From Candidatus Collierbacteria bacterium RIFOXYD2_FULL_45_13 (GTDB lineage Bacteria > Patescibacteriota > Microgenomatia > UBA1400 > MFAQ01), in assembly GCA_001774685.1 (NCBI GenBank), contig MFAS01000001.1, positions 705,485 to 769,484 on the forward strand: a stretch of 64,000 nt of DNA, written 5' to 3'. The notes under the pieces were generated by a model, which searched no databases, had not been told where the DNA came from, and was given only the letters and a program-made list of their open reading frames with translations. Positions 1 through 64,000 of this stretch are shown here, piece after piece; positions within the stretch are counted from its first letter, which is position 1, and every line of letters begins with the position of its first letter. The position numbers and the translations under genes were made by a program.

Positions 1-3
1 CCG

Positions 4-681
4 TTGTCTGCCGAACATCATTTCGAAGCTCTAAAGGTTTATTCAGAATATAAAAAACGGGAAGGACATGGAGGACTGCTTGGTACCTCATGGGTAAAGT
101 ACGCTTCGGATCTGAACCTTATGATCATGGGGACCATGGCTCATGAATACCCTGAGCTTATGGCTGCTCTTTACGGATACCCACTGGCAAATAAGATGGC
201 CATGCAAACTTGGATAGATCATTATGGCAAACGTGTGGGCTATTTTCTTCCGGATACTTTTACCACAGAAGTTGCCCTGCGTGATTTCGACCATTACTTT
301 GCCAACACCTTTGAGGGCACACGTCAAGACTCAAGAAGTCCCTTTTGGTACGCAGATTTAATGGTTGCTCATTACCGCCGACTAGGTATAGATATGCGCC
401 AAAAGTCAATTGTTTTCAGCAACAGCCTTAAAACCAGAAAGGAGATCTCCGCCGTCAACGAGTATCGACCGGGGGAATACCGGCGTGGAGTCCTATTGGG
501 AGGATATATCACTAACAATGTAGGGTTCAAACCTTACAACACAGTTTTGAAGCTTGTTGCTGTCAAGGTGGCCGACGGACCATGGCAAGATGTTGTAAAA
601 CTGTCGGATGATCCCGCAAAATCTATCGGCAAGATCGAAGAAATCGCCAGATGTCGACAGATACTTGGAATTCAAGACTAA
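4..681 (+). CDS. pncB: nicotinate phosphoribosyltransferase, C-terminal part (5' end outside window)
   Basis: ORF runs off the window start. It has the LLGTSWV and MGTMAHEY motifs, matching the PncB-family GTSNV / GTQAHE signature. Confidence 0.75.
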   Translation: MSAEHHFEALKVYSEYKKREGHGGLLGTSWVKYASDLNLMIMGTMAHEYPELMAALYGYPLANKMAMQTWIDHYGKRVGYFLPDTFTTEVALRDFDHYFANTFEGTRQDSRSPFWYADLMVAHYRRLGIDMRQKSIVFSNSLKTRKEISAVNEYRPGEYRRGVLLGGYITNNVGFKPYNTVLKLVAVKVADGPWQDVVKLSDDPAKSIGKIEEIARCRQILGIQD

Positions 682-688
682 CTTCACA

Positions 689-716
689 ACACCCTCCCCG
701 GAGGGTGTTTTTTTGT
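689..716. terminator. Rho-independent terminator between the convergent pncB and mgtC-like genes
   Basis: Hairpin caccctcc-ccgg-agggtg followed by a run of 8 T; on the reverse strand it gives a shorter A/T-rich tail. Confidence 0.7.
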
Positions 717-727
717 GTCTGCAAGAG

Positions 728-1369
728 CTAATCGTCCGAAAGTTCTAGATCATAGCCAATTTTCGCCTTTTTCAGGCCGGCTCTCAAGATCGCGTTTCTT
801 TGATGTGAGGAAATAATGGTAGCGATAACCTGACCATTCTTTACTGATCGAGAACGAACATCAGAGCCTAGTTTGCTCAAAATAGTTTCCAATTTACTTT
901 CATCTTTAGGCTTTACGCGCAACTGGTAATAGTCACCTTTAAGCCCGTATTTATATTGAAATATCGCAATTGGATTAAGTAACAAAACTAAGAGCACGGT
1001 TACTATAGCAGGTGCATATAGTCCGGCACCGATACAAAGGCCGATAGCGGCCGTAGTCCAAATGGTCGCCGCCGTGGTCACCCCCAATACTTTACTGCCG
1101 TTTTTCAAAATCACTCCGGCACCTAAGAAACCAACCCCGGTAATCACCTGCGCCATCAAACGTGCCGGATCGGCCCCGCCATACCACTTACTGAGATAAA
1201 CAGAGATACCTCCCATTAATGCAGAACTGACACAAACCAACATCTGTGTTCTTATCCCTGCCGCCTTTCCACTTCTTTCCCTGTCAAAGCCAATAATTAC
1301 CCCAGCCACAAAGGCCACCAGCACACGCTCAATAATCTTTAGTTGAAATTCATCGACTCCGAAAAACAT
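728..1369 (-). CDS. MgtC/SapB family membrane protein
   Basis: 213 aa with an N-terminal hydrophobic domain carrying the GFDRE...GIRT signature of the MgtC family. Confidence 0.7.
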   Translation of the reverse strand: MFFGVDEFQLKIIERVLVAFVAGVIIGFDRERSGKAAGIRTQMLVCVSSALMGGISVYLSKWYGGADPARLMAQVITGVGFLGAGVILKNGSKVLGVTTAATIWTTAAIGLCIGAGLYAPAIVTVLLVLLLNPIAIFQYKYGLKGDYYQLRVKPKDESKLETILSKLGSDVRSRSVKNGQVIATIISSHQRNAILRAGLKKAKIGYDLELSDD

Positions 1370-1403
1370 ATCCGTAGTTTATCACCTACCAATAGTTTTA
1401 TTG

Positions 1404-2840
1404 TTATGGATTCAGAAAATCCAAGTTTACACACAGCTGATCCTCCCAAATCATCTCCGGATACTTCTTCAGCATTTCCAGGACATATTTCTTCCTATCT
1501 TCAAACACTGCTTGATCTTTAGCCTCAAACTTAATAGTGATATAAGGACCATTCTGAGAATATCGAAAGACCATCATGCCATCCGAAAAGTCCGCTCTCA
1601 CCCCATCATCACCAGGTATTACAGTGTCATCTGTTATTTGGGCATCGGGAAAATCAGTCATAAATCTCTTGGCCAAGTGTTTTACTACGCCGATTTTCTT
1701 ATCATCCGGACATCCAATTTTAATTTCCGGTGAAGAAATATATGCTGGAAAGCTCTCATACAACTGAGAAAGTGACACTTTCTTCTCGGATAAATACTCG
1801 AGTATTCTGAGTGCCGCATACGCACCATCGTCATGGCCATAAGCATTATCGGCAAAGAAAAAGTGTCCCGACAGCTCACCACCAAAAGCAGCTCTTTCTT
1901 CCGCAATCTTACTCTTTATAAAAGCGTGCCCGGTCTTCCAAATGATCGGGGTACCACCATGGTTTTTGACTACTTCTCGCACCACTTGTGAGCAAAGTGT
2001 GTTGTATATAATTTTAGAGCCGGGGAACCGCTCCAAAATTTCTTCAGCAAAAATAGCCACAGCCACGTCATTCCACAGAACACGTCCTTTCTCGTCTGAT
2101 AAACCGATTCTGTCTCCATCTCCATCAAAAGCGATTCCCAAATCTGCTCTTTTAGAAAGCACCACTTGCGCTAATGCCTCCATCAGGTGTCCATCTGTGG
2201 GGTCCGGTGTGCCCTTGGGAAACGAACCATCCACTTTTGTGTTCATTTCAACAACCTCACAGCCTGCCCTTCTCAGTATCTCGGGGACATAGATACCGGT
2301 AGTTCCACAATGAGAGTCAACCACTACTCTAAATGATCTTTTTAATCTCACTCTCTTTAAGACGTCCAGTATATAATCCTCCTTGATAGCGGCTTTAGAA
2401 ATTTTCCCGCGTTCAGCGGCGATAAAATATTCATCATTTTCTACGTATCTTCGTAATTCCTGCACATCTTCAGGTCCAGTAGTTTGGGAATACCCTACAC
2501 CAAGCTTAAATCCATTGAAGTTCTTTGGATTGTGTGAGGCGGTCAAAATCGCCCCCCCGTTTGTCTGGAATCTGTACTGTCCAAAATACATCATTTGAGT
2601 CATGATCAAACCGAGATCAATGATATCTACTCCCGTACTAAGTACACCGTTCATGAACGCCTTCTGAAACTTGGGACCGGATAATCGACAGTCTCTGCCA
2701 CAAACCATTTGACCAATTTTCCGCCTTACCAGAAACGTCCCGTAGGCCTTTCCTAAGGCCTCAACCTTCAATTTATCAAGGTCAACATCCACCACTCCCC
2801 GAATATCATAGTTTCTAAAAATTAAAGGGCTAATTTTCAT
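1404..2840 (-). CDS. phosphoglucomutase/phosphomannomutase (alpha-D-phosphohexomutase)
   Basis: 478 aa with the active-site TASHNP motif and the GDGDR metal-binding loop. The N-terminus (YDIRGVV) is typical of PMM/PGM. Confidence 0.85.
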   Translation of the reverse strand: MKISPLIFRNYDIRGVVDVDLDKLKVEALGKAYGTFLVRRKIGQMVCGRDCRLSGPKFQKAFMNGVLSTGVDIIDLGLIMTQMMYFGQYRFQTNGGAILTASHNPKNFNGFKLGVGYSQTTGPEDVQELRRYVENDEYFIAAERGKISKAAIKEDYILDVLKRVRLKRSFRVVVDSHCGTTGIYVPEILRRAGCEVVEMNTKVDGSFPKGTPDPTDGHLMEALAQVVLSKRADLGIAFDGDGDRIGLSDEKGRVLWNDVAVAIFAEEILERFPGSKIIYNTLCSQVVREVVKNHGGTPIIWKTGHAFIKSKIAEERAAFGGELSGHFFFADNAYGHDDGAYAALRILEYLSEKKVSLSQLYESFPAYISSPEIKIGCPDDKKIGVVKHLAKRFMTDFPDAQITDDTVIPGDDGVRADFSDGMMVFRYSQNGPYITIKFEAKDQAVFEDRKKYVLEMLKKYPEMIWEDQLCVNLDFLNP

Positions 2841-2879
2841 AGGTAAAAATTGATAGTTATTTGAGTATATACTGAATTA

Positions 2880-4301
2880 ATGCAGTTAAGTCCGTATATT
2901 TTTCGTGGGTACGACATTCGGGGAATCGTAGACCAAGAGATAACAGATGAAGTAATGTATTTGATAGGAAGAGGATTCGCAACCTTTCTAACCGAAAGAC
3001 GAATCCGTCTTTGTTCGGTCGGCAGAGATAATCGCCAAAGCAGTACTTCATTTTCCAAAGCCTTTATTAGAGGATTGAATGACGGTGGTATTGATACCAT
3101 CGACATAGGACTTTCTTTAAGTCAAATTGTCTACTTTTCCTCATATCATTTTCTCAGCAAGGCTTGCGCGATGATCACGGCATCCCACAATCCGAAAAAC
3201 TTTAATGGTCTAAAGCTGGGAATAGGTTACTCCAAAACTATGTCAGGAACAGAAATACAAGAGCTTAGGCAAATTATCGAAAGCGGACGATTTTCCATTG
3301 GCTATGGCCGCTCGTTATCACAAAACATTTTCCTCCCATACCAAAAACACCTACAACAATATTTCAAACTCAAGAAAAAATGGCGAGTTGTCGTGGATAC
3401 TCTAAATACCTCATCCGGATGTTTCTACCCCCAAATTTTCCGTAAGGCCGGATGTAAGGTGATAACCCTACACGAGCGACTTGACAGTCATTTTCCCAAT
3501 GGCACAGATCCCACAGACACAAAGGTCTTAACCGATCTAGGAAAAAAGGTTGTCCGAGAGAAAGCCGATATCGGTTTTGCTTTTGATGCCGACGGAGACC
3601 GAATGGCTGTCGTGGACGAGAATGGTAAGCTTCACTGGATGGACATAATTGTTGCCCTCTTTGCCATCGATATTTTGGAAAACATACCAGGAGCAACCAT
3701 TATCTACAACAACCTGTGCTCCAAATCTGTCTCTGAAACTATTCATAGACTTGGAGGTAATCCCCTAATGTGGAAAACTGGGCATTCGTTTATCAAAGCC
3801 AAAATACAGGAAACCGGAGCCATGCTTGGCGGTGAATTGTCGGGTCACATCTTTTTTATGGACAATTTTTTTGGACACGACGATGCGGCTTATGCTTGCC
3901 TTAGACTACTTTCTTTCCTGGAGAAGCATGGCGAGACCCTTTCAGAGGCAACTTCATCCTTTGAAAGTTACCTTGGTAGTCCGGAAATTAAACTTGGAGT
4001 GGCAGATGAAATAAAATTTACTTTGGTGGAAAAGCAACTGAGGCATGATCTCTCCACTTCCTGGCCAGACGCAAAGATCAACGATCTGGATGGTATTCGA
4101 ATCGATAGCGAAGAGATGATGGCTGTCGTCAGGGCTTCACAAAACGGACCGTATATCACGGTTAGATTTGAAGGTAGAAGCGAGAAGCTCTACAATGAAG
4201 TCAGAGACAAATTAAAAAGAATACTCACGGCATACCCTGAAATCGACTGGCAGGACTCCATAAACGGTTACGCCTTAAATAATAAAAATGAACTATCTTG
4301 A
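2880..4301 (+). CDS. phosphoglucomutase/phosphomannomutase paralog
   Basis: 473 aa with TASHNP and DADGDR motifs. It is clearly paralogous to the divergent upstream gene, and only 39 bp separate the two start codons. Confidence 0.85.
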   Translation: MQLSPYIFRGYDIRGIVDQEITDEVMYLIGRGFATFLTERRIRLCSVGRDNRQSSTSFSKAFIRGLNDGGIDTIDIGLSLSQIVYFSSYHFLSKACAMITASHNPKNFNGLKLGIGYSKTMSGTEIQELRQIIESGRFSIGYGRSLSQNIFLPYQKHLQQYFKLKKKWRVVVDTLNTSSGCFYPQIFRKAGCKVITLHERLDSHFPNGTDPTDTKVLTDLGKKVVREKADIGFAFDADGDRMAVVDENGKLHWMDIIVALFAIDILENIPGATIIYNNLCSKSVSETIHRLGGNPLMWKTGHSFIKAKIQETGAMLGGELSGHIFFMDNFFGHDDAAYACLRLLSFLEKHGETLSEATSSFESYLGSPEIKLGVADEIKFTLVEKQLRHDLSTSWPDAKINDLDGIRIDSEEMMAVVRASQNGPYITVRFEGRSEKLYNEVRDKLKRILTAYPEIDWQDSINGYALNNKNELS

Positions 4302-5355
4302 TAATCAAAAGAATTATCGTCTGCAGGATCCAAGCAATCTTTATGATTCGTTGTCTAGATTTGGGCGGCAGATAGAAGCGGGCTGGCACAATGCGGAATT
4401 CGTCAATCTTGATTTTGAATTAAGCAAAATAAACAACATCGTGTTTTGTGGTATGGGAGGGAGTAACTTATCTGCCGAAATCATTAAGTCTTTGGCACCC
4501 TTTATCCTTTCCTGTCCTTTTGAAATCATCTCAAACTATCGCCTTCCTTCATTCGCCGACAAAAAAACTTTGGTGATTCTTTCAAGTTACTCTGGTAACA
4601 CCGAAGAGGTCATCTCCTGTGCTCAGGACGCCTCCATGAGGAGTTGTCCGGTTGTTTGTATCACCTCTGGCGGAAAGTTGAAGGACCTGGCTCGCAACCA
4701 ACAGCTACCCCTCATCGAACTCGATGAAAAATATAATCCTTCAGGCTCACCCAGAGCGGGAGTCTGCTTATCCATAGGTGCCATTATCGGCTTGTTACTC
4801 CGTCTTAATCAATCCGCAAAAAAGTACTTCGATAAAAAAGAGATTATTCAAACGATTGATCGGATGATCGATATGGTGAACCCACTCAAAGACACCCAAG
4901 AGAACCCTGCCAAGTCGCTCGCGATCAAACACAAAGGTTTAGGAATTGTCTTCTTTTCGGCCAACCATCTTTCCGGAGTTGGGAAATTGTTTGGTAACTA
5001 CCTAAATGAAACCGCCAAAACATTTTCCGTCAACTTTAGCCTGCCCGATCTTGACCACCATCTCTTAGAAGGCTTACTTTTCCCAACCTCTTTGAAAGAT
5101 GATCTGTCTTTTCTGGTTCTAAACTCAGATGCTTTTCCCGAAATAATCCAAAGACGGATACACATCACACGTGATGTTCTGTTGAAACAAAAATATCGGG
5201 TCACCGTAATAAAGCCGGAGGCTACCGATCCGATCCTTCAAGTGTTTGAATCTCTGGTCTTTTTGGTTATATTTAGTTATTATTTAGGTATAGTTAATAA
5301 AGTCAACCCAGCGATTAATCCATGGGTTGATTATCTTAAGAAAGAGTTACACTAA
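4288..5355 (+). CDS. bifunctional phosphoglucose/phosphomannose isomerase (SIS domain)
   Basis: 355 aa with the CGMGGS SIS-domain motif and archaeal-type PGI/PMI architecture. It overlaps the upstream gene, and its stop overlaps the ppsA start (TAATG). Confidence 0.65.
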   Translation: MNYLDNQKNYRLQDPSNLYDSLSRFGRQIEAGWHNAEFVNLDFELSKINNIVFCGMGGSNLSAEIIKSLAPFILSCPFEIISNYRLPSFADKKTLVILSSYSGNTEEVISCAQDASMRSCPVVCITSGGKLKDLARNQQLPLIELDEKYNPSGSPRAGVCLSIGAIIGLLLRLNQSAKKYFDKKEIIQTIDRMIDMVNPLKDTQENPAKSLAIKHKGLGIVFFSANHLSGVGKLFGNYLNETAKTFSVNFSLPDLDHHLLEGLLFPTSLKDDLSFLVLNSDAFPEIIQRRIHITRDVLLKQKYRVTVIKPEATDPILQVFESLVFLVIFSYYLGIVNKVNPAINPWVDYLKKELH

Positions 5356-7631
5356 TGTCTACAACGCCTGCCCTGGTACTCCCGTTTAATAAAATTAGAA
5401 AAGAGGATATTCCTTTGGTTGGAGGAAAGGGTGCTAACTTGGGTGAGATGTACAACTACGGCATACCCGTACCCAACGGTTTTGTAATTACGGCCCAGGC
5501 TTATCAATATGTTATTGACCACAACGCTCTGCAACCAGTCATCAGAGAAATCATCAGACAAATCGAAGTAACCAATCAAACAGAGCTAGAGAAGGCTTCC
5601 GTCAAAATACAGCGTCTAATAAACACAGCCGATATCCCCCTAGAACTTACATCGGAGATTTTTAGCCGTTACGAAAGTCTGAAGCCCGGTGAAAAGAATC
5701 CATTGGTCGCTGTTCGGTCTTCGGCTACAGCCGAGGATTTACCCGATGCTTCTTTCGCCGGACAGCAAGAATCCTACTTGGATATCAAGGGAGAGTCAAA
5801 CGTTTTACAGGCCGTTAGAAAAGCTTGGGCTTCCCTCTGGGGAGCCAGGGCGATTTTCTACAGAGCCACTAAAGGATACGATCATTTTAAAGTCCAGCTG
5901 GCAGTACCGGTTCAATTGATGATTCAGTCTGAAGTATCCGGCGTCGTTTTTTCGGTCAACCCTGTAAGTCGGAACAAAAATCAGGTGGTGGTGGAGGCTG
6001 TTTGGGGATTGGGGGACTATATGGTACAGGGGGTTGTCAATCCTGATCACTACATCGTCAACAAAGACACCATGACCATACATTCCAGGCAGTTTGTCCC
6101 CCAGACAATCATGGAAATTATGCAATATCCCAGTGGCGTCAAAAAAGTTAATGTTCCCAAGGAAAAAATTAATTTAAGGAAGCTGACCGACGAACAAGTG
6201 ATCGAAGTCGCCAAACTTTCAGCCAAAGTACACCAACATTATTTCTTTCCCCAGGATAGCGAATTCGCGGTGGAAGACGGCAAAATATATTTAGTCCAAA
6301 CTCGCCCGATCACCACACTGGACATGGGAAAAGGATCCAAACACATTTCCGAAGAACAAATCCTTAAGCTTACCCAGTTGCTACAAGGAGAACCGGCTTC
6401 TTTTGGAATAGGTTTTGGTAAAGTTGTCAAAATTAAGTCTGCCAGTGAAATCAATAAGGTTAAAGAGGGTGCTGTTTTGGTCACCGAAATGACTTCGCCT
6501 GATTTCGTTCCGGCCATGAAAAGAGCTGCTGCCATTGTCACTGACAAGGGTGGCCAAACCTCACACGCGGCTATTGTCTCCCGGGAGCTCGGTGTTCCGG
6601 CAGTCGTGGGAACCAAAACCGCGACCAAAACACTTAAAGACGACCAGGTCATAACCGTCAACGGTTCGACCGGTACTATTTACAAAGGCGTCCCCGAGAA
6701 AGGAAAAGCGGTCGAGCAAAAGGATTTCAAAGAGGCAGAATTTCCTAAGACAGCCACTCACGTTTACGTCAATCTGGGAGAGCCGGACTTGGCCCCTGTT
6801 GTCGCTCAAGGCAATTCAGACGGTGTTGGCTTGCTGCGGGCCGAATTTATGATGGCCCAGATCGGTGTTCATCCAAAAAAGATGATTCGCGACGGTAAAG
6901 AAAAAATATTTATCGATAAACTCGCCGAGGATCTGGCTAAGTTTACTTTTAGCTTTGGCGATAGACCCATTGTTTATCGTGCCTCGGATTTCAAAACAAA
7001 TGAGTACCGAAACTTGGTTGGTGGACAGGCTTACGAACCAATCGAACCAAATCCTATGTTGGGTTTCCGAGGCGCTTACCGCTATATCAGTGATGAGTCC
7101 GTTTTTAATCTGGAATTGGAAGCCATTAAAATCGTCAGGAATAAAATGGGGTTCAAAAATCTTCACCTAATGGTTCCCTTCGTGAGAACAGTGGACGAGT
7201 TAATCAAAGTTAAAAGAATCGTCTCTGCTTCCGGTCTAACCAGGTCAAATACCTTTAAACTCTGGATGATGGTCGAAATACCCTCCAACGTAATCTTGTT
7301 AGAAGACTTTATTCAAGTGGGTATCGATGGTGTCTCAATCGGGAGCAACGATCTAACCATGCTAATTCTTGGTACTGACAGGGATAACGAGACAGTAGCC
7401 TCAGAATTTGACGAGCGGAATCCTGCTGTTACCTGGGCTCTGGAACACGTGGTTAAAACAGCCGCCAAACACCACATAACAAGCTCTTTATGTGGTCAAG
7501 CAGCCAGTCTATACCCCGATTTGGTGGAGAAATTAGTCGGTTGGGGAATTACCTCCGTCTCGGTCAGCCCAGATGCGGTAGACAATACCCGCCGCGTTAT
7601 TGCTCAGATCGAAAAGCACTTACTTAAATAA
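5355..7631 (+). CDS. ppsA: phosphoenolpyruvate synthase (pyruvate, water dikinase)
   Basis: 758 aa with three recognisable domains: an N-terminal ATP-grasp; a phosphohistidine domain (TDKGGQTSHAAIVSRELGVPAVVG); and a C-terminal PEP-utilising TIM barrel (GSNDLTMLILG). Confidence 0.9.
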   Translation: MSTTPALVLPFNKIRKEDIPLVGGKGANLGEMYNYGIPVPNGFVITAQAYQYVIDHNALQPVIREIIRQIEVTNQTELEKASVKIQRLINTADIPLELTSEIFSRYESLKPGEKNPLVAVRSSATAEDLPDASFAGQQESYLDIKGESNVLQAVRKAWASLWGARAIFYRATKGYDHFKVQLAVPVQLMIQSEVSGVVFSVNPVSRNKNQVVVEAVWGLGDYMVQGVVNPDHYIVNKDTMTIHSRQFVPQTIMEIMQYPSGVKKVNVPKEKINLRKLTDEQVIEVAKLSAKVHQHYFFPQDSEFAVEDGKIYLVQTRPITTLDMGKGSKHISEEQILKLTQLLQGEPASFGIGFGKVVKIKSASEINKVKEGAVLVTEMTSPDFVPAMKRAAAIVTDKGGQTSHAAIVSRELGVPAVVGTKTATKTLKDDQVITVNGSTGTIYKGVPEKGKAVEQKDFKEAEFPKTATHVYVNLGEPDLAPVVAQGNSDGVGLLRAEFMMAQIGVHPKKMIRDGKEKIFIDKLAEDLAKFTFSFGDRPIVYRASDFKTNEYRNLVGGQAYEPIEPNPMLGFRGAYRYISDESVFNLELEAIKIVRNKMGFKNLHLMVPFVRTVDELIKVKRIVSASGLTRSNTFKLWMMVEIPSNVILLEDFIQVGIDGVSIGSNDLTMLILGTDRDNETVASEFDERNPAVTWALEHVVKTAAKHHITSSLCGQAASLYPDLVEKLVGWGITSVSVSPDAVDNTRRVIAQIEKHLLK

Positions 7632-7634
7632 TAT

Positions 7635-8906
7635 ATGTCCAAAATCAAATCCGTCTACGCCAGAGAAATCCTGGACTCTAGAGGCAATCCAACCATTGAA
7701 ACCACCATTTGGTCCGACTCTAATCATGGAGCGGTCGCCTCTGTTCCAAGCGGTGCTTCAACAGGACGTCTGGAAGCTTTCGAGTTGCGGGACGGAGACC
7801 CCAACCGTTTTGACGGAATGGGAGTCCTCAAGGCCTGCGCCAGTGTCAACCAAATTGTCAGTAAATATCTAATTGGCTTAGATCCGCTTAAGCAAAATGA
7901 GATTGATCAAATTCTAATTAATCTTGATGGTACAGCCAACAAGTCAAAACTAGGGGCAAATGCTATTCTATCAGCCTCGCAAGCCTGTTTCGAGTTAGGC
8001 GCGGCTTGTGCTCAGATGCCGACTTTTGAATATACCACCCAAAAATACGGATTGGCTACTCCATCTGCTTTACATTTGCCAACCCCGATTTTTAACATGG
8101 TCAATGGCGGCAAACATGGAGCTGGTAACCTTGATTTCCAGGAATATCACTGTATTCCCTCCAGCCGGAAAAAGTTCTCCGATGCTTTAGAGATGGGCAG
8201 CGAGCTTTATCATCTTCTCAAAAAGATTCTTACCGAAAAAAAGGCTATTCACTCGGTGGGAGACGAAGGAGGTTTTGCTCCAAACTTGTTTTCAAATACA
8301 GACGCTATCGAACTACTTGTAGAAACCATCGAATCCAGCAAATACAAACTAAACGAAGACGTCTACCTAGGACTGGACGTAGCTGCTTCATCGTTTTACG
8401 ACGGCGGTAAATACAAAATAAGTGACGTCAAAGAATCTATGTCAGGTACTCAAATGGGTGACTTTCTGATTGATTTGGTTAGAAAATACAGCCTCCTCTC
8501 AGTTGAGGATCCGTTTGATCAAGATGCCTGGACAGACTGGGAGAATTTCACAAACAATATTGGTAAACAGCTCATGGTAGTTGGCGACGATCTACTGGTA
8601 ACCAACAGAACCAGATTGGAAGAATCCATAAAAAGAAATGCCTGCAATACCGTTCTGGTTAAACCGAATCAAATTGGTACGATTTCCGAAACGGTATCGG
8701 TTGTCAAACTGGCTAGAAAGAACGACATGTCTATCATCGTTTCACATCGGTCGGGAGATACCGACGAGGATTTCCTGGCTGACTTTGCCGTCGGAGTTGG
8801 TGCCGATTTCGTCAAATTTGGTGCACCTGGCAGAGGGGAGAGGGTTACCAAATACAATCGCCTGCTTTTTATTCAAGAATATCTCGAAAGTCTCAACCCC
8901 CAATAA
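7635..8906 (+). CDS. eno: enolase
   Basis: N-terminus KIKSVYAREILDSRGNPTIET plus the SHRSGDTDE signature. Confidence 0.95.
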   Translation: MSKIKSVYAREILDSRGNPTIETTIWSDSNHGAVASVPSGASTGRLEAFELRDGDPNRFDGMGVLKACASVNQIVSKYLIGLDPLKQNEIDQILINLDGTANKSKLGANAILSASQACFELGAACAQMPTFEYTTQKYGLATPSALHLPTPIFNMVNGGKHGAGNLDFQEYHCIPSSRKKFSDALEMGSELYHLLKKILTEKKAIHSVGDEGGFAPNLFSNTDAIELLVETIESSKYKLNEDVYLGLDVAASSFYDGGKYKISDVKESMSGTQMGDFLIDLVRKYSLLSVEDPFDQDAWTDWENFTNNIGKQLMVVGDDLLVTNRTRLEESIKRNACNTVLVKPNQIGTISETVSVVKLARKNDMSIIVSHRSGDTDEDFLADFAVGVGADFVKFGAPGRGERVTKYNRLLFIQEYLESLNPQ

Positions 8907-10414
8907 TGGCCAAAAAGGTAATCCTTTGTATATTAGATGGTTGGGGTATTGCACCCGATTCACCGGGAAACGCCATCACCCAAGCAAATCCAAAAACCTT
9001 TAACTATCTATCAGAAAATTTTCCTAACACCAAACTTCTTGCGGCCGGCCCCGCTGTTGGTTTGCCCGAAGGGATGGATGGAAATAGCGAAACCGGTCAT
9101 CTGAACATCGGTGCGGGAAGGGTTGTCTACCAGGATCTTGCTTTAATAAACATGTCCATAGCCGACGGTAGTTTCTTTACTAACAAAACTCTACTCGATA
9201 CCGTAAAGCATATCAACTCATTCGGATCCAGACTTCATCTTCTGGGAATGATTGGATCATCAGGAGTTCATTCCTTCAACGAACACCTCTTTGCCCTCAT
9301 GCTTTTTGCCAAGAGTCAAAATGTTAAGGAAGTCTATCTTCATCTAATCACTGACGGACGGGATAGTCCTCCCCAAGAAGGACTATCCCAGATAAAACAG
9401 GTTCAGGAAAAAATTAAGAAGATTGGGGTGGGGGACATTGTATCGGTTCTTGGGAGGTATTACGCCATGGACCGGGACAAACGTTGGGACAGGACCCAAC
9501 TTGCTTTTGACTGTTTGGTGGGCTCTGGTGGAGGATCGGATGGCGATCCAATTTCGGCAGTCGAAAATAGTTACAGCCACGGGGATACTGATGAATTTAT
9601 CAAACCATTGGCTATCGGCGAGAATCTCTCAGAATCAAGAGTCAAGGCTGGGGATGCCGTGATATTTTTTAATTTCAGAACAGATCGGCCAAGACAGCTT
9701 ACGGAATTGTTTCTTAAGTCAAACATTCCCAACCTTAGATTTGTCACTATGACTAAATATCGCAAGGCATTCGACAACCCGGTCATGTTTCCAACAACAA
9801 CGGTCACCAACACGCTAGGAGAAATAATCTCGAACCACCATTTACTTCAGTTAAGAGCTGCTGAGACGGAAAAAATCGCCATGGTCACTTATTATTTCAA
9901 CGGTCAAAGCGAACAATCCTTTCCTGGAGAAGCCAGACTTTTTATCGACTCTCTTAAAATTGAAACCTATGATCTACAACCAAGAATGTCTACCGACAAA
10001 TTAATTGTTGAGTTTACTTCACGCTTTATAAATGATGGTTTCCGCTTTGCGGTTATTAACATTGCTTGTCCGGACATGGTTGCTCATACTGGTAAAATTC
10101 ACGAGACCAAGGAGGCGATTCTGGCCGCCGACGATGCTCTTAACTCACTCGTAAACTTAGCCAAGGAAACTGATAGCTACCTGCTAATCACCGCCGATCA
10201 TGGCAACGCCGAGGAGCTAATCAATCTTGAAACTGGGCAGGTTGACACCGAACATTCAAATCTACCGGTTCCCTTCATTCTTTACCATCCGACCGATTAC
10301 CAACTACAGCTTCAATCCGGGAAGTTGGGTGACATCGCACCCACAATTTTAAGCCTCCTGGAACTACCACAACCCCCAGAAATGAACGGCAAAAATTTGA
10401 TCGTTAGACAATAG
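8906..10414 (+). CDS. gpmI: 2,3-bisphosphoglycerate-independent phosphoglycerate mutase
   Basis: 502 aa, N-terminus VILCILDGWGI, a metal-binding ADHGN motif, and iPGM architecture. Confidence 0.9.
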   Translation: MAKKVILCILDGWGIAPDSPGNAITQANPKTFNYLSENFPNTKLLAAGPAVGLPEGMDGNSETGHLNIGAGRVVYQDLALINMSIADGSFFTNKTLLDTVKHINSFGSRLHLLGMIGSSGVHSFNEHLFALMLFAKSQNVKEVYLHLITDGRDSPPQEGLSQIKQVQEKIKKIGVGDIVSVLGRYYAMDRDKRWDRTQLAFDCLVGSGGGSDGDPISAVENSYSHGDTDEFIKPLAIGENLSESRVKAGDAVIFFNFRTDRPRQLTELFLKSNIPNLRFVTMTKYRKAFDNPVMFPTTTVTNTLGEIISNHHLLQLRAAETEKIAMVTYYFNGQSEQSFPGEARLFIDSLKIETYDLQPRMSTDKLIVEFTSRFINDGFRFAVINIACPDMVAHTGKIHETKEAILAADDALNSLVNLAKETDSYLLITADHGNAEELINLETGQVDTEHSNLPVPFILYHPTDYQLQLQSGKLGDIAPTILSLLELPQPPEMNGKNLIVRQ

Positions 10415-11105
10415 AAAGCACCAGGGTAGCTTCACCTTTTAGTTTTTTCGACTTCACCATCTCCATTATCTCAACCACGTTCCCTCGAAATACTTTCTCG
10501 GAAACTTTCGTGAGGTCTATGGCCAAGCTCAACCTCGCTTCTTCTCCAAAAATATCCAATATGCTGCTGAGTATCTTATCCAACCTCACGGTCGATTCAT
10601 AAATCACCACCGAGAAACTCACCATCGCCGCCATATTCTTTACATTTCTCAACAATTCCATTCTTTTGCCTTCCTTTTTGGGTAAAAAGCCCAAAAACAT
10701 ATATTTGTCGGTTGGTAAGCCCGAGATCGCTAAAGACGCGCTTTCAGCCGTTGGACCGGGGACCACGCTGACCTCCCATCCCATCCTAAGTCCCTCGTGA
10801 ACCAGTTTATAGCCCGGGTCGGAAATCAAGGGCATTCCCGCATCACTTACCAGCACCGCCTCATCAAGAAGATTCATTTCTTGAAGCAAAGAGGGGAGTA
10901 CCCGGTACTCGTTGAAGTCATTCACAAATTTTAACCTTACCGCTAATTTCTCCACTTTGCCCACGAAAATCAATTTACTCCACAAATTGCTAAACATACG
11001 AGTATCTTCACAAACAATGAATTTTGTCTTCGAAAGAACTTTCAGTGCCCGTTCCGAAATATCCTCAATATTCCCAATCGGTAATCCTACAATCGTTAAC
11101 TTCAT
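10404..11105 (-). CDS. rsmI: 16S rRNA (cytidine1402-2'-O)-methyltransferase
   Basis: N-terminus LTIVGLPIGNIEDISERALKVL...IVCEDTR is the tetrapyrrole-methylase-fold RsmI signature. Confidence 0.85.
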   Translation of the reverse strand: MKLTIVGLPIGNIEDISERALKVLSKTKFIVCEDTRMFSNLWSKLIFVGKVEKLAVRLKFVNDFNEYRVLPSLLQEMNLLDEAVLVSDAGMPLISDPGYKLVHEGLRMGWEVSVVPGPTAESASLAISGLPTDKYMFLGFLPKKEGKRMELLRNVKNMAAMVSFSVVIYESTVRLDKILSSILDIFGEEARLSLAIDLTKVSEKVFRGNVVEIMEMVKSKKLKGEATLVLSIV

Positions 11106-11122
11106 TCTTCCATTTTACGCCA

Positions 11123-11743
11123 CTAGGCGTATTTGCGAATAACGCCTACGCACTTCCCTTGTACTTTCACGTTGATGGCAAAAATAGGGGACATGGAAGA
11201 GTTGGCCGGCTCGAGGCGAACCCTGGTTCGTTCTCTAAAAAACCTCTTGAGAGTAGCCAAACCATTTTCCAGCAAAGCGACCACAATATCTCCGTCTTTT
11301 ACAGCGCCTATTTCGCACTCTTCAATCAAAACAAAGTCGTGATCAAAGATACCCTCCTCAATCATTGAGTCTCCTTTGACTTGTAAAACAAAGGCTCTTT
11401 TTTTACCCGAAACCATTGAGGAAGACACTCTCATGGTGGCATTTGGGTCGGTTAGAGGCTCAATCGGTCTACCGGCGGCAATGTAACCCAAAATGGGAAG
11501 TTCTAGAGATGCCAGCTCAACGCTAGGTCTGTCCACCACCTCTATTCCACGGATGGCTCCATCGAATTTTCTGATAATTCCTTTTTTCTCGAGCGCTTGA
11601 AGATGTTCGTGGATTGTGGCCAGTGAAGAAACCCCGATGGCCTGGGCAATTTCCGAGAGAGTAGGAGAGTAACCATTTTTCTGAATGAACTGAGAAATAA
11701 ATTCGACGATCTGTCTTTGTCTTTTGTATAGTGTTACGGCCAT
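11123..11743 (-). CDS. lexA: LexA repressor (start moved to the internal Met MAVTLYK)
   Basis: Winged-helix N-terminal domain and a C-terminal S24 peptidase with VKGDSMIEEGI and a Lys in the expected dyad position. The upstream 23 codons of the listed ORF are a hydrophobic artefact. Confidence 0.85.
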   Translation of the reverse strand: MAVTLYKRQRQIVEFISQFIQKNGYSPTLSEIAQAIGVSSLATIHEHLQALEKKGIIRKFDGAIRGIEVVDRPSVELASLELPILGYIAAGRPIEPLTDPNATMRVSSSMVSGKKRAFVLQVKGDSMIEEGIFDHDFVLIEECEIGAVKDGDIVVALLENGLATLKRFFRERTRVRLEPANSSMSPIFAINVKVQGKCVGVIRKYA

Positions 11744-11750
11744 AAATTCA

Positions 11751-11779
11751 TTATTACCAAACAATACCCAAATGTCAAC
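11751..11779 (-). promoter_or_regulatory. candidate sigma70-like promoter for lexA
   Basis: On the reverse strand a TTGACA sits 17 nt upstream of TAATAA, which lies just upstream of the lexA ATG. No canonical LexA box was recognised. Confidence 0.4.
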
Positions 11780-11874
11780 TAACAAAACCCAAATAGCCGA
11801 TATCCATTTCATGTATTAACCCGAAGATTCTAATAATAGTATAATTCCAGAGTACGCTAAAAAAAGGAGGACCC

Positions 11875-12396
11875 ATGAAGAAGGCTGTTTTCCCGTTTTT
11901 CATTTCCGTTTTGGTGCTTGTCGCTCTTGCCTGTAGCTTGAATCCTGCGACTGTTTTTGCTACTCCCACCCCTCTTCCCACCCAGACCCCTCTTCCCACC
12001 TTCACACCTTTGCCTTCCCCCACTTCCCCATCAAGACCCGGGGTCGACTTTCCCGTCCGTTATAGCGGCACCTCTTTTACGGTGATGGAGATTTCACTCG
12101 TTACCAGCTGGAGTTTTGATGGTGACACCAAGATTCCTACGAGAACAGGCGATCTTTTTTTAGTCGTCTACCTCAAGTTTGAAGGGGATCTGAATACTGT
12201 TGTCCTGCCTCAGACTGAAGATTCGGAAAAGACGTTTCATATCGAAGATAACAACGGTCGTGTAGATCAATGGGCGCGTTTTGAACCAAGCCCCACCGTC
12301 CTTGTGGCCATCTTTGTGGGCGACGGAAGTGCCAGCAATTATATCTTTACCTTCCCCGATGGACAGGAGATCGACCTCCAATCTTTTTTATACTAA
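11875..12396 (+). CDS. secreted protein with a Pro/Thr-rich linker
   Basis: Strong Shine-Dalgarno (aaaaaaggagg) upstream; N-terminal signal peptide, a PTPLPTQTPLPT linker, then a beta-rich domain. Confidence 0.55.
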   Translation: MKKAVFPFFISVLVLVALACSLNPATVFATPTPLPTQTPLPTFTPLPSPTSPSRPGVDFPVRYSGTSFTVMEISLVTSWSFDGDTKIPTRTGDLFLVVYLKFEGDLNTVVLPQTEDSEKTFHIEDNNGRVDQWARFEPSPTVLVAIFVGDGSASNYIFTFPDGQEIDLQSFLY

Positions 12397-12444
12397 TACC
12401 CGGAGATAGCCTCCCGGGTGAGCTCCACGGTTAGTCTTTATATG

Positions 12445-12470
12445 CCCCGGTTATAACCGGGGCTCTTTTG
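12445..12470 (+). terminator. Rho-independent terminator
   Basis: Hairpin ccccgg-ttataa-ccgggg followed by ctctttt. Confidence 0.6.
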
Positions 12471-12495
12471 TGCCAAATCGGTTAAAATACACATA

Positions 12496-14547
12496 ATGGA
12501 CTTTCAACTAGAATCGACCTACCGACCTACCGGAGATCAGCCCAATGCTATCGAAAAACTGGCCATCTCTATCGATCAGCAAAATCCTCACCAAACCTTG
12601 GTGGGAGTTACCGGTAGTGGTAAAACCTTTACGATTGCCAACGTCATCCAAAAAACTCAGCTCCCGACTCTGGTCATGTGCCACAACAAAACCCTGGCAT
12701 CACAGCTATACCAAGAGTTCAGAGACTTCTTTCCCCACAATGCCGTCTCATATTTTGTTTCCTACTACGATTACTACCAGCCGGAAGCCTACATTCCCCA
12801 AACCGACACCTATATCGAAAAAGAAGCTGATATCAATCCGGAGATCGACAAATTCCGCCTAACTACTACGGCCAACCTACTATCACGCCCCGATAGTATT
12901 GTGGTTGCCTCCGTTTCGTGTATTTACAATATCGGCTCACCTCTTGACCAGGAAAAGAACTTGTTGCCTCTGGCCAAAGGACAGGTAATCTCTCGGGATA
13001 CCGTCCTCATGCGCCTGTCTGACCTTCAATACACCAGAACAAATTCTGAACTGACTCGGGGTATGTACCGCGCCGTCGGCAGTACCGTCCAGCTTTTTCC
13101 CTCCTACAAAGATATCATCATTTCCATGAATTTCAGTGGTAGCTCGCTGGAAAATATTGAAATTCTCGATCCGATGAACTTCACCAGGATCGACGATGAA
13201 GACCTAGACAATACCGGCTTTATCACCATTCATCCCGCCAAACTGTTTATCACCAACCCTAAAACCCAGGGCGATGCTGTTGCCAATATAAGAAAAGACT
13301 TGGAAACCCAGGTGAAAGCATTTAAAGATGCCGGTAAGATTATTGAAGCCCATCGGATCGAACAAAAGGTTAATTACGATCTCTCCATGCTCGAAGAGGT
13401 GGGCTATGTCAGCGGCATCGAAAATTATTCCCGCTACTTTGATGGCCGCGTACCGGGTTCTGCCCCATATTCCCTGTTTGAATATTTTCATTACAACGCC
13501 AAGAAATTTAACAAACCCGGTTTCCTAACCGTCATCGACGAATCCCATATTTCTCTGCCTCAAGTCAGAGGGATGTACAACGGTGATCAAGCCCGTAAAG
13601 ACAACCTAATCAATTTTGGTTTCCGTCTCCCCAGTGCCAAAGACAACCGTCCCCTAACCTACACCGAGTGGCAATCCAGAACTCCGATCAAACTCTACTG
13701 CTCCGCCACTCCCACCGAACACGAACTATCGCTCTCGCGTGGAAGCAAGATCCCCACAGTTGCGGAGCAACTTATCCGTCCCACCGGACTCCTAGATCCA
13801 CAAATACAGGTTTTCCCTGCCAAAGGCCAGATCGATCACCTGACTCAAGAAGTCATCAAAAGAACGGCCAAGGGCGAAAGAACTTTGATACTTACGATGA
13901 CCAAGAGAATGGCCGAGGATCTTTCCGATCACCTTAAAGAAAAATATCAATTGAAGGTTGAGTATCTTCACTCGGATATACATACAATTGACCGTGCCGA
14001 TATCTTGGACAAGCTACGCTTGGGCGACTTCGACTGTCTCGTCGGTATCAATCTCTTGCGCGAAGGACTTGATCTACCGGAAGTCTCATTGGTGGCCATT
14101 CTGGATGCCGATAAAGAAGGTTTCTTGCGCACTTCGACAGCACTCATTCAAACCATGGGCCGCGCCGCCCGTCACGTCAACGGTGAGGTCTATCTATATG
14201 CCGACCGCATCTCCGATTCCATGAAAATCGCCATGGAAGAAACTCTTCGCCGGCGGAAAATTCAGCTGGATTACAACACCAAGCACGGCATTACTCCACA
14301 GGGGATAGTCAAGCCAATCCGCGACCGATTATTTAAGGCCGAAAGCCAAACGCCAGCTCCCAGAATCAAAGAACTGGCCGAGCACGGCTGGAAAGAGATT
14401 GATGATATCAATCCGGAAGCCCTCACTCCTCAGAAGAAGAAAATCCTCGTCGTCAAACTAAAAAAAATGATGAACCAAGCAGCCAACTCCTGGAACTTCG
14501 AACTCGCCGCCCGCTACCGCGACACCATTCGAAAATTGGGGCAATAA
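12496..14547 (+). CDS. uvrB: excinuclease ABC subunit B
   Basis: 683 aa with the helicase motifs GVTGSGKT and DESH, and a C-terminal UVR domain (ELAARYRD). Confidence 0.95.
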   Translation: MDFQLESTYRPTGDQPNAIEKLAISIDQQNPHQTLVGVTGSGKTFTIANVIQKTQLPTLVMCHNKTLASQLYQEFRDFFPHNAVSYFVSYYDYYQPEAYIPQTDTYIEKEADINPEIDKFRLTTTANLLSRPDSIVVASVSCIYNIGSPLDQEKNLLPLAKGQVISRDTVLMRLSDLQYTRTNSELTRGMYRAVGSTVQLFPSYKDIIISMNFSGSSLENIEILDPMNFTRIDDEDLDNTGFITIHPAKLFITNPKTQGDAVANIRKDLETQVKAFKDAGKIIEAHRIEQKVNYDLSMLEEVGYVSGIENYSRYFDGRVPGSAPYSLFEYFHYNAKKFNKPGFLTVIDESHISLPQVRGMYNGDQARKDNLINFGFRLPSAKDNRPLTYTEWQSRTPIKLYCSATPTEHELSLSRGSKIPTVAEQLIRPTGLLDPQIQVFPAKGQIDHLTQEVIKRTAKGERTLILTMTKRMAEDLSDHLKEKYQLKVEYLHSDIHTIDRADILDKLRLGDFDCLVGINLLREGLDLPEVSLVAILDADKEGFLRTSTALIQTMGRAARHVNGEVYLYADRISDSMKIAMEETLRRRKIQLDYNTKHGITPQGIVKPIRDRLFKAESQTPAPRIKELAEHGWKEIDDINPEALTPQKKKILVVKLKKMMNQAANSWNFELAARYRDTIRKLGQ

Positions 14548-14551
14548 CTAG

Positions 14552-15094
14552 CTACATTTTTTTATAATCTTCTGAGCCAATTCCCTCAGTAACGTTTTTA
14601 AGAATTTCAATCATAAGATCATCTGGAATAGGATGCCCTAATTCTTTTTCTTCCTTATATTTCCAATAGAAAATTTTGCCAAACCGTAATTCATCTGCTT
14701 TTCCGGCATCTACCAATTCCTGCATTCTGTTTCCTAATTCTCGACCTAGTCCAGGATCCATCTCAACTAGCTTAAGCCAAAAACCTGCTAAATCCATATT
14801 CCTCCGCGCCAAAAAATGTCTTAATCTCGCAGAATCAGCAAATTCATCCCTTCTCGATAAAGCATTATCATCACTGCTTAAACCTCTGACTGGTTTTTTT
14901 AATAGATCCATGCAAGTTTGAACTGATTCAACAGTTGCCCCTTCTCTGTCACCAGCACCATCCATCACCGTTGCGGCCATTCTCATGGCATCATTGGCCT
15001 CAATTCCGTCTTCAGATTGTAGTCTGCCAGCATAGTTCCTTAGTGCCTCTTCAGCAAGTTCAGTGTGAGCGAAGTCTAAAAAAGGTGATTCCAT
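14552..15094 (-). CDS. hypothetical acidic protein (island edge)
   Basis: 180 aa with no recognisable motif; convergent on uvrB. Confidence 0.4.
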   Translation of the reverse strand: MESPFLDFAHTELAEEALRNYAGRLQSEDGIEANDAMRMAATVMDGAGDREGATVESVQTCMDLLKKPVRGLSSDDNALSRRDEFADSARLRHFLARRNMDLAGFWLKLVEMDPGLGRELGNRMQELVDAGKADELRFGKIFYWKYKEEKELGHPIPDDLMIEILKNVTEGIGSEDYKKM

Positions 15095-15165
15095 ATCTAG
15101 AATATATCAAACAATTGCATCATTAGGTGATTCACCTTTAATCTGAGGCAATCTATAATTACCAC

Positions 15166-15714
15166 ATGGACGAAGCAAAATTGGTGAGTAGTACTTGGGT
15201 TGAAAAAGGTGTGACTATGAAGTTTACCTGGTATCCCGGCGATAATCTGGAAAGGTTTCAACCATTCAATCAGGTATACGGTGTCGTCTTTAATTCAGAT
15301 GGTCAGATGCTTATTCAAAGAAGGGAGTTAAGACCTTGGTGCCTGGCCGGAGGTACTGTCGAAGAAGGGGAGACAGCCGAACAAGCTCTCAGACGAGAAC
15401 TAATTGAAGAAGCCGATGTCACCATCAAAAATCTCATCTTACTCGGTGGTCAAAGAGTGCAATTTCCCGGAGGTCACAACCCGAATCCGACCAAACGCTT
15501 TACTGGCGATGATTTTTATCAACTCCGTTATTACTGTGAAGTTGATGAGGTTCTACCTCAAACACCGGACCCCGATCACGATATCATCAACGAACGGCTC
15601 TTTGTTCCTCAAACAGAAATAAACAAATACCTGGGCTGGGGTGCCACGGGACAAGTGATCTTTGATCAAGCCATCGCTCTTTTTCATCAACTCCACCCTG
15701 CTATACTAAATTAA
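15166..15714 (+). CDS. NUDIX hydrolase (paralog A)
   Basis: Nudix box GGTVEEGETAEQALRRELIEEADV, matching G-x5-E-x7-REUxEE. Confidence 0.8.
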   Translation: MDEAKLVSSTWVEKGVTMKFTWYPGDNLERFQPFNQVYGVVFNSDGQMLIQRRELRPWCLAGGTVEEGETAEQALRRELIEEADVTIKNLILLGGQRVQFPGGHNPNPTKRFTGDDFYQLRYYCEVDEVLPQTPDPDHDIINERLFVPQTEINKYLGWGATGQVIFDQAIALFHQLHPAILN

Positions 15715-15723
15715 TGCTTACTG

Positions 15724-15966
15724 GTGACGACGAGAAAAAATATAACCCTGATCATTGATGGAATTGTTGAAGCATTAGAGGGTTTGGTTCTACCCAGATT
15801 CGACAAGATGGACGGGAGATTCGACAAGATGGATGGCGACGTCGCCGAACTTAAACAAGCGGTCGAGATTCTTGATTCAGATATGGGTGGAGTCAAGATG
15901 AGACTCAAAGTGGTCGAAAACAAACTGGACACGCTACTCTTTTATTTGTTCTCATCTTGGGTTTGA
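15724..15966 (+). CDS. small coiled-coil protein with a tandem heptapeptide repeat
   Basis: 80 aa. The DNA has a 21-bp near-perfect tandem duplication encoding [14 protein letters not shown]. Its 3' end overlaps the convergent CYTH gene by about 25 bp. Confidence 0.35.
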
Positions 15967-16472
15967 ATTTTATCAAAAATGGTAAACACTTCCTCTCCAG
16001 CTACTTCCACCTTATCTCCCAAAAGATCAATCAATTTCTGAACATCCGCTTCGTTCGGACCTTCAATCTCGGCAATATGTAGCTCTACCGGCTTCGAAAA
16101 ACCAATAAAGGCAAACACTGTTTTGTCCTTGTTCCAAATTTCTCTCACAGAAAAGTTTTCCTTTATCAATTTACATCCGAGAGAAAAAAGTATTTCCTTC
16201 ATATTTTCCGGATTATCTATGGATACATTTAGCTCTCGCCTTGTCCAGACACCTGCGTTATCCCGCTTGCCGTCTTTCAAAGTCAGCTCTTTAAACTCAC
16301 CGAACACTTCTCTCAGTCGATACAGGCTTTGGATATTGGTCATAGTATCCGCGCCAGTTCCAAAATACGAATCTCTAATTTCTTTGAATTTAGTAAAAAC
16401 AAAACCATTCGCCTTGAGCCAATCAACCACGGCTTCTCGATTTGTATATTTCAGTTTGACTTCAATTTCCAT
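15942..16472 (-). CDS. CYTH domain protein (CyaB/thiamine-triphosphatase-like)
   Basis: Starts MEIEVKL, the ExExK signature of CYTH, and is 176 aa, the typical CYTH size. Confidence 0.7.
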
Positions 16473-16488
16473 ATTATTTAATTCTTAG

Positions 16489-17232
16489 TTATTTCGTGAT
16501 TACTTTTGTTGCTTTTATTAAGTAAAACTTAGGCTTCATGAAAGCTTCGTAATAATCTTTTAATCCACTCCTCTCTGCTTCCTCGTCTGGTTTCATGTCT
16601 AAGTACTCAGTTATATATAGATTATTCTGAACGAGGGCGCCAACTAAAGTTTGGAAAGTATGGTGATACTGAATTTGTTTAAGGTTAAGAGGAGCCCATT
16701 CTCTTTCAAATTTCCCTTCTTCAAAATAGTTCCCAAGTAGAAATGCTTGTGGTTCTGTTCCTTTGACCTTTGTAGTCAAAAAAGAATATGGAACATGGCC
16801 TGAAAAAAGAAAGCTACCACCGGGCTTTAATACTCGGCAAACTTCAGAAAACGCTTTCTTTAAATCGGGAAGGTAGTCAATCACGAGTCCCGAAAACACA
16901 TAGTCGAAACTTGAATTTTGATATGGTAATTTCTCAACAGATCCAACCTTGAATTCAACATTTGGCAATTCTCTTTCTGCAATCTCAATTAACTTCTCAC
17001 TTTTATCAATACCAGATACTTTTGCTCCCAATCTAACAAATTCTTTTGTATATCTACCACTACCACAGCCTAAATCCAAGACATTCTTATCTTTTAAGTC
17101 CTGACTATTTAAAAATCTAATCGTATGAGGATATTCCAGCCATTTATTCCAGAAGTTATGACTGTCATCCATGTAGTTATGGTAGCTACCAGCAAACTGG
17201 TCGTAAGATGTTTTCACTTTTAAATTATTCAT
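16489..17232 (-). CDS. class I SAM-dependent methyltransferase
   Basis: Motif I VLDLGCGSGRYT with an acidic residue after beta-2 (GIDKSE). Confidence 0.8.
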   Translation of the reverse strand: MNNLKVKTSYDQFAGSYHNYMDDSHNFWNKWLEYPHTIRFLNSQDLKDKNVLDLGCGSGRYTKEFVRLGAKVSGIDKSEKLIEIAERELPNVEFKVGSVEKLPYQNSSFDYVFSGLVIDYLPDLKKAFSEVCRVLKPGGSFLFSGHVPYSFLTTKVKGTEPQAFLLGNYFEEGKFEREWAPLNLKQIQYHHTFQTLVGALVQNNLYITEYLDMKPDEEAERSGLKDYYEAFMKPKFYLIKATKVITK

Positions 17233-17263
17233 GCTTACTCAAATTCTAGCGCCAAATAAGACT

Positions 17264-18727
17264 TTACTCCAGTGCCAAGCCTGCCGCGACGGAAGTAAAT
17301 GGGTCAAACTCCGTAACTTTCTCTTTTCCAAAAATTTCCTCCAGCATTTTTTCGAATACTGGTACCAAAGAAGACCCTCCGGTTCTCACCACCACATCTA
17401 TATCCTTTGGCTCCAAATCGGCGTTCTTGATTGTTCTCAGGACTGTCTCTCTGACAGCCAGAACCCTCGGCTGGATCATCTTCTCAAACTCCAATCGAGT
17501 AATTTCCTCATCAATATCAATAAGGCCGTCTTTAAACACAATCCTAGCCTTTTCGTTATTGGTCAACAGCTTTTTTGCCACCTCGATTGCCTCATACATC
17601 TCAAACCCCAAATTCTTTTGAATCAAATATAGAAGCCACTCAATTGCTTTTGGGTCGGTATTTTTGTATTTTACATTTCCTGTTAGGAAACCAATATCGT
17701 CAGGATTATTTAAGTTCGGGATTCCAAACCAAGACCTTAGTCCGGCAATGATATGCCCCGGCATTCTCATCTGCATCTCGCCAAAGCGGACTTCAGTACC
17801 GAAATGCTTACCCAGTTTATGATAAAAAATATCCGAGTTAAGTAGATCTCCTCCCACATATACCCCGTCGGTCGCCAATACCTTGTACCCACTATTTTGA
17901 TTTTTTGAATTTTCGAGTTTTTCTTCGCCCACTTCCATTATTGTTGTATCGAATGTTCCTCCTCCAAAATCAAAAACGAGAATCATCTTCCCTTTACTGG
18001 GAAACTTGGACAAATAGTATTTGGCTGCCGCCACCGGTTCAAACTGGAATTTCACCTCATCAAACCCTGCGGCTCGTATTGCCTTCTCCAGTCGGTCCTG
18101 TGCGGCCATATCGGCCTCAGGACTAGTTGAAAACGAGACGGGTCTACCACAAACCACCGATTTTCTTGTTTCTCCGGCTATCAAATCCGCTGTTTTCTTG
18201 AGTTCACTCACAAACTTTCCAATCATTTCCTCTAGGGTATATTCTTTTCCAAAGACTCGCGCGCCCTTATAGTGGGGGGACTTTAAAGCGGTCTTGAGAG
18301 CGTGAAAAAGCCTTCCCGTACCAAAATCCACCTCCTCGTAGTAATCGGGGATATCTCCAGTCACCACCTTCCCGCTGGGAGTAGTATACAAAATGACATT
18401 ATTGTATTTACCCGTATAGATCCTTCGTTTGACGCCTTCATGCCTGGATTTATTGTCATTTAGGTAGGTTTTTACCGCCAGATTACCGGTAGCAACTTTC
18501 TCTTCACCTTCGTACCACACCTGATCGAACATGAAAGTATTAGTCGTTAGCTGTTCTTTGTTTACCTTATTCGAAATCATTAGCTTCCTGGGGTAGAAAT
18601 ACAAAGCAGATCTGGCCACACCTTTGTTCTCGGCTGCTTGGTCAACAGGCATCAAAACCGCCTCACCGTTGACGAGCGTGCTCAGAGAAGTATTTGTGGT
18701 ACCAAAATCCAGTCCGTAAAAAGCCAT
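17264..18727 (-). CDS. Hsp70-family actin-like ATPase (NBD only, non-canonical)
   Basis: Phosphate-1 motif GLDFGTTNTS and phosphate-2 motif VFDFGGGTFD. It lacks a typical DnaK substrate-binding domain and lid. The listed ORF starts at an upstream TTG; the ATG at 18727 is the likely start. Confidence 0.7.
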   Translation of the reverse strand: MAFYGLDFGTTNTSLSTLVNGEAVLMPVDQAAENKGVARSALYFYPRKLMISNKVNKEQLTTNTFMFDQVWYEGEEKVATGNLAVKTYLNDNKSRHEGVKRRIYTGKYNNVILYTTPSGKVVTGDIPDYYEEVDFGTGRLFHALKTALKSPHYKGARVFGKEYTLEEMIGKFVSELKKTADLIAGETRKSVVCGRPVSFSTSPEADMAAQDRLEKAIRAAGFDEVKFQFEPVAAAKYYLSKFPSKGKMILVFDFGGGTFDTTIMEVGEEKLENSKNQNSGYKVLATDGVYVGGDLLNSDIFYHKLGKHFGTEVRFGEMQMRMPGHIIAGLRSWFGIPNLNNPDDIGFLTGNVKYKNTDPKAIEWLLYLIQKNLGFEMYEAIEVAKKLLTNNEKARIVFKDGLIDIDEEITRLEFEKMIQPRVLAVRETVLRTIKNADLEPKDIDVVVRTGGSSLVPVFEKMLEEIFGKEKVTEFDPFTSVAAGLALE

Positions 18728-18981
18728 AAAACATTTGGAGGTTAACCTAAAAATTGTACAGCATGTGTTGCATAATTGCGCAGCTAAAAACTTACCAGAA
18801 TGAAAGAACACCAACTCTTCTGTCAGGAGGACTAATCATCATTTAGATAACATTATTTACACCGAAAACAAATCCAGATTAAAGTGTTCATTTTCATTTC
18901 ACAGTCTGCTTTAATTTTAAACCATTACCTAATAATGTATTTAGCTAGAAATCAAGATCAGAGACTGTAAATATAATGATA

Positions 18982-19500
18982 TTATTTTTGATATTTTATT
19001 GCTGCCCTCAACATTTGTCTTCCATGTTCACCCCAGTTCACATAAAAGTTCGCTTCGTCTGGTTTGACGAATCTTATTTCATCGATAGTACCATCCTCTG
19101 GATCCGGTGTTCTGATAACTGTTCTGTCGACAACACTTACAGTACATAATTGGAAGAAATCATTTTCGTTTTGATCATTCAGGGGACCTCGGACTTTAAA
19201 AGCTCCAAAAAGATGAATGCCCTTAGGGATTATTCCTGTTTCCTGAGTCATCTCTCTAGTTACTGTTTCTTGAAAAGTTTCGTTATTTTCGGGGCCACCT
19301 CCTTGAAAGCGCCAAACCCCATTTTCATTTTGGATCAGAACATGACCTTCACCATTGAAACATATACTATGTACCAAGGAATACGGTTTGAATTGTGTCA
19401 AGTCGTCTCCCTCAATCCATGTATAAAGATATTGTTTACCTTCCCACTCTACAATTTCGTTCTCCACAGGTCTATCGCATTCAGACATATCCAATATCAT
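18982..19500 (-). CDS. NUDIX hydrolase (paralog B of 15166-15714)
   Basis: Nudix box FQGGGPENNETFQETVTREMTQETGI, and C-terminal similarity to paralog A. The start at MILDM lies one nucleotide after the stop of the upstream gene, suggesting translational coupling. Confidence 0.7.
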   Translation of the reverse strand: MILDMSECDRPVENEIVEWEGKQYLYTWIEGDDLTQFKPYSLVHSICFNGEGHVLIQNENGVWRFQGGGPENNETFQETVTREMTQETGIIPKGIHLFGAFKVRGPLNDQNENDFFQLCTVSVVDRTVIRTPDPEDGTIDEIRFVKPDEANFYVNWGEHGRQMLRAAIKYQK

Positions 19501-19501
19501 A

Positions 19502-20170
19502 TTACAAATCAATAGGCAGGGTGTGTTCAATCCTGTATTTACTTTCTTCTGATTTATAAACATTCTTCCTATCTATTAAAATACCTTTTATAATACATAT
19601 CTCAGCAAAAGTGTCTAGATTTGTAACAAGGTCATCGATAAAAATAATATTTTTCGATAATACGATTTTGTTTATCATCAAAAAATAGAAATTCTTATCA
19701 TTTTTTAAAAAACCAATTTCATCAGAAATAAAAAACTGTTTGGCATAAGAGTTTAAATTCAGCAATTCTAAGGTTTTTCTTCTGCTGGGACGTCCATCTG
19801 AAATAATATAAACATTCCCCCCCTTTTTGTAATTTTCGAGTGCCGGTATGGCATCAGGATATAGTACATGAGCCAGTGTTCGATACTTGCTTATTGATAT
19901 CTCCCTTGCCTTATCTTCAAAGTTATTAAGGTTCAGATAAGTATTTAAAAAACCACCAAAATGATGTTCGGTTAATTTTAGTTCTTCTTTGAAGTCTTTA
20001 AAGGTAAGAGATCTATCATATAGATTACTCGACAGGCAATAGCTTTCATATTTACCCTTCAAGTCGCGATCGGAAACCCCTAAAATATTTTCCATGATTT
20101 GTAGATCAGTTTCAAATTCCGGTAATATTCTGTAACCTAATGTCTCTGCGAAATCTATAAATATATCCAT
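19502..20170 (-). CDS. HAD-like hydrolase with a degenerate motif I
   Basis: Motif II YIISDG, a Lys region, and motif IV IIFIDDLVTN are present. Motif I reads FIDFAET, so the second Asp is missing and the protein may be inactive or a variant. Confidence 0.35.
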   Translation of the reverse strand: MDIFIDFAETLGYRILPEFETDLQIMENILGVSDRDLKGKYESYCLSSNLYDRSLTFKDFKEELKLTEHHFGGFLNTYLNLNNFEDKAREISISKYRTLAHVLYPDAIPALENYKKGGNVYIISDGRPSRRKTLELLNLNSYAKQFFISDEIGFLKNDKNFYFLMINKIVLSKNIIFIDDLVTNLDTFAEICIIKGILIDRKNVYKSEESKYRIEHTLPIDL

Positions 20171-21750
20171 TATTCTGAACCTGATAGAAACTTAGCGATT
20201 AAATCAGAATTTATCTCAAATTCTTTTCTGATTTCTTCCATAGTTCCACGCCTCGTGGGATGATTTATATGATATACTCCACAAGCTAGCACGGGTATTA
20301 TAAAGGCCCCAGCTGAAATCGCCTTTATTCCGATAAGAGAATCTTCCAGTCCATAACCGCTAAATTTATTATCAAAACCTCCAGTGGCGTAAAAAAGATT
20401 CTTTGGAATTGACAAATTGTGACCAACAACCATTGAAGGTAGATCAAAATTGCCGAGTCTTCTCCCAAAACCCAATGTCCTAAAGTAATTTGTTTCTGAC
20501 AGTATCGAAAAAATATCCCCTTGCGCTAAATAGTTGTTGGAGTAATATCCCATAGTGTCCTTATCAATGTACTTGGTAATTCTCAGGTCACTGCTATAGT
20601 TTGGCATCACAACACCGCGCTTAACTGCATCGTAAGATATTCTCACATCAGTTGGTTCAGCATTCTCTTTGAAACTTACAAGCAGGGCTTTATTAACAAG
20701 TTTGTGCCTCAGCAGATGCTCGTATAAATAATTTGGTGTTAGTACCACATCACCATCGATAAACAATAGAATATCATTTGAAGAAACTGCGGCACCGATG
20801 TTCCTCGTTTGTGAGATACCTGAATTTTTTTCTTTTCTAATAATAATGGGTTCATAGCGCAAATCATCCTGAACCTTTTTGATAATTTCCGAGACAGGTT
20901 CTTTTGATCCATCATCTACGACAATGACCTCAAATTTAATTACATCGGGAGTTTGTCGGTCTATTGATTTTAAAGTTTTGATTATAGATTCCCCTAGATT
21001 AAATGCCGGAATGATTATCGACACTGATGGCAAATCCGCGGTATAAATCTTGGGAGTCGGGGCAGAACCGAGCATTTTGTATCCGGTTATTTGTTCAAAA
21101 ACTGTAACAAGCTCACCGTAATCATTAGAAACGGCGCTTATTTGATGAAAATAGGAAGTGGTGGTAGACAAAGATAAGCTCAGATTCACCTGTTTGCAAA
21201 AATTAATAACCTTTTCATTCAATACTCCGAGATCATCGACTAAGCTTTCATCAACAATTTTACTGGTTCTATGGATAAGCTTATCTTTATCAATCTTATT
21301 CTTAAGTATTTTTTGAATTGTCTCTGATTTAAACTTAGCATCTTCGTGGCACAGAATTTCAAACTGATGTTCAGAAATCAGAGTATCACTAAGGTAAATA
21401 ACGCTAGCCTCTTGATCCTCCGGGAAAGAGAGCTGTATTACGTTACTGAGAGCAGCACTCTTTAATCCTGCACCAAAAAGCACATTTAATAACGTACCTA
21501 AAAATTTGGATTTAAATTTCGCTTCTCTCCAGGTTTCTGTGGTCTTCACCGAGATACGACGTCCCAAGAATAGGTTGTTTTCATCACACCTAAGTCTGAT
21601 TTCATTTTCGAAATACAATGTCAACACTCTCTTAACACGCGGAAACCCAAGTTCGTTAGACAAATCACGTATTAGTTGATTCACTTCAGCGTCATCTTGA
21701 AAAAGACAAATATTGTTAATTAAATCGGATTTTGACGCATCGTATCTCAT
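20170..21750 (-). CDS. family 2 glycosyltransferase with a 240-aa N-terminal domain of unknown function
   Basis: GT2 core (VSIIIPAFN...VIVVDDGS...FIDGDVV) in the C-terminal half; the N-terminal half has no recognisable motif. Confidence 0.7.
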   Translation of the reverse strand: MRYDASKSDLINNICLFQDDAEVNQLIRDLSNELGFPRVKRVLTLYFENEIRLRCDENNLFLGRRISVKTTETWREAKFKSKFLGTLLNVLFGAGLKSAALSNVIQLSFPEDQEASVIYLSDTLISEHQFEILCHEDAKFKSETIQKILKNKIDKDKLIHRTSKIVDESLVDDLGVLNEKVINFCKQVNLSLSLSTTTSYFHQISAVSNDYGELVTVFEQITGYKMLGSAPTPKIYTADLPSVSIIIPAFNLGESIIKTLKSIDRQTPDVIKFEVIVVDDGSKEPVSEIIKKVQDDLRYEPIIIRKEKNSGISQTRNIGAAVSSNDILLFIDGDVVLTPNYLYEHLLRHKLVNKALLVSFKENAEPTDVRISYDAVKRGVVMPNYSSDLRITKYIDKDTMGYYSNNYLAQGDIFSILSETNYFRTLGFGRRLGNFDLPSMVVGHNLSIPKNLFYATGGFDNKFSGYGLEDSLIGIKAISAGAFIIPVLACGVYHINHPTRRGTMEEIRKEFEINSDLIAKFLSGSE

Positions 21751-21758
21751 ATTTGTAA

Positions 21759-22268
21759 TTATTTAATATTTCTGTCCAGACCAAAAAGGTTTTTGTATTG
21801 GACGAGATCTAATTCCAAAAATTGATATTTTTTTGGATCAAAAAACATTTCAGGGTAAAAGTTTGAACTATCCCGCAATTCCTCTTCAGTTTTTAGTATA
21901 CATTTTTTAATTTTTTCATATCCTGTATATTCTTTCTGAACTATTTCAATTTCATTAAATTTCATTTCCGTTTCACATTCAAAAAAGAACTCAAAGTTTC
22001 TATCAAATGGGGATACGGTTTCTTTTACAAATCTCAATTCTTTGGCTACAAAATTCTTTATGTTTAATTCTTCACCAATTTCCCTGTCTAGTGTTGCAAT
22101 CAAGGATTCGTTGGATTTTGCGTGACCTCCAGGGAAAAGTAGATAATCATTTCTTGAGGCGTTCATCTGCTCAATAACTAAATATTTTTCATCAAACTTG
22201 AACACGGCTCTGACAACCACAACAATTTTTTCGTTATTCATATTAGTTTGAATACCATCTGTTAACAA
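21759..22268 (-). CDS. NUDIX hydrolase (C)
   Basis: Nudix box FPGGHAKSNESLIATLDREIGEELNI. Confidence 0.75.
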   Translation of the reverse strand: MLTDGIQTNMNNEKIVVVVRAVFKFDEKYLVIEQMNASRNDYLLFPGGHAKSNESLIATLDREIGEELNIKNFVAKELRFVKETVSPFDRNFEFFFECETEMKFNEIEIVQKEYTGYEKIKKCILKTEEELRDSSNFYPEMFFDPKKYQFLELDLVQYKNLFGLDRNIK

Positions 22269-22881
22269 AGGGGATAGAACCCTTAAGATTATCTAAATCC
22301 TGTTTTGGGATAAGTAAGTTCATAACTCTTTTTGTGTCATCCTTATCATCAGGAACATGGATAAGGTTAGAAGCGAATAAGTCAATACCAATTTGCTTTG
22401 TGGTCACAGGATCTAGGGTCCCGTTCTTCCACGCTTCGAGCGTTTGATCATCGATCGGATTACTGCTACCAAATCTTCCCCGAACTCCCTCGCCTGTTCT
22501 AACACTGCCCTTGAGTTTTTTTAATAAAATTGGTGCGTCCTTAGCCGCTACGAGCATGAGTCCAATCGGACCTGTTTGAAAATGCTCCTGAATATATTTT
22601 AAAAACTCCTCATGCTTCTGTTCAGGGTATAACTTCTTAACATCCTCAGGTTTAATACGGATTTCGGTAAATCCAAAAAATTCCACAGGTTTATCTGTCA
22701 TTTGTTCCAACTCTCGCTGGATAAAATCCCTAATGGGCAAATCAAGAAGCGAGTTGGTGGAATCAGGTTTAAAGAGAACCATGCCAATCCCATTTTTTTC
22801 TTCCTCGGGAGTTAATATGTCTTCGTAAAAATCTCCCATTTCACTAAATCTATTTTGAACATAATCTGGAGTTATTTCCAT
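22243..22881 (-). CDS. nucleoside diphosphate kinase-like protein (divergent)
   Basis: An MVLFKPDS region corresponds to the IKPD motif, and NLIHVPDD corresponds to the NxxHGSDS active-site His motif. At 212 aa it is longer than canonical NDK. Confidence 0.5.
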   Translation of the reverse strand: MEITPDYVQNRFSEMGDFYEDILTPEEEKNGIGMVLFKPDSTNSLLDLPIRDFIQRELEQMTDKPVEFFGFTEIRIKPEDVKKLYPEQKHEEFLKYIQEHFQTGPIGLMLVAAKDAPILLKKLKGSVRTGEGVRGRFGSSNPIDDQTLEAWKNGTLDPVTTKQIGIDLFASNLIHVPDDKDDTKRVMNLLIPKQDLDNLKGSIPFVNRWYSN

Positions 22882-23750
22882 ATTTCCAATTGTTTTATAT
22901 AATCCACAACCGACTCGGGCGATCCTTGAATTGAGTAACAGGGGATTTTTTGAGCAACTTCTTTAACGGATTGTATTCTATGGTCACCATTCGCACGACT
23001 ATCAATTGAAGGCACAGCGATATTACCATCTTTAACTCTTCTGGAGATTGCTCTAATTTTTCTACCTAGTTCTTCATATAAATGCCACTCAAATTTTTCC
23101 GGTCTCCAAAGATCTGTCGACATCTCAGCACCATTTATTCCAAAACCGTAGACAAATAAAGCGATCGGAACAGGTTCAGAATTATTAGTTGCTGAATGGT
23201 AATAAGAGTCCTCTTGTTTGTCGGTGATCTGTCTCTTCCAATAGTCTTTATCTAGATAAATAAAGGGGATTCCTCCAAGTATTTCCATATTCCTCGCATT
23301 AACTAATGTCTTCTCATCGGAATAGAAAGACCCATCATTTGCGAGCAGTTTTGCAAGCCTTGTCTTACCCATCCCACTTGCACCTCCCCAAAAGATTACA
23401 GCCTTGCCTTTATAAACTGCCGTAGCGGAATGAATACAAAAAATGCCTTTCTCCTGTCTGACTCTTTCAAAAACCAACTCTATTAATGAGATTATCTCTT
23501 TTTCGCTTACTCCTTTTATGCCTATTTTAATCTTCGGATAATCTTTAAATTCAAAAAAAACTTCTTGATTCAAAAATTCTACGCTAGCCTCAATATTATT
23601 ATCAGTCGCAAGAGAGAATCCTGGAATATATTTACTTAAAAAATCATTATTTTGTATTGTCTCCGCCAATTCACCACTCTCAAAAATCACTCTTAGTGTT
23701 AATCCTGCTGAAGAAAGGTATAGCTCTTTATTCTTTGATGGCATTTTCAA
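22872..23750 (-). CDS. HPr kinase/phosphorylase C-terminal-domain-like P-loop protein
   Basis: IHSATAVYKGKAVIFWGGASGMGKTRLAKLL matches the HprK-type P-loop region (VLIxGxSGxGKSE). Confidence 0.55.
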   Translation of the reverse strand: MKMPSKNKELYLSSAGLTLRVIFESGELAETIQNNDFLSKYIPGFSLATDNNIEASVEFLNQEVFFEFKDYPKIKIGIKGVSEKEIISLIELVFERVRQEKGIFCIHSATAVYKGKAVIFWGGASGMGKTRLAKLLANDGSFYSDEKTLVNARNMEILGGIPFIYLDKDYWKRQITDKQEDSYYHSATNNSEPVPIALFVYGFGINGAEMSTDLWRPEKFEWHLYEELGRKIRAISRRVKDGNIAVPSIDSRANGDHRIQSVKEVAQKIPCYSIQGSPESVVDYIKQLEIWK

Positions 23751-24846
23751 AATAATTTTCTAAATTCATTGCTTTTATATCCCAATTCCAGGTTTCGGAT
23801 TTTTTTCTGGCCTCATCGCCAATAGTGTTACGGAGAGTTTCATCCAATAGTAATTTTTCAATCTCGGTCGCGAGCGATACGGCATCCCGCGGATTCGCAA
23901 GTAGACCATTGACACCATGGTCTACAAATTCAGGCATGCTACAACTATTTGTTGTAACGGTTGGTATACCACAAGCCGCAGCTTCAAGCATCGTCGTTAG
24001 CACACCCTCACGATCAAATGATGGGGCAGAAAAAACTTTCGATCTGTTGTACAAGGAGAGTACATCTTCTTGGGGGACATAACCAATAAATTCGATATTG
24101 TCTGAAAGTTCTAGTCTATCAACCAGCTCTACCAACGACTCTTTCTGATTACCTTTTCCGGCAATCACCACTTTTGGATTTAGTCCTTTGTTAACTAAAA
24201 TTTTAACAGCATCGACAAGATAGTTAACACCTTTTACTGGAACCAGTCTGCCAAAATACAAAATATCTATGTCTTTGGTAACTTGTATTGGATGATAGTT
24301 TGTCGTATCTATCCCATTTGTGAAGGGTATATATTCAATTCCGCCAACCATTTCTGACCATTTCTGTCCAATATATTTTGATACTGAAATATATTTTACA
24401 TTTGGAAATGAGAACCAGATTTTGTCGTAATACTCTGCTTCAGCAGGAACACCGTGCAGAAACATTACTGCGGGGAACTTAATATTTGCAGCCAAAATAT
24501 CCACGTTGTAATGGACATTAAGTACGTCATAAATATTTTTATCGAAATAATTTTGAGCTAATCTTCCCATGTGAATAGCTTCGTAGTCCCATCTCAGCTG
24601 ATTTGTTCCGGGTTTTTCCTCATATATCCATCTGAGGGATGTGGGTAATTCAAGATAGATGACTTCAACGCTTGGATTCACTGAGAGATACTTGTCAAAA
24701 TATTCTGAGTTACCATCGGGATGGCGGGAAGTAACGACCGTTACCTTATGTCCATGTAAAGCAAAATTTCTAGCCATTTCCAGTGGAACCACCTCCCCAC
24801 CCCCAACATAATAACTTACCCTAGGCTGATAAATGGCTATTTTCAT
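23728..24846 (-). CDS. family 4 (GT-B) glycosyltransferase
   Basis: 372 aa with the C-terminal EGVLTTMLEAAACGIPTVTT motif (E-x7-E region) typical of GT4. Confidence 0.8.
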   Translation of the reverse strand: MKIAIYQPRVSYYVGGGEVVPLEMARNFALHGHKVTVVTSRHPDGNSEYFDKYLSVNPSVEVIYLELPTSLRWIYEEKPGTNQLRWDYEAIHMGRLAQNYFDKNIYDVLNVHYNVDILAANIKFPAVMFLHGVPAEAEYYDKIWFSFPNVKYISVSKYIGQKWSEMVGGIEYIPFTNGIDTTNYHPIQVTKDIDILYFGRLVPVKGVNYLVDAVKILVNKGLNPKVVIAGKGNQKESLVELVDRLELSDNIEFIGYVPQEDVLSLYNRSKVFSAPSFDREGVLTTMLEAAACGIPTVTTNSCSMPEFVDHGVNGLLANPRDAVSLATEIEKLLLDETLRNTIGDEARKKSETWNWDIKAMNLENYFENAIKE

Positions 24847-25334
24847 ATCAAATTATCTTTTAGAGTCATAATCTGTGCTTTTCCTGTCGGGCTGTTTGCC
24901 CAGCTTATATATTGGTCAAACTCGTCAATATCTATTAGTTTACGTTCGAAAATCTCGTCGTCGGGAATAAATTCCGGTAAATCACTCAATATTACTAAAA
25001 ATCTTAATTGTGAACTTGATTTACCCTCAACCCCTTCATTCTGAGGATCCGAAACTTTCATCCAACCTATCAATTTAGACTTATACCTCTCTTTGATTTC
25101 AGCTTCCTCGTCAAGTTCTCTTGCAAGAGCTTCTTCTACACTCTCTCCCTCCTCTGGGTGACCTCCTGGAATTGCCCACCCTCTCTTATTTCTCACAATA
25201 ATCAGCTTCCCTTTATATATACAGTAAGCACTCACCTGGCTGACTTTTAATGTGGGGTCAGGATTTCCTGAAAACCAGCTAATAGTAATATTACGATCAT
25301 CAAAATTGACTACCTCAGTTGCTAATGGTTCCAT
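24843..25334 (-). CDS. NUDIX hydrolase (D)
   Basis: Nudix box IPGGHPEEGESVEEALARELDEEAEI. Confidence 0.8.
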   Translation of the reverse strand: MEPLATEVVNFDDRNITISWFSGNPDPTLKVSQVSAYCIYKGKLIIVRNKRGWAIPGGHPEEGESVEEALARELDEEAEIKERYKSKLIGWMKVSDPQNEGVEGKSSSQLRFLVILSDLPEFIPDDEIFERKLIDIDEFDQYISWANSPTGKAQIMTLKDNLI

Positions 25335-25336
25335 TA

Positions 25337-26050
25337 TTATTTGTTACTAAGATTGTTAAATGATTCCAATAATACTATCTTAAAACCTCCGACAAAATTG
25401 GCCATTGCCTTTTGTGAAAACCAACCTAAGGGTAGAAAAATCACGCGAAATACTTCATAAAACAGTTTTGATCTCTTTGGTAGTGGAATATATCCCTCCT
25501 TCAAGATTTTAAAACCGGCAATCGTAAATAATTTATTTAACTGCTTTTCATTATAGTGATGAATATGACCATATCTCTCCTCGCTTTCCTTCCACGGGTC
25601 TCTAATGCCGAGTTTTCGGATAATTTGATTATCTAGAAAAGAATCTTCCATCGGAACTTTAATACAAACCAGCTTACCCAATTCACCCATGCGTTTTAAC
25701 AAACCCAAGTCATCTTCTACGTGTTCAATGATATCAATGCCTGTAACTAAGTCAAAATTTGCCTTAGGGGAGTACTTATATATATCCTCGCAAATCCACT
25801 CAATTTCATGGTCCGTATCATTCTCCTTCGCCACTTTTATCATATCTTTGGAAATATCAATTCCTACAGCCATATCTGGCTTTAGTTTTGCATTGAATTC
25901 CATGGTAATACCACCTGCACCACAAGCTACATCCAGAAGTGAGTCTATTTTTAGTGAACCTAAAAAATTTAAGACTTGCTTAGCTTTTAACTGAGCTTGT
26001 TCCAGATGAAGTCCCGGATTTTTTAAAATATATTCTTTTTGATAATCCAT
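25337..26050 (-). CDS. class I SAM-dependent methyltransferase
   Basis: Motif I LLDVACGAGGIT. It is the first gene of the overlapping operon. Confidence 0.8.
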   Translation of the reverse strand: MDYQKEYILKNPGLHLEQAQLKAKQVLNFLGSLKIDSLLDVACGAGGITMEFNAKLKPDMAVGIDISKDMIKVAKENDTDHEIEWICEDIYKYSPKANFDLVTGIDIIEHVEDDLGLLKRMGELGKLVCIKVPMEDSFLDNQIIRKLGIRDPWKESEERYGHIHHYNEKQLNKLFTIAGFKILKEGYIPLPKRSKLFYEVFRVIFLPLGWFSQKAMANFVGGFKIVLLESFNNLSNK

Positions 26051-26216
26051 GATTATTATTTTAAACTAATCCCTACCATATTACTTAACATTCGGGATTC
26101 ATTTAAACATATTGCGTCATCACATCATAATATATATTTGTAAGTCAAGGGGTAGAGTCGTGTTGGTTTAGTATTATTCGGGTATTTTAGGGTGATTTGG
26201 CGTATAATAGACAGTC

Positions 26217-29141
26217 ATGTCCGGCACCTCACCCTCCACTCATTTGATAATCAAGGGAGCACGTCAGCATAACCTCAAGAACGTCAATCTGACACTGCCC
26301 AAGAACAAACTGGTTGTCTTCACCGGTGTCTCCGGTAGCGGTAAGTCCAGTATGGCCCACGATACCATCTACGCCGAAGGTCAGCGCCGATATGTCGAAT
26401 CTCTTTCTTCTTATGCACGGCAATTCCTAGGAGTTATGGACAAGCCGGATGTGGACCAGATCGAGGGTCTTTCGCCGGCCATTCTTATAGACCAGAAGCA
26501 GGGGAGTCACAATCCACGTAGTACCGTCGGTACCGTCACCGAGATCTATGATTATCTCCGTCTCCTCTTCGCCCGTATTGGGCACCCACATTGCCCCCAA
26601 TGTGGTCGTGAGATCATGCCTCAGGACATTAACCAGATCTATAAAGCCGTCGTTGATCTGGCAGTCGGCCACCCCAGCCATCAAAAACAAAAAGGGGTGC
26701 GCTTGCTGATACTGGCGCCAATTGTCAAAAATCAAAAGGGGGAGTTCAAGGAACTTTTCCCCGGCTTGGTCAAGCAGGGGATTGCCGAAGTCAGAGTTGA
26801 CCGCAAAATCCTCTCCACCCAATCCACTCTATCTCTTTTCAAAAATAACCGCCACAATGTCGAGGCCGTTATTGATAAACTCGTGATCGGCCAAGTGGGG
26901 GGCAGTCCTGAGTACGAAAAACAAAGATTGGTCGATTCCTTGGAACAAGCACTCAAAATCTCGGATGGCGAGGTTTATGTCAGCATTGTTATCGATCCTT
27001 CTCTTTCCTTTCCCACCGATCCTGAGGATATGGAGGATCATTTGTTCTCTCAAAAGCTCGCTTGTCCTGTTGATAATATTTCTATACCCGAAATCGAACC
27101 TCGCTATTTCTCTTTCAATGCCCCCGAAGGTGCCTGTCCCGAATGTACCGGTCTCGGTACTAAGATGGTTCTGGACGCCGACTCGGTTATCTCACCCTCG
27201 CTCAGTTTTCTTGAAGGCGCCGTCATACCCCTTGCTTCACAATTCGAAACCAGAACCTGGTTGGCGAAATTAATTCTTGAAGCCATGGAATCGGTTGGCT
27301 TTCCCGGAAACAAACCGCTCCTAGACATGACGGAAGACCAGAAGCGAGTCTTATTCACCGGAACCGGAGAAAAAACTTTTTCCATCAAAGGAATAAACAG
27401 ACATGGCAAGCACGTCGTGAGAAAAATGACCTTCGACGGACTCTCTAAAGAATTCGAAAGACGTTACGAAGAATCCAGCTCGGATTCATTTAAGGAAGAA
27501 ATTTCAAAATATCTAATCCGTAAAACCTGCCCGGTCTGTCTCGGCACCCGTCTCAAGCCGGAAGTCTTAGCCGTTCATGTAGACAACCAATCTATTAGTG
27601 AAGTCACTTCTTGGTCGACAGCTAAGTCATTTGCTTTCTTCGACAAACTATTTAAGAAATTAACTCTCACCGAACAGCAAATCAGTGAACCAATTGTCAA
27701 GGAAATAAAGGACAGACTTAGTTTTCTAATGTCGGTCGGTCTTGATTACATCACTCTGGCACGAGAATCCGGTACGCTATCCGGTGGGGAGTTACAAAGA
27801 ATCCGTCTGGCAAGCCAAATCGGTTCCCGACTAACCGGCATACTCTATGTTTTGGATGAGCCCACCATTGGCTTACACCAGCGCGACAACGCCAAACTTA
27901 TCAAAACTCTTCAAGATCTGGTTTCGCTCGGTAACTCGTTGGTCGTTGTGGAACACGATCAGCAAACCATGGAAAGTGCCGACCACATCGTAGAGTTCGG
28001 TCCAAAAGCCGGTTATCTCGGGGGAAAAATTACTTTCGAAGGAACGGTCGACGAAATGAAGTCCTCTGATTGTTTGACCGGCCAATATCTCTCCGGCAAG
28101 AAATCTGTCGTCGCCATCAAGCCCAAAGAGTCCGCAGAAAGCCCGGCATCTATTCGATTAACCGGCTGTACACACCATAATCTAAAAAACATTGATGTCG
28201 ATTTCCCGCTGAATAAATTTGTTGCCGTCACCGGGGTTTCCGGATCCGGAAAATCCTCACTGGTTGTGGACTCTCTCTATGAGGCTCTCTCACAAAAATT
28301 AAACCCCCAGCATCACAAAGAGGATATCAAGTTTGGGACTATCACTATCCCTGATATCGTCAGAAGAGTATCTTTAATTGACCAAAGTCCAATCGGGAAA
28401 ACTCCTAGAAGTAATCCGGCAACTTACACCAAAGTCTTTGACTATATCCGCCAACTGTTTGCGAACACCCAAGAGGCAAGATACCGTGGATACGGACCAG
28501 GTCGCTTTAGTTTTAACGTCAAAGGGGGACGCTGCGAAACCTGTGAAGGTGACGGTCAAATCAAAATAGAGATGCAGTTCCTGGGGGACATTTATATTAC
28601 CTGCGAAACCTGCAAAGGCACTCGTTTTAATGATCCAACTCTTGAAGTCGAATACAAAGGTAAAAACATTGCTCAAGTGTTGGACATGACAATGGATGAG
28701 GCCAGCGACTTTTTTAGAAATGTACCGGCTATCAGCAAAAAAATAGAGACAATTAAGAAGGTAGGGCTCGGCTATATCAAGCTTGGACAAAGTGCACCTA
28801 CCCTGTCGGGGGGAGAGGCCCAACGTGTCAAACTGGCCACAGAGCTGGCCAAAACCGGCAGTGGCCATACAGTTTATATTCTCGACGAACCAACTACCGG
28901 TCTGCATTTTGAAGATCTTAGTAAGTTAGTACAAACATTAGTTGATCTAGTGAATCAAAACAATACCGTTATTGTCATAGAACACAATCTAGACGTTATC
29001 AAGAATGCCGACTATATTATTGACATTGGGCCTGAAGGAGGGGACTCGGGTGGTGAGCTCATTGCCAGTGGATCGCCATCAAAAGTTTCCGGCCGGTTTG
29101 ACACACCTACGGCCCAAGAGTTAAAAAAGCTATTATTCTAA
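26217..29141 (+). CDS. uvrA: excinuclease ABC subunit A
   Basis: 974 aa with two ABC ATPase modules (GVSGSGKSS at each Walker A), LSGGE signatures and zinc-finger cysteines. Confidence 0.95.
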
Positions 29142-29142
29142 A

Positions 29143-37537: not shown

Positions 37538-38878
37538 TTGATAATGGCCAAAACGAGAACTGAAACCGAACACGCACTCAACCCCGAACTGCTTGAACAA
37601 TTATCCACCGAACCGGCTCCAATTAACCTTCACCTCTATCAACCACCGAGACTTTTAACAGTCACTCACCAAGGACGTACCCGATCCGTTTTTGACATCA
37701 CCGGTACCAAGGGACAATTCCCGGGATTCAATCACCAAATCACCCACGAAAGCTATTTCCCTTTAGTCCGAAACCGTATTTTGGCAGACAACAATGTCAA
37801 CTGGGACCTTTTTGGTATTACTGCAGATTGGCTGGAGATCAATTATCCAAACCTTATCGATGAGATTCGCGGTCAGATAGAAGCCGGGGCCAAACTGCCA
37901 GTGGGGGATACATACCTACATATCATCTTGCCTTTCTTGAGCCATGATCATAAAGACATGCTAATTCGAATTGGTAAACAGGCTTACCGACAAAGGTGGG
38001 GAGCCGATCCAGAAACAGTCTGGCTCCCTGAATCGGCGGTTGATTCGGACACACTTACTACTCTCATCAAAAACAATTTTGTGGGAATCCACCTACGTGA
38101 ACATCAGATTCAATCCTCTCATGGTAGCAACCTCTACGCAATCGATACTCAGCAAGGACAAATTCTCGCCATCACCGGTCACAATCATTTAAGTGGCAAA
38201 ATCGGTTTTGACAAGCCCTGGTCAGATTCCTTCTTTGAAGACTGGTATCGACACTCAGAACAGCTAGGCTATGCACCTAGAGTCTCAATCGATGGAGAAA
38301 CTTTAGGTCATTGGTGGAAAGAAGGCGATGGATCATTTGAATTTACCAAATACCTGCTCCGTCACCTGGATGGAAGCCAAGATGAACACAGACTTGATTT
38401 CACCGTCAAAAATATTCCCAACGCTCGACTGGTAGAAAACACCAGCTGGAGCTGTTTGGACACTGGTTTGGGACGTTGGAAGGGGGATGGTAACTGCTAT
38501 TGCGGATTACCCAATAACGAGCAACAAGCAAATCAGATTAGAACATCAAAGAAAGATCTTTTCGACAAACTTACCAAGGCAAGCACCAGAATCGATCAAT
38601 CTCTGGACGCTTATCTTCCGGGTTGGCGAGAAGTCTATATCACATGGTTTCTCAGTCAAAGGTCCAGTTTGGCTACCGGACTTCCCATTTCTGCTGAAAT
38701 CCTTAAAGATAAAAGTCTAGAAAAATTATTTCTTTCCGCCTATGTCAGAGACGTGGGTTGGACCAGTTGCGGCTGGTTTTTTGGTGACATCGATGGCTTC
38801 GAACGCCAAATCCCAGCAAACTCGCTTCGAACTATCGCCGAAATCATGTCCTGGCCGGACACCATCCCAAATCACTAA
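37538..38878 (+). CDS. glycoside hydrolase family 57-like / DUF3536-like protein
   Basis: N-terminal HLYQPPR (the HQP motif) and WLPESAVD (the WxPE motif) are characteristic of GH57-fold proteins. Confidence 0.5.
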   Translation: MIMAKTRTETEHALNPELLEQLSTEPAPINLHLYQPPRLLTVTHQGRTRSVFDITGTKGQFPGFNHQITHESYFPLVRNRILADNNVNWDLFGITADWLEINYPNLIDEIRGQIEAGAKLPVGDTYLHIILPFLSHDHKDMLIRIGKQAYRQRWGADPETVWLPESAVDSDTLTTLIKNNFVGIHLREHQIQSSHGSNLYAIDTQQGQILAITGHNHLSGKIGFDKPWSDSFFEDWYRHSEQLGYAPRVSIDGETLGHWWKEGDGSFEFTKYLLRHLDGSQDEHRLDFTVKNIPNARLVENTSWSCLDTGLGRWKGDGNCYCGLPNNEQQANQIRTSKKDLFDKLTKASTRIDQSLDAYLPGWREVYITWFLSQRSSLATGLPISAEILKDKSLEKLFLSAYVRDVGWTSCGWFFGDIDGFERQIPANSLRTIAEIMSWPDTIPNH

Positions 38879-38881
38879 ACC

Positions 38882-39880
38882 TTGCATTTCCACCCGCAAA
38901 GTAGCTATAGTGATCTCATGCTTGATGTAGCTGAAGAAAATATTGAGAGAAGGGGAGAGCCATCGACGAGAGGTATTTTTTACGAAACAATAAGGGGTGC
39001 TAACGCATCCGATAAAGAATGGCAGAGGAACAAAGACCTTCAAACCAGACAAGAAGCAATTCTTACAAAGCTACAAGAAAGGTTTCCAACAAAGGATTCA
39101 CTAATCGCTTACCTAACAGAAATTTGTGTTGAAGACTATAAAAAACACCAGGAATATGCACGGAAACATCATTTTCGACCCAGAGAATATAACGTCAGAG
39201 GCAAAGTTGCCGGAGAGTTATTTGAAAGATTTGTTAGTGCAGAAAACGATGTATATGATTTGTATGCGGAAACCAAGCACACCGACCCGCTTCCCACAGA
39301 TCCAATTCAAAAGTTAAAGGAGGAAAAATTTATTGACGTTTTTACCAATCCGGAAAAATATGGATTCCAACACATGGAATATTTCAATATTCCCGATATA
39401 CCATTTATCGTTACGAATGAGGGAGACCATATGGTTTTGCGAGCAGTAGCCGAAGTGAAATCCTCTGATCACTTGGACGAAAGATTATATCGTCAATTAT
39501 TACCGACAGGTATTAGACAAGCACTTGTATTTACTTTGGAAAGGTTAAACTCATTAACTCAAAAGGAAGCGATTCGTCGTGGTTTATCCGGCTTTGGTCA
39601 AGGTAAGGAAATGTACATGCTAAGAGACTTTGAACAAATTGTGGTTATGACTCGTGACGTCAACACTCACGATAAGGAAAAACTCATAGCCACAAGAGGT
39701 ATGGAAATCGAAGAATTCCATGATTTCAGAAGAATCCTGGAAGGTAGGCATCCAGATTCACCAACGATAATAATTAATTCATCTTTTAACCGACATGAAC
39801 TCTCTGCCTTATTTAACCTGGTTTTTAATCAAGTTGATGAAAAATTCAAAGCTTCTGCTCCACAGAATCTTAAATACTGA
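38882..39880 (+). CDS. hypothetical protein
   Basis: 332 aa with no recognisable motif; immediately downstream of the GH57-like gene. Confidence 0.4.
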   Translation: MHFHPQSSYSDLMLDVAEENIERRGEPSTRGIFYETIRGANASDKEWQRNKDLQTRQEAILTKLQERFPTKDSLIAYLTEICVEDYKKHQEYARKHHFRPREYNVRGKVAGELFERFVSAENDVYDLYAETKHTDPLPTDPIQKLKEEKFIDVFTNPEKYGFQHMEYFNIPDIPFIVTNEGDHMVLRAVAEVKSSDHLDERLYRQLLPTGIRQALVFTLERLNSLTQKEAIRRGLSGFGQGKEMYMLRDFEQIVVMTRDVNTHDKEKLIATRGMEIEEFHDFRRILEGRHPDSPTIIINSSFNRHELSALFNLVFNQVDEKFKASAPQNLKY

Positions 39881-39910
39881 TATATTAATTAAGTTAAACG
39901 TAAAAAACAC

Positions 39911-40357
39911 ATGGATTCACAAAACACCCAAACCACATTACCCGAAGGCACTAATGCCGCCGTCACCAGCCTCTTCGCTATAGAGAATCTAATCAAAACC
40001 CACATCGCCCACATCGACTCGGTTAAGCTAGAACTCCAAAAGCAATCTGAGATGTTCACCGACATTCTCAACAACGATCCGGCTTTCAAAGAAGCCGCCG
40101 ATGCCGCCAAAGAAATCAACAAGAAAAAGACTGAAGCCAAACAAAACATCCTCAAATCTCCTTCAAATGCTTCTTTGAACCAAAAAATCAAAGATATGAA
40201 GCAGGAAATGAAAGAACTCAAAAACGCCCTTAGTAATTACCTTCAACAATACCAAAAAATTGCCGACACCGATCAAATCGAAAGTGAAGACGGAGAGGTC
40301 CGACAGATCGTCTACTCTGCTCACCTGGTCAAACTCTCCGGCAAGTTCTCCAAGTAG
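39911..40357 (+). CDS. hypothetical coiled-coil protein
   Basis: 148 aa, Lys/Glu-rich with heptad character. Confidence 0.4.
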   Translation: MDSQNTQTTLPEGTNAAVTSLFAIENLIKTHIAHIDSVKLELQKQSEMFTDILNNDPAFKEAADAAKEINKKKTEAKQNILKSPSNASLNQKIKDMKQEMKELKNALSNYLQQYQKIADTDQIESEDGEVRQIVYSAHLVKLSGKFSK

Positions 40358-40391
40358 CGGAAACACCCCATAAGGAGTATAATAAACAGGT

Positions 40392-40414
40392 TAAGCCCTG
40401 CAGCGGGGTTTTTT
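40392..40414 (+). terminator. putative Rho-independent terminator
   Basis: Short stem ccctg/cgggg (with a G-U pair) followed by tttttt. Confidence 0.4.
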
Positions 40415-40416
40415 AA

Positions 40417-42264
40417 ATGCCTACAGCTCAAATAACCATGTTAAACATCAGAAATATCGCCGTCATTGCCCACGTTGATCACGGCAAAACCACGCTCATC
40501 GACGCTTTCATCAAACAGTCGCATATCTTCCGTGACAATCAGGATGAAATGAATCAGACCACTCTTTTGGACAGTAATGTGTTGGAAAGAGAGCGGGGGA
40601 TCACCATTCTAGCCAAAAACATCTCGGTAAACTACAAAGGCACCAAGATTAATATTATCGACACCCCTGGCCATTCGGACTTTTCCGGCGAAGTCGAGCG
40701 TACTCTGGGTATGGCTGATGGGGCACTTCTCATTGTCGACGCTCAAGAAGGACCTATGCCTCAAACCAGATTTGTCCTTAAAAGAGCTTTTGAGCTTAAC
40801 CTCAAGGTCATCGTGGTTATCAATAAAATTGACAAACCCAACGCCGACATTACTAAGACCATCCATCGGATCGGCAATCTCTTTCTGGAGCTTGCTACCC
40901 AAGATGACCAACTGGAATACCCCACACTTTACTCCGTCAGTCGTACAGGCAAAGTCTTCGCTACTCCACCGGTAGATTTTAACCAAGAAGGCAGTGTTGT
41001 CCCTCTGCTCGACGAAATCATCAAATATATTCCGGCTCCAACAAATAGCCAAGAAGGCAGTTTCAAGATGCTTGCCTCTTCGTTGGACTACGACTCGCAT
41101 CTTGGACGTATTGTCATCGGTAAGATATTCCGTGGAACCGTTAAACCTGGTCAAAAGGTCGTCATCGTCGGCGATATTGTCAAGTCAGGACAAATCGACA
41201 AAGTCTTTGTTTCCAACGGACTAACCCGAGAAGAAGTCAAGGAAGCTTACGCTGGTGACATTGTCGCGATTACCGGGATTCAAGAAATTAAAATCGGTCA
41301 AACCGTCTCCACTCAAGGCGATACCGAGTCTTTAGCTTCCGCAAAGATCACTGAACCAACACTCCACGTTACCGTCGGACCAAACACCTCACCTCTTTCC
41401 GGTAGGGAAGGGGAATTCACCACTGCCCGCCAAATTGAAGAGAGACTGGCTCGAGAACTGGAAACAAATCTCTCTCTTAAACTCCGAAAATTGGAAAATG
41501 GTAAATACGAAGTGTCAGGAAAAGGGGAGCTTCATCTCTCTGTTTTGCTGGAAACGCTTCGTCGCGAAGGATATGAGGTCGAGGTGGGCAAGCCAGAAGT
41601 TATATATAAAGAAGTAAACGGTAAAAAGTGTGAACCTTTTGAAGAGGTAAACATTGTTGTTCCCAATGAATATCTCGGAACTATTTCCCAGGAAATCGGT
41701 AAACGTTTCGGACACTTGATCCGCATGGAGCCGGTGTCCGATCAGGAGACCGAATTCGTCTATCGCATGCCGACCAGAGCCATTCTCGGTTTGAGGTCTC
41801 TGCTTTTGACCGCTACCAAGGGAACTGTAATTTTTAACAGCCAATTTATCGATTTCGAACCAGTTGGTCCAAACTTGCCTAAAATGCGCAGAGGTGTCCT
41901 AATAGCCACAAACTCGGGCGAAGCCCTGTCCTATGGCCTTCAGGCGGCCCAAGAGCGTGGCGTTACCTTCGTCGAACCAGGCGACAACCTCTATGAAGGT
42001 CAAATCGTAGGTATGAACGCCAAAGCTGAGGACATTGAGATAAACGCTTGTAAAGGCAAACAGCTGACCAATATGCGCTCAAAATCGTCAGACGGCGTCA
42101 TTCAACTTGTTCCAGCCCTCAAATACTCGCTAGAACAGTGTTTAGATTTCCTCGAATCCGACGAGCTCTTGGAAATTACACCCAAAAATCTGAGACTTCG
42201 CAAAAAGTACCTAACCTCCATTGAGCGCCGCCGTCACCGCGAAGAGCTCAAAAACACCTACTAA
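40417..42264 (+). CDS. typA: translational GTPase TypA/BipA
   Basis: G1 motif AHVDHGKTTL, G3 motif DTPGH, G4 motif NKID, EF-G-like domains and 615 aa, typical of BipA. Confidence 0.9.
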   Translation: MPTAQITMLNIRNIAVIAHVDHGKTTLIDAFIKQSHIFRDNQDEMNQTTLLDSNVLERERGITILAKNISVNYKGTKINIIDTPGHSDFSGEVERTLGMADGALLIVDAQEGPMPQTRFVLKRAFELNLKVIVVINKIDKPNADITKTIHRIGNLFLELATQDDQLEYPTLYSVSRTGKVFATPPVDFNQEGSVVPLLDEIIKYIPAPTNSQEGSFKMLASSLDYDSHLGRIVIGKIFRGTVKPGQKVVIVGDIVKSGQIDKVFVSNGLTREEVKEAYAGDIVAITGIQEIKIGQTVSTQGDTESLASAKITEPTLHVTVGPNTSPLSGREGEFTTARQIEERLARELETNLSLKLRKLENGKYEVSGKGELHLSVLLETLRREGYEVEVGKPEVIYKEVNGKKCEPFEEVNIVVPNEYLGTISQEIGKRFGHLIRMEPVSDQETEFVYRMPTRAILGLRSLLLTATKGTVIFNSQFIDFEPVGPNLPKMRRGVLIATNSGEALSYGLQAAQERGVTFVEPGDNLYEGQIVGMNAKAEDIEINACKGKQLTNMRSKSSDGVIQLVPALKYSLEQCLDFLESDELLEITPKNLRLRKKYLTSIERRRHREELKNTY

Positions 42265-42347
42265 TCGAGTTTTCTCTTCTCCCTACAAGATACTTGTGCT
42301 ATACTACAAAGTGTACTATCAACACTTTGTACCTTAAAAGGAGAACT

Positions 42348-43298
42348 ATGAAGATTCTTAACCTTGATCAAGCAAAATGGATCACCAAGTTGGCTGTTAC
42401 CAAGCTGGCTAATTACCTCGAGGAGAACAATATTCACCATATTGTTCTCGGTGTTTCCGGTGGACTAGACTCCGCTGTCATGGCCGCCCTGGGACTTAGA
42501 GCGATTCAAAATCTGAGATCCAGGGGTTACGAATGCGGCTACACCTTCGACTTTATTGGTATCGAAAGCAATCGAAGTGACCTGAAAAAGGCCAGGGAAC
42601 TTTCCCAGGAACTGGGTTTCGTACTGAATGAGTTTGACTACACTGATTGGTATCGCCAATCACCTATTCGCCAGCAGGTGCACAGCACTTCACCTCGATT
42701 GCGGGTGGCTAATGGCAATCTCAAATGTCGGATTCGCCTGCTGCATCTCTACGACCGTGCTCAGCTTTTTGGCGGTATCGTTCTTGATACCGACGACCTG
42801 TCCGAACTTCTCATGGGGTTCTGGACCAAACATGGTGATGTGGGGGACGTCAAGGTGCTTCAGTATTTAACCAAGGAAGAAGTGCGGGATCTCGGTGAGG
42901 TCTGGGGGGTTACTGCAGAAATCTTGGAGTCTGCCCCAGGCGATGGTCTCGGTGTCACCGATACCAACCAAGCCAAAGATCAGCTCAAAATGGATTATTT
43001 GAAAACCGACTATGTCATGAGCCGCCTCATCGGATGCGGCTTAGACTACAACGGCGACATGTCACAGCTGTCGAAACCCATGATCATTTCCACCATCAAG
43101 CAAATTGCCAAGGAAATTAACGAGCCGATCGAAAATATCTTCCATGTTGCCAGACAGTCATTAAGAACCGCCTTCAAACGAAGATATGGCGACGACGTGG
43201 CTATTCTCCTCGAAGACCGTCACGAGATGGGGCTTCCAGAATTGGGAGAGCTTGCTTTCAATGAAGTCTATCTCCAGGCCATTACTGGTTCCGTCTAA
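42348..43298 (+). CDS. nadE: NH3-dependent NAD+ synthetase
   Basis: PP-loop LGVSGGLDSAV, with an aaaaggag Shine-Dalgarno before the ATG at 42348. The listed upstream extension is not supported. Confidence 0.75.
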   Translation: MKILNLDQAKWITKLAVTKLANYLEENNIHHIVLGVSGGLDSAVMAALGLRAIQNLRSRGYECGYTFDFIGIESNRSDLKKARELSQELGFVLNEFDYTDWYRQSPIRQQVHSTSPRLRVANGNLKCRIRLLHLYDRAQLFGGIVLDTDDLSELLMGFWTKHGDVGDVKVLQYLTKEEVRDLGEVWGVTAEILESAPGDGLGVTDTNQAKDQLKMDYLKTDYVMSRLIGCGLDYNGDMSQLSKPMIISTIKQIAKEINEPIENIFHVARQSLRTAFKRRYGDDVAILLEDRHEMGLPELGELAFNEVYLQAITGSV

Positions 43299-43308
43299 AG
43301 AATATCTC

Positions 43309-43336
43309 AAAACCACCCCTCGGGGTGGTTTTCTTT
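43309..43336 (+). terminator. Rho-independent terminator after nadE
   Basis: Hairpin ccacccc-tcg-gggtgg followed by ttttctttt. Confidence 0.7.
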
Positions 43337-43337
43337 T

Positions 43338-43355
43338 GTGACTCGGGGCGGACTC
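43338..43355 (-). repeat. 18-nt direct repeat of the tRNA-Arg(TCT) 3' end (att-like)
   Basis: gtgactcggggcggactc is identical to 43475-43492. Confidence 0.85.
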
Positions 43356-43475
43356 CTCTCGGTCACCACCTGCTGGTGGTGCCTCAAGACCCGGCTCAGC
43401 GCCGTCGCGCTTCTGCCATCCTCGCTCGCCCAAAATAACATTAAAAATCTCCCCACAAGGGAGAGATTTTCAATG

Positions 43476-43549
43476 TGACTCGGGGCGGACTCGGACCGCC
43501 GACCTACTGCTTAGAAGGCAGTCGCTCTATCCAGCTGAGCTACCGAGTC
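43476..43549 (-). tRNA. tRNA-Arg(TCT)
   Basis: Acceptor GACTCGG/CCGAGTC, D-arm AGCTCAGCTGGATAGAGC, anticodon stem ACTGC/GCAGT with loop CTTCTAA, and T-stem GGCGG/CCGCC. Confidence 0.8.
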
Positions 43550-43554
43550 AGGTG

Positions 43555-43638
43555 TGCCGGGGGCGGGAATCGGACCCGCACTCCTTTAGAGGGAACGGGA
43601 TTTTAAGTCCCGCGTGGCTACCATTTCACCACCCCGGC
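43555..43638 (-). tRNA. tRNA-Leu(TAA)
   Basis: Acceptor GCCGGGG/CCCCGGC, anticodon loop CTTAAAA, a long variable arm and T-stem GCGGG/CCCGC. Confidence 0.8.
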
Positions 43639-43675
43639 CTAGGCATGTCTATTTTAACTCAAAAAGAACGGAATA

Positions 43676-44011
43676 ATGTTAAACTATCTTATGAAATTTA
43701 GCCTTCGTCTCCTTTACCTTTATCTCTTTTCCTTTGTAGGTCTGCTCATTACTGTCATCGGCAGTATACAAATTATCGATCTCGGCCTAAAAACTTACGT
43801 CTTCAAGGTATCTGAATACTCTTATTACCCCGAACCGATAGCATCTCCAGATGGTAAATCCACCGGTATTTCAGTCGAAGAACAACAGAAGCGAAACGAA
43901 GTCGAACAGGCCAACCAGCGCAAACGCCAACTCTCCACCTCCCTCTCCATGATTCTTGTCGGAGCACCACTTTACCTCTACCACTGGAAAACCATCAAGA
44001 GAGAGAACTAA
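43676..44011 (+). CDS. small membrane protein
   Basis: 111 aa with two TM helices. Confidence 0.45.
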   Translation: MLNYLMKFSLRLLYLYLFSFVGLLITVIGSIQIIDLGLKTYVFKVSEYSYYPEPIASPDGKSTGISVEEQQKRNEVEQANQRKRQLSTSLSMILVGAPLYLYHWKTIKREN

Positions 44012-44029
44012 TCTTAGATCTGTCCAAAT

Positions 44030-44060
44030 ATGAAAATCCCCGCTATACGGCGGGGACTTT
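44030..44060. terminator. terminator hairpin (bidirectional context)
   Basis: ccccgc-tatacg-gcgggg followed by acttttt. Confidence 0.65.
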
Positions 44061-44462
44061 TTCGTGTCTGTGAAAGTTGAAAGTCGCTTCAGCGAGAACC
44101 CAAGGGTAAGGCGTGCTTCCGCTAAAGGCAGGATCCTGCGCCTTACAGAGCTCAATGGCGAGTGCGTGAATCGCCAGGTGGCAGCTATAACAGACACACA
44201 CCGCATCCGCCCAGTACCTAAAGCCAAATGACTTGAATTTATCTACCGGGATGAGGTCGCCTACCCTATAAACTGAACCAGCCGGTGCGTCGGTAACTTT
44301 GTACGCATATTTTTCCGGATAAACACCTGGTACCAGTATCAAGTGTAAACCTGTTCCGGAGTGAAATGCCCGGTATTCACGGATCCCAAATTTCTTACCG
44401 CAGCAAAAGCAACGAGGGCTGACCCTCCTTAGTTCACTGGTAATGCTCGTTGGGTATGGCAT
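44043..44462 (-). CDS. hypothetical Cys-rich (zinc-finger-like) protein
   Basis: 139 aa with CFCCGKK and CVCYSCHLAIH clusters. It could be an HNH-like or zinc-ribbon fold, which is inference only. The true start is probably internal because the 3' end overlaps a terminator. Confidence 0.3.
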   Translation of the reverse strand: MPYPTSITSELRRVSPRCFCCGKKFGIREYRAFHSGTGLHLILVPGVYPEKYAYKVTDAPAGSVYRVGDLIPVDKFKSFGFRYWADAVCVCYSCHLAIHALAIELCKAQDPAFSGSTPYPWVLAEATFNFHRHEKVPAV

Positions 44463-44644
44463 TTAACCCTCCTTTGTCAAAGTTTTTCCTATAATACAGC
44501 ATCGCTCCCCAAAACACAAGCTATAGGACCGTTCTGGTATCTGCATCAGAGCTGGAAATACGAAGTGGCTCGGACAGAATTTAGGGAGGTGAAAGAAATT
44601 GCCATGAGCTAATAAAACAACCCCTGCTCAGGCCTTTCGCTTGT

Positions 44645-47251
44645 TTATACTTGCCTTTTTCGCCAAAGGGAGAACAAGATAGAAACCAGAAGGGAAAGGA
44701 CAACTGTGGCAAGAACCAAAGAGACTGGATTCTTATAGATCGGAGTTTTGCTTTCCTCCGTTACCCGAATATCAAAGTTGAATTGTTTGGTATTGTCTCC
44801 TTCGAGGGTGACTTTTTGTTCTCTGGTAAAGTTGGCGTAGGCTATTTTGATCAAGTGGTTTCCTCCGGGAACGTTATGGAAAAGGGCGATTCCCTGCTTG
44901 TCGGTGTAGCTGGTTTGGATGTCGGAATGAATTTCTACTCTGGCATTAATGATCGGTTGATTTTGCTTACTAATGACCTTGACCTGGACAGTATAACCTT
45001 GCTGTTGGACCTGTTGCTTCTCTTCCTCAGACTGAACCGGAATTTGTTCTTGGTTAGTGATTTCGGTTTGTAAGTTTCCCTGAGTCTGATAGTTAACACC
45101 TGAAGCAGCCGAACTATAGTTAAGGGAAAGATAAAAGACTGGGTAATTGTAGCTATTACCTACCTGATCTTTCAAGCTAAGATTGGTTTGGTAGTATCCG
45201 TCGATTAATGGATAGGGAACAGTGATATAGAAACGGGCATATTTTTCATTAAGAGGTTCATCTTTGATGTCGGTTAAAGAATATTCTTTGGTCAGATGAT
45301 CAATAAAATCGCCTCGACTATCTTTTCTTTTCAGTGTTAGAGTTAGGGTTAGGGGGCCGGAACAAACTTTGTCAAAAGTATCCTTGGTATCATTAGCATT
45401 GGTTTTTGTAGAGCCTTGGTAGGGATCAGAGGCTTTACCAGAAAAAGATGGTGTTCGGTTGGTAACATTAAGTTTATAAACCTGACCTTGTGCAACAGTC
45501 GAAACATTGGCAACTGCCAGTTCAGAGATAGAAGGATTAGTTTTATCGAGATAAAAGTCTTTGGATTCTTCTTTGCTGTTGCCGGCATTATCATAAGCAA
45601 TTACTTTCCAGGAGTGCTTGCCCTCGGTTAGTTCAGCAGAGTCAAGGCCTTTGAAATAGACCCTGATCTGGTCGTTGGTTGAGTCAGAATCATTTTCGTT
45701 GGTAAATTCTACTTTAACACTGGAATCATCCTTCCAAACATAAGCTGAGGATCCGTTGCCAGAAGCCGGAATGCCGGTAGTAGACCAATTCTGGTTTTTG
45801 CCGTCATCCAGAAAAACCGAATAAGAACTGATACCGGCAGTAGCATCAGTGGCTTTTTTGAAAACTAAAGTTGGTCTGGTAAAGTCTTTGGTATAACCGG
45901 TGGGAGAATCCAAAGTCAGACTAATCGGAACGGTGGTGTCGATGGTAAAACTATCAGTTGAAGCATTGGCGTTACTCGTGGTATTGGAGTTGGAATCAGT
46001 AGCCCGTACATAGATCGTGTGGGCTCCGTCAGCTAGAGCTGGAGAAACGGTGCAGGTAAAAGCCTCGGAGGCCTCATCAAAAGTGCCATCGTCGGCCGTG
46101 CAGGCCGTCCAACTACCGGTGGTTCCGTCCATTTGATATTCAACGGAACTGACTGTACCTTCATCCTCAGTGGCTGTTCCTGTGATGGCTGGTGTGGCAT
46201 CAGAAGTTGGATCTGGAGAGAAAGCGGAAAGAGAAATTGAAGGCGCGGCGCTATCCGGGGTCGGAGTGTAATAGACTTTTCGGGTTCTGGACCCCGTATC
46301 TCCGCCAATCAACCACATCTGGCTATCATAGACGACGGAAGAATGGGTATAAGTGGCTACCGGCAAAGCGTCGGTGCCCGCCTCTGTCCAGGTAATACCA
46401 TCAGCTGAGGAGTAGACTCTTCGGGACCTAGCAAATGAAGTCGTAGCTCCTCCAATCACCCACATTTTGCTATCAAAAACGACTGCAGCACTCCATCCAG
46501 TAACCACCGGCAAAGCATTGGTGCCTGCTTCTGTCCAGGTAATCCCATCACTAGAGTAGTAGACTTTTCTGACGAGACCCCCAGCGTATCCTCCAATCAC
46601 CCACATTTTGCTATCAAAGACGACCGAAGAATGGTTATAAGTGGCTACCGGCAAAGCATTGGTGCCTGCTTCTGTCCAGGTAATCCCATCACTAGAGTAG
46701 TAGACTTTTCGGGTTGCGGCAGGAACTGACCCCCCTATCACCCACATTTTGCTATCGAAAACGACCGAAGAATGACCTTCAGTACGCACCGGCAAAGCGT
46801 CGGTGCCCGCCTCTGTCCAGGTAATACCATCGGTAGAGTAGTAGACTTTTCTTTTTATTGCGTCTACGCCCCCGGCCCCAGTATTTCCGCCTATCACCCA
46901 CATCTTGCTATCAAAGACTACAGAAGTATGATTGTAAGTACCCACCGGCAAAGCGTCGGTGCCCGCCTCTGTCCAGGTAATACCATCGGTAGAGTAGTAG
47001 ACTTTTCGGGTTGCGCTCCCCGTATTTCCTCCAATCACCCACATTTTGCTATTGAAAACGATGGAAGAAAGATAGGATGTGGCTACTGGCAAGGCGTCAG
47101 TTCCCGCTTCGACCCAAGAGGAGCCGTCAGGAAGAGCCAGAACTGTTTTGGTTACCAGTGGATTAAACAGAAAAGAGATAAGAAAGCAACTCAAGAGAAC
47201 TATTCTAGATAAGATTTTTTTGATATTAAAGATTTTCAAAAACTTATTCAA
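44645..47251 (-). CDS. cell-surface protein: signal peptide, six or seven Kelch-like beta-propeller repeats, Ig-like domains and a C-terminal TM anchor
   Basis: 868 aa. A roughly 49-aa repeat (YYS.DGITWTEAGT.ALPV......SSVVFDSKMWVIGG) occurs six or more times and is encoded by near-identical 147-bp DNA units. The C-terminal hydrophobic segment is followed by RKRQV. Confidence 0.7.
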   Translation of the reverse strand: MNKFLKIFNIKKILSRIVLLSCFLISFLFNPLVTKTVLALPDGSSWVEAGTDALPVATSYLSSIVFNSKMWVIGGNTGSATRKVYYSTDGITWTEAGTDALPVGTYNHTSVVFDSKMWVIGGNTGAGGVDAIKRKVYYSTDGITWTEAGTDALPVRTEGHSSVVFDSKMWVIGGSVPAATRKVYYSSDGITWTEAGTNALPVATYNHSSVVFDSKMWVIGGYAGGLVRKVYYSSDGITWTEAGTNALPVVTGWSAAVVFDSKMWVIGGATTSFARSRRVYSSADGITWTEAGTDALPVATYTHSSVVYDSQMWLIGGDTGSRTRKVYYTPTPDSAAPSISLSAFSPDPTSDATPAITGTATEDEGTVSSVEYQMDGTTGSWTACTADDGTFDEASEAFTCTVSPALADGAHTIYVRATDSNSNTTSNANASTDSFTIDTTVPISLTLDSPTGYTKDFTRPTLVFKKATDATAGISSYSVFLDDGKNQNWSTTGIPASGNGSSAYVWKDDSSVKVEFTNENDSDSTNDQIRVYFKGLDSAELTEGKHSWKVIAYDNAGNSKEESKDFYLDKTNPSISELAVANVSTVAQGQVYKLNVTNRTPSFSGKASDPYQGSTKTNANDTKDTFDKVCSGPLTLTLTLKRKDSRGDFIDHLTKEYSLTDIKDEPLNEKYARFYITVPYPLIDGYYQTNLSLKDQVGNSYNYPVFYLSLNYSSAASGVNYQTQGNLQTEITNQEQIPVQSEEEKQQVQQQGYTVQVKVISKQNQPIINARVEIHSDIQTSYTDKQGIALFHNVPGGNHLIKIAYANFTREQKVTLEGDNTKQFNFDIRVTEESKTPIYKNPVSLVLATVVLSLLVSILFSLWRKRQV

Positions 47252-47322
47252 AGTATATTTAGTGTATCAAGCGTGTTACACAATTGCAACATATATTACA
47301 GTTAGTATATTCCCATTATTGG

Positions 47323-49773
47323 CTATTTAAATATACCAACAATTAAATTACATATTTTCGAAATTATATCCTGTGTTTTCGAAAAGATTGTACTCTGGTT
47401 ATTTGATAACACAGGCGCTACAACCGAGGTAACAGGGGTTGCTTCGGGAACATCGGTATCTTCGGTCTGTAAAGGGGTAACCTCTGGATTTGTTGTATAA
47501 GACCCAGAACTATAACTTAGATAAAAAGGGCTCATGGTTAATTTGTTATTTGACAAGTCAGTTACCTCAATGACAACTTTATACAAACCATTAACCAGTG
47601 GCTTTGACGGGGTCAAACTAAAGGTAGTGTACTTTGTTAAACTATCACTCAAAATATTCGCAAGCTCAGCACTGGTCAAACTATAATCATAGTATTTTTT
47701 ATATGCGCCTTGTTTTTTAATATCTATAGATACAGTCTTTGGCCCAGAGGCCACACTCTCAAAAGTATCGGTCGTTCCATCAGAATTTGTTTTAGTGCTT
47801 CCCATGAATTTATCAAAAGCAGTGCCCGAAAAAACCGGGTTTCTGAATTGCGATTTAAGCCGGTATGTCTTGCCCGGTGTGATAGAACCGAGTCCTTGAA
47901 TGGCTAGACTTTTGATTTCTGGGTTTGTCTTGTCCAGGTAAACATTATTGGACACGACTCTTTCATTTAACTCACTGTCATAAGCCGTGACTGACCAGGA
48001 ATGGGCTCCTTCAGACAAAAAGTTTGGCTCAAAACCTTTGATTAAGACAGTTATTTCATCGTTGCCTGAGTCTGAGTCGTTTTCGTTACGATAAGTTACT
48101 TTATAGTTACTGTCATCTAAATGGACATAATCCTGTTGGCCGTTTCCGCTGGCCGGTAAACCTGAAATAACGAAGTTTCGATGTTTGTCTCTATCAAAGT
48201 TGACGGAATAAGAGGAGATACCATTGGTATCCGATGACTTATTAAAAACCAATACGGGTTTGTTGTCATTGGTATAATCGACAGGAGAAATCATCTTAAA
48301 ACTTACCGGCGGCGTAATATCCAATGTATAAGTTAACATGAAAATATCAGTTGATCCATTTGAAGTATGGGGCTCACTGTTGTTGTCGCCATTAAAATTC
48401 ATAGTGTTGGCAAACGCACCCGATACATGAAAAGTATTTGAATAAATATCAATAAATGTAGGATAATCGTAGCCTGTTCCTCCCCACGTTCTGGTCCATT
48501 GATAATTAAGGTCGCTATCATATTTCGTGAGGTATAAATCATACAAGCCGTTTGATACATGATTATCAACGCTTTCGCTTGAATCAAAATCAATGGTGTT
48601 TGAAAAAATTCCCCAAATATACAGATTATTGTTGACATCTTTAGTTATATTATAAGCCTCATCTACTCCACTTCCACCAACTGTTTTTATGGATTTGAAA
48701 TTTCCATCTAAGGATAACTCTAGAATATAAATATCAGAAGAACCGCCCACTGTTTTGTTTTGAGTTCCAGAACCTGGATCGAAATCGACAGTGGTAACGA
48801 ATATGCCCGATATCAGGATTCTATCACCAACAAAGGTAAAACCCATCGCACGATCAGTACCCGATCCGCCCCAATTTTTAACCCAAAGAAAGTTTCCGTC
48901 GGCGTCAAATTTTGAGATAAAGTTGTCGTAGCTTCCGTTTGATGTTCGATTGTCTGTACCCGATCCAGGGTCAAAATCGACGGTGTTGAAAAAATCTCCT
49001 AATAGATAAAAATTGTTGTTTGCATCAAAATAAATTTGATCGGAATAATCATGATTACTCCCTCCAAACGTTTTTGTCCAAACATGATTACCACTTAAAT
49101 CGAATTTTGTAAGAAAGATATCGTATCCGCCATTTGAAGTATGATTGTCTGTACCTGCGCCCGGATCAAAGTCTGGTGTGGAGAAAAATCTGCCATAAAC
49201 ATATATATTTGTATAATCATTATTAAAAGAAACTATTTCTGGCCTATCGTGAGAATCTCCACCCCATGTTTTGGTCCACTGATGATTACCATTTGAATCA
49301 TACTTAGTCAGGAAACCATCAAGGCCGTTTGCGGTATGATTGTCTGTACCTGCACCTGGGTCAAAATCAACAGTACTTTCGAATTCTCCAGTAACGTAAA
49401 CATTGTTGTCGGTGTCAAAAGTTAAGCTATTATAATCATCAAAAGTTCCTGCCCCCCCCCAAACCTTTGTCCATAAGTAATTACCGCCGGAATCGTATTT
49501 AGAAAGAAACATATCATATCCTCCCGCAGAAGTATAACTATCAACACCTACCGTCGGGTCAAAATCAACAGTTGTTGAAAAATAACCAAAAATATATGTG
49601 TTTCCGTCAAAATCTGTTTTTACTTTTGCCCAATCAACCCCGCTTCCACCAATTGATATGCCTGATTGATAAATTAAACCATCCACGGCTAGAATCTTTT
49701 GTGGAAACACAAACGAAAGCGAGAATATTGTTATTGATACGCAGACAGCCCTGATAAACATACGGATATTCAT
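47323..49773 (-). CDS. secreted protein with SBBP-type beta-propeller repeats and a C-terminal half paralogous to the upstream gene
   Basis: 816 aa with a signal peptide. About eight repeats of the form WTKTWGG...D......GN.YV.G.F..TVDFDPG.GTDN match the SBBP beta-propeller pattern. The C-terminal roughly 300 aa (ISSYSV...PASGNG...NENDSDS...DKTNP) aligns to the upstream protein. Confidence 0.7.
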   Translation of the reverse strand: MNIRMFIRAVCVSITIFSLSFVFPQKILAVDGLIYQSGISIGGSGVDWAKVKTDFDGNTYIFGYFSTTVDFDPTVGVDSYTSAGGYDMFLSKYDSGGNYLWTKVWGGAGTFDDYNSLTFDTDNNVYVTGEFESTVDFDPGAGTDNHTANGLDGFLTKYDSNGNHQWTKTWGGDSHDRPEIVSFNNDYTNIYVYGRFFSTPDFDPGAGTDNHTSNGGYDIFLTKFDLSGNHVWTKTFGGSNHDYSDQIYFDANNNFYLLGDFFNTVDFDPGSGTDNRTSNGSYDNFISKFDADGNFLWVKNWGGSGTDRAMGFTFVGDRILISGIFVTTVDFDPGSGTQNKTVGGSSDIYILELSLDGNFKSIKTVGGSGVDEAYNITKDVNNNLYIWGIFSNTIDFDSSESVDNHVSNGLYDLYLTKYDSDLNYQWTRTWGGTGYDYPTFIDIYSNTFHVSGAFANTMNFNGDNNSEPHTSNGSTDIFMLTYTLDITPPVSFKMISPVDYTNDNKPVLVFNKSSDTNGISSYSVNFDRDKHRNFVISGLPASGNGQQDYVHLDDSNYKVTYRNENDSDSGNDEITVLIKGFEPNFLSEGAHSWSVTAYDSELNERVVSNNVYLDKTNPEIKSLAIQGLGSITPGKTYRLKSQFRNPVFSGTAFDKFMGSTKTNSDGTTDTFESVASGPKTVSIDIKKQGAYKKYYDYSLTSAELANILSDSLTKYTTFSLTPSKPLVNGLYKVVIEVTDLSNNKLTMSPFYLSYSSGSYTTNPEVTPLQTEDTDVPEATPVTSVVAPVLSNNQSTIFSKTQDIISKICNLIVGIFK

Positions 49774-49999
49774 TCCTCTATATTATAGTTATTATAGTAA
49801 TAAAACAAATTTGTCCAATATCTGTGTTTGCATATCTCGTATTTATTCAAGACTTTTTGCGTCTGGTTGACCAAATGCATTGTCCACAACATCGTCCATC
49901 TGCTAAAGAATTGTACTCTGAAATATTCTGGCAGAGTTCAAAAATTCGCTGAAAAACAGTGATGGTTTTGAAAAATGTGACTTATTGGAGCGAATGGGG

Positions 50000-50186
50000 C
50001 CTGCCCGCCGGTAGGTGGGGGAGTCGGCCTCTTCGGTCTCGCTTACTAGCTCGCCTCTGAGCGCGCCTCGCCGCCAGTCGCGCTTCCGGCGGGATCAGCT
50101 CTCGTAAGAGCTAGTGCCGAAATATCTTTCGGCGCCGACTAGTTCACACAACAAAGTCCCCCATAAAGAGGGACTTCGTTTTATTG
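50000..50186 (-). repeat. GC-rich tRNA-flanking element downstream of tRNA-Gly(TCC)
   Basis: Hairpin aagtccc-ccataaaga-gggactt next to the tRNA. A core gaagcgcgactggcggcgaggcgcgctcagaggcgag is homologous to the cores of the other three elements. A degenerate copy of the tRNA 3' end (gtgggggagtcgg) sits at 50014-50027. GC content is visibly far above local background. Confidence 0.55.
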
Positions 50187-50257
50187 AGCGGGTGAGGGGA
50201 GTCGGACCCCTTTCATCAGCTTGGAAAGCTGAGGTAATACCGGTATACGACACCCGC
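50187..50257 (-). tRNA. tRNA-Gly(TCC)
   Basis: Perfect acceptor GCGGGTG/CACCCGC, anticodon stem TCAGC/GCTGA with loop TTTCCAA, and T-stem AGGGG/CCCCT. The T-loop is the atypical TCCGACT. Confidence 0.7.
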
Positions 50258-50261
50258 GTTG

Positions 50262-50292
50262 TAAATATTTTATCAAAAACCCCACCGGTTTG
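50262..50292 (-). terminator. Rho-independent terminator for the 50306-50635 membrane-protein gene
   Basis: Palindromic ccccacc-ggttt-ggtgggg; on the reverse strand it is followed by ttttt. Confidence 0.6.
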
Positions 50293-50305
50293 GTGGGGAA
50301 AATAT

Positions 50306-50635
50306 TTATCTGGGAGTAGAGTACTCAATTAGGAAGGAAACCAACAATAGAAACAGTGCCACATACAAGCAGGGGAGTGAGTTGGTAATGGCAACGGATC
50401 CAAGCACCATCAAACCAAATAAGAAAAAGGAACCAGGAATATCTATATATATCTTCACTCGCAATATAGCCTTAAAAATCTCGAAAAAAACCAAAATTGA
50501 TCCTCCCATGACAACAAACATCATGACCGGGAAAATATGCGGTAGAAAACCGATCCTCATCGACCCGCCCCAAAGCAAACCGCTAACAAGGGCATATAGG
50601 CAAGTTAGCAATATGAGCCAAAAACGCTTATTCAT
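50306..50635 (-). CDS. small polytopic membrane protein
   Basis: 109 aa, three or four TM helices. Confidence 0.45.
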   Translation of the reverse strand: MNKRFWLILLTCLYALVSGLLWGGSMRIGFLPHIFPVMMFVVMGGSILVFFEIFKAILRVKIYIDIPGSFFLFGLMVLGSVAITNSLPCLYVALFLLLVSFLIEYSTPR

Positions 50636-50701
50636 TGGACCTCCTAAGAATTGAAGGGTACAGTGACAAAGATATCACCAAATCCCCACCATTGTCTATT
50701 G

Positions 50702-50775
50702 TCGGGGTGGTGAGACTCGAACTCACGACCCCTGCGTCCCAAACGCAGTACTCTAGCCATCTGAGCTACACCCCG
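50702..50775 (-). tRNA. tRNA-Pro(TGG)
   Basis: Acceptor CGGGGTG/CACCCCG, anticodon stem CTGCG/CGCAG with loop TTTGGGA, and T-arm GTGAG-TTCGAGT-CTCAC. Confidence 0.8.
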
Positions 50776-50844
50776 ATAGACTGATTTTACCATTCAAAGC
50801 TCATTTTGAGGTAAAATATAGTCCTGACGGTCTAAGCCGTTTAT

Positions 50845-50918
50845 GGTGGATTTAGCTTAGTCGGTAAAGCGCCTCCCTGTGGAGGAGGAGATCGCGGGTT
50901 CGAGTCCCGTAATCCACC
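50845..50918 (+). tRNA. tRNA-His(GTG) with a genome-encoded G-1
   Basis: G-1 followed by GTGGATT/AATCCAC, discriminator C, anticodon stem CCTCC/GGAGG with loop CTGTGGA, and T-loop TTCGAGT. Confidence 0.8.
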
Positions 50919-50920
50919 CA

Positions 50921-50955
50921 AATAAATCTCTCCCTCGTGGGGAGATTTTTATTTG
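50921..50955 (+). terminator. Rho-independent terminator after tRNA-His; also the 5' part of the tRNA-flanking element
   Basis: aaatctctccc-tcgt-ggggagattt followed by ttatttgg. The hairpin is almost identical to the one next to tRNA-Arg. Confidence 0.65.
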
Positions 50956-51077
50956 GATAATAATTACGGGACTCGAGTGACGGAACCAGTTTCGTGACGA
51001 ACCTGGTGAGGCGGGTCTTGAGGCAATTTCTATTGAAATTGACCGAAAGGAGTCCCGACGTAAGGAGAGTCCCCATA

Positions 51078-51092
51078 CCCGCAATCCACCCA
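51078..51092 (+). repeat. 15-nt near-direct repeat of the tRNA-His 3' end (att-like)
   Basis: cccgcaatccaccca versus cccgtaatccaccca at 50906-50920. Confidence 0.7.
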
Positions 51093-51236
51093 CTTGATGT
51101 ATCAAAAAATAGAGGTCGATGGGGAAACTGTCGGTGGTATAGCTTTAACAGTTCAGGACGGTCTTTTTATGGTAAAATAACTATAGTTAAGGGGATAGAG
51201 TAAATATTATTACAAAACACTCTATCATACTATACT

Positions 51237-51437
51237 ATGACAGGCACAATCAAGAAAAAAACCGATAAAGGCTTTGGCTTCATTTCTAGGGAAGGAGAAG
51301 AAAAAGACCTTTTCTTCCATTCCAACGATCTGCAGGGAATTACTTTTGAGCAGATACAAGAAGGAGCTACTGTAGAATTCGATATCGAACAAGGACCAAA
51401 GGGACCGGCAGCTAAGAACGTCAAGCTGGCTCAATAA
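51237..51437 (+). CDS. cold-shock protein (CspA family)
   Basis: 66 aa; KGFGFI (RNP1) and FFHSND / VEFDIEQGPKGPAAKNV are the cold-shock-domain signature. Confidence 0.9.
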   Translation: MTGTIKKKTDKGFGFISREGEEKDLFFHSNDLQGITFEQIQEGATVEFDIEQGPKGPAAKNVKLAQ

Positions 51438-51496
51438 GCTTTTTAAAATACAAAACGGCCTTCGCAACAGCGGAGGTCTTTTTGTATTTCTCACAA

Positions 51497-52513
51497 TCAC
51501 CTTTTACTTTTTTTGCTAAGTACTCTTGCCACCCTCATTCCGAAAGTTCTAATCATGACCACTCCGATGCCCAGTACCGGGATTGCAAATACAGCCCCAA
51601 AAGCCCCGCCAAACTTAAGTCCGATTAAAAGAGATATTAGAATTATGGCAGGGTGAAGACTGAAAACTTTACCCAACAACTTCGGACCAATAACGTTAAA
51701 AACAATTTGCTGGGCAATAAACAAGATAACCCCTACCAGTAGTGCTTTTAGAGATCCGGCTAGTAAGGCCACCATCACAGGCAGCACAATCGCCAACAAA
51801 GGACCGACCAAAGGGACAATCGCGAATAGACCGGCCAGGAAAGCCACCGACGCCGAAAAACCGATTCCAAATAAATACATGACCAACCAAGTTACAATGG
51901 CAATCAAAACGCCATAGAAAAACTGGACTCTGAAAAAAGAAATAAAGGTATCACTAATCACTTTTTCTATAAATATCAATGTTTCGTGCCAAGCGTCGGG
52001 AACTAAATTAAAGAATTCTCTGTTTATCTTATTTCGATCGATAATGAAGTAAAAAGACAGGGTCAGCACGATAAAAGCAGAAAAAAAGAACTGGGCTATG
52101 GACGGAATAAGAGTGATCGAGTTTTCAATCTGGTTTAGAAGTGGCCCGTTAAGATGATTTAGTACTACCGGCGCCTCACTTAGGTATCCCGGCACCAAAC
52201 CAACCAAAGCAACGATCTGGGAAGTAATCAGTGGTATATAAACGAAACCTATCGCAACAATAAATATTGAAAGCAGCAGATAGGTGATTGTCGTCGAGAT
52301 AATCTTTGAGAACTTAAAGTATTTTTGAATCCGACTTACTACCGGGTCCAAGAGAAAACTTAAAAGCCATGAAACCAAGACAATCACAATAGTATCCGTA
52401 AAACGACCCAAAACCATTCCAACCAAGCCAAGCACGTAGCTTCCGACTGCAATAATTAACAGATAAAGTAACACCTGAATCAGGTTGTTAAATTTTTTCA
52501 TTTCCTCCAACAT
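51497..52513 (-). CDS. AI-2E family transporter (PerM/UPF0118)
   Basis: 338 aa with about eight TM helices and the conserved C-terminal GLIGAVFAIP-like segment (FGGAFGAVFAIPVLGI). Confidence 0.7.
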   Translation of the reverse strand: MLEEMKKFNNLIQVLLYLLIIAVGSYVLGLVGMVLGRFTDTIVIVLVSWLLSFLLDPVVSRIQKYFKFSKIISTTITYLLLSIFIVAIGFVYIPLITSQIVALVGLVPGYLSEAPVVLNHLNGPLLNQIENSITLIPSIAQFFFSAFIVLTLSFYFIIDRNKINREFFNLVPDAWHETLIFIEKVISDTFISFFRVQFFYGVLIAIVTWLVMYLFGIGFSASVAFLAGLFAIVPLVGPLLAIVLPVMVALLAGSLKALLVGVILFIAQQIVFNVIGPKLLGKVFSLHPAIILISLLIGLKFGGAFGAVFAIPVLGIGVVMIRTFGMRVARVLSKKSKR

Positions 52514-52517
52514 GGTC

Positions 52518-53153
52518 TTACTTTACCACAGGCTTCTTGCGCTTTCTTTTTGTCACAGATGGAGTTATAGCTAGATTAGCTTCAATTTCCGTCAATATTT
52601 TATTCGTAACTTCCTTTGAGGCCTCTTTAGTCGTTGTGGGAGAGAGCAGCTTGAGGATTCTATCTAATTTGGTGTTAATCTGTTCAATTTCAATACTATA
52701 GTCTTTACCGGGTACCGAAGGTTTGACATTAGGTCTTTCGTTTGTCCTTGAGAAGTCGGATTTAGTATCAGCAAAACAGTTACTGCACAAGACCGGCTTA
52801 CCGTTGGTTGGCCGGAAAGGGACTTCACAACCTTGACCACACTGGTCGCAGGTCGCCCTAAACATCTGTCGATCTGCGAATCCGGGTCCTCCTCCACGCT
52901 TGTCATACATCTGTGGACGTCTGGAATCTCCAAAGCTGGCCTCTCTAGAGCCACCGCCGTTATTTTCAAAACACTTACTGCAAAATACTTCTTTCCGTCC
53001 ATTGGGCTTAAAAGGCACCTTACAAGCAGATCCGCACTGCGCACAAACTGCGTCAAACATCGCCGGCCTGTCGGAACCACGGTCGCCAAAGTCTCTTCTG
53101 GCATAGTTTTGGCCACCACTAAAGTTGTTGTTACCTCGTTTGGAAAATGTCAT
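52518..53153 (-). CDS. tandem zinc-ribbon protein
   Basis: Two copies of C-x2-C-x17-C-x2-C (CAQCGSACKVPFKPNGRKEVFCSKCF and CDQCGQGCEVPFRPTNGKPVLCSNCF), a Gly/Arg-rich linker and a basic C-terminus. Confidence 0.5.
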   Translation of the reverse strand: MTFSKRGNNNFSGGQNYARRDFGDRGSDRPAMFDAVCAQCGSACKVPFKPNGRKEVFCSKCFENNGGGSREASFGDSRRPQMYDKRGGGPGFADRQMFRATCDQCGQGCEVPFRPTNGKPVLCSNCFADTKSDFSRTNERPNVKPSVPGKDYSIEIEQINTKLDRILKLLSPTTTKEASKEVTNKILTEIEANLAITPSVTKRKRKKPVVK

Positions 53154-53284
53154 ATCCTATATTGTATCATACTTTAGACACACCCTTTTAGCCTCAGTTG
53201 CATCCTTTGGTCAAAATCTTCTCCTCTTAATACCACAAAGTCCCGACCTTCATCGGGACTTTGTACTTCAAACACCATCAATCA

Positions 53285-53821
53285 CTATGGACTTATCAAA
53301 GTCAAACCTGGATTGGTACCGACTTCATAAACCGTTGCTGAAGTTCCGCCATCGTTCTGGGCCACTGCCGCGTTGGAGGTCGATTCCAAATAGGCGTCTA
53401 ACTCATACGTAGAACCATTGCTCTTGAAGCTATAAACCATCGCTCCGGCAGCAATCTGAGTTGTTCCATCCGAGAGAGTAGTAGCGACCGTTGCAGATTG
53501 ACGTGGATCAATTGGAAGAACAGACAGATATTTGGAAACATCCATTCCCAAATAGTTACTCGCACTAGTTGTGTCACGGCTTCCAGCCGACGTACCGGTA
53601 AAAGGAACCGCCACAGTCCCAGGTAACGAATCACCTTCCGCAATTGCCAAATCAATAGCTTTACGCATTGTTGCCAAATCGGACAACCTAGTCGTATCAC
53701 GGCTTTTTCTCTGAGCCTCGGCAGGATTAATTGCCAGAACCACCAGAGTAGCCAAAATACTTAAAATTGCAATAACCACCAGCAACTCAATCAAAGTAAA
53801 CCCTTTTAGTATTTTATTCAT
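53285..53821 (-). CDS. type IV pilin (prepilin with class III signal)
   Basis: MNKILKG|FTLIELLVVIAIL is the prepilin cleavage/methylation motif, with Glu at +5. Confidence 0.85.
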   Translation of the reverse strand: MNKILKGFTLIELLVVIAILSILATLVVLAINPAEAQRKSRDTTRLSDLATMRKAIDLAIAEGDSLPGTVAVPFTGTSAGSRDTTSASNYLGMDVSKYLSVLPIDPRQSATVATTLSDGTTQIAAGAMVYSFKSNGSTYELDAYLESTSNAAVAQNDGGTSATVYEVGTNPGLTLISP

Positions 53822-53864
53822 TCATTATTCACCACCTTTCAAATCTAATTAATAATTATATAAG

Positions 53865-54137
53865 TTAGTCAAAGGGCTCCATTCGCACCACCGGCAAATT
53901 GGAAGAAATAATGGATCTAACCGAAGCTCTTAAAACACCTAAATTCTCTTGCTTAATAGTCGGTACATTTTCGGATATAGTTATGGAACTTTCTCGAGAT
54001 AACCTTGCCTGCCAGACTTGAATCAATAAAAAACCCCAAAACATTGTCCAAAGCACAATAGTGACCGCCACCTCCAGATTAATTTTAAGAACCAGTTGAT
54101 TCTCCTGCTCTTTGATGGTCATATCATTTCTTTTCAA
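53865..54137 (-). CDS. small membrane protein in the pilus locus
   Basis: 90 aa with one TM helix. Confidence 0.35.
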   Translation of the reverse strand: MKRNDMTIKEQENQLVLKINLEVAVTIVLWTMFWGFLLIQVWQARLSRESSITISENVPTIKQENLGVLRASVRSIISSNLPVVRMEPFD

Positions 54138-54654
54138 CCCCCATAATTAGTGATCCGTTTACAATTGCTTTCACTCCAGTTTTGACTTCATGTTTCAATA
54201 TGGTAATCTTGTCAACCTTGAAAAAATACTGCATGGAAGACAGCTTGGAAAAAAAGCTGGTTAGGCCCTGAAAGCTTCCCTCCAGTGTAATTTCCATGCC
54301 CAAGCCCAACATATTTTTACCTGCTATATCCACTTGTTTCGGAAAATCATCAAAATGATTCGAGATTGTCAAGCCCGACTCTTTCGCAAACCGTTCCACC
54401 ACAGCTGTAAAATTCGCTACTTCGTATTCATCCGCAGGCAATGTGTTGCTATACCTTACCGCCTCATTTGACAAACGGGGCATTTCTCGTGATAGGTCGT
54501 CCAATTTAATCATATTGGCTTCCTGTCTAACCACTTCCACTTTCAATTTATTGACACTCTCTAAATCCCTGACCGTCTTTACAGAATAAAACCCGGACGC
54601 TAACGCAATCATAAATAATATAAGTAAGTGAATTATTGGTGGCTGAACTTTCAT
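54124..54654 (-). CDS. PilO/PilN-like pilus assembly protein
   Basis: N-terminal TM helix, coiled coil and a C-terminal alpha/beta domain; sits in the pilM-to-pilin interval. Confidence 0.5.
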   Translation of the reverse strand: MKVQPPIIHLLILFMIALASGFYSVKTVRDLESVNKLKVEVVRQEANMIKLDDLSREMPRLSNEAVRYSNTLPADEYEVANFTAVVERFAKESGLTISNHFDDFPKQVDIAGKNMLGLGMEITLEGSFQGLTSFFSKLSSMQYFFKVDKITILKHEVKTGVKAIVNGSLIMGVEKK

Positions 54655-56105
54655 TTGGTGGACATGTTTGCAATGCGAAAGGTAATGCCGGCCTCTTTTT
54701 CCAAACTCCCAAAATAAAGCTTGCCATCGGAAAAGGTGGTATTTGAGAGCAAATCGTTATAAAAACTTAGCACCAATGGCCTTGAATTGGCCGATCCCGT
54801 GATCACCCAAGAGTTTCCCCGTTCATACAATCTCTTTATGCCTGGGTTCCTGCTAATCACCAAACTAGTCAAAACAATTCCTTCCGGAGTTACCGCAGAA
54901 AGTTCCTTCAAGATATTTTCCTCACCACCCGTACTCTCCCTTAGAGTCATCAGCTGACCGGTGACCTGATTTAAATGATCGGCTTGAACGATAAGTGTCT
55001 GACTTTGTGGAAGTTGTAGTCGCTGTTGGTACCGATCAGAAAGTATAGATAGTTCTTTTTTGTCTGTAACTGCCAGTGCGTCAACGTAATACAAAGCCAA
55101 AACACCTACCAGGGAAAATGCTATTAATATATCCATCGAAACCCTCCAATAATGCATCAGGCGGTTCTTGACAATGGCCAATCGAAAATCGACCGGTAGA
55201 AGATTTAACGAAGGCTGCAAATCAAATGTTTTAAGGCTCAAGCCGTGGGAGGTATGTAACAGAGAATGGTTTATCACCTTGGTACTCTCCAAACGACTGA
55301 CCGCTTTAGTCGCAATGATGTTTTGGGTTTTAAGATCCAGTGCTACGGTGTTGATATCTTGTCTGGATCCTGAAACAAGCAGCTCCGTTACGGGCCGATT
55401 GGTGTGTTTTGAATTAGCAAAGTTTACATACGAAGTAATCGTCTTAGAAATATCCCCATTTTTGTCAATCTCCGACTGGGGCAAAAAATCCGAAAATCGT
55501 GGGTTGCCACCGGTTACATAAGAAAATACACCAAAACTATCGCCCAGATACACCAGCAATAAGTTTTTACCCAGAAGCTGGCTCGGTTCAATAATTCTAA
55601 TATTCGCAAAAACTGCCGGTTCAACAGCCAAAACTCGCAATCCCATGGAAGTACAGATTGAAACACAGTTTTCGATAATCGTTCTTGGAATAGCCGCCAG
55701 CAATACTTCAATCAAACCTTCCGCTGTTTTACCAAGGATAACCGAATCTGTTTCCACTCCGCTTGGCAATACCGGTAATAATGAACGTATCTGATAATCT
55801 ATAGCGTCGCTAAGATTTTTACCCGGTACGTTGGGAACCGAAAATTCACTTAAAAATACTCGATTGTCGTTTACCCCAATTACTACATCGCTATTTAAAC
55901 TAATCGGTTTGGGCTTAGCGGTACCAAATAGTAATTGAAGAATTTGGATAAAACCACCGCGATTCTTTATTTCACTGTTCACCACCAAGCCCGGGGGTAG
56001 AACCAATTGATTAAATCTTTCCAACCTTTGTCCATCGGCAGACACCTGAGACAATTCAATGAAGTTGTCGTTAAAGTAGAGTCCTAATGATGGTTTGGCA
56101 GGCAT
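54651..56105 (-). CDS. PilM-like actin-fold ATPase fused to a PilN-like TM/periplasmic segment
   Basis: An N-terminal roughly 330 aa actin-like fold (GLYFNDNFIELSQV), then a TM helix (ILIAFSLVGVLALYYV) and a coiled-coil tail. Confidence 0.55.
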   Translation of the reverse strand: MPAKPSLGLYFNDNFIELSQVSADGQRLERFNQLVLPPGLVVNSEIKNRGGFIQILQLLFGTAKPKPISLNSDVVIGVNDNRVFLSEFSVPNVPGKNLSDAIDYQIRSLLPVLPSGVETDSVILGKTAEGLIEVLLAAIPRTIIENCVSICTSMGLRVLAVEPAVFANIRIIEPSQLLGKNLLLVYLGDSFGVFSYVTGGNPRFSDFLPQSEIDKNGDISKTITSYVNFANSKHTNRPVTELLVSGSRQDINTVALDLKTQNIIATKAVSRLESTKVINHSLLHTSHGLSLKTFDLQPSLNLLPVDFRLAIVKNRLMHYWRVSMDILIAFSLVGVLALYYVDALAVTDKKELSILSDRYQQRLQLPQSQTLIVQADHLNQVTGQLMTLRESTGGEENILKELSAVTPEGIVLTSLVISRNPGIKRLYERGNSWVITGSANSRPLVLSFYNDLLSNTTFSDGKLYFGSLEKEAGITFRIANMSTK

Positions 56106-56120
56106 CTATATATCATCTTA

Positions 56121-57473
56121 CTAATACTCGCGAATATTCACAACATTCCAACCGCCACTATCGGGCACTACGATGGCTCTCGCTAAGCTGGGATCATATT
56201 GAATTGTCGAATTGTTCTTTATGTGAATTTTCTTACCCAATATTCCGTTTATCTTCGAATTAGACCCAACATTGATACAGCCGTCGATTGCCACAAACAC
56301 GACTGTTGCTGTATTGCTTGTCATATCAATTGCGGGTAAATTGGCGCAGTCCAGGCTTTGATTTTCGGAAATAAAGATAATTCCGGCACCCTGTGAGTTA
56401 CGATTAAACTGGACGTTGCTACTAGTCACCACCCTCCCTTTAATTGTTGGGTTATCAGGATCGGAGGCCACTATCATAATCGAGTTTTTGTTAGTATCTT
56501 CACTGGTATAGAGGATGTTATTTTGAGAAATATTCACATCACCTTTAATCCATAGTGGACCACTAATCGTTAAATTTACTCCGCTGGGGACATTCAAGTT
56601 TCCCAATATTTCTTTGTTGCCTATAATTCTCGTCCCGTTCGAACAATCGGTTCCGTCCGAACTGGCGATGTTACAATCACCATCCCAAATTCCTCCCTCA
56701 AGGGCTTTATTTTTCCAGTAAGCCGCATCAACACTGGACAGAGTGGCCGGCAGAGGCGGTGAAGAAATTTCAAAACTGCCGCTATAGGGGCAGTTTGTGG
56801 GTGGTGTGCTGGCTCTGACACTCCCTCCAATAAGACACGCCGTCAGGGTACTAGCCCAAGCATTTTTTTGAATATACACGCCTCCGCTATCCAGAGAGTT
56901 CAAGCCCCCAATGGATCCAACCGCCCAGACACTTCCCAATATTTTTGATCCTGCGTTACCCGAGTTTGCTTTAATTCCCAAGACCGGGCCGTTTGAATAA
57001 ACATTTCCGGGTGCGCCATTGCTTCCGGTTACCGTCGTGTTTCCTTCCAGCTCAAAACCACCTTCCCCTGATTGTGCGGCAAATACAAAACTGGCTTTAC
57101 TCGAAGACGACGCAATTGTAACCTCTAAGTTTTTTATGACACCACCCTCGTACCCGGAAGACCTCACTATCTTTTGGTTACTATCTCCGGTCACCGAAGC
57201 CGATACGGTTGCCCCGTTGGACAAGGTAATTCCAACCGAATATGAACTGCCAAAGTCTTGATGAGACCGAAGCCGGTACATGATCTCATCCACCCCGGAC
57301 CATGCCGCATACCAGGCCTGATTTGTCTGAGTAATTGTATCCTCGATTTGGACATTACTAATCGATAGGGAGCTACTGGCCAAAACACTCATGATCGAAA
57401 CTAGTCCTAAGATTAGTACCAATATCAAGCTGGCCTGACCGTGTTGTCCCCTTACAGTATTACAGATGTTCAT
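56121..57473 (-). CDS. large pilus-associated protein with Gly/Asn/Ser-rich beta-helix-like repeats
   Basis: 450 aa with an N-terminal hydrophobic pseudopilin-like segment lacking the canonical GFTLxE, then repeats such as GSNGAPGNVYSNGPVLGIKANSGNAGSKILG. It sits inside the minor-pilin block. Confidence 0.45.
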   Translation of the reverse strand: MNICNTVRGQHGQASLILVLILGLVSIMSVLASSSLSISNVQIEDTITQTNQAWYAAWSGVDEIMYRLRSHQDFGSSYSVGITLSNGATVSASVTGDSNQKIVRSSGYEGGVIKNLEVTIASSSSKASFVFAAQSGEGGFELEGNTTVTGSNGAPGNVYSNGPVLGIKANSGNAGSKILGSVWAVGSIGGLNSLDSGGVYIQKNAWASTLTACLIGGSVRASTPPTNCPYSGSFEISSPPLPATLSSVDAAYWKNKALEGGIWDGDCNIASSDGTDCSNGTRIIGNKEILGNLNVPSGVNLTISGPLWIKGDVNISQNNILYTSEDTNKNSIMIVASDPDNPTIKGRVVTSSNVQFNRNSQGAGIIFISENQSLDCANLPAIDMTSNTATVVFVAIDGCINVGSNSKINGILGKKIHIKNNSTIQYDPSLARAIVVPDSGGWNVVNIREY

Positions 57474-57965
57474 TTAATCAATAAGGTTGACATATGACAA
57501 GGAAAAAGATTTTTGAAAAACATCAAAGGGAAGTATCGTCTGAATCGTACCGTTCACCTTTACCAATCGGCCGCCTGTAGAGATGGGTAATACTACAAAA
57601 GAAATTGCTTCAATTTTTGTTGACGACGGAAAAAAGAAATTACTCGGATTTATCTCAGGAGTACAGCCGCTTTGCATTTTAGCCGAGTACCTGACATTTT
57701 TATTTCCCTCATCGTAGACAAAACTCCAGCATTCGGACTGAGATCGCAAAAATATAGATTGAGTATCTCCGGAGATACTTTGAGCTCCTAGGACGGCTTC
57801 TCGAAAAAATCTTTCAAATACTCTGACACTCTCATCCGTTTTTGTCGTAGTCAATGTTAAATCACGTAAGTTTAAACTTAAAAACAAAATGTAGACGGAA
57901 GTGACGCTTACAAGTGACACTATGGTCATGGCAAGAAGTGTTTCAAATAGCGTAAAACCTCTCAT
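57474..57965 (-). CDS. minor pilin / pseudopilin
   Basis: MRG|FTLFETLLAM prepilin motif. Confidence 0.75.
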   Translation of the reverse strand: MRGFTLFETLLAMTIVSLVSVTSVYILFLSLNLRDLTLTTTKTDESVRVFERFFREAVLGAQSISGDTQSIFLRSQSECWSFVYDEGNKNVRYSAKMQSGCTPEINPSNFFFPSSTKIEAISFVVLPISTGGRLVKVNGTIQTILPFDVFQKSFSLSYVNLID

Positions 57966-58441
57966 CGCCAGTAAGTAATTAATGAACTCAGGTGTATTTC
58001 TTTGTTTTGCCCGCCTTGCAACCAGCTTACCTTTACCTCGGCGTTTAGACTTCCCGGATCGTCAATTCCACCCTGAACAGTAATGTCACATACGGCTGCG
58101 AAACAAACCAAGCTTCGCTGCACCGGACCAAGGGTAATAGATCTGGTAAAGCTCCCAATCGTCTCCTGTCCGGCCGCCAAGCTCCATCTGCTTCCATCAA
58201 ATACGGGGTGAAAAACTCCCACACTCAAATCTAAAAAATTCTCAGCCCTCATACTCTGTAGCACCTCCATCGCTTCAACGGATAAAGTATTTGCTTGTGA
58301 ACGAAGCTGATTTATTGTCACACTGGAGGTGGTTAATCTATTAGCGGCCACACTGCCCACCGCCAATACCAGCAGGACTGCCACCGAAACCATCGCTTCG
58401 ACCAAAGTAAATCCGGTATGCTGTCTAGTCCACGATGCCAT
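57962..58441 (-). CDS. minor pilin / pseudopilin
   Basis: HTG|FTLVEAMVSVAVL prepilin motif. Confidence 0.75.
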   Translation of the reverse strand: MASWTRQHTGFTLVEAMVSVAVLLVLAVGSVAANRLTTSSVTINQLRSQANTLSVEAMEVLQSMRAENFLDLSVGVFHPVFDGSRWSLAAGQETIGSFTRSITLGPVQRSLVCFAAVCDITVQGGIDDPGSLNAEVKVSWLQGGQNKEIHLSSLITYWR

Positions 58442-58859
58442 TTGACTGAATATTTATTATTTCGTTTAGTCCGTTCGAAGTCAGCATCAGCTGACAGGGT
58501 GCACATGTTTGAACACCACCGGTAATAGAGGAAAAAATCCAACTGAAAGATGAAGGATTTATTGTTACTTTCTGAGGAACAACGTACCGCGAAAACTCCA
58601 GCCCGTTTTTTTGAAGTTTGACAACAGACCCAGAAAGGGAAAGGTTGTAGCTTGCCATATCTTTATTGGCAACCGCCAATTCACGTCCGTACTGAATCAT
58701 CGATCTGATTTCGTCTGCCGAACTCCTCAGAACAAACACACTCTGTAAACGTGACAAATTAATAATTCCTAAAGTTGAAATTATCATGACTACCGTCATC
58801 ACCGCTATAACCTCAAATAAAGTAAAGCCAGCGTGCATACGCAAACGCATGATCATCAT
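58425..58859 (-). CDS. minor pilin / pseudopilin
   Basis: HAG|FTLFEVIAVM prepilin motif. Confidence 0.75.
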   Translation of the reverse strand: MMIMRLRMHAGFTLFEVIAVMTVVMIISTLGIINLSRLQSVFVLRSSADEIRSMIQYGRELAVANKDMASYNLSLSGSVVKLQKNGLEFSRYVVPQKVTINPSSFSWIFSSITGGVQTCAPCQLMLTSNGLNEIINIQSNGIVD

Positions 58860-60088
58860 TTTAAAGTCGAGGTTATCTTATATATTGGTAATATAACGGC
58901 CAACGCAAGACCCAACACCCCAAACCCTAAAATAAACACCATAATCGGCTCGATTAATGTCAAGATATTCCCCAATATATTTTCCAGTTCATCTTCATAA
59001 TAGAGAGCCAATTTGTCCAAAGTGTTCCCTATAACCCCGGTTTTTTCAGCACCCTTAATCAGTTTAGTCATAATGCTAGGGAATAGCTCATTTTCCACGG
59101 CAATCGCATCGGCCAAACTAGTCCCTAAGGTCAAGCGGTCTTTGATCCTAACGCAGGCATCGCTATACAAAGGATTCCCAAGGCTGGCCGCTAAAATATC
59201 AAAAGACGTTACGACATTTACACCGTAATTATAGAAACCGGCCAACACCCGAGCAAAACGTGCCTGATTATATCTTGATATCACCAAGCCGGCTAAGGGC
59301 AACTTGAGACTAATATTGCCTAACCACCGGCTACCCCGCCTGCTCCGTAAGAAAAATAATAGCCCCAACAGAACAACCACTGTCGCCGCTAATACCAAAT
59401 ACCAATATTTCGTCCCCAGTGAAACAGCTGAGACCAAAAACAAAGTGTAACCGGGTAATGTTTGTCCCGAACTTTCGGCAAAGGTGATGATTTTGGGAAT
59501 AATTGAAACACTGATAAAGATCATCACCGAAATCATTGCCGCCACTACCACCATCGGATAAATTAGTGCCGATCTCACTCTCGTCAGTAAAGCATTTTCC
59601 CGGCGCAAAAGGTCGGCTAAGTATCCCAAGCTACCATCCAGCGTGCCGCTATTTTCACCGGCTCGCACAATCGCCAAATAAGTTGCGTTAAAGATCTTGG
59701 GGAAACGCGCCAACGCATCCGACAGCTTCCCTCCGGACTGTACATCAAGCATTATTTTGTTAATAACAATCGCAGACCCACCCTTACTTTTTTCATCAAC
59801 AAACGTCCCCAAAGCATCTATTAGAGGCAGCCCTGCTTTAACCATCGAAGACAGTTGACTCGTAAAAAGCACTTTTTCCTGAGGGCTCATTTTTTCACTG
59901 ACCTCCCTGGAAATTCTTGAAAAATAACTACTAAATATTCCGAAGCTCATTTGTCTTTTTATACCAAGACTTACCACGGTTAATCCCTGTTCCAACAAAA
60001 TCATTTCTGCCTCGGACTCCGAACCGGCGGACAAACTGCCGCTTTTGTACTGATCCCGGCTTACTCCTGTATAGACAAATTCAGGCAT
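58856..60088 (-). CDS. pilC: type IV pilus platform protein PilC (GspF family)
   Basis: 410 aa with two GspF repeats and three TM segments. Confidence 0.85.
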   Translation of the reverse strand: MPEFVYTGVSRDQYKSGSLSAGSESEAEMILLEQGLTVVSLGIKRQMSFGIFSSYFSRISREVSEKMSPQEKVLFTSQLSSMVKAGLPLIDALGTFVDEKSKGGSAIVINKIMLDVQSGGKLSDALARFPKIFNATYLAIVRAGENSGTLDGSLGYLADLLRRENALLTRVRSALIYPMVVVAAMISVMIFISVSIIPKIITFAESSGQTLPGYTLFLVSAVSLGTKYWYLVLAATVVVLLGLLFFLRSRRGSRWLGNISLKLPLAGLVISRYNQARFARVLAGFYNYGVNVVTSFDILAASLGNPLYSDACVRIKDRLTLGTSLADAIAVENELFPSIMTKLIKGAEKTGVIGNTLDKLALYYEDELENILGNILTLIEPIMVFILGFGVLGLALAVILPIYKITSTLK

Positions 60089-61795
60089 TTAATCTCGAGT
60101 AACTCTTAATATTTCTTCAAAAGTGGTGATGCCTTGAGCTATTTTATTTATTCCGTCGACCAACATCGTTTGCATGCCACTTCTAATAGCTGCAGTCTTA
60201 ATCTTATTAGCGGATGATCTGTCTAAAATCAACTGACGGATTTCTTCATTTATGGTAAACATCTCATATAAGCCGGTCCTCCCAGAATATCCCGTATACT
60301 TACAAAAGTCACAGCCGGACGCTACCTTTATTTGAGAGGGGATTAGTTTTGTGATTTCCTCCTGCTCAACTGGGTCCAGTATGTTAGCCACGATATAGTC
60401 GGAGATCTTCGAATTCGCTGGCTGGGTCGTCTGACATTTTGGACAAATTTTTCGAACAAGCCTCTGCGCGATTACAAGCTCTAAGGTGGATGCCAACAAG
60501 AACGGTTCGGCTCCTAGATCAATTAGGCGGGGAATGGCTCCGGGGGAATCATTTGTGTGCAAAGTCGAGAGTACCAGATGTCCGGTCATCGCGGCATTAA
60601 CCGCCATTCCAACCGTTTCCGTATCTCGAATTTCTCCCACCATAACGATATCCGGATCCTGTCTAAGCAATGCTCTTAATCCCTCGGCGAAGCTAAAATT
60701 AATTTGAGCATTGATCTGTGTTTGATTGATTCTTCTGATTCGATTTTCCACAGGATCCTCTACTGTTGAGATATTTACTTCACCGGTGTTCAGTAAATTA
60801 AGCATCGTATACATGTTGGTGGTCTTTCCTGATCCGGTCGGCCCGGTAATCAGTATCATTCCGTGTGGTCTGGAGAGGGCCTTTTTAATGATCCCTACAC
60901 TACGCTGATCGTAACCCAAATCTTCTAAAGAGAGCGACAGCTCGCCACTTTCCAAAATACGCAAAACAATTTTTTCACCCTCGACGGTCGGCAATATTGA
61001 CACGCGCAGGCTTACAACATCCCCTTCGTCAGACTCAAATTTCAATCTTCCGTCTTGAGGCAATCTAGTCTCGTCTAGCTTTAAGGAAGACAGGATCTTT
61101 ATTCTGGCTACAATAGCTGGGTGGAGACTTTTTGGCAAACTAATCATGTCATGAAGTACTCCATCGATACGGTAGCGTACCAAGACGCTATCGGCAAGTG
61201 CCTCAATGTGTATATCGGAAGCTTCCGCGATTACCGCAAACTCCAACATCCTTCCCACCGCCTGAATAATAGATACGTCCTCAGCCAATTCTTGGGGTGT
61301 GGCTCGGCCTGGGTGTTGTTTAGCGACCTGATCCACCAATTGTTGAAAATTTTCAGTCAGACTAGACTTGTACTGATGCAAACCAAACTTAATATCGCTT
61401 TCAAAAGCAAAAAAGGGGATTACGTTCATCCCGGTAATTTTTCTAATAAAGTTGATCGTTTCCAAATTTGTTGGATCCATCATGGCGAGATGTAGGATGA
61501 ACCCATCGCGACCAATAGGAACCACTTTCTTCTCTTGAGCAAGCTCCTCTTTTACAAATGACAGGACCTCTTTAGGAATTGTTACATCTTTCAAATTGAT
61601 GTAGCCGATTCCCAAATTTCTGGCAATGAGATCGCCCAACCGATCTTTTGAGATCAACCTCCTTCCCATTAAGACCTCTTGCAGGGGGACGTTAAGGTGG
61701 GTCGCCGTCTTTAAGGCCTCACCCAAATCCGCCTCCGGAATTATTCTGGTATCACGGACTAAATCATAGATCTTTAATGTCTGGGCAGCCATCAC
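60089..61795 (-). CDS. pilB: type IV pilus assembly ATPase PilB (GspE family)
   Basis: N-terminal GSPII_E_N domain, Walker A ITGPTGSGKTT, Asp box, Walker B VGEIRD, and a tetracysteine CPKC...CDFC. Confidence 0.9.
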   Translation of the reverse strand: MMAAQTLKIYDLVRDTRIIPEADLGEALKTATHLNVPLQEVLMGRRLISKDRLGDLIARNLGIGYINLKDVTIPKEVLSFVKEELAQEKKVVPIGRDGFILHLAMMDPTNLETINFIRKITGMNVIPFFAFESDIKFGLHQYKSSLTENFQQLVDQVAKQHPGRATPQELAEDVSIIQAVGRMLEFAVIAEASDIHIEALADSVLVRYRIDGVLHDMISLPKSLHPAIVARIKILSSLKLDETRLPQDGRLKFESDEGDVVSLRVSILPTVEGEKIVLRILESGELSLSLEDLGYDQRSVGIIKKALSRPHGMILITGPTGSGKTTNMYTMLNLLNTGEVNISTVEDPVENRIRRINQTQINAQINFSFAEGLRALLRQDPDIVMVGEIRDTETVGMAVNAAMTGHLVLSTLHTNDSPGAIPRLIDLGAEPFLLASTLELVIAQRLVRKICPKCQTTQPANSKISDYIVANILDPVEQEEITKLIPSQIKVASGCDFCKYTGYSGRTGLYEMFTINEEIRQLILDRSSANKIKTAAIRSGMQTMLVDGINKIAQGITTFEEILRVTRD

Positions 61796-61849
61796 TTCAG
61801 TTTACTACACATACCGCACATCGTGCCGATATTAGGCACCATCAATAAA

Positions 61850-63319
61850 TTATTTCACATATAAGTTCCTGGTGAGATACTCAACCGGTGACCAATCATC
61901 AGTTAAAATTCGTGTTTGTACACCAAAGTCCGTTATTCGTTTATGAAGTGGTAGTAGGATGTCCGGTTTGGATTTGTAAGCTACCACCAACAGATTTTGT
62001 ACGTCTTCTTCTGGCCGATCCTCTATTGCATAAACCTCAACGAAAGAAAATACCGAAAGCAAGGTACTCCGTTCGGCACGCATAAACTGAGATTTGTCTC
62101 CGGTGATCGCCGAAACCAGGTTGATCATTAGAAAACCTTCAGCAATCAGATGCCGGTTTATCTCTGACATAAACTCTTTAGTAGTTAGGTGGAATGGAGG
62201 AGACAATGAATTAAATGCGTCCAAGAAAATTGCCTCATATCTCTTTTCAGATCGTTGAAGAAACAAACGCGCATCTTGATGAAAAATATTGAGTCGCGGG
62301 TCGTCTACCAGAAAAAAGTATCTTCTGGCCAACATGGTCATGGCGGGATCTATCTCCACCACATCCATGTGACCATTGGGATGGTTAAACAGGTAATCCC
62401 GAGGATAAGAATATCCGCCACCTCCGATAAGAAGAGTCTTGTTTAATTTGCCATTAATGACATCCGACACTCGATATGCTTTTGTATATCCAAAATAGAG
62501 TTCGTTTGGTTGATCGGATTGAATGGCGGACTGGATTCCAGAATTGTCGACACTCATTACCACCAGTTTGTTTAATTTACTATCTGTTGCCTGCTGCACA
62601 ATTATTCGGTTATACCAAGAGTCCAAATCAGCCAATGCTTTTAACCTAAAAACACCAACAATTTGATTTAAAAAGTACAGTAACGCGAGCAATCCAATTA
62701 CCAGTTTATGTATGGTACTCCACCGAAGCTGTGCTATCACAGAAATCAGAACCAAGCTCAACGAAAGAGCATAAAGCAGGTCGCTATTCCCGAAAAGAGG
62801 AATCAAATAAAACCCTGCCAAAAAGGTGCCAGAGATGCTACCGAATGTAGACAAAGCATAAAGATTTCCCACCGTCTTACCCGTAGTTAAAGTATTGGAA
62901 AGCTGCAATTTTGCGGCATACGGGGTGATCATTCCCAAAAAAATACTCGCCGGACCAAAAAGTACCATTATCGAAATAAATGAAATCGCACGCAACTCAT
63001 TTCCCAAAGAAAATTGAATAAGTTGTAGTACCGGCTCTTTGAAAAAAGCCGTCATCGCTAAGGAAAAGGCCCCCCATAAAATTACTCCGCCTAAACTTTC
63101 AAAATCTGGAAATCGATCGGCCATCTTCCCGCCAAAATAGTATCCAATTGAAAGACAACCAAGTATTACGCCAATAAGGCTGGTCCAAACTATGAGAGAG
63201 TTTCCCAGATACGGCGAAACTACCCTGGAGGCAACCAGTTCGATAATCATACCCGTAGCACCACCAAAAAATACGGTTAGGCTAAGTCTGTAGGTCTTTA
63301 AAAAAGTTAATAGAGCCAT
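61850..63319 (-). CDS. fused polytopic membrane domain / spermidine-synthase-like (aminopropyltransferase-fold) protein
   Basis: N-terminal roughly 200 aa with six or seven TM helices. The C-terminal domain has LLIGGGGYSYPRD and VVEIDPAMT...IFLDAF, the class I MTase-like spermidine-synthase motifs. Confidence 0.6.
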   Translation of the reverse strand: MALLTFLKTYRLSLTVFFGGATGMIIELVASRVVSPYLGNSLIVWTSLIGVILGCLSIGYYFGGKMADRFPDFESLGGVILWGAFSLAMTAFFKEPVLQLIQFSLGNELRAISFISIMVLFGPASIFLGMITPYAAKLQLSNTLTTGKTVGNLYALSTFGSISGTFLAGFYLIPLFGNSDLLYALSLSLVLISVIAQLRWSTIHKLVIGLLALLYFLNQIVGVFRLKALADLDSWYNRIIVQQATDSKLNKLVVMSVDNSGIQSAIQSDQPNELYFGYTKAYRVSDVINGKLNKTLLIGGGGYSYPRDYLFNHPNGHMDVVEIDPAMTMLARRYFFLVDDPRLNIFHQDARLFLQRSEKRYEAIFLDAFNSLSPPFHLTTKEFMSEINRHLIAEGFLMINLVSAITGDKSQFMRAERSTLLSVFSFVEVYAIEDRPEEDVQNLLVVAYKSKPDILLPLHKRITDFGVQTRILTDDWSPVEYLTRNLYVK

Positions 63320-63335
63320 GGCTTGAGTTTGTAGT

Positions 63336-63983
63336 CTACTTTCCGAATCTCTTTTCTACACGTTTCCAAAACAGCTCAGCTCCGCCGGGACCAACTTCGC
63401 CCGAAGACAAGCACTTCCTAGAGAACTTAAAATTCGGAGAAGTCATCTTCCGAAACAGGCCGGAGTTCACACCCCATTTAATAAATCTGGCAGCTATTTT
63501 AGGGTTTACCGACAGTCTAATTGCTCTAGGTGCGGTTGCCTGACCCGAATTGGGCATCAACCGATGTCTCTCTAAGAATTTAATATTCTCTTTTTCTTGT
63601 CGACCTACCGGTGAGGTAAAAAGCAAAACACTTCCACCCACATTTGTCGGATAAATAATCGCCTTAAAGGCTTGCTCACTCGGCTTGGTAACCTCCAGAT
63701 GGATCAGATTCTTTTCATACAATAATTCATACAGCTCGATCATCTGAATATCGTTCTTGCCCACCAGCACCTTAACGTTGGCGATCCTTGACATCGAAGA
63801 AATAAACATTTCCGTAAAAGGAGACTTCTTAACCAAAACCCAAAACTCAAAACGATCCGACACCCTTTTCAATTCTTGAATTAAATCCGTAAAGTAGGAA
63901 AGACCCACCGCCGCACCGGAAACAGGAATGGCTACATTGATTTTACCAATCTTTTCAGAAAAAACTTTTTGTCTTAAACCCAT
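63336..63983 (-). CDS. hypothetical protein
   Basis: 215 aa with no motif recognised; lies at the window edge. Confidence 0.3.
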   Translation of the reverse strand: MGLRQKVFSEKIGKINVAIPVSGAAVGLSYFTDLIQELKRVSDRFEFWVLVKKSPFTEMFISSMSRIANVKVLVGKNDIQMIELYELLYEKNLIHLEVTKPSEQAFKAIIYPTNVGGSVLLFTSPVGRQEKENIKFLERHRLMPNSGQATAPRAIRLSVNPKIAARFIKWGVNSGLFRKMTSPNFKFSRKCLSSGEVGPGGAELFWKRVEKRFGK

Positions 63984-64000
63984 ACTCTTAGCCAGCTTGT

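Follow-up and report, generated by a model that had tools for sequence, protein, structure and literature searches.

A nine-gene operon between uvrB and uvrA of Collierbacteria is the largest version of a rare Patescibacteria cassette combining glycosyltransferases, a P-loop kinase and Nudix hydrolases

The stretch of DNA analysed here (the window, 64,000 nt) contains an island region, positions 14552-26050, located between uvrB (12496-14547) and uvrA (26217-29141), both on the forward strand, with lexA (11123-11812, reverse strand) and uvrC (30794-32131, forward strand) as further flanking genes. The uvrB-uvrA interval contains 15 ORFs, all at the positions given in a preliminary description of this DNA, and every domain call made there was reproduced by profile searches; a convincing membrane segment was predicted in none of the 15 island proteins. 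The AT-richness of the island relative to the uvr flanks, previously judged by eye, is borne out by sliding-window GC and by GC3. GC is 0.34-0.41 at 16-26 kb vs 0.44-0.48 in the flanks, this being the 10-kb segment with the lowest GC in the 64-kb window (0.375, against a window mean of about 0.428, sd 0.020), and GC3 of the nine operon genes described below is 0.28-0.37, as opposed to 0.55 in uvrB and 0.49 in uvrA. Composition is nevertheless uneven across the island, with the Hsp70-like gene (GC3 0.475) and NudA (0.40) both looking native. At the island borders there is neither a tRNA nor an integrase, and flanking direct repeats are likewise absent.

The nine genes in question occupy 18982-26050 on the reverse strand in the order MT1-NudD-GT4-kinase-NDK-like-NudC-GT2-HAD-NudB, and neighbouring genes either overlap or are at most 8 nt apart, forming one translationally coupled operon. 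MT1 (25337-26050) is a class I SAM-dependent methyltransferase (Pfam Methyltransf_23/25/11, E 2e-14), which reaches no NCBIfam equivalog and has orthologues at the same position in loci L005, L008, L025 and L027. Directly upstream of GT4, NudD (24843-25334; Pfam NUDIX, E 4.6e-13) has an intact box, GHPEEGESVEEALARELDEEAEI, and belongs to a cassette-specific Nudix clade that keeps REUxEE and has conserved motifs of its own (W, SQVSG, W..PGGHPE and QLR); the nearest solved relatives of this clade are MutT, Ap6A and RppH-type enzymes (E of at least 1e-5). The GT-B glycosyltransferase GT4 (23728-24846; Pfam Glycos_transf_1, E 4e-41), the invariant neighbour of the kinase, has BshA, PimB′, MshA and sucrose-phosphate synthase as its closest solved relatives by sequence; its EX7E pair (E280/E288) is conserved, and R85 is the sole invariant basic residue in its N-terminal domain. 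The NDK-like phosphotransferase (22243-22881; Pfam NDK, E 1.7e-7) carries an insertion of about 30 aa and preserves family-wide the KPD motif and NLIH175, an NxxH motif with the catalytic His. NudC (21759-22268, alternative start 22241) represents a second, distinct Nudix family (Pfam NUDIX, E 5.5e-7, with a weak Nudt16-like match), its box intact and its orthologues present only in nine-gene variants. In the two-domain GT2 (20170-21750), an alpha/beta N-terminal domain (residues 1-240) without a match in Pfam precedes the GT-A catalytic domain. The HAD-IA family protein (19502-20170; Pfam Hydrolase, E 2.8e-6) has DFAET as motif I, in which the second Asp, the general acid/base, is missing; this Asp+2 is replaced in all seven subfamily members, with D6, T10, K156, D179 and D180 kept. 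The final gene, NudB (18982-19563, alternative start 19500; Pfam NUDIX, E 2e-14), is of the NudA/NudD type and has an orthologue at the same position in L005. Pfam E-values of the four NUDIX proteins of the island range from 5e-7 to 3e-17. All four Nudix boxes had been described as intact; three do carry REUxEE, but NudB reads REMTQE, with Glu changed to Gln, vs REAIEE in its Shapirobacteria orthologue. A promoter proposed for the gap between NudB and the Hsp70-like gene could not be upheld, as 33 sigma-70-like matches compare with 33.1 expected from shuffled sequences.

The remainder of the island, on the uvrB side, is resident in Collierbacteria and comprises NudA and the Hsp70-like ATPase, along with small cargo that varies (such as CYTH, MT2 and an acidic ORF). 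The Hsp70-like (YegD-like) ATPase (17264-18727, reverse strand; NCBIfam PRK11678, E 6e-39, under the model's cut-off) consists of the nucleotide-binding domain only, and has more than 1,700 relatives in Patescibacteria. NudA (15166-15714, forward strand; Pfam NUDIX, E 3e-17) is syntenic by uvrB in three Collierbacteria, with 71-75% identity to its orthologues in L025 and L026. MT2 (16489-17232, reverse strand; Pfam Methyltransf_11, E 6e-26), another class I SAM methyltransferase, is similar to methyltransferases located upstream of the cassette in L010, L013 and L042. The CyaB-like CYTH (triphosphate tunnel) protein (15942-16472, reverse strand; Pfam CYTH, E 1.2e-8) reaches 56.1 bits with TIGR00318, the CyaB model (cut-off 57.95), and has its N-terminal ExExK motif at residues 2-6; L026 carries a 61%-identical copy elsewhere. 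Neither MT2 nor CYTH has a counterpart in the related locus L025, and both are separate additions. The small tandem-repeat protein reported earlier does contain the RFDKMDG heptad twice, but its 80-codon ORF (15724-15966, forward strand), which overlaps the 3′ end of the CYTH gene, is a doubtful gene with no family match and no homologue in L025 or L026. The acidic 180-aa hypothetical protein (14552-15094, reverse strand; GC3 0.29) likewise has no match in Pfam, NCBIfam or PADLOC and no homologue in these two loci.

The island thus consists of two layers, the resident segment and the nine-gene operon, and its initial treatment as a single 11.5-kb unit needs revising: the AT-rich stretch is real but composite, since the Hsp70-like gene and NudA adjoin uvrB in two other Collierbacteria (L025 and L026), one of which has no operon, and CYTH and MT2 arrived separately. 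Horizontal acquisition, previously suggested by AT-richness, proved half right. The operon is compositionally foreign and matches Shapirobacteria in GC; however, another Collierbacteria species also has it at this site, with protein identity of 61-77% (67-94% for the flanking genes), so that any acquisition is older than the divergence of the two species.

Comparison of 32 non-redundant loci, 22 of which are well covered (at least five upstream ORFs), shows that the operon is the expanded, largest version of a rare conserved cassette, which occurs almost only in Patescibacteria, ultra-small symbiotic microbes, apart from distant relatives, one of them archaeal-looking. The components that stay constant are GT4, a second glycosyltransferase of the GT-A (GT2) type, a Nudix hydrolase, a PEPCK/HprK-fold P-loop kinase and a phosphatase. 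The last is in most cases a HAD, with a histidine phosphatase taking its place in some. An NDK-like phosphotransferase or NMP-kinase-like protein is often added, as are SAM methyltransferases. The kinase is accompanied by GT4, Nudix and a GT2-type glycosyltransferase in all 22 well-covered loci, by HAD in 19, by an NDK-like protein in 14 and by a methyltransferase in seven; GT4 is present in 30 of the 32 loci overall. Identical nine-gene order is seen in Shapirobacteria (L005, L008 and L027) in a different genomic context, while the second Collierbacteria locus, L025, has eight of the nine genes. Proteins resembling NMP kinase or thymidylate kinase recur in L011, L012, L052, L056 and L062. Several cassette genes are fused: GT2 to Hydrolase_3 (L010, L018 and L054), GT2 to NUDIX (L019), a Cof-type HAD to NUDIX (L056), and an RHGE-motif domain to NUDIX (L055). 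The Cof-type HADs of the cassettes retain DxDGT. In the commonest cassette version, the 330-aa GT2 ends in a hydrophobic helix (KD19 1.85), which may serve in membrane attachment; GT2-HAD fusions place such a helix between two cytoplasmic-type domains. In other genomes, the cassette is surrounded by housekeeping genes. Conservation of the gene neighbourhood, which the preliminary description had left to be checked, extends to about 30 independent loci, with fusions in some of them tying the parts together, and, in agreement with it, no known pathway or defence system of this composition was matched.

The 290-aa two-domain cassette kinase (22872-23750, reverse strand; start at 23744 or 23690 in other gene calls) had been called HprK-like, and it does give weak matches to HprK-related models. 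In fold it comes nearest to PEP carboxykinase. The whole protein matches PEPCK better than HprK/P, and Hpr_kinase_C is matched by only four of 26 members, with E of at least 0.03. It retains the Walker A motif together with D145 and K147. A precomputed Pfam match assigns it to ScmC, a family whose name comes from a RiPP-type cassette. Distant relatives of the kinase keep the same partners, with HAD and GT4 in L060 and Nudix, GT4, GT2 and a thymidylate-kinase-like protein in L062. A search of 2.9 million viral contigs returned no relative.

We tentatively read the cassette, at somewhat less than an even chance, as a cytoplasmic glycoside pathway that proceeds via a phosphorylated intermediate and has its own nucleotide recycling. 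The earlier suggestion of a pathway for a nucleotide-linked sugar or glycan survives in its general form, given the co-occurrence of two glycosyltransferases, kinase, phosphatase and Nudix in about 30 independent loci and in fused genes. The product would be a soluble glycoside or short oligosaccharide. The kinase would produce or maintain a phosphorylated acceptor, most likely a small hydroxy-acid or sugar; the GT-A enzyme and GT4 would each add one sugar from an NDP-sugar; the phosphatase would strip the phosphate at the end, and the methyltransferase would O-methylate the product, while on the nucleotide side the Nudix hydrolases and the NDK-like protein would clear, recycle or limit NDP and NDP-sugar. 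Fusion of a synthase to a phosphatase is a typical feature of two-step glycoside pathways. Counting against a glycoside pathway are the substrates of characterised HprK-type kinases, which are proteins or peptides and not metabolites, the HAD of the window without its general acid/base Asp, the possible membrane attachment of the 330-aa GT2 through its helix, and the GT4 N-terminal domain without a clear phosphate-binding patch.

Modification of a protein or peptide appears unlikely. In this reading, an HprK-like enzyme would phosphorylate Ser/Thr, GT2 and GT4 would glycosylate the substrate, possibly on or near the phosphate, with a ppGalNAc-T-like GT2 recognising it through the N-terminal domain, and the phosphatase would reverse the reaction. 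HPr kinase homologues from lasso-peptide clusters phosphorylate the Ser at the C-terminus, the resulting phosphate being glycosylated afterwards in the case of pseudomycoidin (PMC8498205); the ScmC match and the extra 240-aa domain of GT2 point the same way. However, no conserved small ORF, leader peptidase, cyclase, radical SAM or PqqD was found beside the kinase in the 32 loci, the better PEPCK match and the poor representation of Hpr_kinase_C speak against this reading, and fusions of phosphatase to GT2 and Nudix are typical of metabolite pathways. Nudix is found fused to GT2 (L019) and to phosphatases belonging to unrelated superfamilies, one in L056 and another in L055; such fusions fit cleavage of a diphosphate followed by dephosphorylation, as would be expected if the sugar were attached to a nucleotide and extended there by the glycosyltransferases, or activated by the kinase and NDK-like protein, with Nudix yielding glycosyl-1-phosphate and NMP and the fused or adjacent phosphatase freeing a methylated glycoside. 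This route, close to the first of the two earlier hypotheses, would also account for Nudix being as invariant as the glycosyltransferases and for the recurrent nucleotide kinases. It is still rather improbable, as no locus contains a sugar-1-phosphate nucleotidylyltransferase, no sequence feature links the NudD clade to NDP-sugar hydrolases, and the route has no characterised precedent.

Envelope synthesis, in which a membrane- or wall-bound acceptor (glycolipid, teichoic-acid-like polymer or lipid-linked glycan) is decorated with transient phosphorylation of the glycan, we consider improbable as well. Similarity of GT4 to PimA/PimB′ and TarM in sequence and of GT2 to TarS, TarP and K4CP in fold, the hydrophobic helix, and surface-protein genes near some loci (e.g. 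L006) are in its favour, but the conserved neighbourhood includes no flippase, polyprenyl-phosphate transferase, ABC exporter or ligase, all 15 window proteins are predicted to be soluble, and in GT2-HAD fusions the helix is flanked on either side by a domain of cytoplasmic type. Least probable of all is nucleotide signalling or anti-phage conflict, the second earlier hypothesis, whereby CYTH generates a signal that Nudix enzymes degrade and the kinase and NDK-like protein modify. Nucleotide-handling domains are indeed abundant (CYTH, four Nudix, NDK-like, P-loop kinase and Hsp70-like ATPase), the compositional anomaly is real, and GT4 and the Nudix proteins match GT4-conflict (weakly, E 1.2e-6) and the PADLOC candidate PDC-S07 (E 1e-7 to 6e-10). 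Yet generic GT4 models match GT4 far better, PADLOC recognised no system and gave generic fold-level matches (SAM-binding domain, Nudix model), and CYTH and the Hsp70-like gene lie outside the conserved cassette, which has no effector, sensor or toxin domain. With no viral homologue, housekeeping neighbours and vertical stability between two species, the cassette is most likely not a defence system.

For the favoured glycoside pathway, known glycosylglycerate pathways provide a comparison. They require no dedicated kinase, Nudix or NDK, which are invariant or frequent parts here, and these parts are therefore only loosely explained; among curated functional family models, no cassette enzyme reaches the cut-off (GpgS 23 vs 262 bits, BshA 80 vs 274, MshA 80 vs 463). 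The proposed logic is nevertheless shared with mannosylglucosylglycerate synthesis, in which GpgS is the GT-A enzyme, MggA the GT4 enzyme and MggB the HAD-like one, sometimes in a single operon (PMC3736172), and with the start of mycobacterial methylglucose lipopolysaccharide synthesis, a pathway in which Rv3032 is a glycosyltransferase and Rv3030 a methyltransferase, GpgP being known in both HAD and histidine-phosphatase forms (PMC3240985).

The AT-rich island at 14552-26050 is flanked by uvrB (12496-14547, plus strand) and uvrA (26217-29141, plus strand), with lexA (11123-11812, minus strand) and uvrC (30794-32131, plus strand, downstream of a transglutaminase-like gene) also in the places assigned to them in the preliminary description, and the 15 ORFs which it located in this interval were all recovered, as were its domain calls. 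These comprise four NUDIX proteins (NudA-NudD), two class I SAM methyltransferases (MT1 and MT2), a GT4 glycosyltransferase, an NDK-like protein, a CYTH protein which carries the ExExK motif and is borderline against the CyaB model, a YegD-like Hsp70 nucleotide-binding domain, and a P-loop protein at 22872-23750 (minus strand; hereafter the kinase) with weak matches to HprK-related kinases. Sliding-window GC content of 0.34-0.41 over 16-26 kb, versus 0.44-0.48 in the flanks, bears out the AT-richness noticed by eye, and this stretch is the lowest-GC 10-kb window in the 64 kb (0.375; mean 0.428, sd 0.020). The Nudix boxes, initially described as intact in all four proteins, are so except in NudB, which has REMTQE instead of REUxEE (the box of its Shapirobacteria orthologue reads REAIEE), and the promoter proposed for a gap in the island was not upheld, with 33 promoter-like matches versus 33.1 in shuffled sequences; promoter and terminator scans yielded background levels only. 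An 80-codon ORF at 15724-15966 (plus strand), which overlaps the oppositely oriented CYTH gene at its 3′ end, contains a duplicated heptad (a 21-nt direct repeat at 15796-15836) and has no homologue in two related Collierbacteria loci, L025 and L026. A second AT-rich patch at 47-50 kb (GC 0.365-0.384) harbors an 816-aa ORF (47323-49773, minus strand) with no Pfam match, adjoining an 868-aa Kelch-repeat / Big_13 / CarboxypepD_reg protein (44645-47251), which is probably a surface protein.

As the most distinctive protein, the kinase was chosen to anchor the search for homologous loci. Its family comprises 27 clusters in 5.8 billion proteins, all from Patescibacteria, 17 loci in 185,579 species genomes, all of them CPR-type MAGs, and 33 metagenome loci; 2.9 million viral contigs contain no relative. 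When 1.84 billion representatives were searched exhaustively with a profile, 696 sequences reached E <= 1e-3, and 123 passed a limit of E <= 1e-30. Calling of ORFs, followed by clustering and labelling against the window proteins, yielded 32 non-redundant loci, and among the 22 of these with at least five upstream ORFs the kinase is accompanied by GT4, Nudix and GT2-type glycosyltransferase genes without exception (22/22 each), by a HAD phosphatase in 19, an NDK-like gene in 14, and a SAM methyltransferase in 7. The commonest cassette consists of GT2 (330 aa), a Cof-type HAD (268 aa), NDK-like, Nudix, GT4 and kinase genes. The exact nine-gene order of the window operon (MT1-NudD-GT4-kinase-NDK-like-NudC-GT2-HAD-NudB; 18982-26050, minus strand) recurs in Shapirobacteria loci L005, L008 and L027 in an unrelated genomic context, and the window operon is an expanded form of the cassette. 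Conservation of order across phylum-level CPR lineages, together with gene fusions, led us to reject the notion that these are unlinked housekeeping genes; the cassette is, at the same time, less exotic than the first reading suggested.

Fusions between partners include GT2-Hydrolase_3 (540-612 aa; L010, L018 and L054), GT2-NUDIX (466 aa; L019), Cof-type HAD-NUDIX (395 aa; L056) and, at L055, a domain with an RHGE...PLTxxG motif joined to NUDIX, the called start falling just downstream of RHGE. The recurrence of Nudix fusions to glycosyltransferases and phosphatases suggests that glycosyl transfer is coupled to nucleotide turnover. Partners of the histidine-phosphatase type are found at L007, L021 and L055. 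The variant shared in the same order by L007 (4833-8406) and L021 is devoid of the NDK-like gene and has three extra genes upstream of Nudix, coding for a 371-391-aa protein with no family match, a histidine-phosphatase-family protein, and a 277-280-aa protein, also with no family match, whose N-terminal SRSGHH appears to resemble a sulfotransferase PAPS loop. Even distant relatives of the kinase retain cassette partners: L060 (GCA_040960625.1, JBFOMW010014193.1, 1851-4601) contains a HAD, a kinase relative, a convergent GT4 and a polysaccharide deacetylase, on a contig whose S13_N/S15 ribosomal protein and RIO1 kinase suggest an archaeal (DPANN-like) host, while in L062 (Logan SRR21462135_125742, 1094-6278) the 639-aa protein P0354 is a fusion of a distant kinase relative to a BpsA_C domain, which is branched-chain polyamine synthase-like and of methyltransferase fold, followed downstream by Nudix, GT4, GT2 and thymidylate-kinase-like genes.

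The GC content at third codon positions splits the island genes into groups, being 0.28-0.37 in the nine genes from MT1 to NudB, 0.32 in MT2, 0.29 in the acidic ORF, 0.39 in CYTH, 0.40 in NudA and 0.475 in the Hsp70-like gene, with uvrA at 0.49 and uvrB at 0.55; the island is composite. Members of the Hsp70-like family occur widely in Patescibacteria (more than 1,700 relatives), and those on two Collierbacteria-type contigs, L025 and L026, are 75% and 74% identical, respectively, to that of the window. On L025, the order is uvrA, MT1-NudD-GT4-kinase-NDK-like-NudC-GT2-HAD, Hsp70, Nudix, NudA orthologue (on the opposite strand) and uvrB, and neither MT2 nor CYTH is present. On L026, it is uvrB, NudA orthologue, Nudix and Hsp70, and the operon is absent, being replaced by an inorganic pyrophosphatase, two radical SAM genes, a DUF2064-Nudix fusion and CYTH. 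The L026 cargo (Ga0172375_10000119, 1336-9518) also includes a 261-aa unknown protein; its DUF2064/CofC-like-NUDIX fusion measures 404 aa, and its CYTH is 61% identical to that of the window. From these two arrangements, the Hsp70-like gene and NudA beside uvrB emerge as the resident part and the remainder as variable cargo, and the uvrB-adjacent site appears to be a hotspot of small enzyme cassettes. Operon proteins of the window and L025 are 61-77% identical and flanking proteins 67-94%, which, together with the shared site, indicates that the operon was in place before the two species diverged. Of 12 hosts examined, 11 have an operon richer in AT than its flanks; in the remaining one, that of the Shapirobacteria locus L005, the two match (GC 0.379 in the operon versus 0.380 in the flanks). 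This pattern is compatible with, and does not prove, an old transfer from a Shapirobacteria-like donor. Of the horizontal acquisition put forward in the preliminary description, the compositional deviation stands; tRNA and repeat scans of the borders showed no tRNA within 8 kb and no flanking direct repeat, there is no integrase, and the site is occupied in the second species as well. The 11 tRNA genes of the window form three clusters (34499-35221, 43475-43638 and 50186-50919), none of which adjoins the island.

The AF2 model of the kinase is confident (pLDDT 92) and displays a P-loop fold of the PEPCK/HprK type, with the Walker A motif GGxxGxGKT, D145, K147, W222, H223, R233, R237, D250 and R258 invariant in the family. 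Sequence models of HprK, PEPCK and zeta toxin touch it only via the P-loop: in Pfam, 26 members gave only weak P-loop matches to Zeta_toxin, PEPCK_ATP and Hpr_kinase_C, the latter in 4 of the 26 (best E 0.031; not significant), and a PDB sequence-profile search returned P-loop noise only and no HprK. The weak NCBIfam matches to HprK-related kinases A and B are reminiscent of HprK/P and of the HPr-kinase homologues in lasso clusters, but the HprK matches span only 118-145 of the 292 residues, and the kinase is not accompanied by an HPr gene, a precursor peptide or lasso machinery. None of the 32 loci contains an HPr or PTS gene, and RiPP precursor or maturation genes (lasso B/C, radical SAM/SPASM, PqqD) are not conserved beside the kinase in these loci, its only link to RiPPs being a precomputed match to PF27840 ScmC. 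It is certainly not an orthologue of ATP-dependent PEPCK, differing in size (about 290 versus about 530 aa) and sharing 11% sequence identity; the description that fits it best is that of a miniature PEPCK/HprK-fold kinase, to which we assign no substrate. By analogy, glycerate or another small carboxylate would fit well into a PEPCK-like pocket, although this is only a lead. Just upstream of lexA-uvrB, at 5355-10414, the window encodes a PEP-utilising dikinase (PPDK/PEP synthase type), enolase and cofactor-independent phosphoglycerate mutase, in an arrangement syntenic in L025 and L026; 3-PGA, 2-PGA and PEP, which these enzymes handle, are possible acceptors for a PEPCK-fold kinase, and the proximity may be coincidental.

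The window GT2 (526 aa; model pLDDT 88) has invariant DxD-type aspartates and a fold nearer to K4CP and ppGalNAc-T. Its residues 1-240 match no Pfam family and are predicted, in a confident model, to form an alpha/beta unit, which in profile-profile comparison bore no relationship to the kinase family. The 330-aa GT2 of other loci has a single hydrophobic C-terminal helix; PDB searches with this protein and with the cassette Cof-type HAD gave nothing informative. The GT4 enzyme possesses the EX7E pair, and BshA, PimB′, MshA and sucrose-phosphate synthase are its nearest solved sequences, but it scores far under every curated equivalog model, including those for bacillithiol and mycothiol synthesis (79.8 bits versus a cut-off of 273.7 for TIGR03999, and 79.9 versus 462.5 for TIGR03449), and the loci contain no LmbE-type deacetylase or Cys ligase. 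A candidate phosphate-binding basic patch in its N-terminal domain was not borne out, R85 being the sole invariant basic residue there. None of the glycosyltransferases reaches the family scores of GpgS (GT81) or MpgS (GT55/78).

The NDK-like protein has the catalytic His of NxxH, the KPD motif and the Arg of RGxF, with K38-P39-D40, R134, N172 and H175 conserved to 90% or more across 17 family members; since it scores 23.9 against the NDK equivalog cut-off of 202 and carries an insertion of about 30 aa ahead of the His, we consider it NDK-like rather than an ndk orthologue. The NudD clade combines a complete Nudix box with clade-specific motifs and showed no tie to any known substrate class. 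The Cof-type HADs have a canonical DxDGT and match the S6PP and MPGP models weakly (TIGR01486 MPGP: E 0.008, 15.5 bits, cut-off 165). The window HAD (19502-20170) is of type IA with a degenerate motif I, DFAET, and in its subfamily (window, L005, L008, L023, L024, L025 and L027) the second, general acid/base Asp of motif I is always absent, the variants being DFAET, DFAKT, DLGDT and DLGNT, while the nucleophile Asp, Lys and DD motif are kept and a GRPSR loop is conserved; judging from these residues, the reaction it catalyses may not be that of an ordinary phosphatase. No convincing membrane segment was found in any of the 15 island proteins.

Overall, the cassette is a co-inherited and partly fused set of cytoplasmic proteins: a kinase, two Leloir-type glycosyltransferases, a phosphatase and Nudix, with an optional nucleotide kinase and methyltransferase. 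Arguing by analogy, we tentatively propose, at somewhat less than an even chance, that it assembles a soluble glycoside via a phosphorylated intermediate. The kinase would supply or maintain a phosphorylated acceptor, to which the GT-A enzyme and GT4 would add one sugar each; the phosphatase would finish the product and the methyltransferase decorate it, while the Nudix and NDK-like enzymes would turn over NDP or NDP-sugar. Weak points of this scheme are that its dedicated kinase, Nudix and NDK-like parts have no counterpart in the precedents, that the large GT2 looks more like enzymes acting on polymers or polypeptides, and that HprK-type kinases characterised so far all act on proteins or peptides (PMC8498205).

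Phosphorylation and glycosylation of a protein or peptide, which follow each other in that order in pseudomycoidin (PMC8498205), would be in keeping with the lineage of the kinase and with a ppGalNAc-T-like fold, but the loci contain neither a conserved substrate gene nor RiPP machinery, and we consider it unlikely. The Nudix-phosphatase fusions would be best accounted for if an oligosaccharide were built on a nucleotide and released at the end by Nudix and then phosphatase; such a route, however, is without precedent and lacks a nucleotidyltransferase, and is rather improbable, as is synthesis of an envelope glycoconjugate, for which transport or lipid-carrier genes would be wanted and are not conserved. 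The preliminary description also envisaged a nucleotide-derived signalling or conflict system, inspired by its gene content, but we find it highly improbable in view of the absence of recognisable defence components and of viral relatives of the kinase, the housekeeping neighbourhoods, and the position of CYTH and the Hsp70-like gene outside the cassette; on the same evidence of components, viral relatives and neighbourhoods, a defence system was rejected. PADLOC-DB 2.0 gave partial matches only, of SAM-binding domains to mad2 and of Nudix domains to PDC-S07, and nothing for the kinase, GT2, GT4, NDK-like, HAD, CYTH or Hsp70-like proteins. Nucleotide-centric genes and low GC content need not, in annotation, mean a defence island.

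The gene set is not described in any curated model, defence catalogue or paper that we found, the literature yielded nothing relevant on the gene combination or on ScmC, and none of the cassette proteins reaches any curated functional model; the cassette is a real, conserved and uncharacterised set of episymbiotic microbes. Genomes of Patescibacteria are tiny, and a conserved enzyme cassette of five to nine genes is therefore a notable investment. The novelty of the cassette would lie in the product, the miniature PEPCK-fold kinase family, and the fixed coupling of glycosyl transfer to Nudix/NDK-like nucleotide turnover. The fuller proposal, which we consider doubtful, is that of an undescribed (phospho-)glycoside characteristic of episymbionts of ultra-small size (Patescibacteria, perhaps also DPANN-like archaea), made by miniature PEPCK-fold kinases acting on a small acceptor, with built-in Nudix/NDK-like recycling; if true, such recycling would make Leloir glycosylation cheap in organisms without their own nucleotide synthesis. 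Identification of the product, for which the roles of compatible solute, storage or signalling glycoside, and host-interaction factor are candidates, would add one more metabolite or glycan to a very short list for Patescibacteria, and would provide a function for a new branch of the PEPCK/HprK kinase fold.

Comparison of the putative glycoside pathway with known systems places it closest, by analogy, to the phosphorylating mannosylglucosylglycerate route of Petrotoga and Rhodopirellula, in which GpgS, the GT4 enzyme MggA and the HAD-like MggB, encoded by one operon in some genomes, form a soluble cytoplasmic product (PMC3736172). As would be the case in the cassette, a phosphorylated acceptor there receives one sugar from a GT-A enzyme and a second from a GT4 enzyme, before a HAD-like phosphatase completes the sequence. 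The cassette proteins, however, are below the GpgS, MpgS and MPGP family scores, the GT2 fold points toward K4CP/ppGalNAc-T instead, and the route itself does without a dedicated kinase, Nudix, NDK-like enzyme or methyltransferase. The first steps toward methylglucose lipopolysaccharide in mycobacteria offer another apparent precedent, in which a glycosyl-phosphoglycerate primer, a phosphatase, an elongating glycosyltransferase and SAM-dependent O-methylation operate in the cytoplasm (GpgS Rv1208, GpgP Rv2419c, Rv3032 and Rv3030, respectively), and GpgP exists in both HAD and histidine-phosphatase forms (PMC3240985). Cassette partners are likewise of the HAD or histidine-phosphatase type, but there is no detectable orthology, the cassette is without acyltransferases or branching enzymes, and the mycobacterial system lacks Nudix, NDK-like and kinase components.

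Synthase-phosphatase fusions are also known from compatible solute synthesis, where sucrose-phosphate synthase carries an SPP-like domain and mannosylglycerate and glucosylglycerol are made by bifunctional enzymes. The fused enzyme for glucosylglycerol is mentioned in PMC10873239, and the cassette fusions of GT2 to Hydrolase_3 at three loci are of similar design, although their glycosyltransferase family is unlike SPS (GT4), TPS/GgpS (GT20) or MpgS (GT55/78), and a hydrophobic helix lies between the two domains. The parts of the cassette come from familiar superfamilies, and its overall logic resembles that of known glycoside pathways.

What the first reader, a model, noticed from the sequence alone, without database searches (positions are those of the whole stretch)
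15166..19563. Strand-flipped NUDIX paralog pair bracketing CYTH, a methyltransferase and an Hsp70-like NBD
NUDIX A (forward) and NUDIX B (reverse) share a clearly homologous C-terminal half (DPDHDIINERLFVP versus DPEDGTIDEIRFVKP). They flank a block of three genes: a CYTH domain protein, a SAM methyltransferase, and an Hsp70-family ATPase that lacks a substrate-binding lid. CYTH proteins act on triphosphate-bearing substrates. Stand-alone Hsp70-like NBDs often serve as partner or regulatory ATPases rather than chaperones. This sub-module may be a separately regulated part of the island.
Basis: partly seen in the sequence, partly recalled or inferred. Interest (0 to 1): 0.5.

Follow-up and report, generated by a model that had tools for sequence, protein, structure and literature searches.

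The report
Variable phosphohydrolase operon beside repair genes

Summary
Window 15166-19563 holds NudA (+), CYTH, a class I SAM methyltransferase (MT1), an Hsp70 nucleotide-binding-domain-only protein and NudB (all -). NudA and NudB are 35% identical over about 150 aa, which is nearly their full length.

The window comes from Candidatus Collierbacteria. The genes lie in a low-GC, roughly 11-kb variable locus between uvrB and uvrA that carries four NUDIX genes.

In relatives, only the Hsp70-like gene and the convergent NudA orthologue are constant. MT1 and NudB have no counterpart in any relative. CYTH recurs downstream of the Hsp70-like gene in a subclade, but the partner genes between them differ: a nucleotidyltransferase-like protein, or pyrophosphatase-like plus histidine-phosphatase genes with or without an HD domain. 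A 7-codon stump of a lost small NUDIX gene follows CYTH in the window.

All CYTH catalytic residues are invariant, and its model best matches the Sulfolobus triphosphatase SaTTM. The Hsp70-like protein keeps its ATPase motifs and ends before the interdomain linker. The window has no DnaJ, GrpE or cNMP receptor.

My best reading is an Hsp70-like-led, cargo-swapping operon of nucleotide and polyphosphate hydrolases. That would mean house-cleaning or salvage, not a chaperone, cAMP or defence system. Interest is moderate to low.

The parts
12496..14547 (+). uvrB, the core gene that bounds the variable locus on the left
   Evidence: 683 aa; 83-91% identical to uvrB in L081, L083 and L090; GC 0.48
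14552..15094 (-). Conserved hypothetical protein (180 aa, no Pfam hit), a resident neighbour of NudA
   Evidence: 85% identical orthologue in L090 in the same position; also present in L109; no family hit
15166..15714 (+). NudA: resident NUDIX hydrolase, convergent to the Hsp70L operon. Its Nudix box is GGTVEEGETAEQALRRELIEEAD.
   Evidence: PF00293, 63 bits. Orthologues at 71-83% identity sit next to uvrB in L001, L081, L083, L090 and L109. GC is 0.45, like the core genes. Nearest PDB sequences are MTH1/MutT-type, weakly.
15724..15966 (+). orf80: a doubtful 80-aa ORF with a 21-nt tandem repeat (RFDKMDG twice). It fills the sequence that replaced the lost small NUDIX gene.
   Evidence: repeat D1, 15796-15836. 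Annotated as a hypothetical protein in public records. Its only match is a 25% identical coiled-coil-like ORF in L105.
15935..15955 (-). Stump (first 7 codons, MRTNKRV) of a deleted small MutT-like NUDIX gene. It overlaps the CYTH stop codon exactly as the intact gene does in relatives.
   Evidence: Translation compared with the L106 NUDIX129. In the DNA alignment about 68 nt remain alignable (about 84% identical across the three sequences), after which homology is lost. tblastn hits from five orthologues support this.
15942..16472 (-). CYTH / triphosphate tunnel metalloenzyme (176 aa), SaTTM/CyaB-like, predicted to be catalytically competent
   Evidence: Pfam and TIGR00318 hits. Invariant E2, E4, K6, D34, Y36, R52, R54, K66, R78, R79, E80, K104, E105, R110, E135 and E137. 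AF2 pLDDT is 86. Foldseek best match is SaTTM 7nsd/7nsf, E = 5e-11, TM 0.73-0.75. The family profile's only PDB hit is SaTTM. GC is 0.39.
16489..17232 (-). MT1: class I SAM-dependent methyltransferase (247 aa), strain- or species-specific cargo, substrate unknown
   Evidence: Methyltransf_11, 91 bits. Nearest PDB entries are uncharacterised small-molecule MTases and phosphoethanolamine MTases. No orthologue in any related locus. An exhaustive search gives a best hit of 46% identity. GC is 0.35.
17264..18727 (-). Hsp70L: Hsp70-family protein with the nucleotide-binding domain only (487 aa), a resident anchor gene and first gene of the operon
   Evidence: AF2 pLDDT is 89.5. Foldseek TM to NBD-only Hsp70 structures is 0.63-0.74. 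ATPase residues are conserved, the protein ends before the linker, and it has four insertions. GC is 0.44 and GC3 0.48, like the core genes.
18728..18981 (.). 254-bp AT-rich intergenic gap upstream of Hsp70L; a candidate site for a separate promoter (not shown)
   Evidence: Sequence. No Rfam match. No pseudogene remnant. The promoter scan gave no more hits than chance.
18982..19563 (-). NudB: a diverged NUDIX paralogue of NudA (likely start 19500). Its Nudix box is REMTQETG, with Q in place of the first E of the EE pair. It has no orthologue in relatives.
   Evidence: Its best hits in relatives are NudA orthologues at 33-35% identity. It recurs in several assemblies of the same species. GC is 0.39.
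19502..26050 (-). Upstream 8-gene low-GC block: HAD (YjjG-like), GT2, NudC, NDK-like, HprK/ScmC-like P-loop, GT4, NudD and MT2. It lies mostly outside the finding and is present or absent as a unit.
   Evidence: The same order occurs in L081/L082 at 61-77% identity. The block is absent in L001/L089, where uvrA abuts Hsp70L. GC is 0.30-0.39.
26217..29141 (+). uvrA, the core gene that bounds the variable locus on the right
   Evidence: 974 aa; 89-90% identical in L081 and L001; GC 0.47

Best explanation
The finding covers one end of a lineage-specific plasticity locus in Candidatus Collierbacteria. The locus lies inside the excision-repair cluster (lexA, uvrB, the locus, uvrA, uvrC).

Two genes are resident: an Hsp70 NBD-only ATPase (YegD-like in architecture) and the convergent NUDIX hydrolase NudA. 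Between and beside them, low-GC cargo genes are gained, lost and replaced.

In this genome the Hsp70L-led operon carries an orphan SAM methyltransferase and a CYTH enzyme. A small MutT-like NUDIX that once followed CYTH has been deleted. NudB and an 8-gene glycosyltransferase/NUDIX/kinase block lie upstream.

The cargo across relatives is dominated by enzymes that cleave or transfer phosphoanhydride and phosphoester groups on nucleotides: NUDIX of several subfamilies, CYTH, Ham1/ITPase, pyrophosphatase-like, histidine phosphatases, HD_4, a YjjG-like HAD, NDK-like and a nucleotidyltransferase-like protein.

The most likely function (inferred) is a set of individually acting house-cleaning and salvage enzymes. 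CYTH would hydrolyse inorganic triphosphate and/or NTPs by the two-metal TTM mechanism. The NUDIX paralogues would hydrolyse non-canonical NTPs or NDP-X compounds. MT1 would methylate an unknown small molecule.

What the Hsp70-like ATPase does is unknown. It is not a DnaK-type chaperone because it has no substrate-binding domain.

Shown here: gene content, paralogy, conservation of catalytic residues, folds, synteny and its variability, and the deletion scar. Inferred: substrates, co-transcription and the physiological role.
For: **Source and family**
- Source organism and the size of the Hsp70L family.

**Composition**
- GC drops to 0.35-0.40 across 15-26 kb, against about 0.45 outside.
- Per gene, Hsp70L is 0.44 and NudA 0.45, like uvrA and uvrB at 0.47-0.48. 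CYTH is 0.39, MT1 0.35, NudB 0.39 and the block 0.30-0.39.

**Synteny survey**
- L081/82 have the block but no CYTH, MT1 or NudB.
- In L001/89, uvrA abuts Hsp70L, and an ABC-2 transporter plus a small NUDIX fill the slot.
- L090 also carries an ABC transporter.
- L083 has radical-SAM cargo, with CYTH about 5 kb away.
- L085 has Hsp70L plus a different NUDIX at another genomic site.
- L087, L002, L092 and L097 have no NUDIX.

**CYTH contexts**
- L103: Hsp70L, PPase-like, His_Phos_1, CYTH, then a convergent NUDIX.
- P0131's contig: uvrA, Ham1, CYTH, a convergent NudA orthologue, uvrB, with no Hsp70L.
- L106-109: Hsp70L (identified in L106 only), p187, CYTH, NUDIX129, then (in L109) GNAT and the convergent NudA.
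- L110: PPase-like, His_Phos, HD_4, CYTH, His_Phos, NUDIX, then the convergent NudA.
- L104 and L105 show unrelated contexts.

**Other evidence**
- Deletion stump.
- Nudix-box ORF density is 1 per 9 kb near Hsp70L in close relatives and 1 per 145 kb near distant homologues.
- The CYTH active site and fold are intact.
- SaTTM is a triphosphatase that prefers PPPi about 19-fold over NTPs and forms no cAMP (PMC8233210).
- The HAD's best NCBIfam hit is the YjjG non-canonical pyrimidine nucleotidase, well below cutoff.
- No known defence system matches, and there is no Rfam element.
Against: - No substrate has been tested for any of these proteins. 'House-cleaning' is inferred from family membership and from what the genes are found next to.
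- 'Hsp70L, then X, then CYTH' recurs on the same strand with gaps or overlaps of a few nucleotides (L103, L106-108, probably L110, and the window). This argues for some functional coupling and against purely independent enzymes.
- The glycosyltransferases, methyltransferases and HprK-like kinase in the island do not fit a simple pool-sanitation story.
- Most relatives come from short metagenomic contigs, so the sampling is small: about 10 distinct configurations, and they are phylogenetically non-independent.
- Identity between the window and L081 is similar for cargo (61-77%) and for the resident Hsp70L and NudA (71-75%). Low GC alone therefore does not prove recent horizontal acquisition.
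Confidence: 0.57

Rival explanations
1. This is a dedicated multi-enzyme pathway. The Hsp70L-led operon (Hsp70L, a variable modifying enzyme X, CYTH, a small NUDIX) acts on one common nucleotide-like or polyphosphate substrate. X (methyltransferase, nucleotidyltransferase or phosphatase) would diversify the product, and the NBD-only Hsp70 would act as an ATP-dependent regulator or scaffold.
For: The same order, the same strand and tight spacing or overlaps are seen in L103, L106-108 and the window, and in L110 if its unidentified upstream fragment is Hsp70L. The CYTH-NUDIX adjacency recurs even without Hsp70L. A CYTH with a DUF2064-NUDIX fusion and a kinase-like gene form a second conserved cassette.
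Against: X is not conserved, and MT1 is unique to this species. Several close relatives have Hsp70L and NudA with no CYTH at all. The small NUDIX has been deleted here. Hsp70L homologues beyond about 60% identity show no association.
Confidence: 0.22
2. This is an anti-phage or conflict island. CYTH and the NUDIX proteins would deplete or generate nucleotides as an immune effector or signal, with the Hsp70-like ATPase as sensor.
For: The locus is variable, low in GC and turns over its cargo. There are weak PADLOC hits of the NUDIX genes to the candidate PDC-S07 and of the MT1 domain to mad2. GT4 has a weak GT4-conflict Pfam hit. CYTH and NUDIX have been discussed as nucleotide-targeting enzymes in phage-host conflicts (PMC7824862). 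One CYTH homologue sits among toxin-antitoxin genes.
Against: No PADLOC model hits Hsp70L, CYTH, HAD, GT2, NDK-like or HprK-like. The NUDIX and MTase hits are generic domain matches. No nuclease, toxin, integrase or mobile-element gene is present in the island. The resident genes are syntenic and core-like in composition.
Confidence: 0.08
3. This is a cAMP (cNMP) signalling unit. CYTH would be a class IV adenylate cyclase (CyaB), with the NUDIX or phosphatase genes degrading the signal.
For: The best NCBIfam hit is TIGR00318 cyaB at 56.1 bits, just under its 57.95 cutoff. The DxY motif is shared by the CyaB/SaTTM cluster. YpAC-IV is among the structural matches.
Against: The nearest structure and the only profile-level PDB hit is SaTTM, which is a triphosphatase and makes no cAMP. 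YpAC-IV ranks lower, at TM 0.61-0.64. The window has no detectable cNMP-binding protein or CRP-like regulator, although four large ORFs returned no domain hit.
Confidence: 0.06
4. This is a specialised chaperone system. The Hsp70-like protein would fold or assemble the neighbouring enzymes, using DnaJ and GrpE encoded elsewhere.
For: The protein belongs to the Hsp70 family and keeps its ATPase residues.
Against: It has no interdomain linker, no SBD-beta and no lid. The window has no J-domain, GrpE or second Hsp70. Its neighbours change between genomes.
Confidence: 0.03

Closest known systems
SaTTM (Saci_0718), the triphosphate tunnel metalloenzyme of Sulfolobus acidocaldarius (PDB 7ns8, 7nsd, 7nsf; PMC8233210)
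   Same: It has the same length class (about 175 aa), the same single-domain eight-stranded tunnel with a C-terminal plug helix, the ExExK and DxY motifs, the basic and acidic tunnel residues and the IEIEG motif. It is the best Foldseek match (E = 5e-11, TM 0.73-0.75) and the only PDB hit of the family profile.
   Different: Identity is only about 20%. The organism is bacterial (CPR) and mesophilic. Activity has not been tested. The genomic context (downstream of an Hsp70 NBD-only gene, next to NUDIX genes) has not been described for SaTTM.
Class IV adenylate cyclase CyaB (Yersinia pestis YpAC-IV, PDB 2fjt, 3n0z; TIGR00318)
   Same: It belongs to the same CYTH sub-cluster with ExExK and DxY, and it is the best NCBIfam model.
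   Different: The score is just below the curated cutoff (56.1 against 57.95). Structural similarity is lower than to SaTTM (TM 0.61-0.64). The window has no cAMP receptor. Cyclase activity cannot be inferred from sequence (PMC8233210).
E. coli YegD (NF008673 / PRK11678), an NBD-only Hsp70 paralogue
   Same: The architecture is the same: a DnaK-like nucleotide-binding domain with no linker, basket or lid (PMC13580251). It is the best NCBIfam hit. The ATPase motifs are kept.
   Different: The score is 134 bits against a cutoff of 331, and only the C-terminal two-thirds match. This family has four insertions, including a beta-hairpin at about residues 99-134. YegD's own function is unknown, so the resemblance gives no mechanism.
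House-cleaning NTP pyrophosphatases (MutT/NUDIX, Ham1/RdgB ITPase, YjjG HAD nucleotidase)
   Same: NudA's nearest PDB sequences are MTH1/MutT-type. Ham1 and a YjjG-like HAD occur in the same locus in this genome or in relatives. The location next to the uvrABC and lexA repair genes fits such a role.
   Different: All scores are far below the equivalog cutoffs, and no substrate is known. NudA, NudB and NudD form their own subfamily with an N-terminal extension. Glycosyltransferases and methyltransferases in the island are not part of classical pool sanitation.

Membership tests
CYTH / triphosphate tunnel metalloenzyme superfamily | N-terminal ExExK motif | tested here: met
   M-E2-I-E4-V-K6. 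E2, E4 and K6 are invariant in 25 family members.
CYTH / triphosphate tunnel metalloenzyme superfamily | Eight-stranded beta-barrel tunnel fold lined with basic and acidic residues | tested here: met
   The AF2 model has pLDDT 86 with the expected strand order. Foldseek gives 73 PDB matches at E <= 0.001; the top 19 are all CYTH/TTM proteins, while several lower ranks are Mediator head-module chains. R52, R54, K66, R78, R79, K104, R110, E80, E105, E135 and E137 are invariant.
CYTH / triphosphate tunnel metalloenzyme superfamily | Pfam PF01928 above the gathering score | tested here: met
   35.4 bits against a cutoff of 23.2
Class IV adenylate cyclase (CyaB, TIGR00318) | Score above the curated equivalog cutoff | tested here: not met
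   56.1 bits against 57.95, a near miss
Class IV adenylate cyclase (CyaB, TIGR00318) | Formation of 3',5'-cAMP from ATP | not testable with these tools
   The nearest characterised relative, SaTTM, hydrolyses PPPi and ATP and forms no cAMP (PMC8233210).
NUDIX hydrolase superfamily | Nudix box GX5EX7REUXEEXGU with the catalytic glutamates | tested here: met
   NudA has G-TVEEG-E-TAEQALR-RE-LI-EE-AD. NudC and NudD are likewise intact. NudB has RE-MT-QE-TG, with Q replacing the first E of the EE pair. All four pass the Pfam cutoff.
Canonical Hsp70 / DnaK chaperone | Actin-fold nucleotide-binding domain with catalytic D8, E171, D194, T199 and D201 equivalents | tested here: met
   D7, E230, D253, T258 and D260 are invariant. 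Foldseek TM to NBD structures is 0.63-0.74.
Canonical Hsp70 / DnaK chaperone | Interdomain linker, substrate-binding beta-basket and alpha-helical lid | tested here: not met
   The protein ends at the position of DnaK residue ~371-380. The Pfam HSP70 match stops at model position 370 of 599. The model contains no further domain.
Canonical Hsp70 / DnaK chaperone | Co-encoded J-domain protein and GrpE-type exchange factor | tested here: not met
   None is found in the 64-kb window (tblastn with a J-domain; Pfam). The rest of the genome was not available.
YegD (NF008673) | Score above the curated equivalog cutoff | tested here: not met
   134 bits against 331, and only residues 194-514 of the long ORF match. 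The NBD-only architecture is shared.
Class I SAM-dependent methyltransferase | Rossmann-like fold with the GxGxG SAM-binding motif; Pfam Methyltransf_11/25/31 above cutoff | tested here: met
   91, 85 and 87 bits. The motif is VLDLGCGSG. PDB homologues align over the full length.
Known anti-phage defence systems (PADLOC-DB 2.0) | Hits to the component proteins of a defined system | tested here: not met
   There are only generic domain hits: NUDIX to the candidate PDC-S07 and the MTase domain to mad2. Hsp70L, CYTH, HAD, GT2, NDK-like and HprK-like give nothing.

The most novel reading that the evidence does not exclude
In a Collierbacteria subclade, an NBD-only Hsp70 ATPase, a CYTH triphosphatase (or cyclase) and NUDIX hydrolases form a true functional system. 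Its middle 'modifier' gene (methyltransferase, nucleotidyltransferase or phosphatase) is swapped between strains. This would be a diversifying system that makes, modifies or destroys a nucleotide or polyphosphate, for example for conflict with phages or hosts, or for conditioning scavenged nucleotides. The Hsp70-like ATPase would be an integral regulator. That would give a first functional context for YegD-type proteins.
Probability: 0.12. Interest if true: 0.7.

Novelty: new member of a known kind. Interest (0 to 1): 0.3.

Why it matters
All five proteins belong to well-known superfamilies, and the 'module' dissolves on comparison with relatives. The finding is therefore mostly ordinary.

Three points have modest value.

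1. It documents a gene-flux hot spot inside the uvrB-uvrA repair cluster of a CPR bacterium. The hot spot is packed with nucleotide and phosphoanhydride hydrolases. CPR bacteria are widely reported to lack de novo nucleotide synthesis and to live on scavenged nucleotides (background knowledge, not tested here). A variable toolkit for cleaning or reshaping nucleotide pools would be relevant to how they cope with foreign or damaged precursors.

2. NBD-only Hsp70 proteins of the YegD type have no known function. A recurrent operon partner set (CYTH, NUDIX and other phosphohydrolases) is a testable lead.

3. The CYTH family here is a bacterial sister of the archaeal SaTTM-like enzymes and could help define what separates triphosphatases from class IV cyclases.

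Tried and rejected
- **Genome scan:** the one-genome-per-species scan with an Hsp70L alignment returned mostly Chloroflexota and other relatives at 30-37% identity. These gave no information on the module beyond showing no association.
- **Recent inverted duplication of NudA/NudB:** rejected. The only DNA similarity is 34 nt at 71% complementarity, and NudB is equally distant (33-35%) from all NudA orthologues.
- **Recent horizontal transfer of the 8-gene block:** not supported. Its identity to L081 (61-77%) is no higher than that of the resident genes.
- **Promoter and terminator scan:** no more hits than chance.
- **Rfam on the island:** no hits.
- **Pseudogene remnants:** none in the 254-bp gap upstream of Hsp70L or in the hyp-NudA gap; only the NUDIX stump after CYTH.
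- **PHROGs:** nothing informative.
- **Origin of MT1:** the exhaustive search gave a best hit of only 46% identity, and the cluster look-ups returned no organism names. Its origin remains unknown.
- **AFDB fold search for Hsp70L:** the library was unavailable.
- **Literature:** I found no paper describing a CYTH-NUDIX-Hsp70 association.
- **DnaK operon at 38.9-43.3 kb:** I guessed this from ORF sizes. It is BipA plus NAD synthase.

Full report
**1. What is there**

ORF listing and Pfam/NCBIfam scans confirm the five genes at 15166-19563:
- NudA (+, NUDIX)
- a 176-aa CYTH protein
- a 247-aa class I SAM methyltransferase (MT1)
- an Hsp70-family protein
- NudB (NUDIX); the last four are all on the minus strand.

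The Hsp70-like gene most likely starts at 18727 (MAFYGLDFGTTN, 487 aa). This equals a database protein from Candidatus Collierbacteria bacterium RIFOXYB2_FULL_46_14, a member of the Microgenomates within the CPR/Patescibacteria. NudB probably starts at 19500.

NudA and NudB are 35% identical over about 150 aa, nearly their full length. NudD (24843-25334) belongs to the same subfamily, and NudC (21759-22268) is a distant fourth NUDIX. All four Nudix-box ORFs of the 64-kb window lie in this one locus. The NudA/NudB pair is old. The only DNA similarity is 34 nt at 71% complementarity, and NudB is equally distant (33-35%) from every NudA orthologue.

**2. Setting**

The genes lie in an interval of about 11 kb (15-26 kb) where GC is 0.35-0.40, against about 0.45 elsewhere. 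The interval is bounded by uvrB (12496-14547) and uvrA (26217-29141). lexA lies just upstream and uvrC just downstream.

Besides the finding, the interval holds an 8-gene minus-strand block: YjjG-like HAD, GT2, NudC, NDK-like, HprK/ScmC-like P-loop protein, GT4, NudD and a second methyltransferase.

Per-gene composition separates two classes. Hsp70L (GC 0.44, GC3 0.48) and NudA (0.45) resemble uvrA and uvrB (0.47-0.48). CYTH (0.39), MT1 (0.35), NudB (0.39) and the block (0.30-0.39) are lower.

**3. Is the five-gene set a conserved module? No.**

I anchored on Hsp70L and then on CYTH.

With Hsp70L as anchor:
- L081/82 (Hsp70L 75% identical) have the same uvrA...uvrB interval with the 8-gene block. 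Hsp70L is followed only by a 129-aa NUDIX and the convergent NudA orthologue. CYTH, MT1 and NudB are absent.
- In L001/89 (84%), uvrA abuts Hsp70L, and an ABC-2 transporter plus a small NUDIX fill the slot before NudA.
- L090 (84%) also carries an ABC transporter there.
- L083/96 (74%) carry radical-SAM cargo. CYTH sits about 5 kb away, in a cassette that recurs elsewhere without Hsp70L (L111).
- At 62% identity only a different NUDIX remains next to Hsp70L, at another genomic site.
- At 50-52% identity nothing remains.
- None of the 78 loci around homologues of 30-37% identity, mostly from Chloroflexota, has a CYTH. Nudix-box ORFs there are about 16-fold rarer: 1 per 145 kb against 1 per 9 kb.

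MT1 has no orthologue in any locus. In an exhaustive search of 1.84 billion representatives its best hit is 46% identical. MT1, NudB and orf80 nevertheless recur in many assemblies of the same species, so they are not artefacts.

**4. What does recur**

In a Collierbacteria subclade CYTH sits downstream of Hsp70L on the same strand, with gaps or overlaps of a few nucleotides. The genes between them differ:
- MT1 in the window.
- A 187-aa protein with a Pol-beta nucleotidyltransferase-like GS...DIDIV motif in L106-109. The upstream gene was identified as Hsp70L in L106 only.
- Pyrophosphatase-like plus His_Phos_1 in L103.
- The same two genes plus HD_4 and a second His_Phos_1 in L110, where the upstream gene is only an unidentified 46-aa fragment at the contig edge.

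On another contig the whole uvrA-uvrB interval is Ham1/ITPase, CYTH and the convergent NudA orthologue, with no Hsp70L.

The constant theme is therefore enzymes that hydrolyse or transfer phosphoanhydride and phosphoester groups on nucleotides.

L109 is syntenic with the window on the uvrB side (uvrB, hyp14552, NudA). It shows that a small MutT-like NUDIX, overlapping the CYTH stop, was once present. The window retains its first seven codons (MRTNKRV, 15955-15935) and about 68 nt that still align at about 84% identity. After that, homology ends and stop codons follow. This is direct evidence of gene loss and replacement in the slot.

**5. The individual proteins**

*CYTH.* ExExK, DxY, RxR, K66, RRE, KE, R110 and ExE are invariant in 25 homologues. 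The AF2 model (pLDDT 86) best matches the Sulfolobus acidocaldarius triphosphate tunnel metalloenzyme SaTTM (E = 5e-11, TM 0.73-0.75), ahead of Yersinia class IV adenylate cyclase. SaTTM is also the only PDB hit of the family profile. SaTTM hydrolyses PPPi about 19 times better than NTPs and makes no cAMP (PMC8233210). The TIGR00318 cyaB score just misses its cutoff. I therefore predict a triphosphatase, with cyclase activity not excluded.

*Hsp70L.* It aligns only to Hsp70 nucleotide-binding domains and ends where the DnaK linker begins. The model (pLDDT 89.5) is an NBD with family-specific insertions, including a beta-hairpin at about residues 99-134. The ATPase residues are invariant. Its architecture is that of E. 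coli YegD (PMC13580251), but it scores 134 against a cutoff of 331 on the YegD model. YegD's own function is unknown. The window has no J-domain, GrpE or second Hsp70.

*MT1.* It is a small-molecule-type class I methyltransferase whose substrate cannot be assigned.

*NudA.* Its nearest solved relatives are MTH1/MutT-type, weakly.

*NudB.* It has Q in place of the first E of the Nudix-box EE pair.

**6. Interpretation**

Best explanation (confidence about 0.55-0.6): the finding is one end of a plasticity locus embedded in the excision-repair cluster. Hsp70L and NudA are resident anchors, and the cargo turns over and is dominated by nucleotide and polyphosphate hydrolases. The likely role is house-cleaning or salvage of nucleotide pools, which fits an organism that depends on scavenged nucleotides (background knowledge about CPR, not tested here).

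The tight Hsp70L-X-CYTH arrangement keeps alive a rival in which these genes form one pathway with a swappable modifier (about 0.2). Defence-island (about 0.08), cAMP-signalling (about 0.06) and chaperone (about 0.03) readings have little support. PADLOC gives no system-level hit, the window has no cNMP receptor, and the protein has no substrate-binding domain.

**7. Novelty and score**

Every protein is a new member of a known superfamily. The gene set is not conserved, and no new mechanism is demonstrated. The lineage-specific concentration of NUDIX, CYTH and other phosphohydrolases next to a YegD-type ATPase is an unreported but modest observation. Interest is 0.3. The most novel reading that the evidence does not exclude is a diversifying Hsp70L-CYTH-NUDIX system. 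I give it a probability of about 0.12 and an interest of about 0.7 if true.

Noticed in passing
window 15935-15955 (-): Seven-codon stump (MRTNKRV) of a deleted small MutT-like NUDIX gene. It overlaps the CYTH stop codon exactly as the intact 129-aa gene does in L106 and L109. Homology to relatives ends abruptly after about 68 nt.
   Followed up: yes
window 15724-15966 (+): orf80 occupies the roughly 230 bp that replaced the lost NUDIX. It contains a 21-nt tandem repeat (15796-15836) encoding RFDKMDG twice. Public records annotate it as hypothetical. Its only match is a weak coiled-coil-like ORF that sits next to a methyltransferase in L105.
   Followed up: partly
window 19502-26050 (-): Eight-gene block: YjjG-like HAD, GT2 with an N-terminal domain of about 240 aa that has no Pfam match, NudC, NDK-like, HprK/ScmC-like P-loop protein, GT4, NudD and a methyltransferase. 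It is conserved in the same order in L081/L082 (61-77% identity) but wholly absent from L001/L089. Its function is unknown; a nucleotide-sugar, glycan or phospho-modification pathway is possible.
   Followed up: partly
window 11123-32131: lexA, uvrB, uvrA and uvrC are clustered, with a transglutaminase-like membrane protein between uvrA and uvrC. The variable island sits inside this repair cluster. The same synteny (PPDK, enolase, iPGM, TP_methylase, lexA, uvrB) is seen in L081 and L083.
   Followed up: partly
window 18982-19563 (-): The NudB Nudix box reads REMTQETG, with glutamine in place of the first glutamate of the catalytic EE pair. Activity may be altered or reduced.
   Followed up: no
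L106 1118-1681, L109 152-715: A 187-aa protein sits between Hsp70L and CYTH in the closest relatives. It has a GSLxLDLVYGPDIDIV motif like Pol-beta-type nucleotidyltransferases but no Pfam or PHROG hit.
   Followed up: partly
L083 1336-6086 and L111 1579-6277: A second conserved cassette contains CYTH: CYTH, a dTMP-kinase-like protein of 259-261 aa, a DUF2064 (CofC-like)-NUDIX fusion and two radical SAM enzymes. It lies next to Hsp70L in L083 but elsewhere in the genome in L111.
   Followed up: partly
window 44645-49773 (-): A second low-GC patch (0.37-0.38 at 47-50 kb) holds an 816-aa ORF with no Pfam match (47323-49773). It lies next to an 868-aa Kelch-repeat/Big_13/CarboxypepD_reg protein, probably a surface protein.
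   Followed up: no
window 1404-4301: Two divergently transcribed phosphoglucomutase/phosphomannomutase paralogues (478 and 473 aa) sit next to a bacterial-type PGI, PPDK, enolase and iPGM. This is an ordinary glycolytic cluster.
   Followed up: no
window 53285-61795 (-): A type IV pilus gene cluster: pilins with an N_methyl motif, PilO, T2SSF, a T2SSE/MshEN ATPase, and two proteins of about 450-480 aa with no Pfam match (54651-57473). In L085 an Hsp70L homologue sits next to a similar pilus cluster.
   Followed up: no

Follow-up and report, generated by a model that had tools for sequence, protein, structure and literature searches.

A run of nine genes in the genome of a Candidatus Collierbacteria (CPR) bacterium raises the question of whether its methyltransferase, Nudix, glycosyltransferase, kinase and HAD genes form one unit and, if so, what that unit makes. 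The window referred to below is the whole 64,000-nucleotide stretch of this genome that was analyzed. We find that the nine genes make up a genuine enzyme cassette, one that moves horizontally and is found repeatedly among ultra-small bacteria and archaea; no description of it was found in the searchable literature. The cassette most likely makes a small sugar compound intracellularly.

Extent and packing of the nine-gene unit

A first-pass annotation had described the region as a nine-gene operon. This was borne out by the open reading frames and junctions read from the sequence, which comprise nine consecutive minus-strand genes, and the labels given to them agree with their domains (SAM-methyltransferase, Nudix, GT4, P-loop kinase, NDK-like, Nudix, GT2, HAD and Nudix). 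However, the operon end had been placed wrongly at 19500, where the ninth gene, NudB, starts; this gene ends at 18982, and the true span is 26050 to 18982.

26051..26216, no strand: divergent intergenic region common to MTase1 and uvrA, presumed promoter region of the nine-gene unit
25337..26050, minus: SAM-dependent methyltransferase MTase1, with which the unit opens (Pfam Methyltransf_23/25/11, NodS)
24843..25334, minus: Nudix hydrolase NudA, of the Nudix type common to all cassettes (Pfam NUDIX, 4.6e-13)
23728..24846, minus: GT4 (GT-B) glycosyltransferase (Pfam Glycos_transf_1, 3.9e-41)
22872..23744, minus: miniature PEPCK/HprK-fold P-loop kinase, 290 aa (alternative TTG start 23750)
22243..22881, minus: NDK-like phosphotransferase, 212 aa (Pfam NDK, 31.7 bits versus a cut-off of 27)
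21759..22241, minus: Nudix hydrolase NudM (Pfam NUDIX, 5.5e-7; Nudt16-like, weak; alternative TTG start 22268)
20170..21750, minus: GT2 (GT-A) glycosyltransferase with an N-terminal alpha/beta domain (235 aa, of unknown function)
19502..20170, minus: HAD-IA family hydrolase (Pfam Hydrolase, 28.3 bits; NCBIfam YjjG-type, 3.4e-7)
18982..19500, minus: Nudix hydrolase NudB, the variable ninth gene (Pfam NUDIX, 2e-14; alternative ATG 19563)
15166..18727, no strand: remainder of the low-GC island (Pfam assignments), comprising the next four genes
17264..18727, minus: Hsp70-like ATPase
16489..17232, minus: methyltransferase MTase2
15942..16472, minus: CYTH protein
15166..15714, plus: Nudix hydrolase NudD

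With starts picked by homologue alignment and NCBI gene calls, the junctions range from -17 to +8 nt: +2 for MTase1 to NudA, -4 (ATGA) for NudA to GT4, -17 for GT4 to kinase (ATG 23744; -23 with TTG 23750), -10 for kinase to NDK-like, +1 for NDK-like to NudM (ATG 22241; -26 with TTG 22268), +8 for NudM to GT2, -1 (TAATG) for GT2 to HAD, and +1 for HAD to NudB (ATG 19500; -62 with ATG 19563). The genes do overlap or abut, as had been noted, but the reported overlap range of 4 to 26 nt rests on TTG starts, and overlap is not found throughout: two or more junctions (three or four if the ATG starts are taken) are short spacers. The claim that NudB starts 1 nt past the HAD stop codon holds for ATG 19500 and not for ATG 19563. 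All eight junctions are of 10 nt or less; of the window's 39 remaining same-strand junctions, 13 to 17 are this short, and the naive probability of this arising by chance is approximately 1e-3 to 1e-4. The type IV pilus operon of the same window (53865-61795) is equally tightly packed; tight packing is therefore a habit of this genome and no peculiarity of the cassette, and it is the gene content, rather than the packing, that is of interest.

Internal terminators had been named as evidence that would speak against a single unit; a promoter and terminator scan gave no excess and no minus-strand terminator-like site within 18982-26050. Shine-Dalgarno sites were found neither at the cassette nor genome-wide. 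Only one spacer ahead of the nine genes exceeds 10 nt, the intergenic region 26051..26216, which has no Rfam match and presumably serves as their promoter region; a TAAAAT read 7 nt ahead of the MTase1 ATG resembles the TATAAT-before-ATG pattern at other first genes of the window. We infer that the nine genes are co-transcribed. Translational coupling appears plausible because the junctions are conserved, the GT4-to-kinase junction overlapping or abutting in 21 of 21 measured loci (0 to -29 nt).

Recurrence and genomic setting of the cassette

CPR bacteria, DPANN archaea and MAGs labelled as Firmicutes together supplied the 24 non-redundant loci of the comparison. In every one of them the Nudix, GT4 and kinase genes are mutually adjacent, with the GT4 gene adjoining that of the kinase each time, and Nudix, GT4 and the miniature PEPCK-fold kinase are the conserved heart of the cassette. 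The usual companions are a nucleotide-kinase-like gene (22/24), GT2 (21/24; truncated contigs account for two of the three absences), HAD (19/24, with the archaeal loci and L030 lacking it) and a methyltransferase (12/24); GT4 and Nudix are each present in 24/24. Relatives in Shapirobacteria and Collierbacteria show this same nine- or eight-gene order at different chromosomal sites, and a six-gene core extends across Parcubacteria, Firmicutes-labelled MAGs and DPANN archaea. Scattering of the genes in relatives, also named beforehand as counterevidence, was not seen: the genes are reshuffled, and in L026, L021 and L024 they sometimes lie on both strands, yet they are always adjacent. Five kinds of fusion occur (GT2+HAD, GT2+Nudix, HAD+Nudix, Nudix+Nudix and MTase-fold+kinase), the order of GT2+HAD being synthase then phosphatase. 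Members are also displaced by nonorthologous genes. Other cassette types use a Hydrolase_3-type HAD (DIDGT) of which the HAD-IA of the window is not an orthologue, NDK-like genes in 15 loci are substituted in 7 others by an AAA_18 or thymidylate-kinase-like (Tmk-like) gene, and some loci have a short GT2 in place of the long one, which implies that the step is needed and not the particular gene. Taken together, the recurring gene order, the six-gene core and the five kinds of fusion strongly support the earlier proposal of a single functional unit.

In the window, the cassette lies in a low-GC island (36.5% versus 43.9%) bracketed by uvrB and uvrA. The remainder of this island, 15166..18727, is separated from NudB by a 254-nt gap. 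Its Hsp70-like gene travels with the cassette, in differing orientations, in L028 and L029, the two closest relatives, and is missing from Shapirobacteria and the other cassette types among the loci compared, and the block looks like an accessory, lineage-specific attachment.

A proposed pathway and its rivals

Our tentative reading, to which we give a probability of about 0.42, is that the nine genes are one co-transcribed, horizontally acquired cassette encoding a pathway that runs from the kinase through two glycosyltransferases and the HAD enzyme to the methyltransferase, with the Nudix and NDK-like enzymes handling nucleotides. All products are soluble cytoplasmic enzymes, and the nine-gene unit contains no transmembrane segments, flippase, polymerase or polyprenyl-phosphate transferase. 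Gene order, junctions, domain identities, intact catalytic motifs, the folds of the kinase and of GT2, conservation, fusions and the character of the island are observed; we infer every substrate, the order of the steps and the product. In a first step, the PEPCK-fold kinase would phosphorylate a small acceptor; hydroxy-acids, keto-acids and sugars are the most plausible candidates. GT4, plausibly coupled in translation to the kinase, and GT2 would then each transfer the sugar of an NDP-sugar onto the phosphorylated intermediate, the HAD enzyme would take off the phosphate, by the logic of the GpgS-MggA-MggB route to mannosylglucosylglycerate and other synthase/phosphatase pairs, and the methyltransferase would cap the product. 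Nudix enzymes may hydrolyze or police NDP-sugar, NDP or NTP, with the NDK-like enzyme rephosphorylating the released nucleotide; such nucleotide management would matter for organisms without de novo nucleotide synthesis.

The kinase has no Pfam match, and a PDB profile search with it gave nothing significant (E 0.02-0.8). Its earlier designation as HprK-like was right as to superfamily, but the whole protein fits ATP-PEPCK much better than HprK/P (full-length fold, TMq 0.57 versus 0.25), and the PEPCK metal and phosphate ligands are retained. Since ATP-PEPCK is a small-molecule kinase, this favors a small-molecule pathway. A small acceptor is likewise favored by the top PDB sequence matches of GT4 (BshA, PimB', MshA, sucrose-phosphate synthase [SPS] and TarM), among which BshA uses malate, MshA inositol-P and SPS fructose-6-P. 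The long GT2 is nearer K4CP and ppGalNAc-T. MTase1 scores 26 bits against NodS (cut-off, 24), carries the SAM motif LLDVACGAG and has orthologues standing first in the cassette at L004, L008, L026, L027, L028 and L029. The NDK-like protein is extended at its N terminus and carries an insert of approximately 20 aa, and its K, Y, R, N and catalytic His (NLIHVPDD) are kept across 10 orthologues.

Among the Nudix enzymes, NudA has an intact box, GHPEEGESVEEALARELDEEAEI, and orthologues that share N- and C-terminal extensions and, at nearly every locus, immediately precede GT4. NudM (GHAKSNESLIATLDREIGEELNI, intact) resembles the other Nudix genes only within the box and is a separate lineage limited to Microgenomates-type cassettes. 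NudB is a paralogue of NudA (27% identity; 34% to NudD); in its box, GGPENNETFQETVTREMTQETGI, Gln replaces the first Glu of EE in the window, whereas the L004 orthologue keeps EE, and the gene is missing in L008 and L029 and displaced in L028. The suggestion that three Nudix enzymes mean distinct steps is thus supported only in part. Cassettes repeatedly differ in how many Nudix copies they have, from 1 to 4, and a three-step design is not fixed.

Catalytic motifs are intact across the cassette enzymes, which counts for the proposed pathway, apart from the NudB Gln and motif I of the HAD enzyme. The latter is an atypical D-F-A-E-T that keeps the nucleophile Asp and has Ala at Asp+2, as in 3/3 Microgenomates orthologues compared; loss of this general acid is unusual for a phosphomonoesterase and counts against the pathway, as do the greater closeness of NudA to MutT-type NTP pyrophosphohydrolases than to known NDP-sugar hydrolases and the lack of a HAD in the archaeal loci and L030. 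Moreover, a housekeeping NDK would be enough for recycling, so a dedicated nucleotide kinase hints at a nucleotide as a pathway intermediate.

A second reading, which we consider unlikely, is that a nucleotide, nucleoside or nucleic acid is modified. MutT-like Nudix enzymes would convert NTP or NDP-X to NMP, the HAD enzyme would be a nucleotidase, the kinase and the NDK-like, AAA_18 or Tmk-like enzyme would rephosphorylate the modified nucleotide, and the glycosyltransferases and methyltransferase would decorate the nucleoside, nucleotide, or DNA or RNA carrying it. A similar logic is followed by T4 hydroxymethyl-C glucosylation and by nucleoside-antibiotic pathways with a Nudix-plus-phosphatase step, for example TunN/TunG of tunicamycin. 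The nucleotide-kinase-like genes, drawn from three unrelated families, fit this reading, as do the nearest solved relatives of NudA (small MutT-type (d)NTP/Ap6A hydrolases and RppH), the best named match of the HAD enzyme (YjjG, a noncanonical pyrimidine nucleotidase), the HAD+Nudix and Nudix+Nudix fusions, the CYTH triphosphatase and fourth Nudix gene in the same island, and DNA-repair flanks at four loci (uvrA/uvrB in the window and L028, UvrD in L023 and RecG in L008). However, the remaining flanks are unconnected with DNA metabolism, so the adjacency to repair genes is probably due to chance; none of the loci has a base-modifying enzyme (thymidylate-synthase-like, dioxygenase or deaminase), viral contigs lack a homologue, and the GT2+HAD fusion order better suits a glycoside-phosphate route.

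It is more doubtful still that the cassette phosphorylates and glycosylates a protein or peptide, with the HprK-fold enzyme acting as a Ser kinase or as a metabolite-sensing regulator of the neighboring GT4 and the glycosyltransferases then O-glycosylating the target, as in phosphoglycosylated lasso peptides. HprK/P and HPr-kinase homologues of lasso clusters phosphorylate Ser, HprK-family relatives in RiPP clusters being peptide kinases, which counts against a small-molecule pathway, and pseudomycoidin is phosphorylated and then glycosylated (PMC8498205). Weak TIGR04355/TIGR04352 and precomputed ScmC matches of the kinase point the same way, and the obligate adjacency and overlap of GT4 and kinase could mean a complex. 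Against this, the kinase fold is far closer to PEPCK, neither a small conserved ORF nor a gene for a candidate substrate lies alongside the cassette (conserved short ORFs at the loci are only antisense shadows of the enzyme genes), RiPP maturation genes were not found at the loci, and Nudix, NDK and HAD would have no obvious role.

An anti-phage or conflict system acting by nucleotide depletion or modification is very improbable. The island is mobile and low in GC, the L026 cassette adjoins a resolvase, and there are weak PADLOC matches (Nudix to the candidate PDC-S07, MTase to mad2) and a weak Pfam GT4-conflict match; however, the PADLOC matches are generic domain similarity, with none for five other proteins, GT4-conflict scores 28 bits versus 141 for generic GT4, a sensor/effector architecture is missing, and the wide conservation and make-up are those of a metabolic pathway. 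The idea that these are unrelated genes packed in a compact genome, consistent as it is with the tight junctions elsewhere in the window and in the pilus operon, is hardly credible, being already contradicted by a gene set repeated in 24 loci, at different sites in two domains of life and with fusions between its members.

Comparison with known systems

The xxH-S-A, G-x-x-G-x-GKT and x-D-E motifs of the cassette kinase correspond to H232, K254-T255 and D269 of ATP-PEPCK (PckA). The kinase is about half the size (290 versus 520 to 540 aa), the identity is 9 to 14%, and the oxaloacetate-binding R65, K212/K213 and R333 are not mappable onto it; furthermore, it always has a GT4 partner and PEPCK never does. 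With HprK/P and the kinases of RiPP clusters (lasso-peptide kinases, HprK-related kinase A/B and ScmC) it shares the superfamily, the P-loop/His/Asp arrangement and the precomputed Pfam ScmC match, but it falls under all curated cut-offs (TIGR04355, 21 versus 200 bits), a profile search gave no Hpr_kinase_C match, and its surroundings lack HPr, precursor peptide, PqqD, radical-SAM and lasso genes. Its N-terminal half is PEPCK-like, whereas that of HprK/P is a MurE/F-like domain.

Examples of Nudix enzymes that work within glycan or nucleotide pathways are WcaH/Gmm, a GDP-mannose mannosyl hydrolase, and AspP, an ADP-glucose pyrophosphatase, and the cassette similarly has its Nudix genes inside a glycosyltransferase cluster. 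The Nudix domain of mycobacterial MutT1 dephosphorylates phospho-NDK and thereby regulates NDK (PMC11784022), and here, too, a Nudix gene adjoins that of an NDK-type enzyme. Unlike these proteins, NudA-type enzymes are an orthologous group of their own, with N- and C-terminal extensions, a similarity to any solved Nudix of only ~1e-5, and a copy number that comes with tandem fusions.

The glycoside-solute pathways (GpgS-MggA-MggB, GpgS/GpgP, MpgS/MpgP, SPS/SPP and OtsA/OtsB) differ in lacking a dedicated kinase, Nudix, NDK-like enzyme and methyltransferase, all of which the cassette has; its GT2s are not GT81, GT55 or GT20, and their HADs carry DxDxT in place of DFAET. Both, however, combine soluble GT-A, GT4 and HAD-type phosphatase enzymes. 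In the documented MGG pathway these are in operon-like order, as in the cassette, and MggA is a GT4 that acts on a phosphorylated acceptor (PMC3736172), as the cassette GT4 would. GT-then-HAD fusions like those of the cassette are known from MpgS/MpgP, TPS/TPP and GG-phosphate enzymes (compare PMC10873239).

A tightly packed cassette in a low-GC island

Nine consecutive ORFs run along the minus strand of the window from 26050 down to 18982, and they are listed here together with neighbouring genes.

The nine cassette genes, in order from 26050 down, and neighbouring genes
25337-26050, minus strand: MTase1, SAM methyltransferase (Pfam, NCBIfam)
24843-25334, minus strand: NudA, Nudix protein (Pfam, NCBIfam)
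23728-24846, minus strand: GT4, GT4 glycosyltransferase (Pfam, NCBIfam)
22872-23744, minus strand: kinase, P-loop protein with no match in the local copy of Pfam
22243-22881, minus strand: NDK-like protein (Pfam, NCBIfam)
21759-22241, minus strand: NudM, Nudix protein (Pfam, NCBIfam)
20170-21750, minus strand: GT2, 526 aa, with the GT2 part at residues about 240-480
19502-20170, minus strand: HAD hydrolase (Pfam, NCBIfam)
18982-19500, minus strand: NudB, Nudix protein (Pfam, NCBIfam)
17264-18727, minus strand: YegD-type Hsp70-like ATPase (NCBIfam PRK11678, 6e-39) without a substrate-binding domain
16489-17232: second SAM methyltransferase, member of the low-GC island
15942-16472: CYTH triphosphate-tunnel protein, member of the low-GC island
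15166-15714, strand opposite to the cassette: NudD, the fourth Nudix, 34% identical to NudB

With start codons taken from homologue alignments and from the genes as called by NCBI in the source record, the sequence reads +2, -4 (ATGA), -17, -10, +1, +8, -1 (TAATG) and +1 nt at the successive junctions from MTase1 to NudB. The first-pass annotation had described overlapping or abutting stop and start codons throughout, and with these homology-supported starts this is borne out at eight junctions of -17 to +8 nt; its upper figure of 26 nt, however, arises from longest-ORF TTG/ATG starts, which change three junctions to -23, -26 and -62. The lower limit of 19500 proposed there has to be moved, as this is the start and not the end of the ninth gene, NudB, which reaches 18982. 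All eight cassette junctions are of ≤10 nt, compared with 13 to 17 of the 39 other same-strand junctions of the window. This packing is non-random yet ordinary for this genome, because a type IV pilus operon (53865-61795, minus strand; PilB, PilC) and many other junctions of the window are equally tight. The pilus operon encodes a PilB-like T2SSE protein (60092-61795), a PilC-like T2SSF protein (58859-60088) and two large ORFs without a Pfam match (54654-56105 and 56124-57473). A further ORF without a Pfam match, of 816 aa (47323-49773, minus strand), lies beside an 868-aa Kelch-repeat/Big_13/CarboxypepD_reg protein (44645-47251, minus strand) that is probably a surface protein. On the plus strand (29143-32131), the longest-ORF version of a transglutaminase-core gene (29143-30948) overlaps uvrC (30794-32131) by 155 nt; NCBI places the uvrC start later, and the overlap is probably a mere start-codon ambiguity.

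Consensus scans, which are a weak test in a CPR genome, gave no minus-strand terminator-like site within 18982-26050 and no excess of promoter-like matches (29, compared with 30.4 +/- 5.5 in shuffled sequences). None of the nine starts is preceded by Shine-Dalgarno complementarity. We dropped this absence as a sign of translational coupling, because such sites are weak genome-wide: they are weak before 28 of 32 other genes, and 4 of the 32 reach ≤-6 kcal/mol. At several first genes, a TATAAT-like hexamer lies about 6 to 12 nt before the ATG without a Shine-Dalgarno sequence (26200-26216, 30778-30793, 15150-15165 and 49774-49790), a sequence pattern which suggests that leaderless or very short-leader mRNAs may be widespread in this organism. 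A riboswitch or leader RNA that would name the ligand was rejected after an Rfam search, with no match at E≤1 in window positions 14000-27000 and only tRNA and rRNA in seven related loci.

The nine genes have a GC content of 36.5%, while the rest of the window has 43.9% and its lowest 7-kb stretch 41.1% (sd 1.3%). The island is flanked by uvrB (12496-14547) and uvrA (26217-29141), and its CYTH and NudD genes place further nucleotide-phosphate enzymes beside the cassette. The 1.09-Mb contig MFAP01000001.1 of GCA_001774675.1 carries a gene for an identical NDK-like protein (Candidatus Collierbacteria bacterium RIFOXYB2_FULL_46_14; CPR/Microgenomates). Of the two closest related loci, L028 (GT2 76% identical) shares the uvrA/uvrB insertion site of the window, and in L029 (GT2 68% identical) the cassette adjoins gyrB and H+-PPase. 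The Shapirobacteria loci L004 and L008 have it in yet other contexts, and a resolvase lies near the cassette of another related locus, L026. The cassette thus behaves as a mobile accessory module. An Hsp70-like ATPase follows it in the window and in both closest relatives (L028, 12303-13739; L029, 12307-13746, there on the opposite strand), is missing from the other cassette types and may be a lineage-specific accessory partner. Repair genes were noted among the flanks (uvrA/uvrB, UvrD, RecG), but ten further flanking genes at six other loci are unrelated to repair, and the link was treated as chance. A phage origin was rejected, since no relative of the kinase was found in IMG/VR contigs.

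Conservation of the cassette across lineages

Kinase homologues that carry a source name are all labelled CPR, and a scan of one genome per species gave 18 loci. Their hosts are Shapirobacteria, Paceibacterota/Parcubacteria, Lloydbacteria and two DPANN archaea (Woesearchaeota, Pacearchaeota), together with bins labelled Saccharibacteria, Clostridia, Bacillales, Muribaculaceae or Gammaproteobacteria; these MAG labels come from the deposited records, and binning errors may account for some of them. Labels for all ORFs of the loci were assigned by comparison to the proteins of the window, to references verified in Pfam and to HMMs of the families, and counts were made over 24 non-redundant loci.

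Gene content, layouts and fusions of the cassette
GT4 adjoining the kinase: 24/24 loci
Nudix: 24/24 loci
GT2: 21/24 loci (of the three loci without it, two are truncated contigs)
HAD: 19/24 loci
Nucleotide-kinase-like gene: 22/24 loci (NDK-like 15, AAA_18 P-loop kinase 6, thymidylate-kinase-like 1)
Methyltransferase: 12/24 loci
Microgenomates layout, that of the window: MTase-Nudix-GT4-kinase-NDK-Nudix-GT2(525 aa)-HAD(-Nudix)
Parcubacteria layout: GT2(330 aa)-HAD-NDK-Nudix-GT4-kinase
Firmicutes-labelled layout: MTase-GT2(500 aa)-HAD-Nudix-GT4-kinase and a convergent AAA_18 gene
GT2+HAD fusion: locus L010, 612 aa
GT2+Nudix fusion: locus L021, 466 aa
HAD+Nudix fusion: locus L014, 406 aa
Nudix+Nudix fusion: locus L027, 321 aa
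BpsA_C (branched-chain polyamine synthase-like, methyltransferase-fold)+kinase fusion: P0232, locus L030, 1094-3013, metagenomic

The junction from GT4 to the kinase measures 0 to -29 nt in all 21 loci where it was measured. Several roles are filled by non-orthologous proteins: the HAD is of the HAD-IA type in the Microgenomates layout and L026 and of the Hydrolase_3 type elsewhere, an NDK-like protein is exchanged for an AAA_18 or Tmk-like one, and a long GT2 for a short one. L026 keeps the gene content of the window with the order reshuffled and both strands used, and in L030 the BpsA_C-kinase fusion is followed by Nudix, GT4, GT2 and thymidylate-kinase-like genes. In one Patescibacteria MAG (L016), a 23S rRNA match just downstream of the cassette (11479-15943) covers 4465 nt on a 2925-nt model, so that about 1.5 kb of inserted sequence is implied for this rRNA gene.

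The genes are thus adjacent in distant lineages (CPR, Firmicutes-labelled MAGs and DPANN), at differing insertion sites, and joined in five types of fusion, and such recurring adjacency, displacement and fusion are the standard comparative-genomic signature of one pathway. The proposal of a single functional unit is upheld by these data, as scattering of the genes in relatives was looked for and never found. Taken alone, the operon and cassette part of the explanation is very probably correct.

The kinase and its partner enzymes

The kinase family is small, with 288 representatives at E≤1e-10, or about 290 clusters at 50% identity, among 1.84 billion representative proteins. Its invariant residues include H105, G124-x-G126-K127-T128, D143-E144-K145, W220, Y223-E224 and R231. 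The AF2 model is confident (pLDDT 92.2), and in Foldseek it is closer to ATP-PEPCK (E 5e-9, query TM 0.57) than to HprK/P (8e-5, 0.25). In the HMM alignment to E. coli Pck, H105 corresponds to H232 and K127/T128 to K254/T255, and by motif spacing D143 corresponds to D269; the two-domain PEPCK fold with its His, Lys-Thr and Asp ligands is therefore present. By sequence, the protein falls outside the ATP-PEPCK family (290 aa compared with about 520 to 600; best PDB profile E 0.024 over 35 residues), and no equivalents of PEPCK R65, K213 and R333, the mark of oxaloacetate/CO2 binding, could be identified. The first-pass annotation had named it HprK-like. The superfamily is correct, and the HprK-type P-loop GxxGxGK[ST], a conserved His before it, an acidic motif after it and the HprK C-domain fold are all present, but curated HprK models were not reached (no Pfam match; TIGR04355, 21 bits against a cut-off of 200; TIGR04352, 15 bits), and the PDB profile of HprK/P gave an E-value of 0.5. 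The protein is best described, on its predicted structure, as a half-size PEPCK-fold kinase. A literature search for "ScmC" returned unrelated acronyms only.

The NDK-like protein scores 31.7 bits against Pfam NDK (gathering score, 27), and its catalytic His and K/Y/R/N residues are retained; its NLIHVPDD segment, with the catalytic His in an N-x-x-H motif, aligns with NGTHGSD of E. coli NDK. It is not canonical, with 212 aa instead of about 140 to 150, an extended N-terminus and an insert of some 20 residues conserved among orthologues, and 24 bits against the NCBIfam NDK cut-off of 202, below equivalog level; a homologue search returned six close relatives only. Among proteins of solved structure, GT4 is closest in sequence to BshA, PimB', MshA, a sucrose-phosphate synthase and TarM. 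In the window the GT2 and HAD genes share 1 nt, and the two are adjacent in 18 loci, which places a soluble glycosyltransferase beside a HAD hydrolase. In three Microgenomates orthologues compared, motif I of this HAD keeps the nucleophile Asp and has Ala at Asp+2, reading D-F-A-[EK]-T (window, 19502-20170; L004, 13572-14261; L008, 13544-14311; DFAET or DFAKT), whereas Hydrolase_3-type HADs elsewhere read DIDGT, DIDDT, DIDET or DIDST, set against the canonical DxDxT. Ala at the position of the general acid/base is atypical for a phosphomonoesterase, and the substrate may be one that offers a good leaving group, for instance a pyrophosphate or an acyl- or enol-phosphate.

Three Nudix enzymes had been taken to be non-redundant and to serve distinct substrates or steps. 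Measured against the box consensus GX5EX7REUXEEXGU, no catalytic Glu or Arg is missing from NudA or NudM, in which the box Gly is replaced by Glu and Asn, respectively. NudB (REMTQETGI) has Gln at the first Glu of the EE pair, where its orthologue in L004 (Shapirobacteria) has EE, and this substitution may lower or change its activity in this lineage. All other Nudix boxes are intact. NudA is a member of the universal Nudix group, which has conserved extensions (N-terminal F-D-G-R...W, C-terminal Y-I-x-W...SPTG); NudB and NudD are paralogues within it, with pairwise identities of 27 to 34% among the three. NudM resembles the other Nudix genes at the box only and is confined to the Microgenomates layout. 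The data speak for more than simple redundancy of NudA and NudM, which belong to different groups, but not for a fixed three-step scheme. NudB occurs in L004 but is lacking from L008 and L029, and in L028 it has moved to a place behind the Hsp70-like gene. Extra Nudix copies occur in L013, L026 and L028, as nearby but unlinked genes in L008 and L024, and as a tandem fusion in L027, and multiple Nudix genes are a recurrent but variable feature of the cassette.

A proposed phosphorylation-dependent glycosylation pathway

None of the nine proteins has a membrane-spanning segment, the lone hydrophobic peak, in GT2, being a predicted β-strand of the GT-A core, and the unit has no flippase, polymerase or polyprenyl-phosphate transferase. 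Soluble enzymes, a glycosyltransferase followed by or fused to a HAD, a GT4 coupled to a small-molecule-type kinase and a frequent methyltransferase together point to glycosylation of a phosphorylated small acceptor and its subsequent dephosphorylation. A cytoplasmic pathway of this kind is our main reading, to which we give a probability of roughly 40%. The dedicated PEPCK-fold kinase would supply the phospho-acceptor, and the Nudix and NDK-like (or NMP-kinase-like) enzymes would serve the nucleotide side, where they could hydrolyse or police NDP-sugars, NDPs or NTPs and re-phosphorylate the released nucleotide. Against this reading, the long GT2 has the look of a transferase for polymers or peptides, the universal Nudix resembles MutT, and a dedicated nucleotide kinase implies that a nucleotide may be an intermediate and not a by-product.

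A pathway modifying a nucleoside, nucleotide or nucleic acid would explain the set of Nudix, HAD and kinase genes well, but the loci hold no base-modifying enzyme and no viral relative is known from the searches, and we consider it rather unlikely. Phospho-glycosylation of a protein or peptide, or regulation of GT4 by the kinase, has a precedent in lasso peptides (PMC8498205); it is improbable given that no substrate gene was found in the loci and that the kinase fold favours PEPCK. In particular, neither an HPr gene nor a conserved small ORF as candidate peptide substrate occurs in any locus. A RiPP or peptide substrate as primary model was also rejected, after an all-against-all comparison of the 25-130-aa ORFs of all loci gave antisense shadows of the enzyme genes only. 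A defence system is very unlikely, its sole basis being generic domain matches: in PADLOC no system-defining protein was matched, only generic Nudix and MTase domains, with no match for five of the nine proteins. The eLife paper on conflict systems does not cover the cassette. That the genes form no functional unit is contradicted by the comparative data and can practically be set aside.

The boldest reading can be put forward only tentatively. The cassette may encode a pathway that has not been described so far and is characteristic of ultra-small symbionts (CPR bacteria, DPANN archaea and some Firmicutes with reduced genomes), built around a new half-size PEPCK-fold kinase family obligatorily paired with GT4. 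Its product would be a novel methylated diglycoside whose synthesis depends on phosphorylation, or else a glycosylated molecule derived from a nucleotide, with Nudix and NDK-like recycling built in. If so, these organisms could use the product as a signature metabolite or for their surface or for storage.

Much of microbial diversity consists of CPR bacteria and DPANN archaea, which have tiny genomes, are almost uncultured and are not known to make their own nucleotides or lipids. A gene set that is kept, exchanged and rebuilt from non-orthologous parts is likely to be important to their biology, and it is the conserved cassette, not its packing, that deserves experiment. With six to nine soluble enzymes, it is a compact target for expression in other hosts and for the discovery of metabolites, a natural example of how enzymes that handle nucleotides are wired directly into a glycosylation pathway, and a source of a new miniature PEPCK-fold kinase family. 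Should the product be a new kind of glycoside or a modified nucleotide, these organisms would gain a potential biomarker or physiological handle.

Each domain family is known, and glycoside or glycan gene clusters are a known kind. No characterised counterpart of the combination was found in Pfam/NCBIfam names, PADLOC or the searchable literature; much literature lies outside that search, and "undescribed" is provisional. We therefore provisionally regard as uncharacterised the locking of a PEPCK-fold mini-kinase to GT4 and Nudix, with an atypical NDK, GT2 and HAD, across CPR, DPANN and some Firmicutes-labelled bins. On the nucleotide side, a Nudix domain directly regulates phospho-NDK in mycobacteria (PMC11784022). 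The best-documented parallel to the cassette is the synthesis of mannosylglucosylglycerate, in which GpgS (GT-A) forms glucosyl-3-phosphoglycerate, MggA (a retaining GT4) mannosylates this phosphorylated intermediate and MggB (HAD-like) dephosphorylates it, the genes being arranged in an operon-like manner in some bacteria (PMC3736172).

Follow-up and report, generated by a model that had tools for sequence, protein, structure and literature searches.

Side by side in the genome of Candidatus Collierbacteria bacterium RIFOXYD2_FULL_45_13 lie two genes, one encoding a protein that resembles nucleoside-diphosphate kinases (NDK-like) and the other a P-loop protein of the PEPCK/HprK kinase type (hereafter PCKL), and their position among glycosyltransferases (GTs) and NUDIX hydrolases raises the question of what the two proteins do there. 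A first-pass annotation had read them as a pair, suggesting phosphotransfer onto a nucleotide or sugar intermediate made by these neighbours. In the window, that is, the whole 64-kb stretch of DNA that was analysed, both open reading frames are found on the minus strand where that annotation had placed them, at 22243..22881 (NDK-like) and 22872..23750 (PCKL), sharing an overlap of 10 nt. The association with the neighbouring GT and NUDIX genes was upheld, as both genes belong to one conserved cassette with them, but the idea of a pair was not: the NDK-like protein and PCKL do not form a self-contained unit, and both are parts of a larger cassette.

The operon and the conserved cassette

Both genes are part of a tight operon extending from 26050 to 18982, in which each gene either overlaps the next or is separated from it by no more than 8 nt, and whose limits were set from this gene packing. 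From its first gene, encoding the methyltransferase, to its last, NUDIXc, it reads as follows:

25337..26050, minus strand: class I SAM-dependent methyltransferase, 237 aa (Pfam Methyltransf_23/25/11)
24843..25334, minus strand: NUDIXa, core NUDIX hydrolase, 163 aa (Pfam NUDIX, E 4.6e-13)
23728..24846, minus strand: GT4 (GT-B fold) glycosyltransferase, 372 aa (Pfam Glycos_transf_1, E 3.9e-41)
22872..23750, minus strand: PCKL, two-domain PEPCK/HprK-superfamily P-loop kinase-like protein, 292 aa, TTG start
22243..22881, minus strand: NDK-like protein, 212 aa, ATG start; NDK fold with extensions and an insertion
21759..22268, minus strand: NUDIXb, second NUDIX paralog, 169 aa (Pfam NUDIX, E 5.5e-7)
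20170..21750, minus strand: GT2 (GT-A fold) glycosyltransferase, 526 aa (Pfam Glycos_transf_2, E 1.3e-22, residues 244-349)
19502..20170, minus strand: HAD-IA phosphatase, 222 aa (Pfam Hydrolase, E 2.8e-6)
18982..19563, minus strand: NUDIXc, third NUDIX paralog, 193 aa (Pfam NUDIX, E 2e-14)

The start of PCKL overlaps the 3' end of the GT4 gene by 23 nt, with an in-frame Met codon located 2 codons 3' of the TTG. The operon has a GC content of 0.365, as compared to 0.437 in its flanks, and a scan for promoters and terminators gave counts no higher than those in shuffles. A gap of 167 nt separates NUDIXc from the next gene; an Hsp70/YegD-like neighbour was considered as a cassette component and discarded, since it lies 167 nt away and is missing in every other locus. 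A fourth NUDIX gene is found near the three paralogs of the operon. Moreover, an Rfam scan of the window and of five cassette loci returned tRNA and rRNA only, with no riboswitch pointing to a ligand.

The cassette recurs in 21 distinct loci, mainly in Patescibacteria (CPR), in genomes of the Microgenomates and Parcubacteria types. GT4 is directly followed by PCKL in every locus examined, NUDIXa stands immediately 5' of GT4 in nearly all loci, and GT2 is present in all evaluable cassettes. NUDIX, GT4 and PCKL make up the core cassette with GT2 and a phosphatase, and in most loci the NDK-like gene is added; this gene occurs in 14 of the 20 evaluable loci and is missing in the other 6, which indicates that it is not essential to the chemistry of the cassette. 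The gene order of the window is matched in two Shapirobacteria loci (L001 and L007), and the order GT2, HAD-IIB, NDK-like, NUDIX, GT4, PCKL is found in L002, L004-L006, L012, L013, L016 and L021, the L004 cassette being from Buchananbacteria. The methyltransferase and NUDIXb are accessories of the Microgenomates-type cassette, the former keeping its position, and the latter having orthologs at the equal position, in L001 and L007. HAD-IA also has orthologs in these two loci and replaces the HAD-IIB (Cof-type) phosphatase of the Parcubacteria-type cassette, and an ortholog of NUDIXc is found in L001.

Phosphatase types swap between cassettes (HAD-IIB, HAD-IA, or an added His_Phos_1 protein in L003/L020), and the interchangeability of these three types suggests that what the cassette needs is a phosphatase as such. 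In addition, fusions of GT2 with HAD-IIB (L009 and L017) and with NUDIX (L018) indicate that the parts of the cassette are linked. The slot of the NDK-like gene varies as well: the L025 cassette carries a thymidylate-kinase-like (Tmk-like) gene and no NDK-like gene, and in L018 the slot holds a more canonical NDK (Pfam, 56.5 bits), both of which argue for nucleotide re-phosphorylation as the role of this position. A protein of about 280 aa in L003/L020 had looked like a sulfotransferase by eye, an assignment that was dropped as PDB profile search, Pfam and NCBIfam gave it no support. Among the genes called within about 8-10 kb in 7 loci, none belongs to the PTS-HPr family, and a literature search for the cassette, for Pfam PF27840, which is a precomputed assignment of the orthologs, or for related descriptions returned nothing relevant beyond background on RiPP HprK-type kinases.

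Folds and residues of the NDK-like protein and PCKL

Against the Pfam NDK profile (PF00334), the NDK-like protein scores 31.7 bits (gathering score 27, E 1.7e-7) over profile positions 14-133 of 135, and it reaches 19-24 bits with the NCBIfam NDK equivalogs, under their cut-offs of 155-202 bits. The profile of its family retrieves solved NDKs from the PDB at E 1e-12, and hhalign aligns the protein to E. coli Ndk over 129 columns (92.6% probability, E 4.6e-7); pairwise phmmer with E. coli Ndk did not detect it even at E 10. Structure prediction yielded a model with a pLDDT of 88.8, for which the top 50 Foldseek matches in the PDB were all NDKs (TMt 0.65-0.84). These profile and fold matches, together with those of PCKL described below, show that the motifs quoted in the first-pass annotation are real and not due to chance, namely NLIHVPDD (N172-H175-D178) and the IKPD-like LFKPDS (K38-P39-D40) in the NDK-like protein, and the P-loop VIFWGGASGMGKT in PCKL.

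Residues K38, Y85, K124, R134 and the catalytic H175 are present in 46/46 homologs of the NDK-like protein, and N172 and D178 in 44 of the 46 each; the catalytic and ligand residues are in register with K11, Y51, R104, N114 and H117 of E. coli Ndk. In human NME1 numbering, we take Ser120 and Glu129 to support the catalytic His, Arg88 and Thr94 to be phosphate ligands, and R105 to be the Arg ligand. The equivalent of S120 is A in 33, P in 11 and S in 2 of the 46 sequences and that of E129 is S, V or A, so that the canonical His-supporting residues are both replaced; L, N or S stands at the R88 equivalent, the T94 position varies, and the invariant K124 lies 3 residues past the R88 position. Moreover, as the first-pass annotation had observed, the protein far exceeds housekeeping Ndk in length (212 vs 143 aa) and is also more divergent, with a conserved N-terminal extension of 27 aa, a C-terminal one of 11 aa (helices), and an insertion of 28 aa. 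This insertion, located in the Kpn-loop region, separates R134 from the N172-x-x-H175 strand, folds into two helices (residues ~145-170) and contains W151, conserved in 45 of the 46 sequences. Judging from profiles and model, the 212-aa protein is a divergent, atypical member of the NDK superfamily with predicted phosphotransfer chemistry. Its activity as a classical NDP kinase is not assured, given the replaced S120, E129, R88 and T94 equivalents and the insertion in the Kpn-loop region.

PCKL belongs to the PEPCK/HprK kinase fold class and is a member of neither family. By sequence, its P-loop region is nearest to the HprK C-terminal domain, and its whole two-domain shape, as modelled, appears nearest to ATP-PEPCK. 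The P-loop reads G122-G-A-S-G-M-G-K129-T130, and further motifs are H107, D145-E146-K147 and the family-specific I232-R233, S248-x-D250 and R258. H107, the P-loop and D145-E146 align to the H...GKS...DD of L. casei HprK. Among the 118 family members, K129, D250, R258 and the P-loop G126-x-G128-K129-T130 are found in all (118/118), H107 in 105, D145 in 103 (a further 11 with N) and E146 in 102 (a further 10 with D). The HprK-like nature of the P-loop, also put forward in the first-pass annotation, was confirmed by the 118-member profile, which reaches solved HprK/P at E 5e-7 to 2e-5. Taken as a single sequence, PCKL gives sub-threshold matches alone, to NCBIfam HprK_rel_B (E 1.5e-4, 21.0 bits) and HprK_rel_A (E 7.5e-3, 15.4 bits), against cut-offs of 200 bits (TIGR04352/TIGR04355). 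The window protein has no match to Pfam Hpr_kinase_C (PF07475, gathering score 33.3 bits) at E 0.05 or better, nor to Pfam PEPCK (PF01293); in the family, 47 of the 118 members touch the Hpr_kinase_C model (best E 4.3e-8) and 21 match PEPCK_ATP weakly. With E. coli PckA, hhalign found 46 local columns, confined to PckA residues 212-258 (32% probability, P 4.7e-4).

The AlphaFold model of PCKL (pLDDT 92.8) matches only PEPCK and HprK/P folds above background, with a TM-score of about 0.3 when normalised to PEPCK. Its N-terminal domain appears to be of the PEPCK type, unlike HprK-N (PF02603), and the overall architecture is not that of HprK, while the invariant I232-R233, S248-x-D250 and R258 fall outside all stretches alignable to HprK or PEPCK. 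In E. coli PckA numbering, the Mn ligands and substrate residues are K213, H232 and D269, and R65, Y207 and R333; the last three lie beyond the stretch that aligned and have no counterpart located in PCKL. H107 of PCKL is the equivalent of H232, D145 is acidic and conserved with no alignment pairing it with D269, and the equivalent of K213 is position 84, which is variable (K32, R21, E17 and others in 118 sequences). A covariation between K84 and H107, seen in four sequences and taken as a PEPCK-type Mn site, was consequently rejected, since in the 118-sequence alignment position 84 varies and E-H pairs are common. Likewise, the designer Kelch-repeat (SAKe) proteins that came up as top PDB matches of the single sequence were set aside as repeat-inflated matches to a short WH-containing stretch, and the P-loop segment alone retrieved generic ABC and AAA P-loops from the PDB. 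The family comprises 701 representatives at 50% identity, with lengths of ~250-310 aa in nearly all of the 150 listed, and no functional description of it was found in the literature. As for the orthologs of the two proteins, loss of the catalytic His or of the P-loop was not seen (H175, 46/46; K129, 118/118), and the predicted structures matched the NDK and the PEPCK and HprK/P folds, in line with what the first-pass annotation anticipated.

A possible pathway and its alternatives

Among the cassette proteins, none carries a convincing membrane segment. NUDIXa has an intact catalytic NUDIX box, with G57/G58, E64, R72-E73 and E76-E77 invariant in 17 orthologs, and the NUDIX profile retrieves generic MutT/Nudix proteins only from the PDB. 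The catalytic domain of the window's GT2 begins at about residue 240, its N-terminal ~235 aa having no family match, and its PDB search returned generic relatives only, the chondroitin synthase GT2 domain among them. HAD-IIB has its best, weak matches in the phosphoglycolate phosphatase, Cof-type, sucrose-phosphate-phosphatase (SPP) and mannosyl-3-phosphoglycerate-phosphatase (MPGP) families, and also weakly matches a bifunctional MPGS/MPGP model, reaching no cut-off of the SPP/MPGP families; in the PDB it found generic relatives such as an archaeal phosphoglycolate phosphatase. HAD-IA matches the YjjG-family (pyrimidine) nucleotidase best in NCBIfam (E 3.4e-7, sub-threshold), by which nucleotide metabolism fits equally well as sugar-phosphate metabolism. 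No NDP-sugar pyrophosphorylase is encoded within the cassette. The NUDIX, GT2 and GT4 matches are generic, and none of the searches pointed to a particular substrate, donor nucleotide or product.

Based on these results, we give roughly even odds (a probability of about 0.5) to the NDK-like protein and PCKL being predicted active-type phosphotransfer enzymes in a soluble, nucleotide-sugar-dependent biosynthetic cassette, the product of which would be a soluble glycoside. PCKL would be a P-loop kinase with two domains, PEPCK-like but half the size, whose translation is coupled to that of GT4; it could use ATP or possibly PPi as donor, phosphorylating a small-molecule acceptor or the GT4 product; HprK/P and PPi-PEPCK are both able to use PPi. 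GT2 would then add a sugar to the phosphorylated intermediate, and the HAD phosphatase, GT2-fused in some genomes, would take the phosphate off, a "synthase plus phosphatase" logic familiar from the sucrose-phosphate, mannosylglycerate and glucosylglycerate pathways. The NDK-like protein may autophosphorylate on His175 from NTP and convert NDP released by both GTs to NTP, keeping the nucleotide pool charged; the organism is generally reported to be without de novo nucleotide synthesis. The NUDIX enzyme may act on the nucleotide-linked donor or on a by-product. The pathway would end in a soluble glycoside, with methylation added in the Collierbacteria/Shapirobacteria version. A bolder version, in our view doubtful, would make the cassette a Patescibacteria-specific, self-contained route to an undescribed soluble glycoside or glyco-phospho-metabolite, with PCKL as a small-molecule kinase docked to GT4, the NDK with its remodelled Kpn loop channelling NTP or donating phospho-His directly within the complex, and the NDK-like/Tmk-like/His_Phos_1 slot holding interchangeable phospho-relay solutions. 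If this were true, PCKL would represent the first small-molecule, non-PEPCK activity of its kinase superfamily.

Other explanations were weighed against the soluble glycoside pathway. It is unlikely, though not strongly so, that the NDK-like protein is a housekeeping Ndk, fast-evolving in a reduced genome and placed in the operon for expression, with no pathway role. In favour of this reading, the source records of several orthologs label them nucleoside-diphosphate kinase, the 64-kb window holds no canonical ndk, neither the catalytic His nor the core ligands of nucleotide and phosphate vary, and in L018 the slot is filled by an NDK of more canonical type. However, linkage to the cassette persists in very distant Patescibacteria despite differing gene orders, and the gene is missing where cassettes carry other nucleotide or phospho-enzymes (Tmk-like in L025, His_Phos_1 in L003/L020); the family-specific insertion with its near-invariant W151 and the conserved N-terminal extension also speak against it. 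Protein or peptide modification seems to us distinctly unlikely. PCKL would then phosphorylate Ser in a protein or peptide, which could be secreted or exposed at the surface, or could be the co-translated GT4 as a regulatory target; the GTs would attach sugars to this same protein, perhaps at the phosphate or beside it. A protein substrate is conceivable because the nearest sequence relatives of the P-loop region, HprK/P (E 5e-7), the NCBIfam HprK-related kinases A and B, and the HprK-type kinases of RiPP clusters, are protein or peptide Ser kinases, and GT4 weakly matches the protein O-glycosyltransferase SdgA. In RiPP biosynthesis, HprK-type kinases act on a Ser of the precursor, and the clusters that encode them have been reported inside glycosyltransferase-rich loci (PMC13381572). 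Nevertheless, gene calling in the examined neighbourhoods turned up no HPr, RRE/PqqD, precursor-peptide, leader-peptidase, NTP-transferase or exporter gene, and the cassette is not flanked by any small ORF that is conserved. The whole PCKL fold appears PEPCK-like, its N-terminal domain included (the substrates of PEPCK being small molecules), and the GT2-HAD and GT2-NUDIX fusions and the nucleotide kinases are hard to fit.

A nucleotide-centred system appears very unlikely. In it, the cassette would produce or break down a modified nucleotide or nucleoside, for instance a glycosylated or methylated nucleotide, a signal or an antimetabolite, and might serve in conflict or defence; NDK, Tmk-like, NUDIX and HAD enzymes would have the nucleotide as their substrate, with the GTs decorating it. 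The three NUDIX paralogs with a fourth nearby, the methyltransferase, the YjjG-type best match of HAD-IA, the Tmk-like gene of L025 and the lower GC content of the operon would suit this system, as would the score of GT4 against Pfam GT4-conflict (28.2 bits, gathering score 26), although this match is far weaker than those of GT4 to generic GT4 profiles. PADLOC found no defence model beyond generic NUDIX and methyltransferase matches; moreover, conservation does not extend to any nuclease, sensor or effector gene, and the cassettes are surrounded by varied housekeeping neighbourhoods, not defence islands. Even less probable, in our assessment, is the synthesis of a cell-envelope glycopolymer or glycolipid, such as a teichoic-acid-like polymer, a capsule or a glycolipid anchor, in which lipid-linked or polymer intermediates would be the substrates of kinase and phosphatase. 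The best NCBIfam matches of GT4 and GT2 are exopolysaccharide, teichuronic-acid and glycolipid synthases (EpsE, EpsD, TuaC, TuaG, Mgs), all far under cut-off, and GT2 has a single hydrophobic stretch near its C-terminal end; yet the conserved members have no convincing membrane span and include neither a priming phosphoglycosyltransferase nor a flippase, polymerase or ABC exporter, GT2, at ~330 aa, is short and of a non-processive type, and the GT2-HAD and GT2-NUDIX fusions point to soluble phospho-intermediates.

Patescibacteria represent a large share of bacterial diversity and are generally reported to have tiny genomes, most of them being uncultured. A six-enzyme soluble cassette is kept, rearranged and fused, across Microgenomates- and Parcubacteria-type genomes, and, being retained by organisms with such small genomes, it likely matters for the CPR lifestyle. 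If its product is a CPR-specific glycoside, be it a compatible solute, a surface precursor or a signal, the cassette would supply a missing piece of CPR physiology. In that case, a first function would also be assigned to the family of half-size PEPCK/HprK-type kinases and to an NDK subfamily whose active-site loop is remodelled. As the cassette enzymes are small, soluble and confidently modelled, they are amenable to testing in vitro or by heterologous expression.

Comparison with known systems

The NDK-like protein shares with Ndk/NME (PF00334, EC 2.7.4.6) the fold, an above-threshold profile match, the NxxH His, the KPD Lys, the Tyr and the R105-equivalent Arg. It differs in that Ndk/NME are compact proteins of about 140-155 aa with a short Kpn loop, while the 212-aa protein has extensions and a two-helix insertion, is encoded within a glycosylation cassette, and carries the invariant K124 instead of the R88/T94 equivalents. 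PCKL resembles HprK/P in its P-loop GxSGxGK(S/T), with a His upstream and an acidic pair downstream, but has another N-terminal domain and C-terminal motifs of its own, has no HPr/PTS nearby, and is always paired with GT4. Compared to PckA, it is about half the size (292 vs 540 aa) and does not match the full-length PEPCK profile.

The best single-sequence family matches of PCKL are the HprK-type kinases of RiPP and lasso-peptide clusters (LppK, paeninodin-type), which are also stand-alone HprK-superfamily kinases of biosynthetic clusters, although PCKL scores only 15-21 bits against cut-offs of 200. The clusters of those kinases contain a precursor peptide, RRE/PqqD, a peptidase, an NTP-transferase and an exporter, and are widespread in Bacillota (PMC13381572). 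These defining partners are all missing from the window operon and the related loci, and the host range differs likewise, being Bacillota in one case and mainly Patescibacteria in the other. Finally, the sucrose-phosphate and mannosyl-/glucosyl-3-phosphoglycerate synthase/phosphatase pathways are without the kinase, NUDIX, second GT and NDK-like enzyme of the cassette, and the likeness is one of logic only: the cassette, too, couples a GT to a HAD-IIB phosphatase, in some cases by fusion, and its proteins are soluble.

The operon and its NDK-like protein

The interval in which the first-pass annotation had placed adjacent NDK-like and HprK-like proteins corresponds exactly to two minus-strand ORFs, which overlap by 10 nt and belong to a tightly packed operon of nine genes, adjacent ORFs overlapping or being separated by no more than 8 nt. 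The gene order runs SAM-methyltransferase, NUDIX, GT4, 292-aa protein, 212-aa protein, NUDIX, GT2, HAD-IA phosphatase and NUDIX, with uvrA located upstream in divergent orientation.

Features of the window
15166-15711 (+), fourth NUDIX paralog, 182 aa
17264-18814 (-), Hsp70/actin-fold ATPase-like (YegD-like) ORF, 516 aa
26050 to 18982 (-), nine-gene operon
20170-21750 (-), GT2, 526 aa, with an N-terminal extension of ~235 aa
22243-22881 (-), NDK-like protein, 212 aa
22872-23750 (-), PEPCK/HprK-type kinase, 292 aa
34500-35220, six tRNA genes within 720 nt
43476-43638, two tRNA genes
50187-50918, four tRNA genes

The GC content of the operon is 0.365, as compared to 0.437 in the rest of the window, and is lowest (0.30-0.31) in the HAD-IA gene and in NUDIXb, one of the three NUDIX paralogs; this could result from horizontal acquisition or from a compositional bias of the gene set. 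The YegD-like ORF follows downstream at a distance of 167 nt, has PRK11678 'molecular chaperone' as its best NCBIfam match (134 bits, under the cut-off), and is absent beside the cassette in all other loci examined. The fourth NUDIX paralog (96 bits to the profile of the operon's NUDIXc) is encoded on the other strand, ~3 kb away from the operon, which brings the NUDIX genes to four in an 11-kb stretch of this ~1-Mb genome.

A copy identical to the 212-aa protein has been recorded from Candidatus Collierbacteria RIFOXYB2_FULL_46_14, which places the window in a CPR/Patescibacteria genome of ~1.09 Mb. The protein matches Pfam NDK at 31.7 bits (gathering score 27), falls under every NCBIfam Ndk equivalog cut-off and is not detected by pairwise phmmer with E. 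coli Ndk. Its family profile retrieves solved NDKs (E 1e-12), an hhalign comparison aligns 129 columns with E. coli Ndk at a probability of 92.6% (E 4.6e-7), and an AlphaFold model built from 46 homologs (pLDDT 88.8) finds NDKs as its sole PDB matches, with target-normalised TM-scores of up to 0.84. All 46 homologs keep K38 (of KPD), Y85, R134 and the catalytic H175, while N172 and D178 are each found in 44; K38, Y85, R134, N172 and H175 are in register with K11, Y51, R104, N114 and H117 of E. coli Ndk. In contrast to canonical Ndk, the protein carries 27 additional N-terminal and 11 additional C-terminal residues, as well as a 28-residue two-helix insertion between R134 and the His strand, the Kpn-loop region, in which W151 is found in 45 of the 46 homologs. 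Moreover, the canonical Ser and Glu supporting the His and the equivalents of R88 and T94 are all substituted, while K124, near these replaced positions, is invariant in the family. From alignment and model, we conclude that this is an NDK superfamily member of a distinct subfamily, with the phospho-His machinery predicted to be kept.

A half-size PEPCK/HprK-type kinase

Alone, the 292-aa protein gives only sub-threshold matches, namely to the NCBIfam HprK-related kinases B (E 1.5e-4) and A (E 7.5e-3) and to Thermus ATP-PEPCK (E 0.049); its model has a pLDDT of 92.8 and a pTM of 0.90. With a profile of 118 diverse family members, the best matches are HprK/P structures (1jb1 and 2qmh, 5.3e-7; 1ko7, 8.8e-7; 1knx, 9.3e-6; 3tqf, 2.1e-5), PEPCK, to which the modelled overall shape is closest, being weaker (3.7e-3), and H107, GK129T130 and D145-E146 pair with the His, GKS and DD of HprK. 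When the same members were scanned singly, 47/118 touched Pfam Hpr_kinase_C and 21/118 touched PEPCK_ATP. In hhalign with E. coli PckA, family columns 84-134 align to residues 212-258 (P 4.7e-4), a stretch comprising His232 and the kinase-1a region.

K129, D250 and R258 are present in all 118 sequences, and G128, R233, S248, R98 and H107 are each at least 89% conserved. The C-terminal motifs I232-R233, S248-x-D250 and R258 lie outside all HprK- or PEPCK-aligned stretches. Judged by profiles and model, the protein is a member of the PEPCK/HprK P-loop kinase fold class that belongs to neither family: it appears to be built as a half-size PEPCK, with a P-loop region nearest to HprK. The first-pass annotation is confirmed in its basic observation, and its folds and catalytic motifs are right; its label 'HprK-like' fits the P-loop region, but the modelled architecture of the kinase is PEPCK-like. 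The family comprises 701 representatives at 50% identity (E <=1e-3; 260 at <=1e-10), nearly all of the 150 listed among them being ~250-310 aa long, and its orthologs carry the precomputed Pfam accession PF27840.

A recurring cassette in predominantly CPR genomes

Loci were collected from the contigs of homologs and from a scan of GTDB species genomes, and every ORF was typed with profiles of the window-operon proteins. Counting duplicates once, the cassette was found in 21 distinct loci (denoted by handles such as L001), in recurring types.

Cassette types and gene fusions
Type 1: Collierbacteria window, Shapirobacteria L001 and L007; window gene order
Type 2: L002, L004-L006, L012, L013, L016, L021; GT2 (~330 aa), HAD-IIB, NDK-like, NUDIX, GT4, kinase
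Type 3: L003:4833-8406, L020:1918-5408; unknown, HAD-IIB, His_Phos_1, unknown, NUDIX, GT4, kinase, GT2; without NDK-like
L025: BpsA_C-kinase fusion, NUDIX, GT4, GT2, thymidylate-kinase-like gene
GT2 + HAD-IIB fusion: L009:1936-3771 (612 aa); L017:3071-4807 (579 aa)
GT2 + NUDIX fusion: L018:1937-3334(-) (466 aa)

In every locus the kinase comes immediately after GT4, and the two reading frames usually overlap; a NUDIX gene lies 5' of GT4 in all but two, and the catalytic box of this core NUDIX is invariant. Of the 20 evaluable loci, 14 carry the NDK-like gene. None is called on the 6.5-kb contig of L025, which encodes a thymidylate-kinase-like protein (5517-6278) and a 639-aa fusion of a BpsA_C (aminopropyl/methyltransferase-like) domain to the kinase (1094-3013), and L018 has a more canonical NDK. 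A Kyte-Doolittle scan of the cassette proteins revealed no convincing membrane segment, the sole hydrophobic stretch being near the GT2 C-terminal end, and neither HPr/PTS, RiPP machinery, a priming glycosyltransferase, a flippase nor an exporter is a conserved neighbour in the examined loci.

The long GT2 form (~500-570 aa; window, L001, L003, L007, L011, L020, L022 and L023) has an N-terminal extension that is missing from the Parcubacteria-type GT2 (~330 aa) and that, in the two forms scanned (window and L011), gave no Pfam or NCBIfam match. Two conserved Type 3 proteins (~371-391 and ~277-280 aa) have no family match; SRSGHH and RDxxxxxxS motifs noted by eye hinted at a sulfotransferase in the latter, which PDB profile search, Pfam and NCBIfam did not support. 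About 600 nt downstream of the L005 cassette, a 23S rRNA match (11764-16228) spans 4465 nt against a 2925-nt model, indicating insertion(s) of ~1.5 kb; insertions have been reported in CPR rRNA genes.

Type 2 hosts are of the Parcubacteria type (Buchananbacteria, Lloydbacteria, Paceibacterota and others). Some cassette-bearing MAG contigs (L010, L011, L016, L021, L022) carry the title 'Clostridia bacterium' or 'uncultured Gammaproteobacteria', and their cassette proteins show 30-38% identity to the window kinase. These labels may represent binning or annotation artefacts, or spread beyond CPR; given these few MAGs, the distribution is to be read as predominantly CPR and largely Patescibacteria-restricted, rather than CPR-restricted.

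Because both proteins fall in known superfamilies, neither represents a categorically new kind. The novelty lies in the combination of an NDK subfamily whose Kpn-loop region is remodelled, a PEPCK/HprK-type kinase family of half size with invariant motifs of its own, and the conserved cassette they share, of which no description was found in the searchable literature. The cassette is well defined and experimentally tractable, in a lineage that is important and poorly understood.

Alternatives and a proposed pathway

The first-pass annotation took the two genes as a pair suggesting phosphotransfer onto a nucleotide or sugar intermediate made by neighbouring glycosyltransferases and NUDIX enzymes. 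The link to these enzymes is retained, together with the folds and catalytic motifs, but instead of forming a self-contained pair, the two genes belong to a core of six. That the NDK-like protein is just a housekeeping Ndk is a possibility to which we give limited weight, and one compatible with the pathway proposed below; its conserved cassette linkage, its family-specific insertion and its absence from some cassette types speak against it in the loci examined. It is unlikely that the kinase acts on protein or peptide Ser, like HprK/P and the HprK-type kinases of RiPP clusters (PMC13381572): P-loop similarity favours it, but every partner gene is absent from the loci examined, the modelled whole fold is PEPCK-like, and nucleotide and phosphatase fusions occur. 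Less probable still is a nucleotide-modifying or conflict system, despite the many NUDIX genes with a methyltransferase, the nucleotidase-like HAD-IA, a marginal GT4-conflict match and the low GC, as neither a PADLOC match nor an effector was found. Envelope polymer synthesis, which would have to proceed without membrane or export components, is the most disfavoured.

We rather propose, by analogy, a soluble glycoside pathway of four steps, in which the GT4-coupled PEPCK/HprK-type kinase would supply or process a phosphorylated small-molecule intermediate; GT2 and the HAD phosphatase would complete the step from glycosyl-phosphate to glycoside; the NUDIX enzyme may handle a nucleotide-linked donor or by-product; and the NDK-like enzyme would recharge the NDP freed by the glycosyltransferases. 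A nucleotide-kinase role of the latter slot is supported by the thymidylate-kinase-like gene of L025, in which no NDK-like gene was called, and by the more canonical NDK of L018. This proposal draws on the weak best matches of HAD-IIB, which include the phosphoglycolate-, sucrose-phosphate- and mannosyl-3-phosphoglycerate-phosphatase families and a bifunctional MPGS/MPGP model, and on the gene set itself. Known two-step glycoside pathways glycosylate a phosphorylated acceptor and subsequently remove the phosphate, and the cassette has the same logic: a kinase, two glycosyltransferases and a phosphatase, all apparently soluble, the last of them joined to a glycosyltransferase in some loci.
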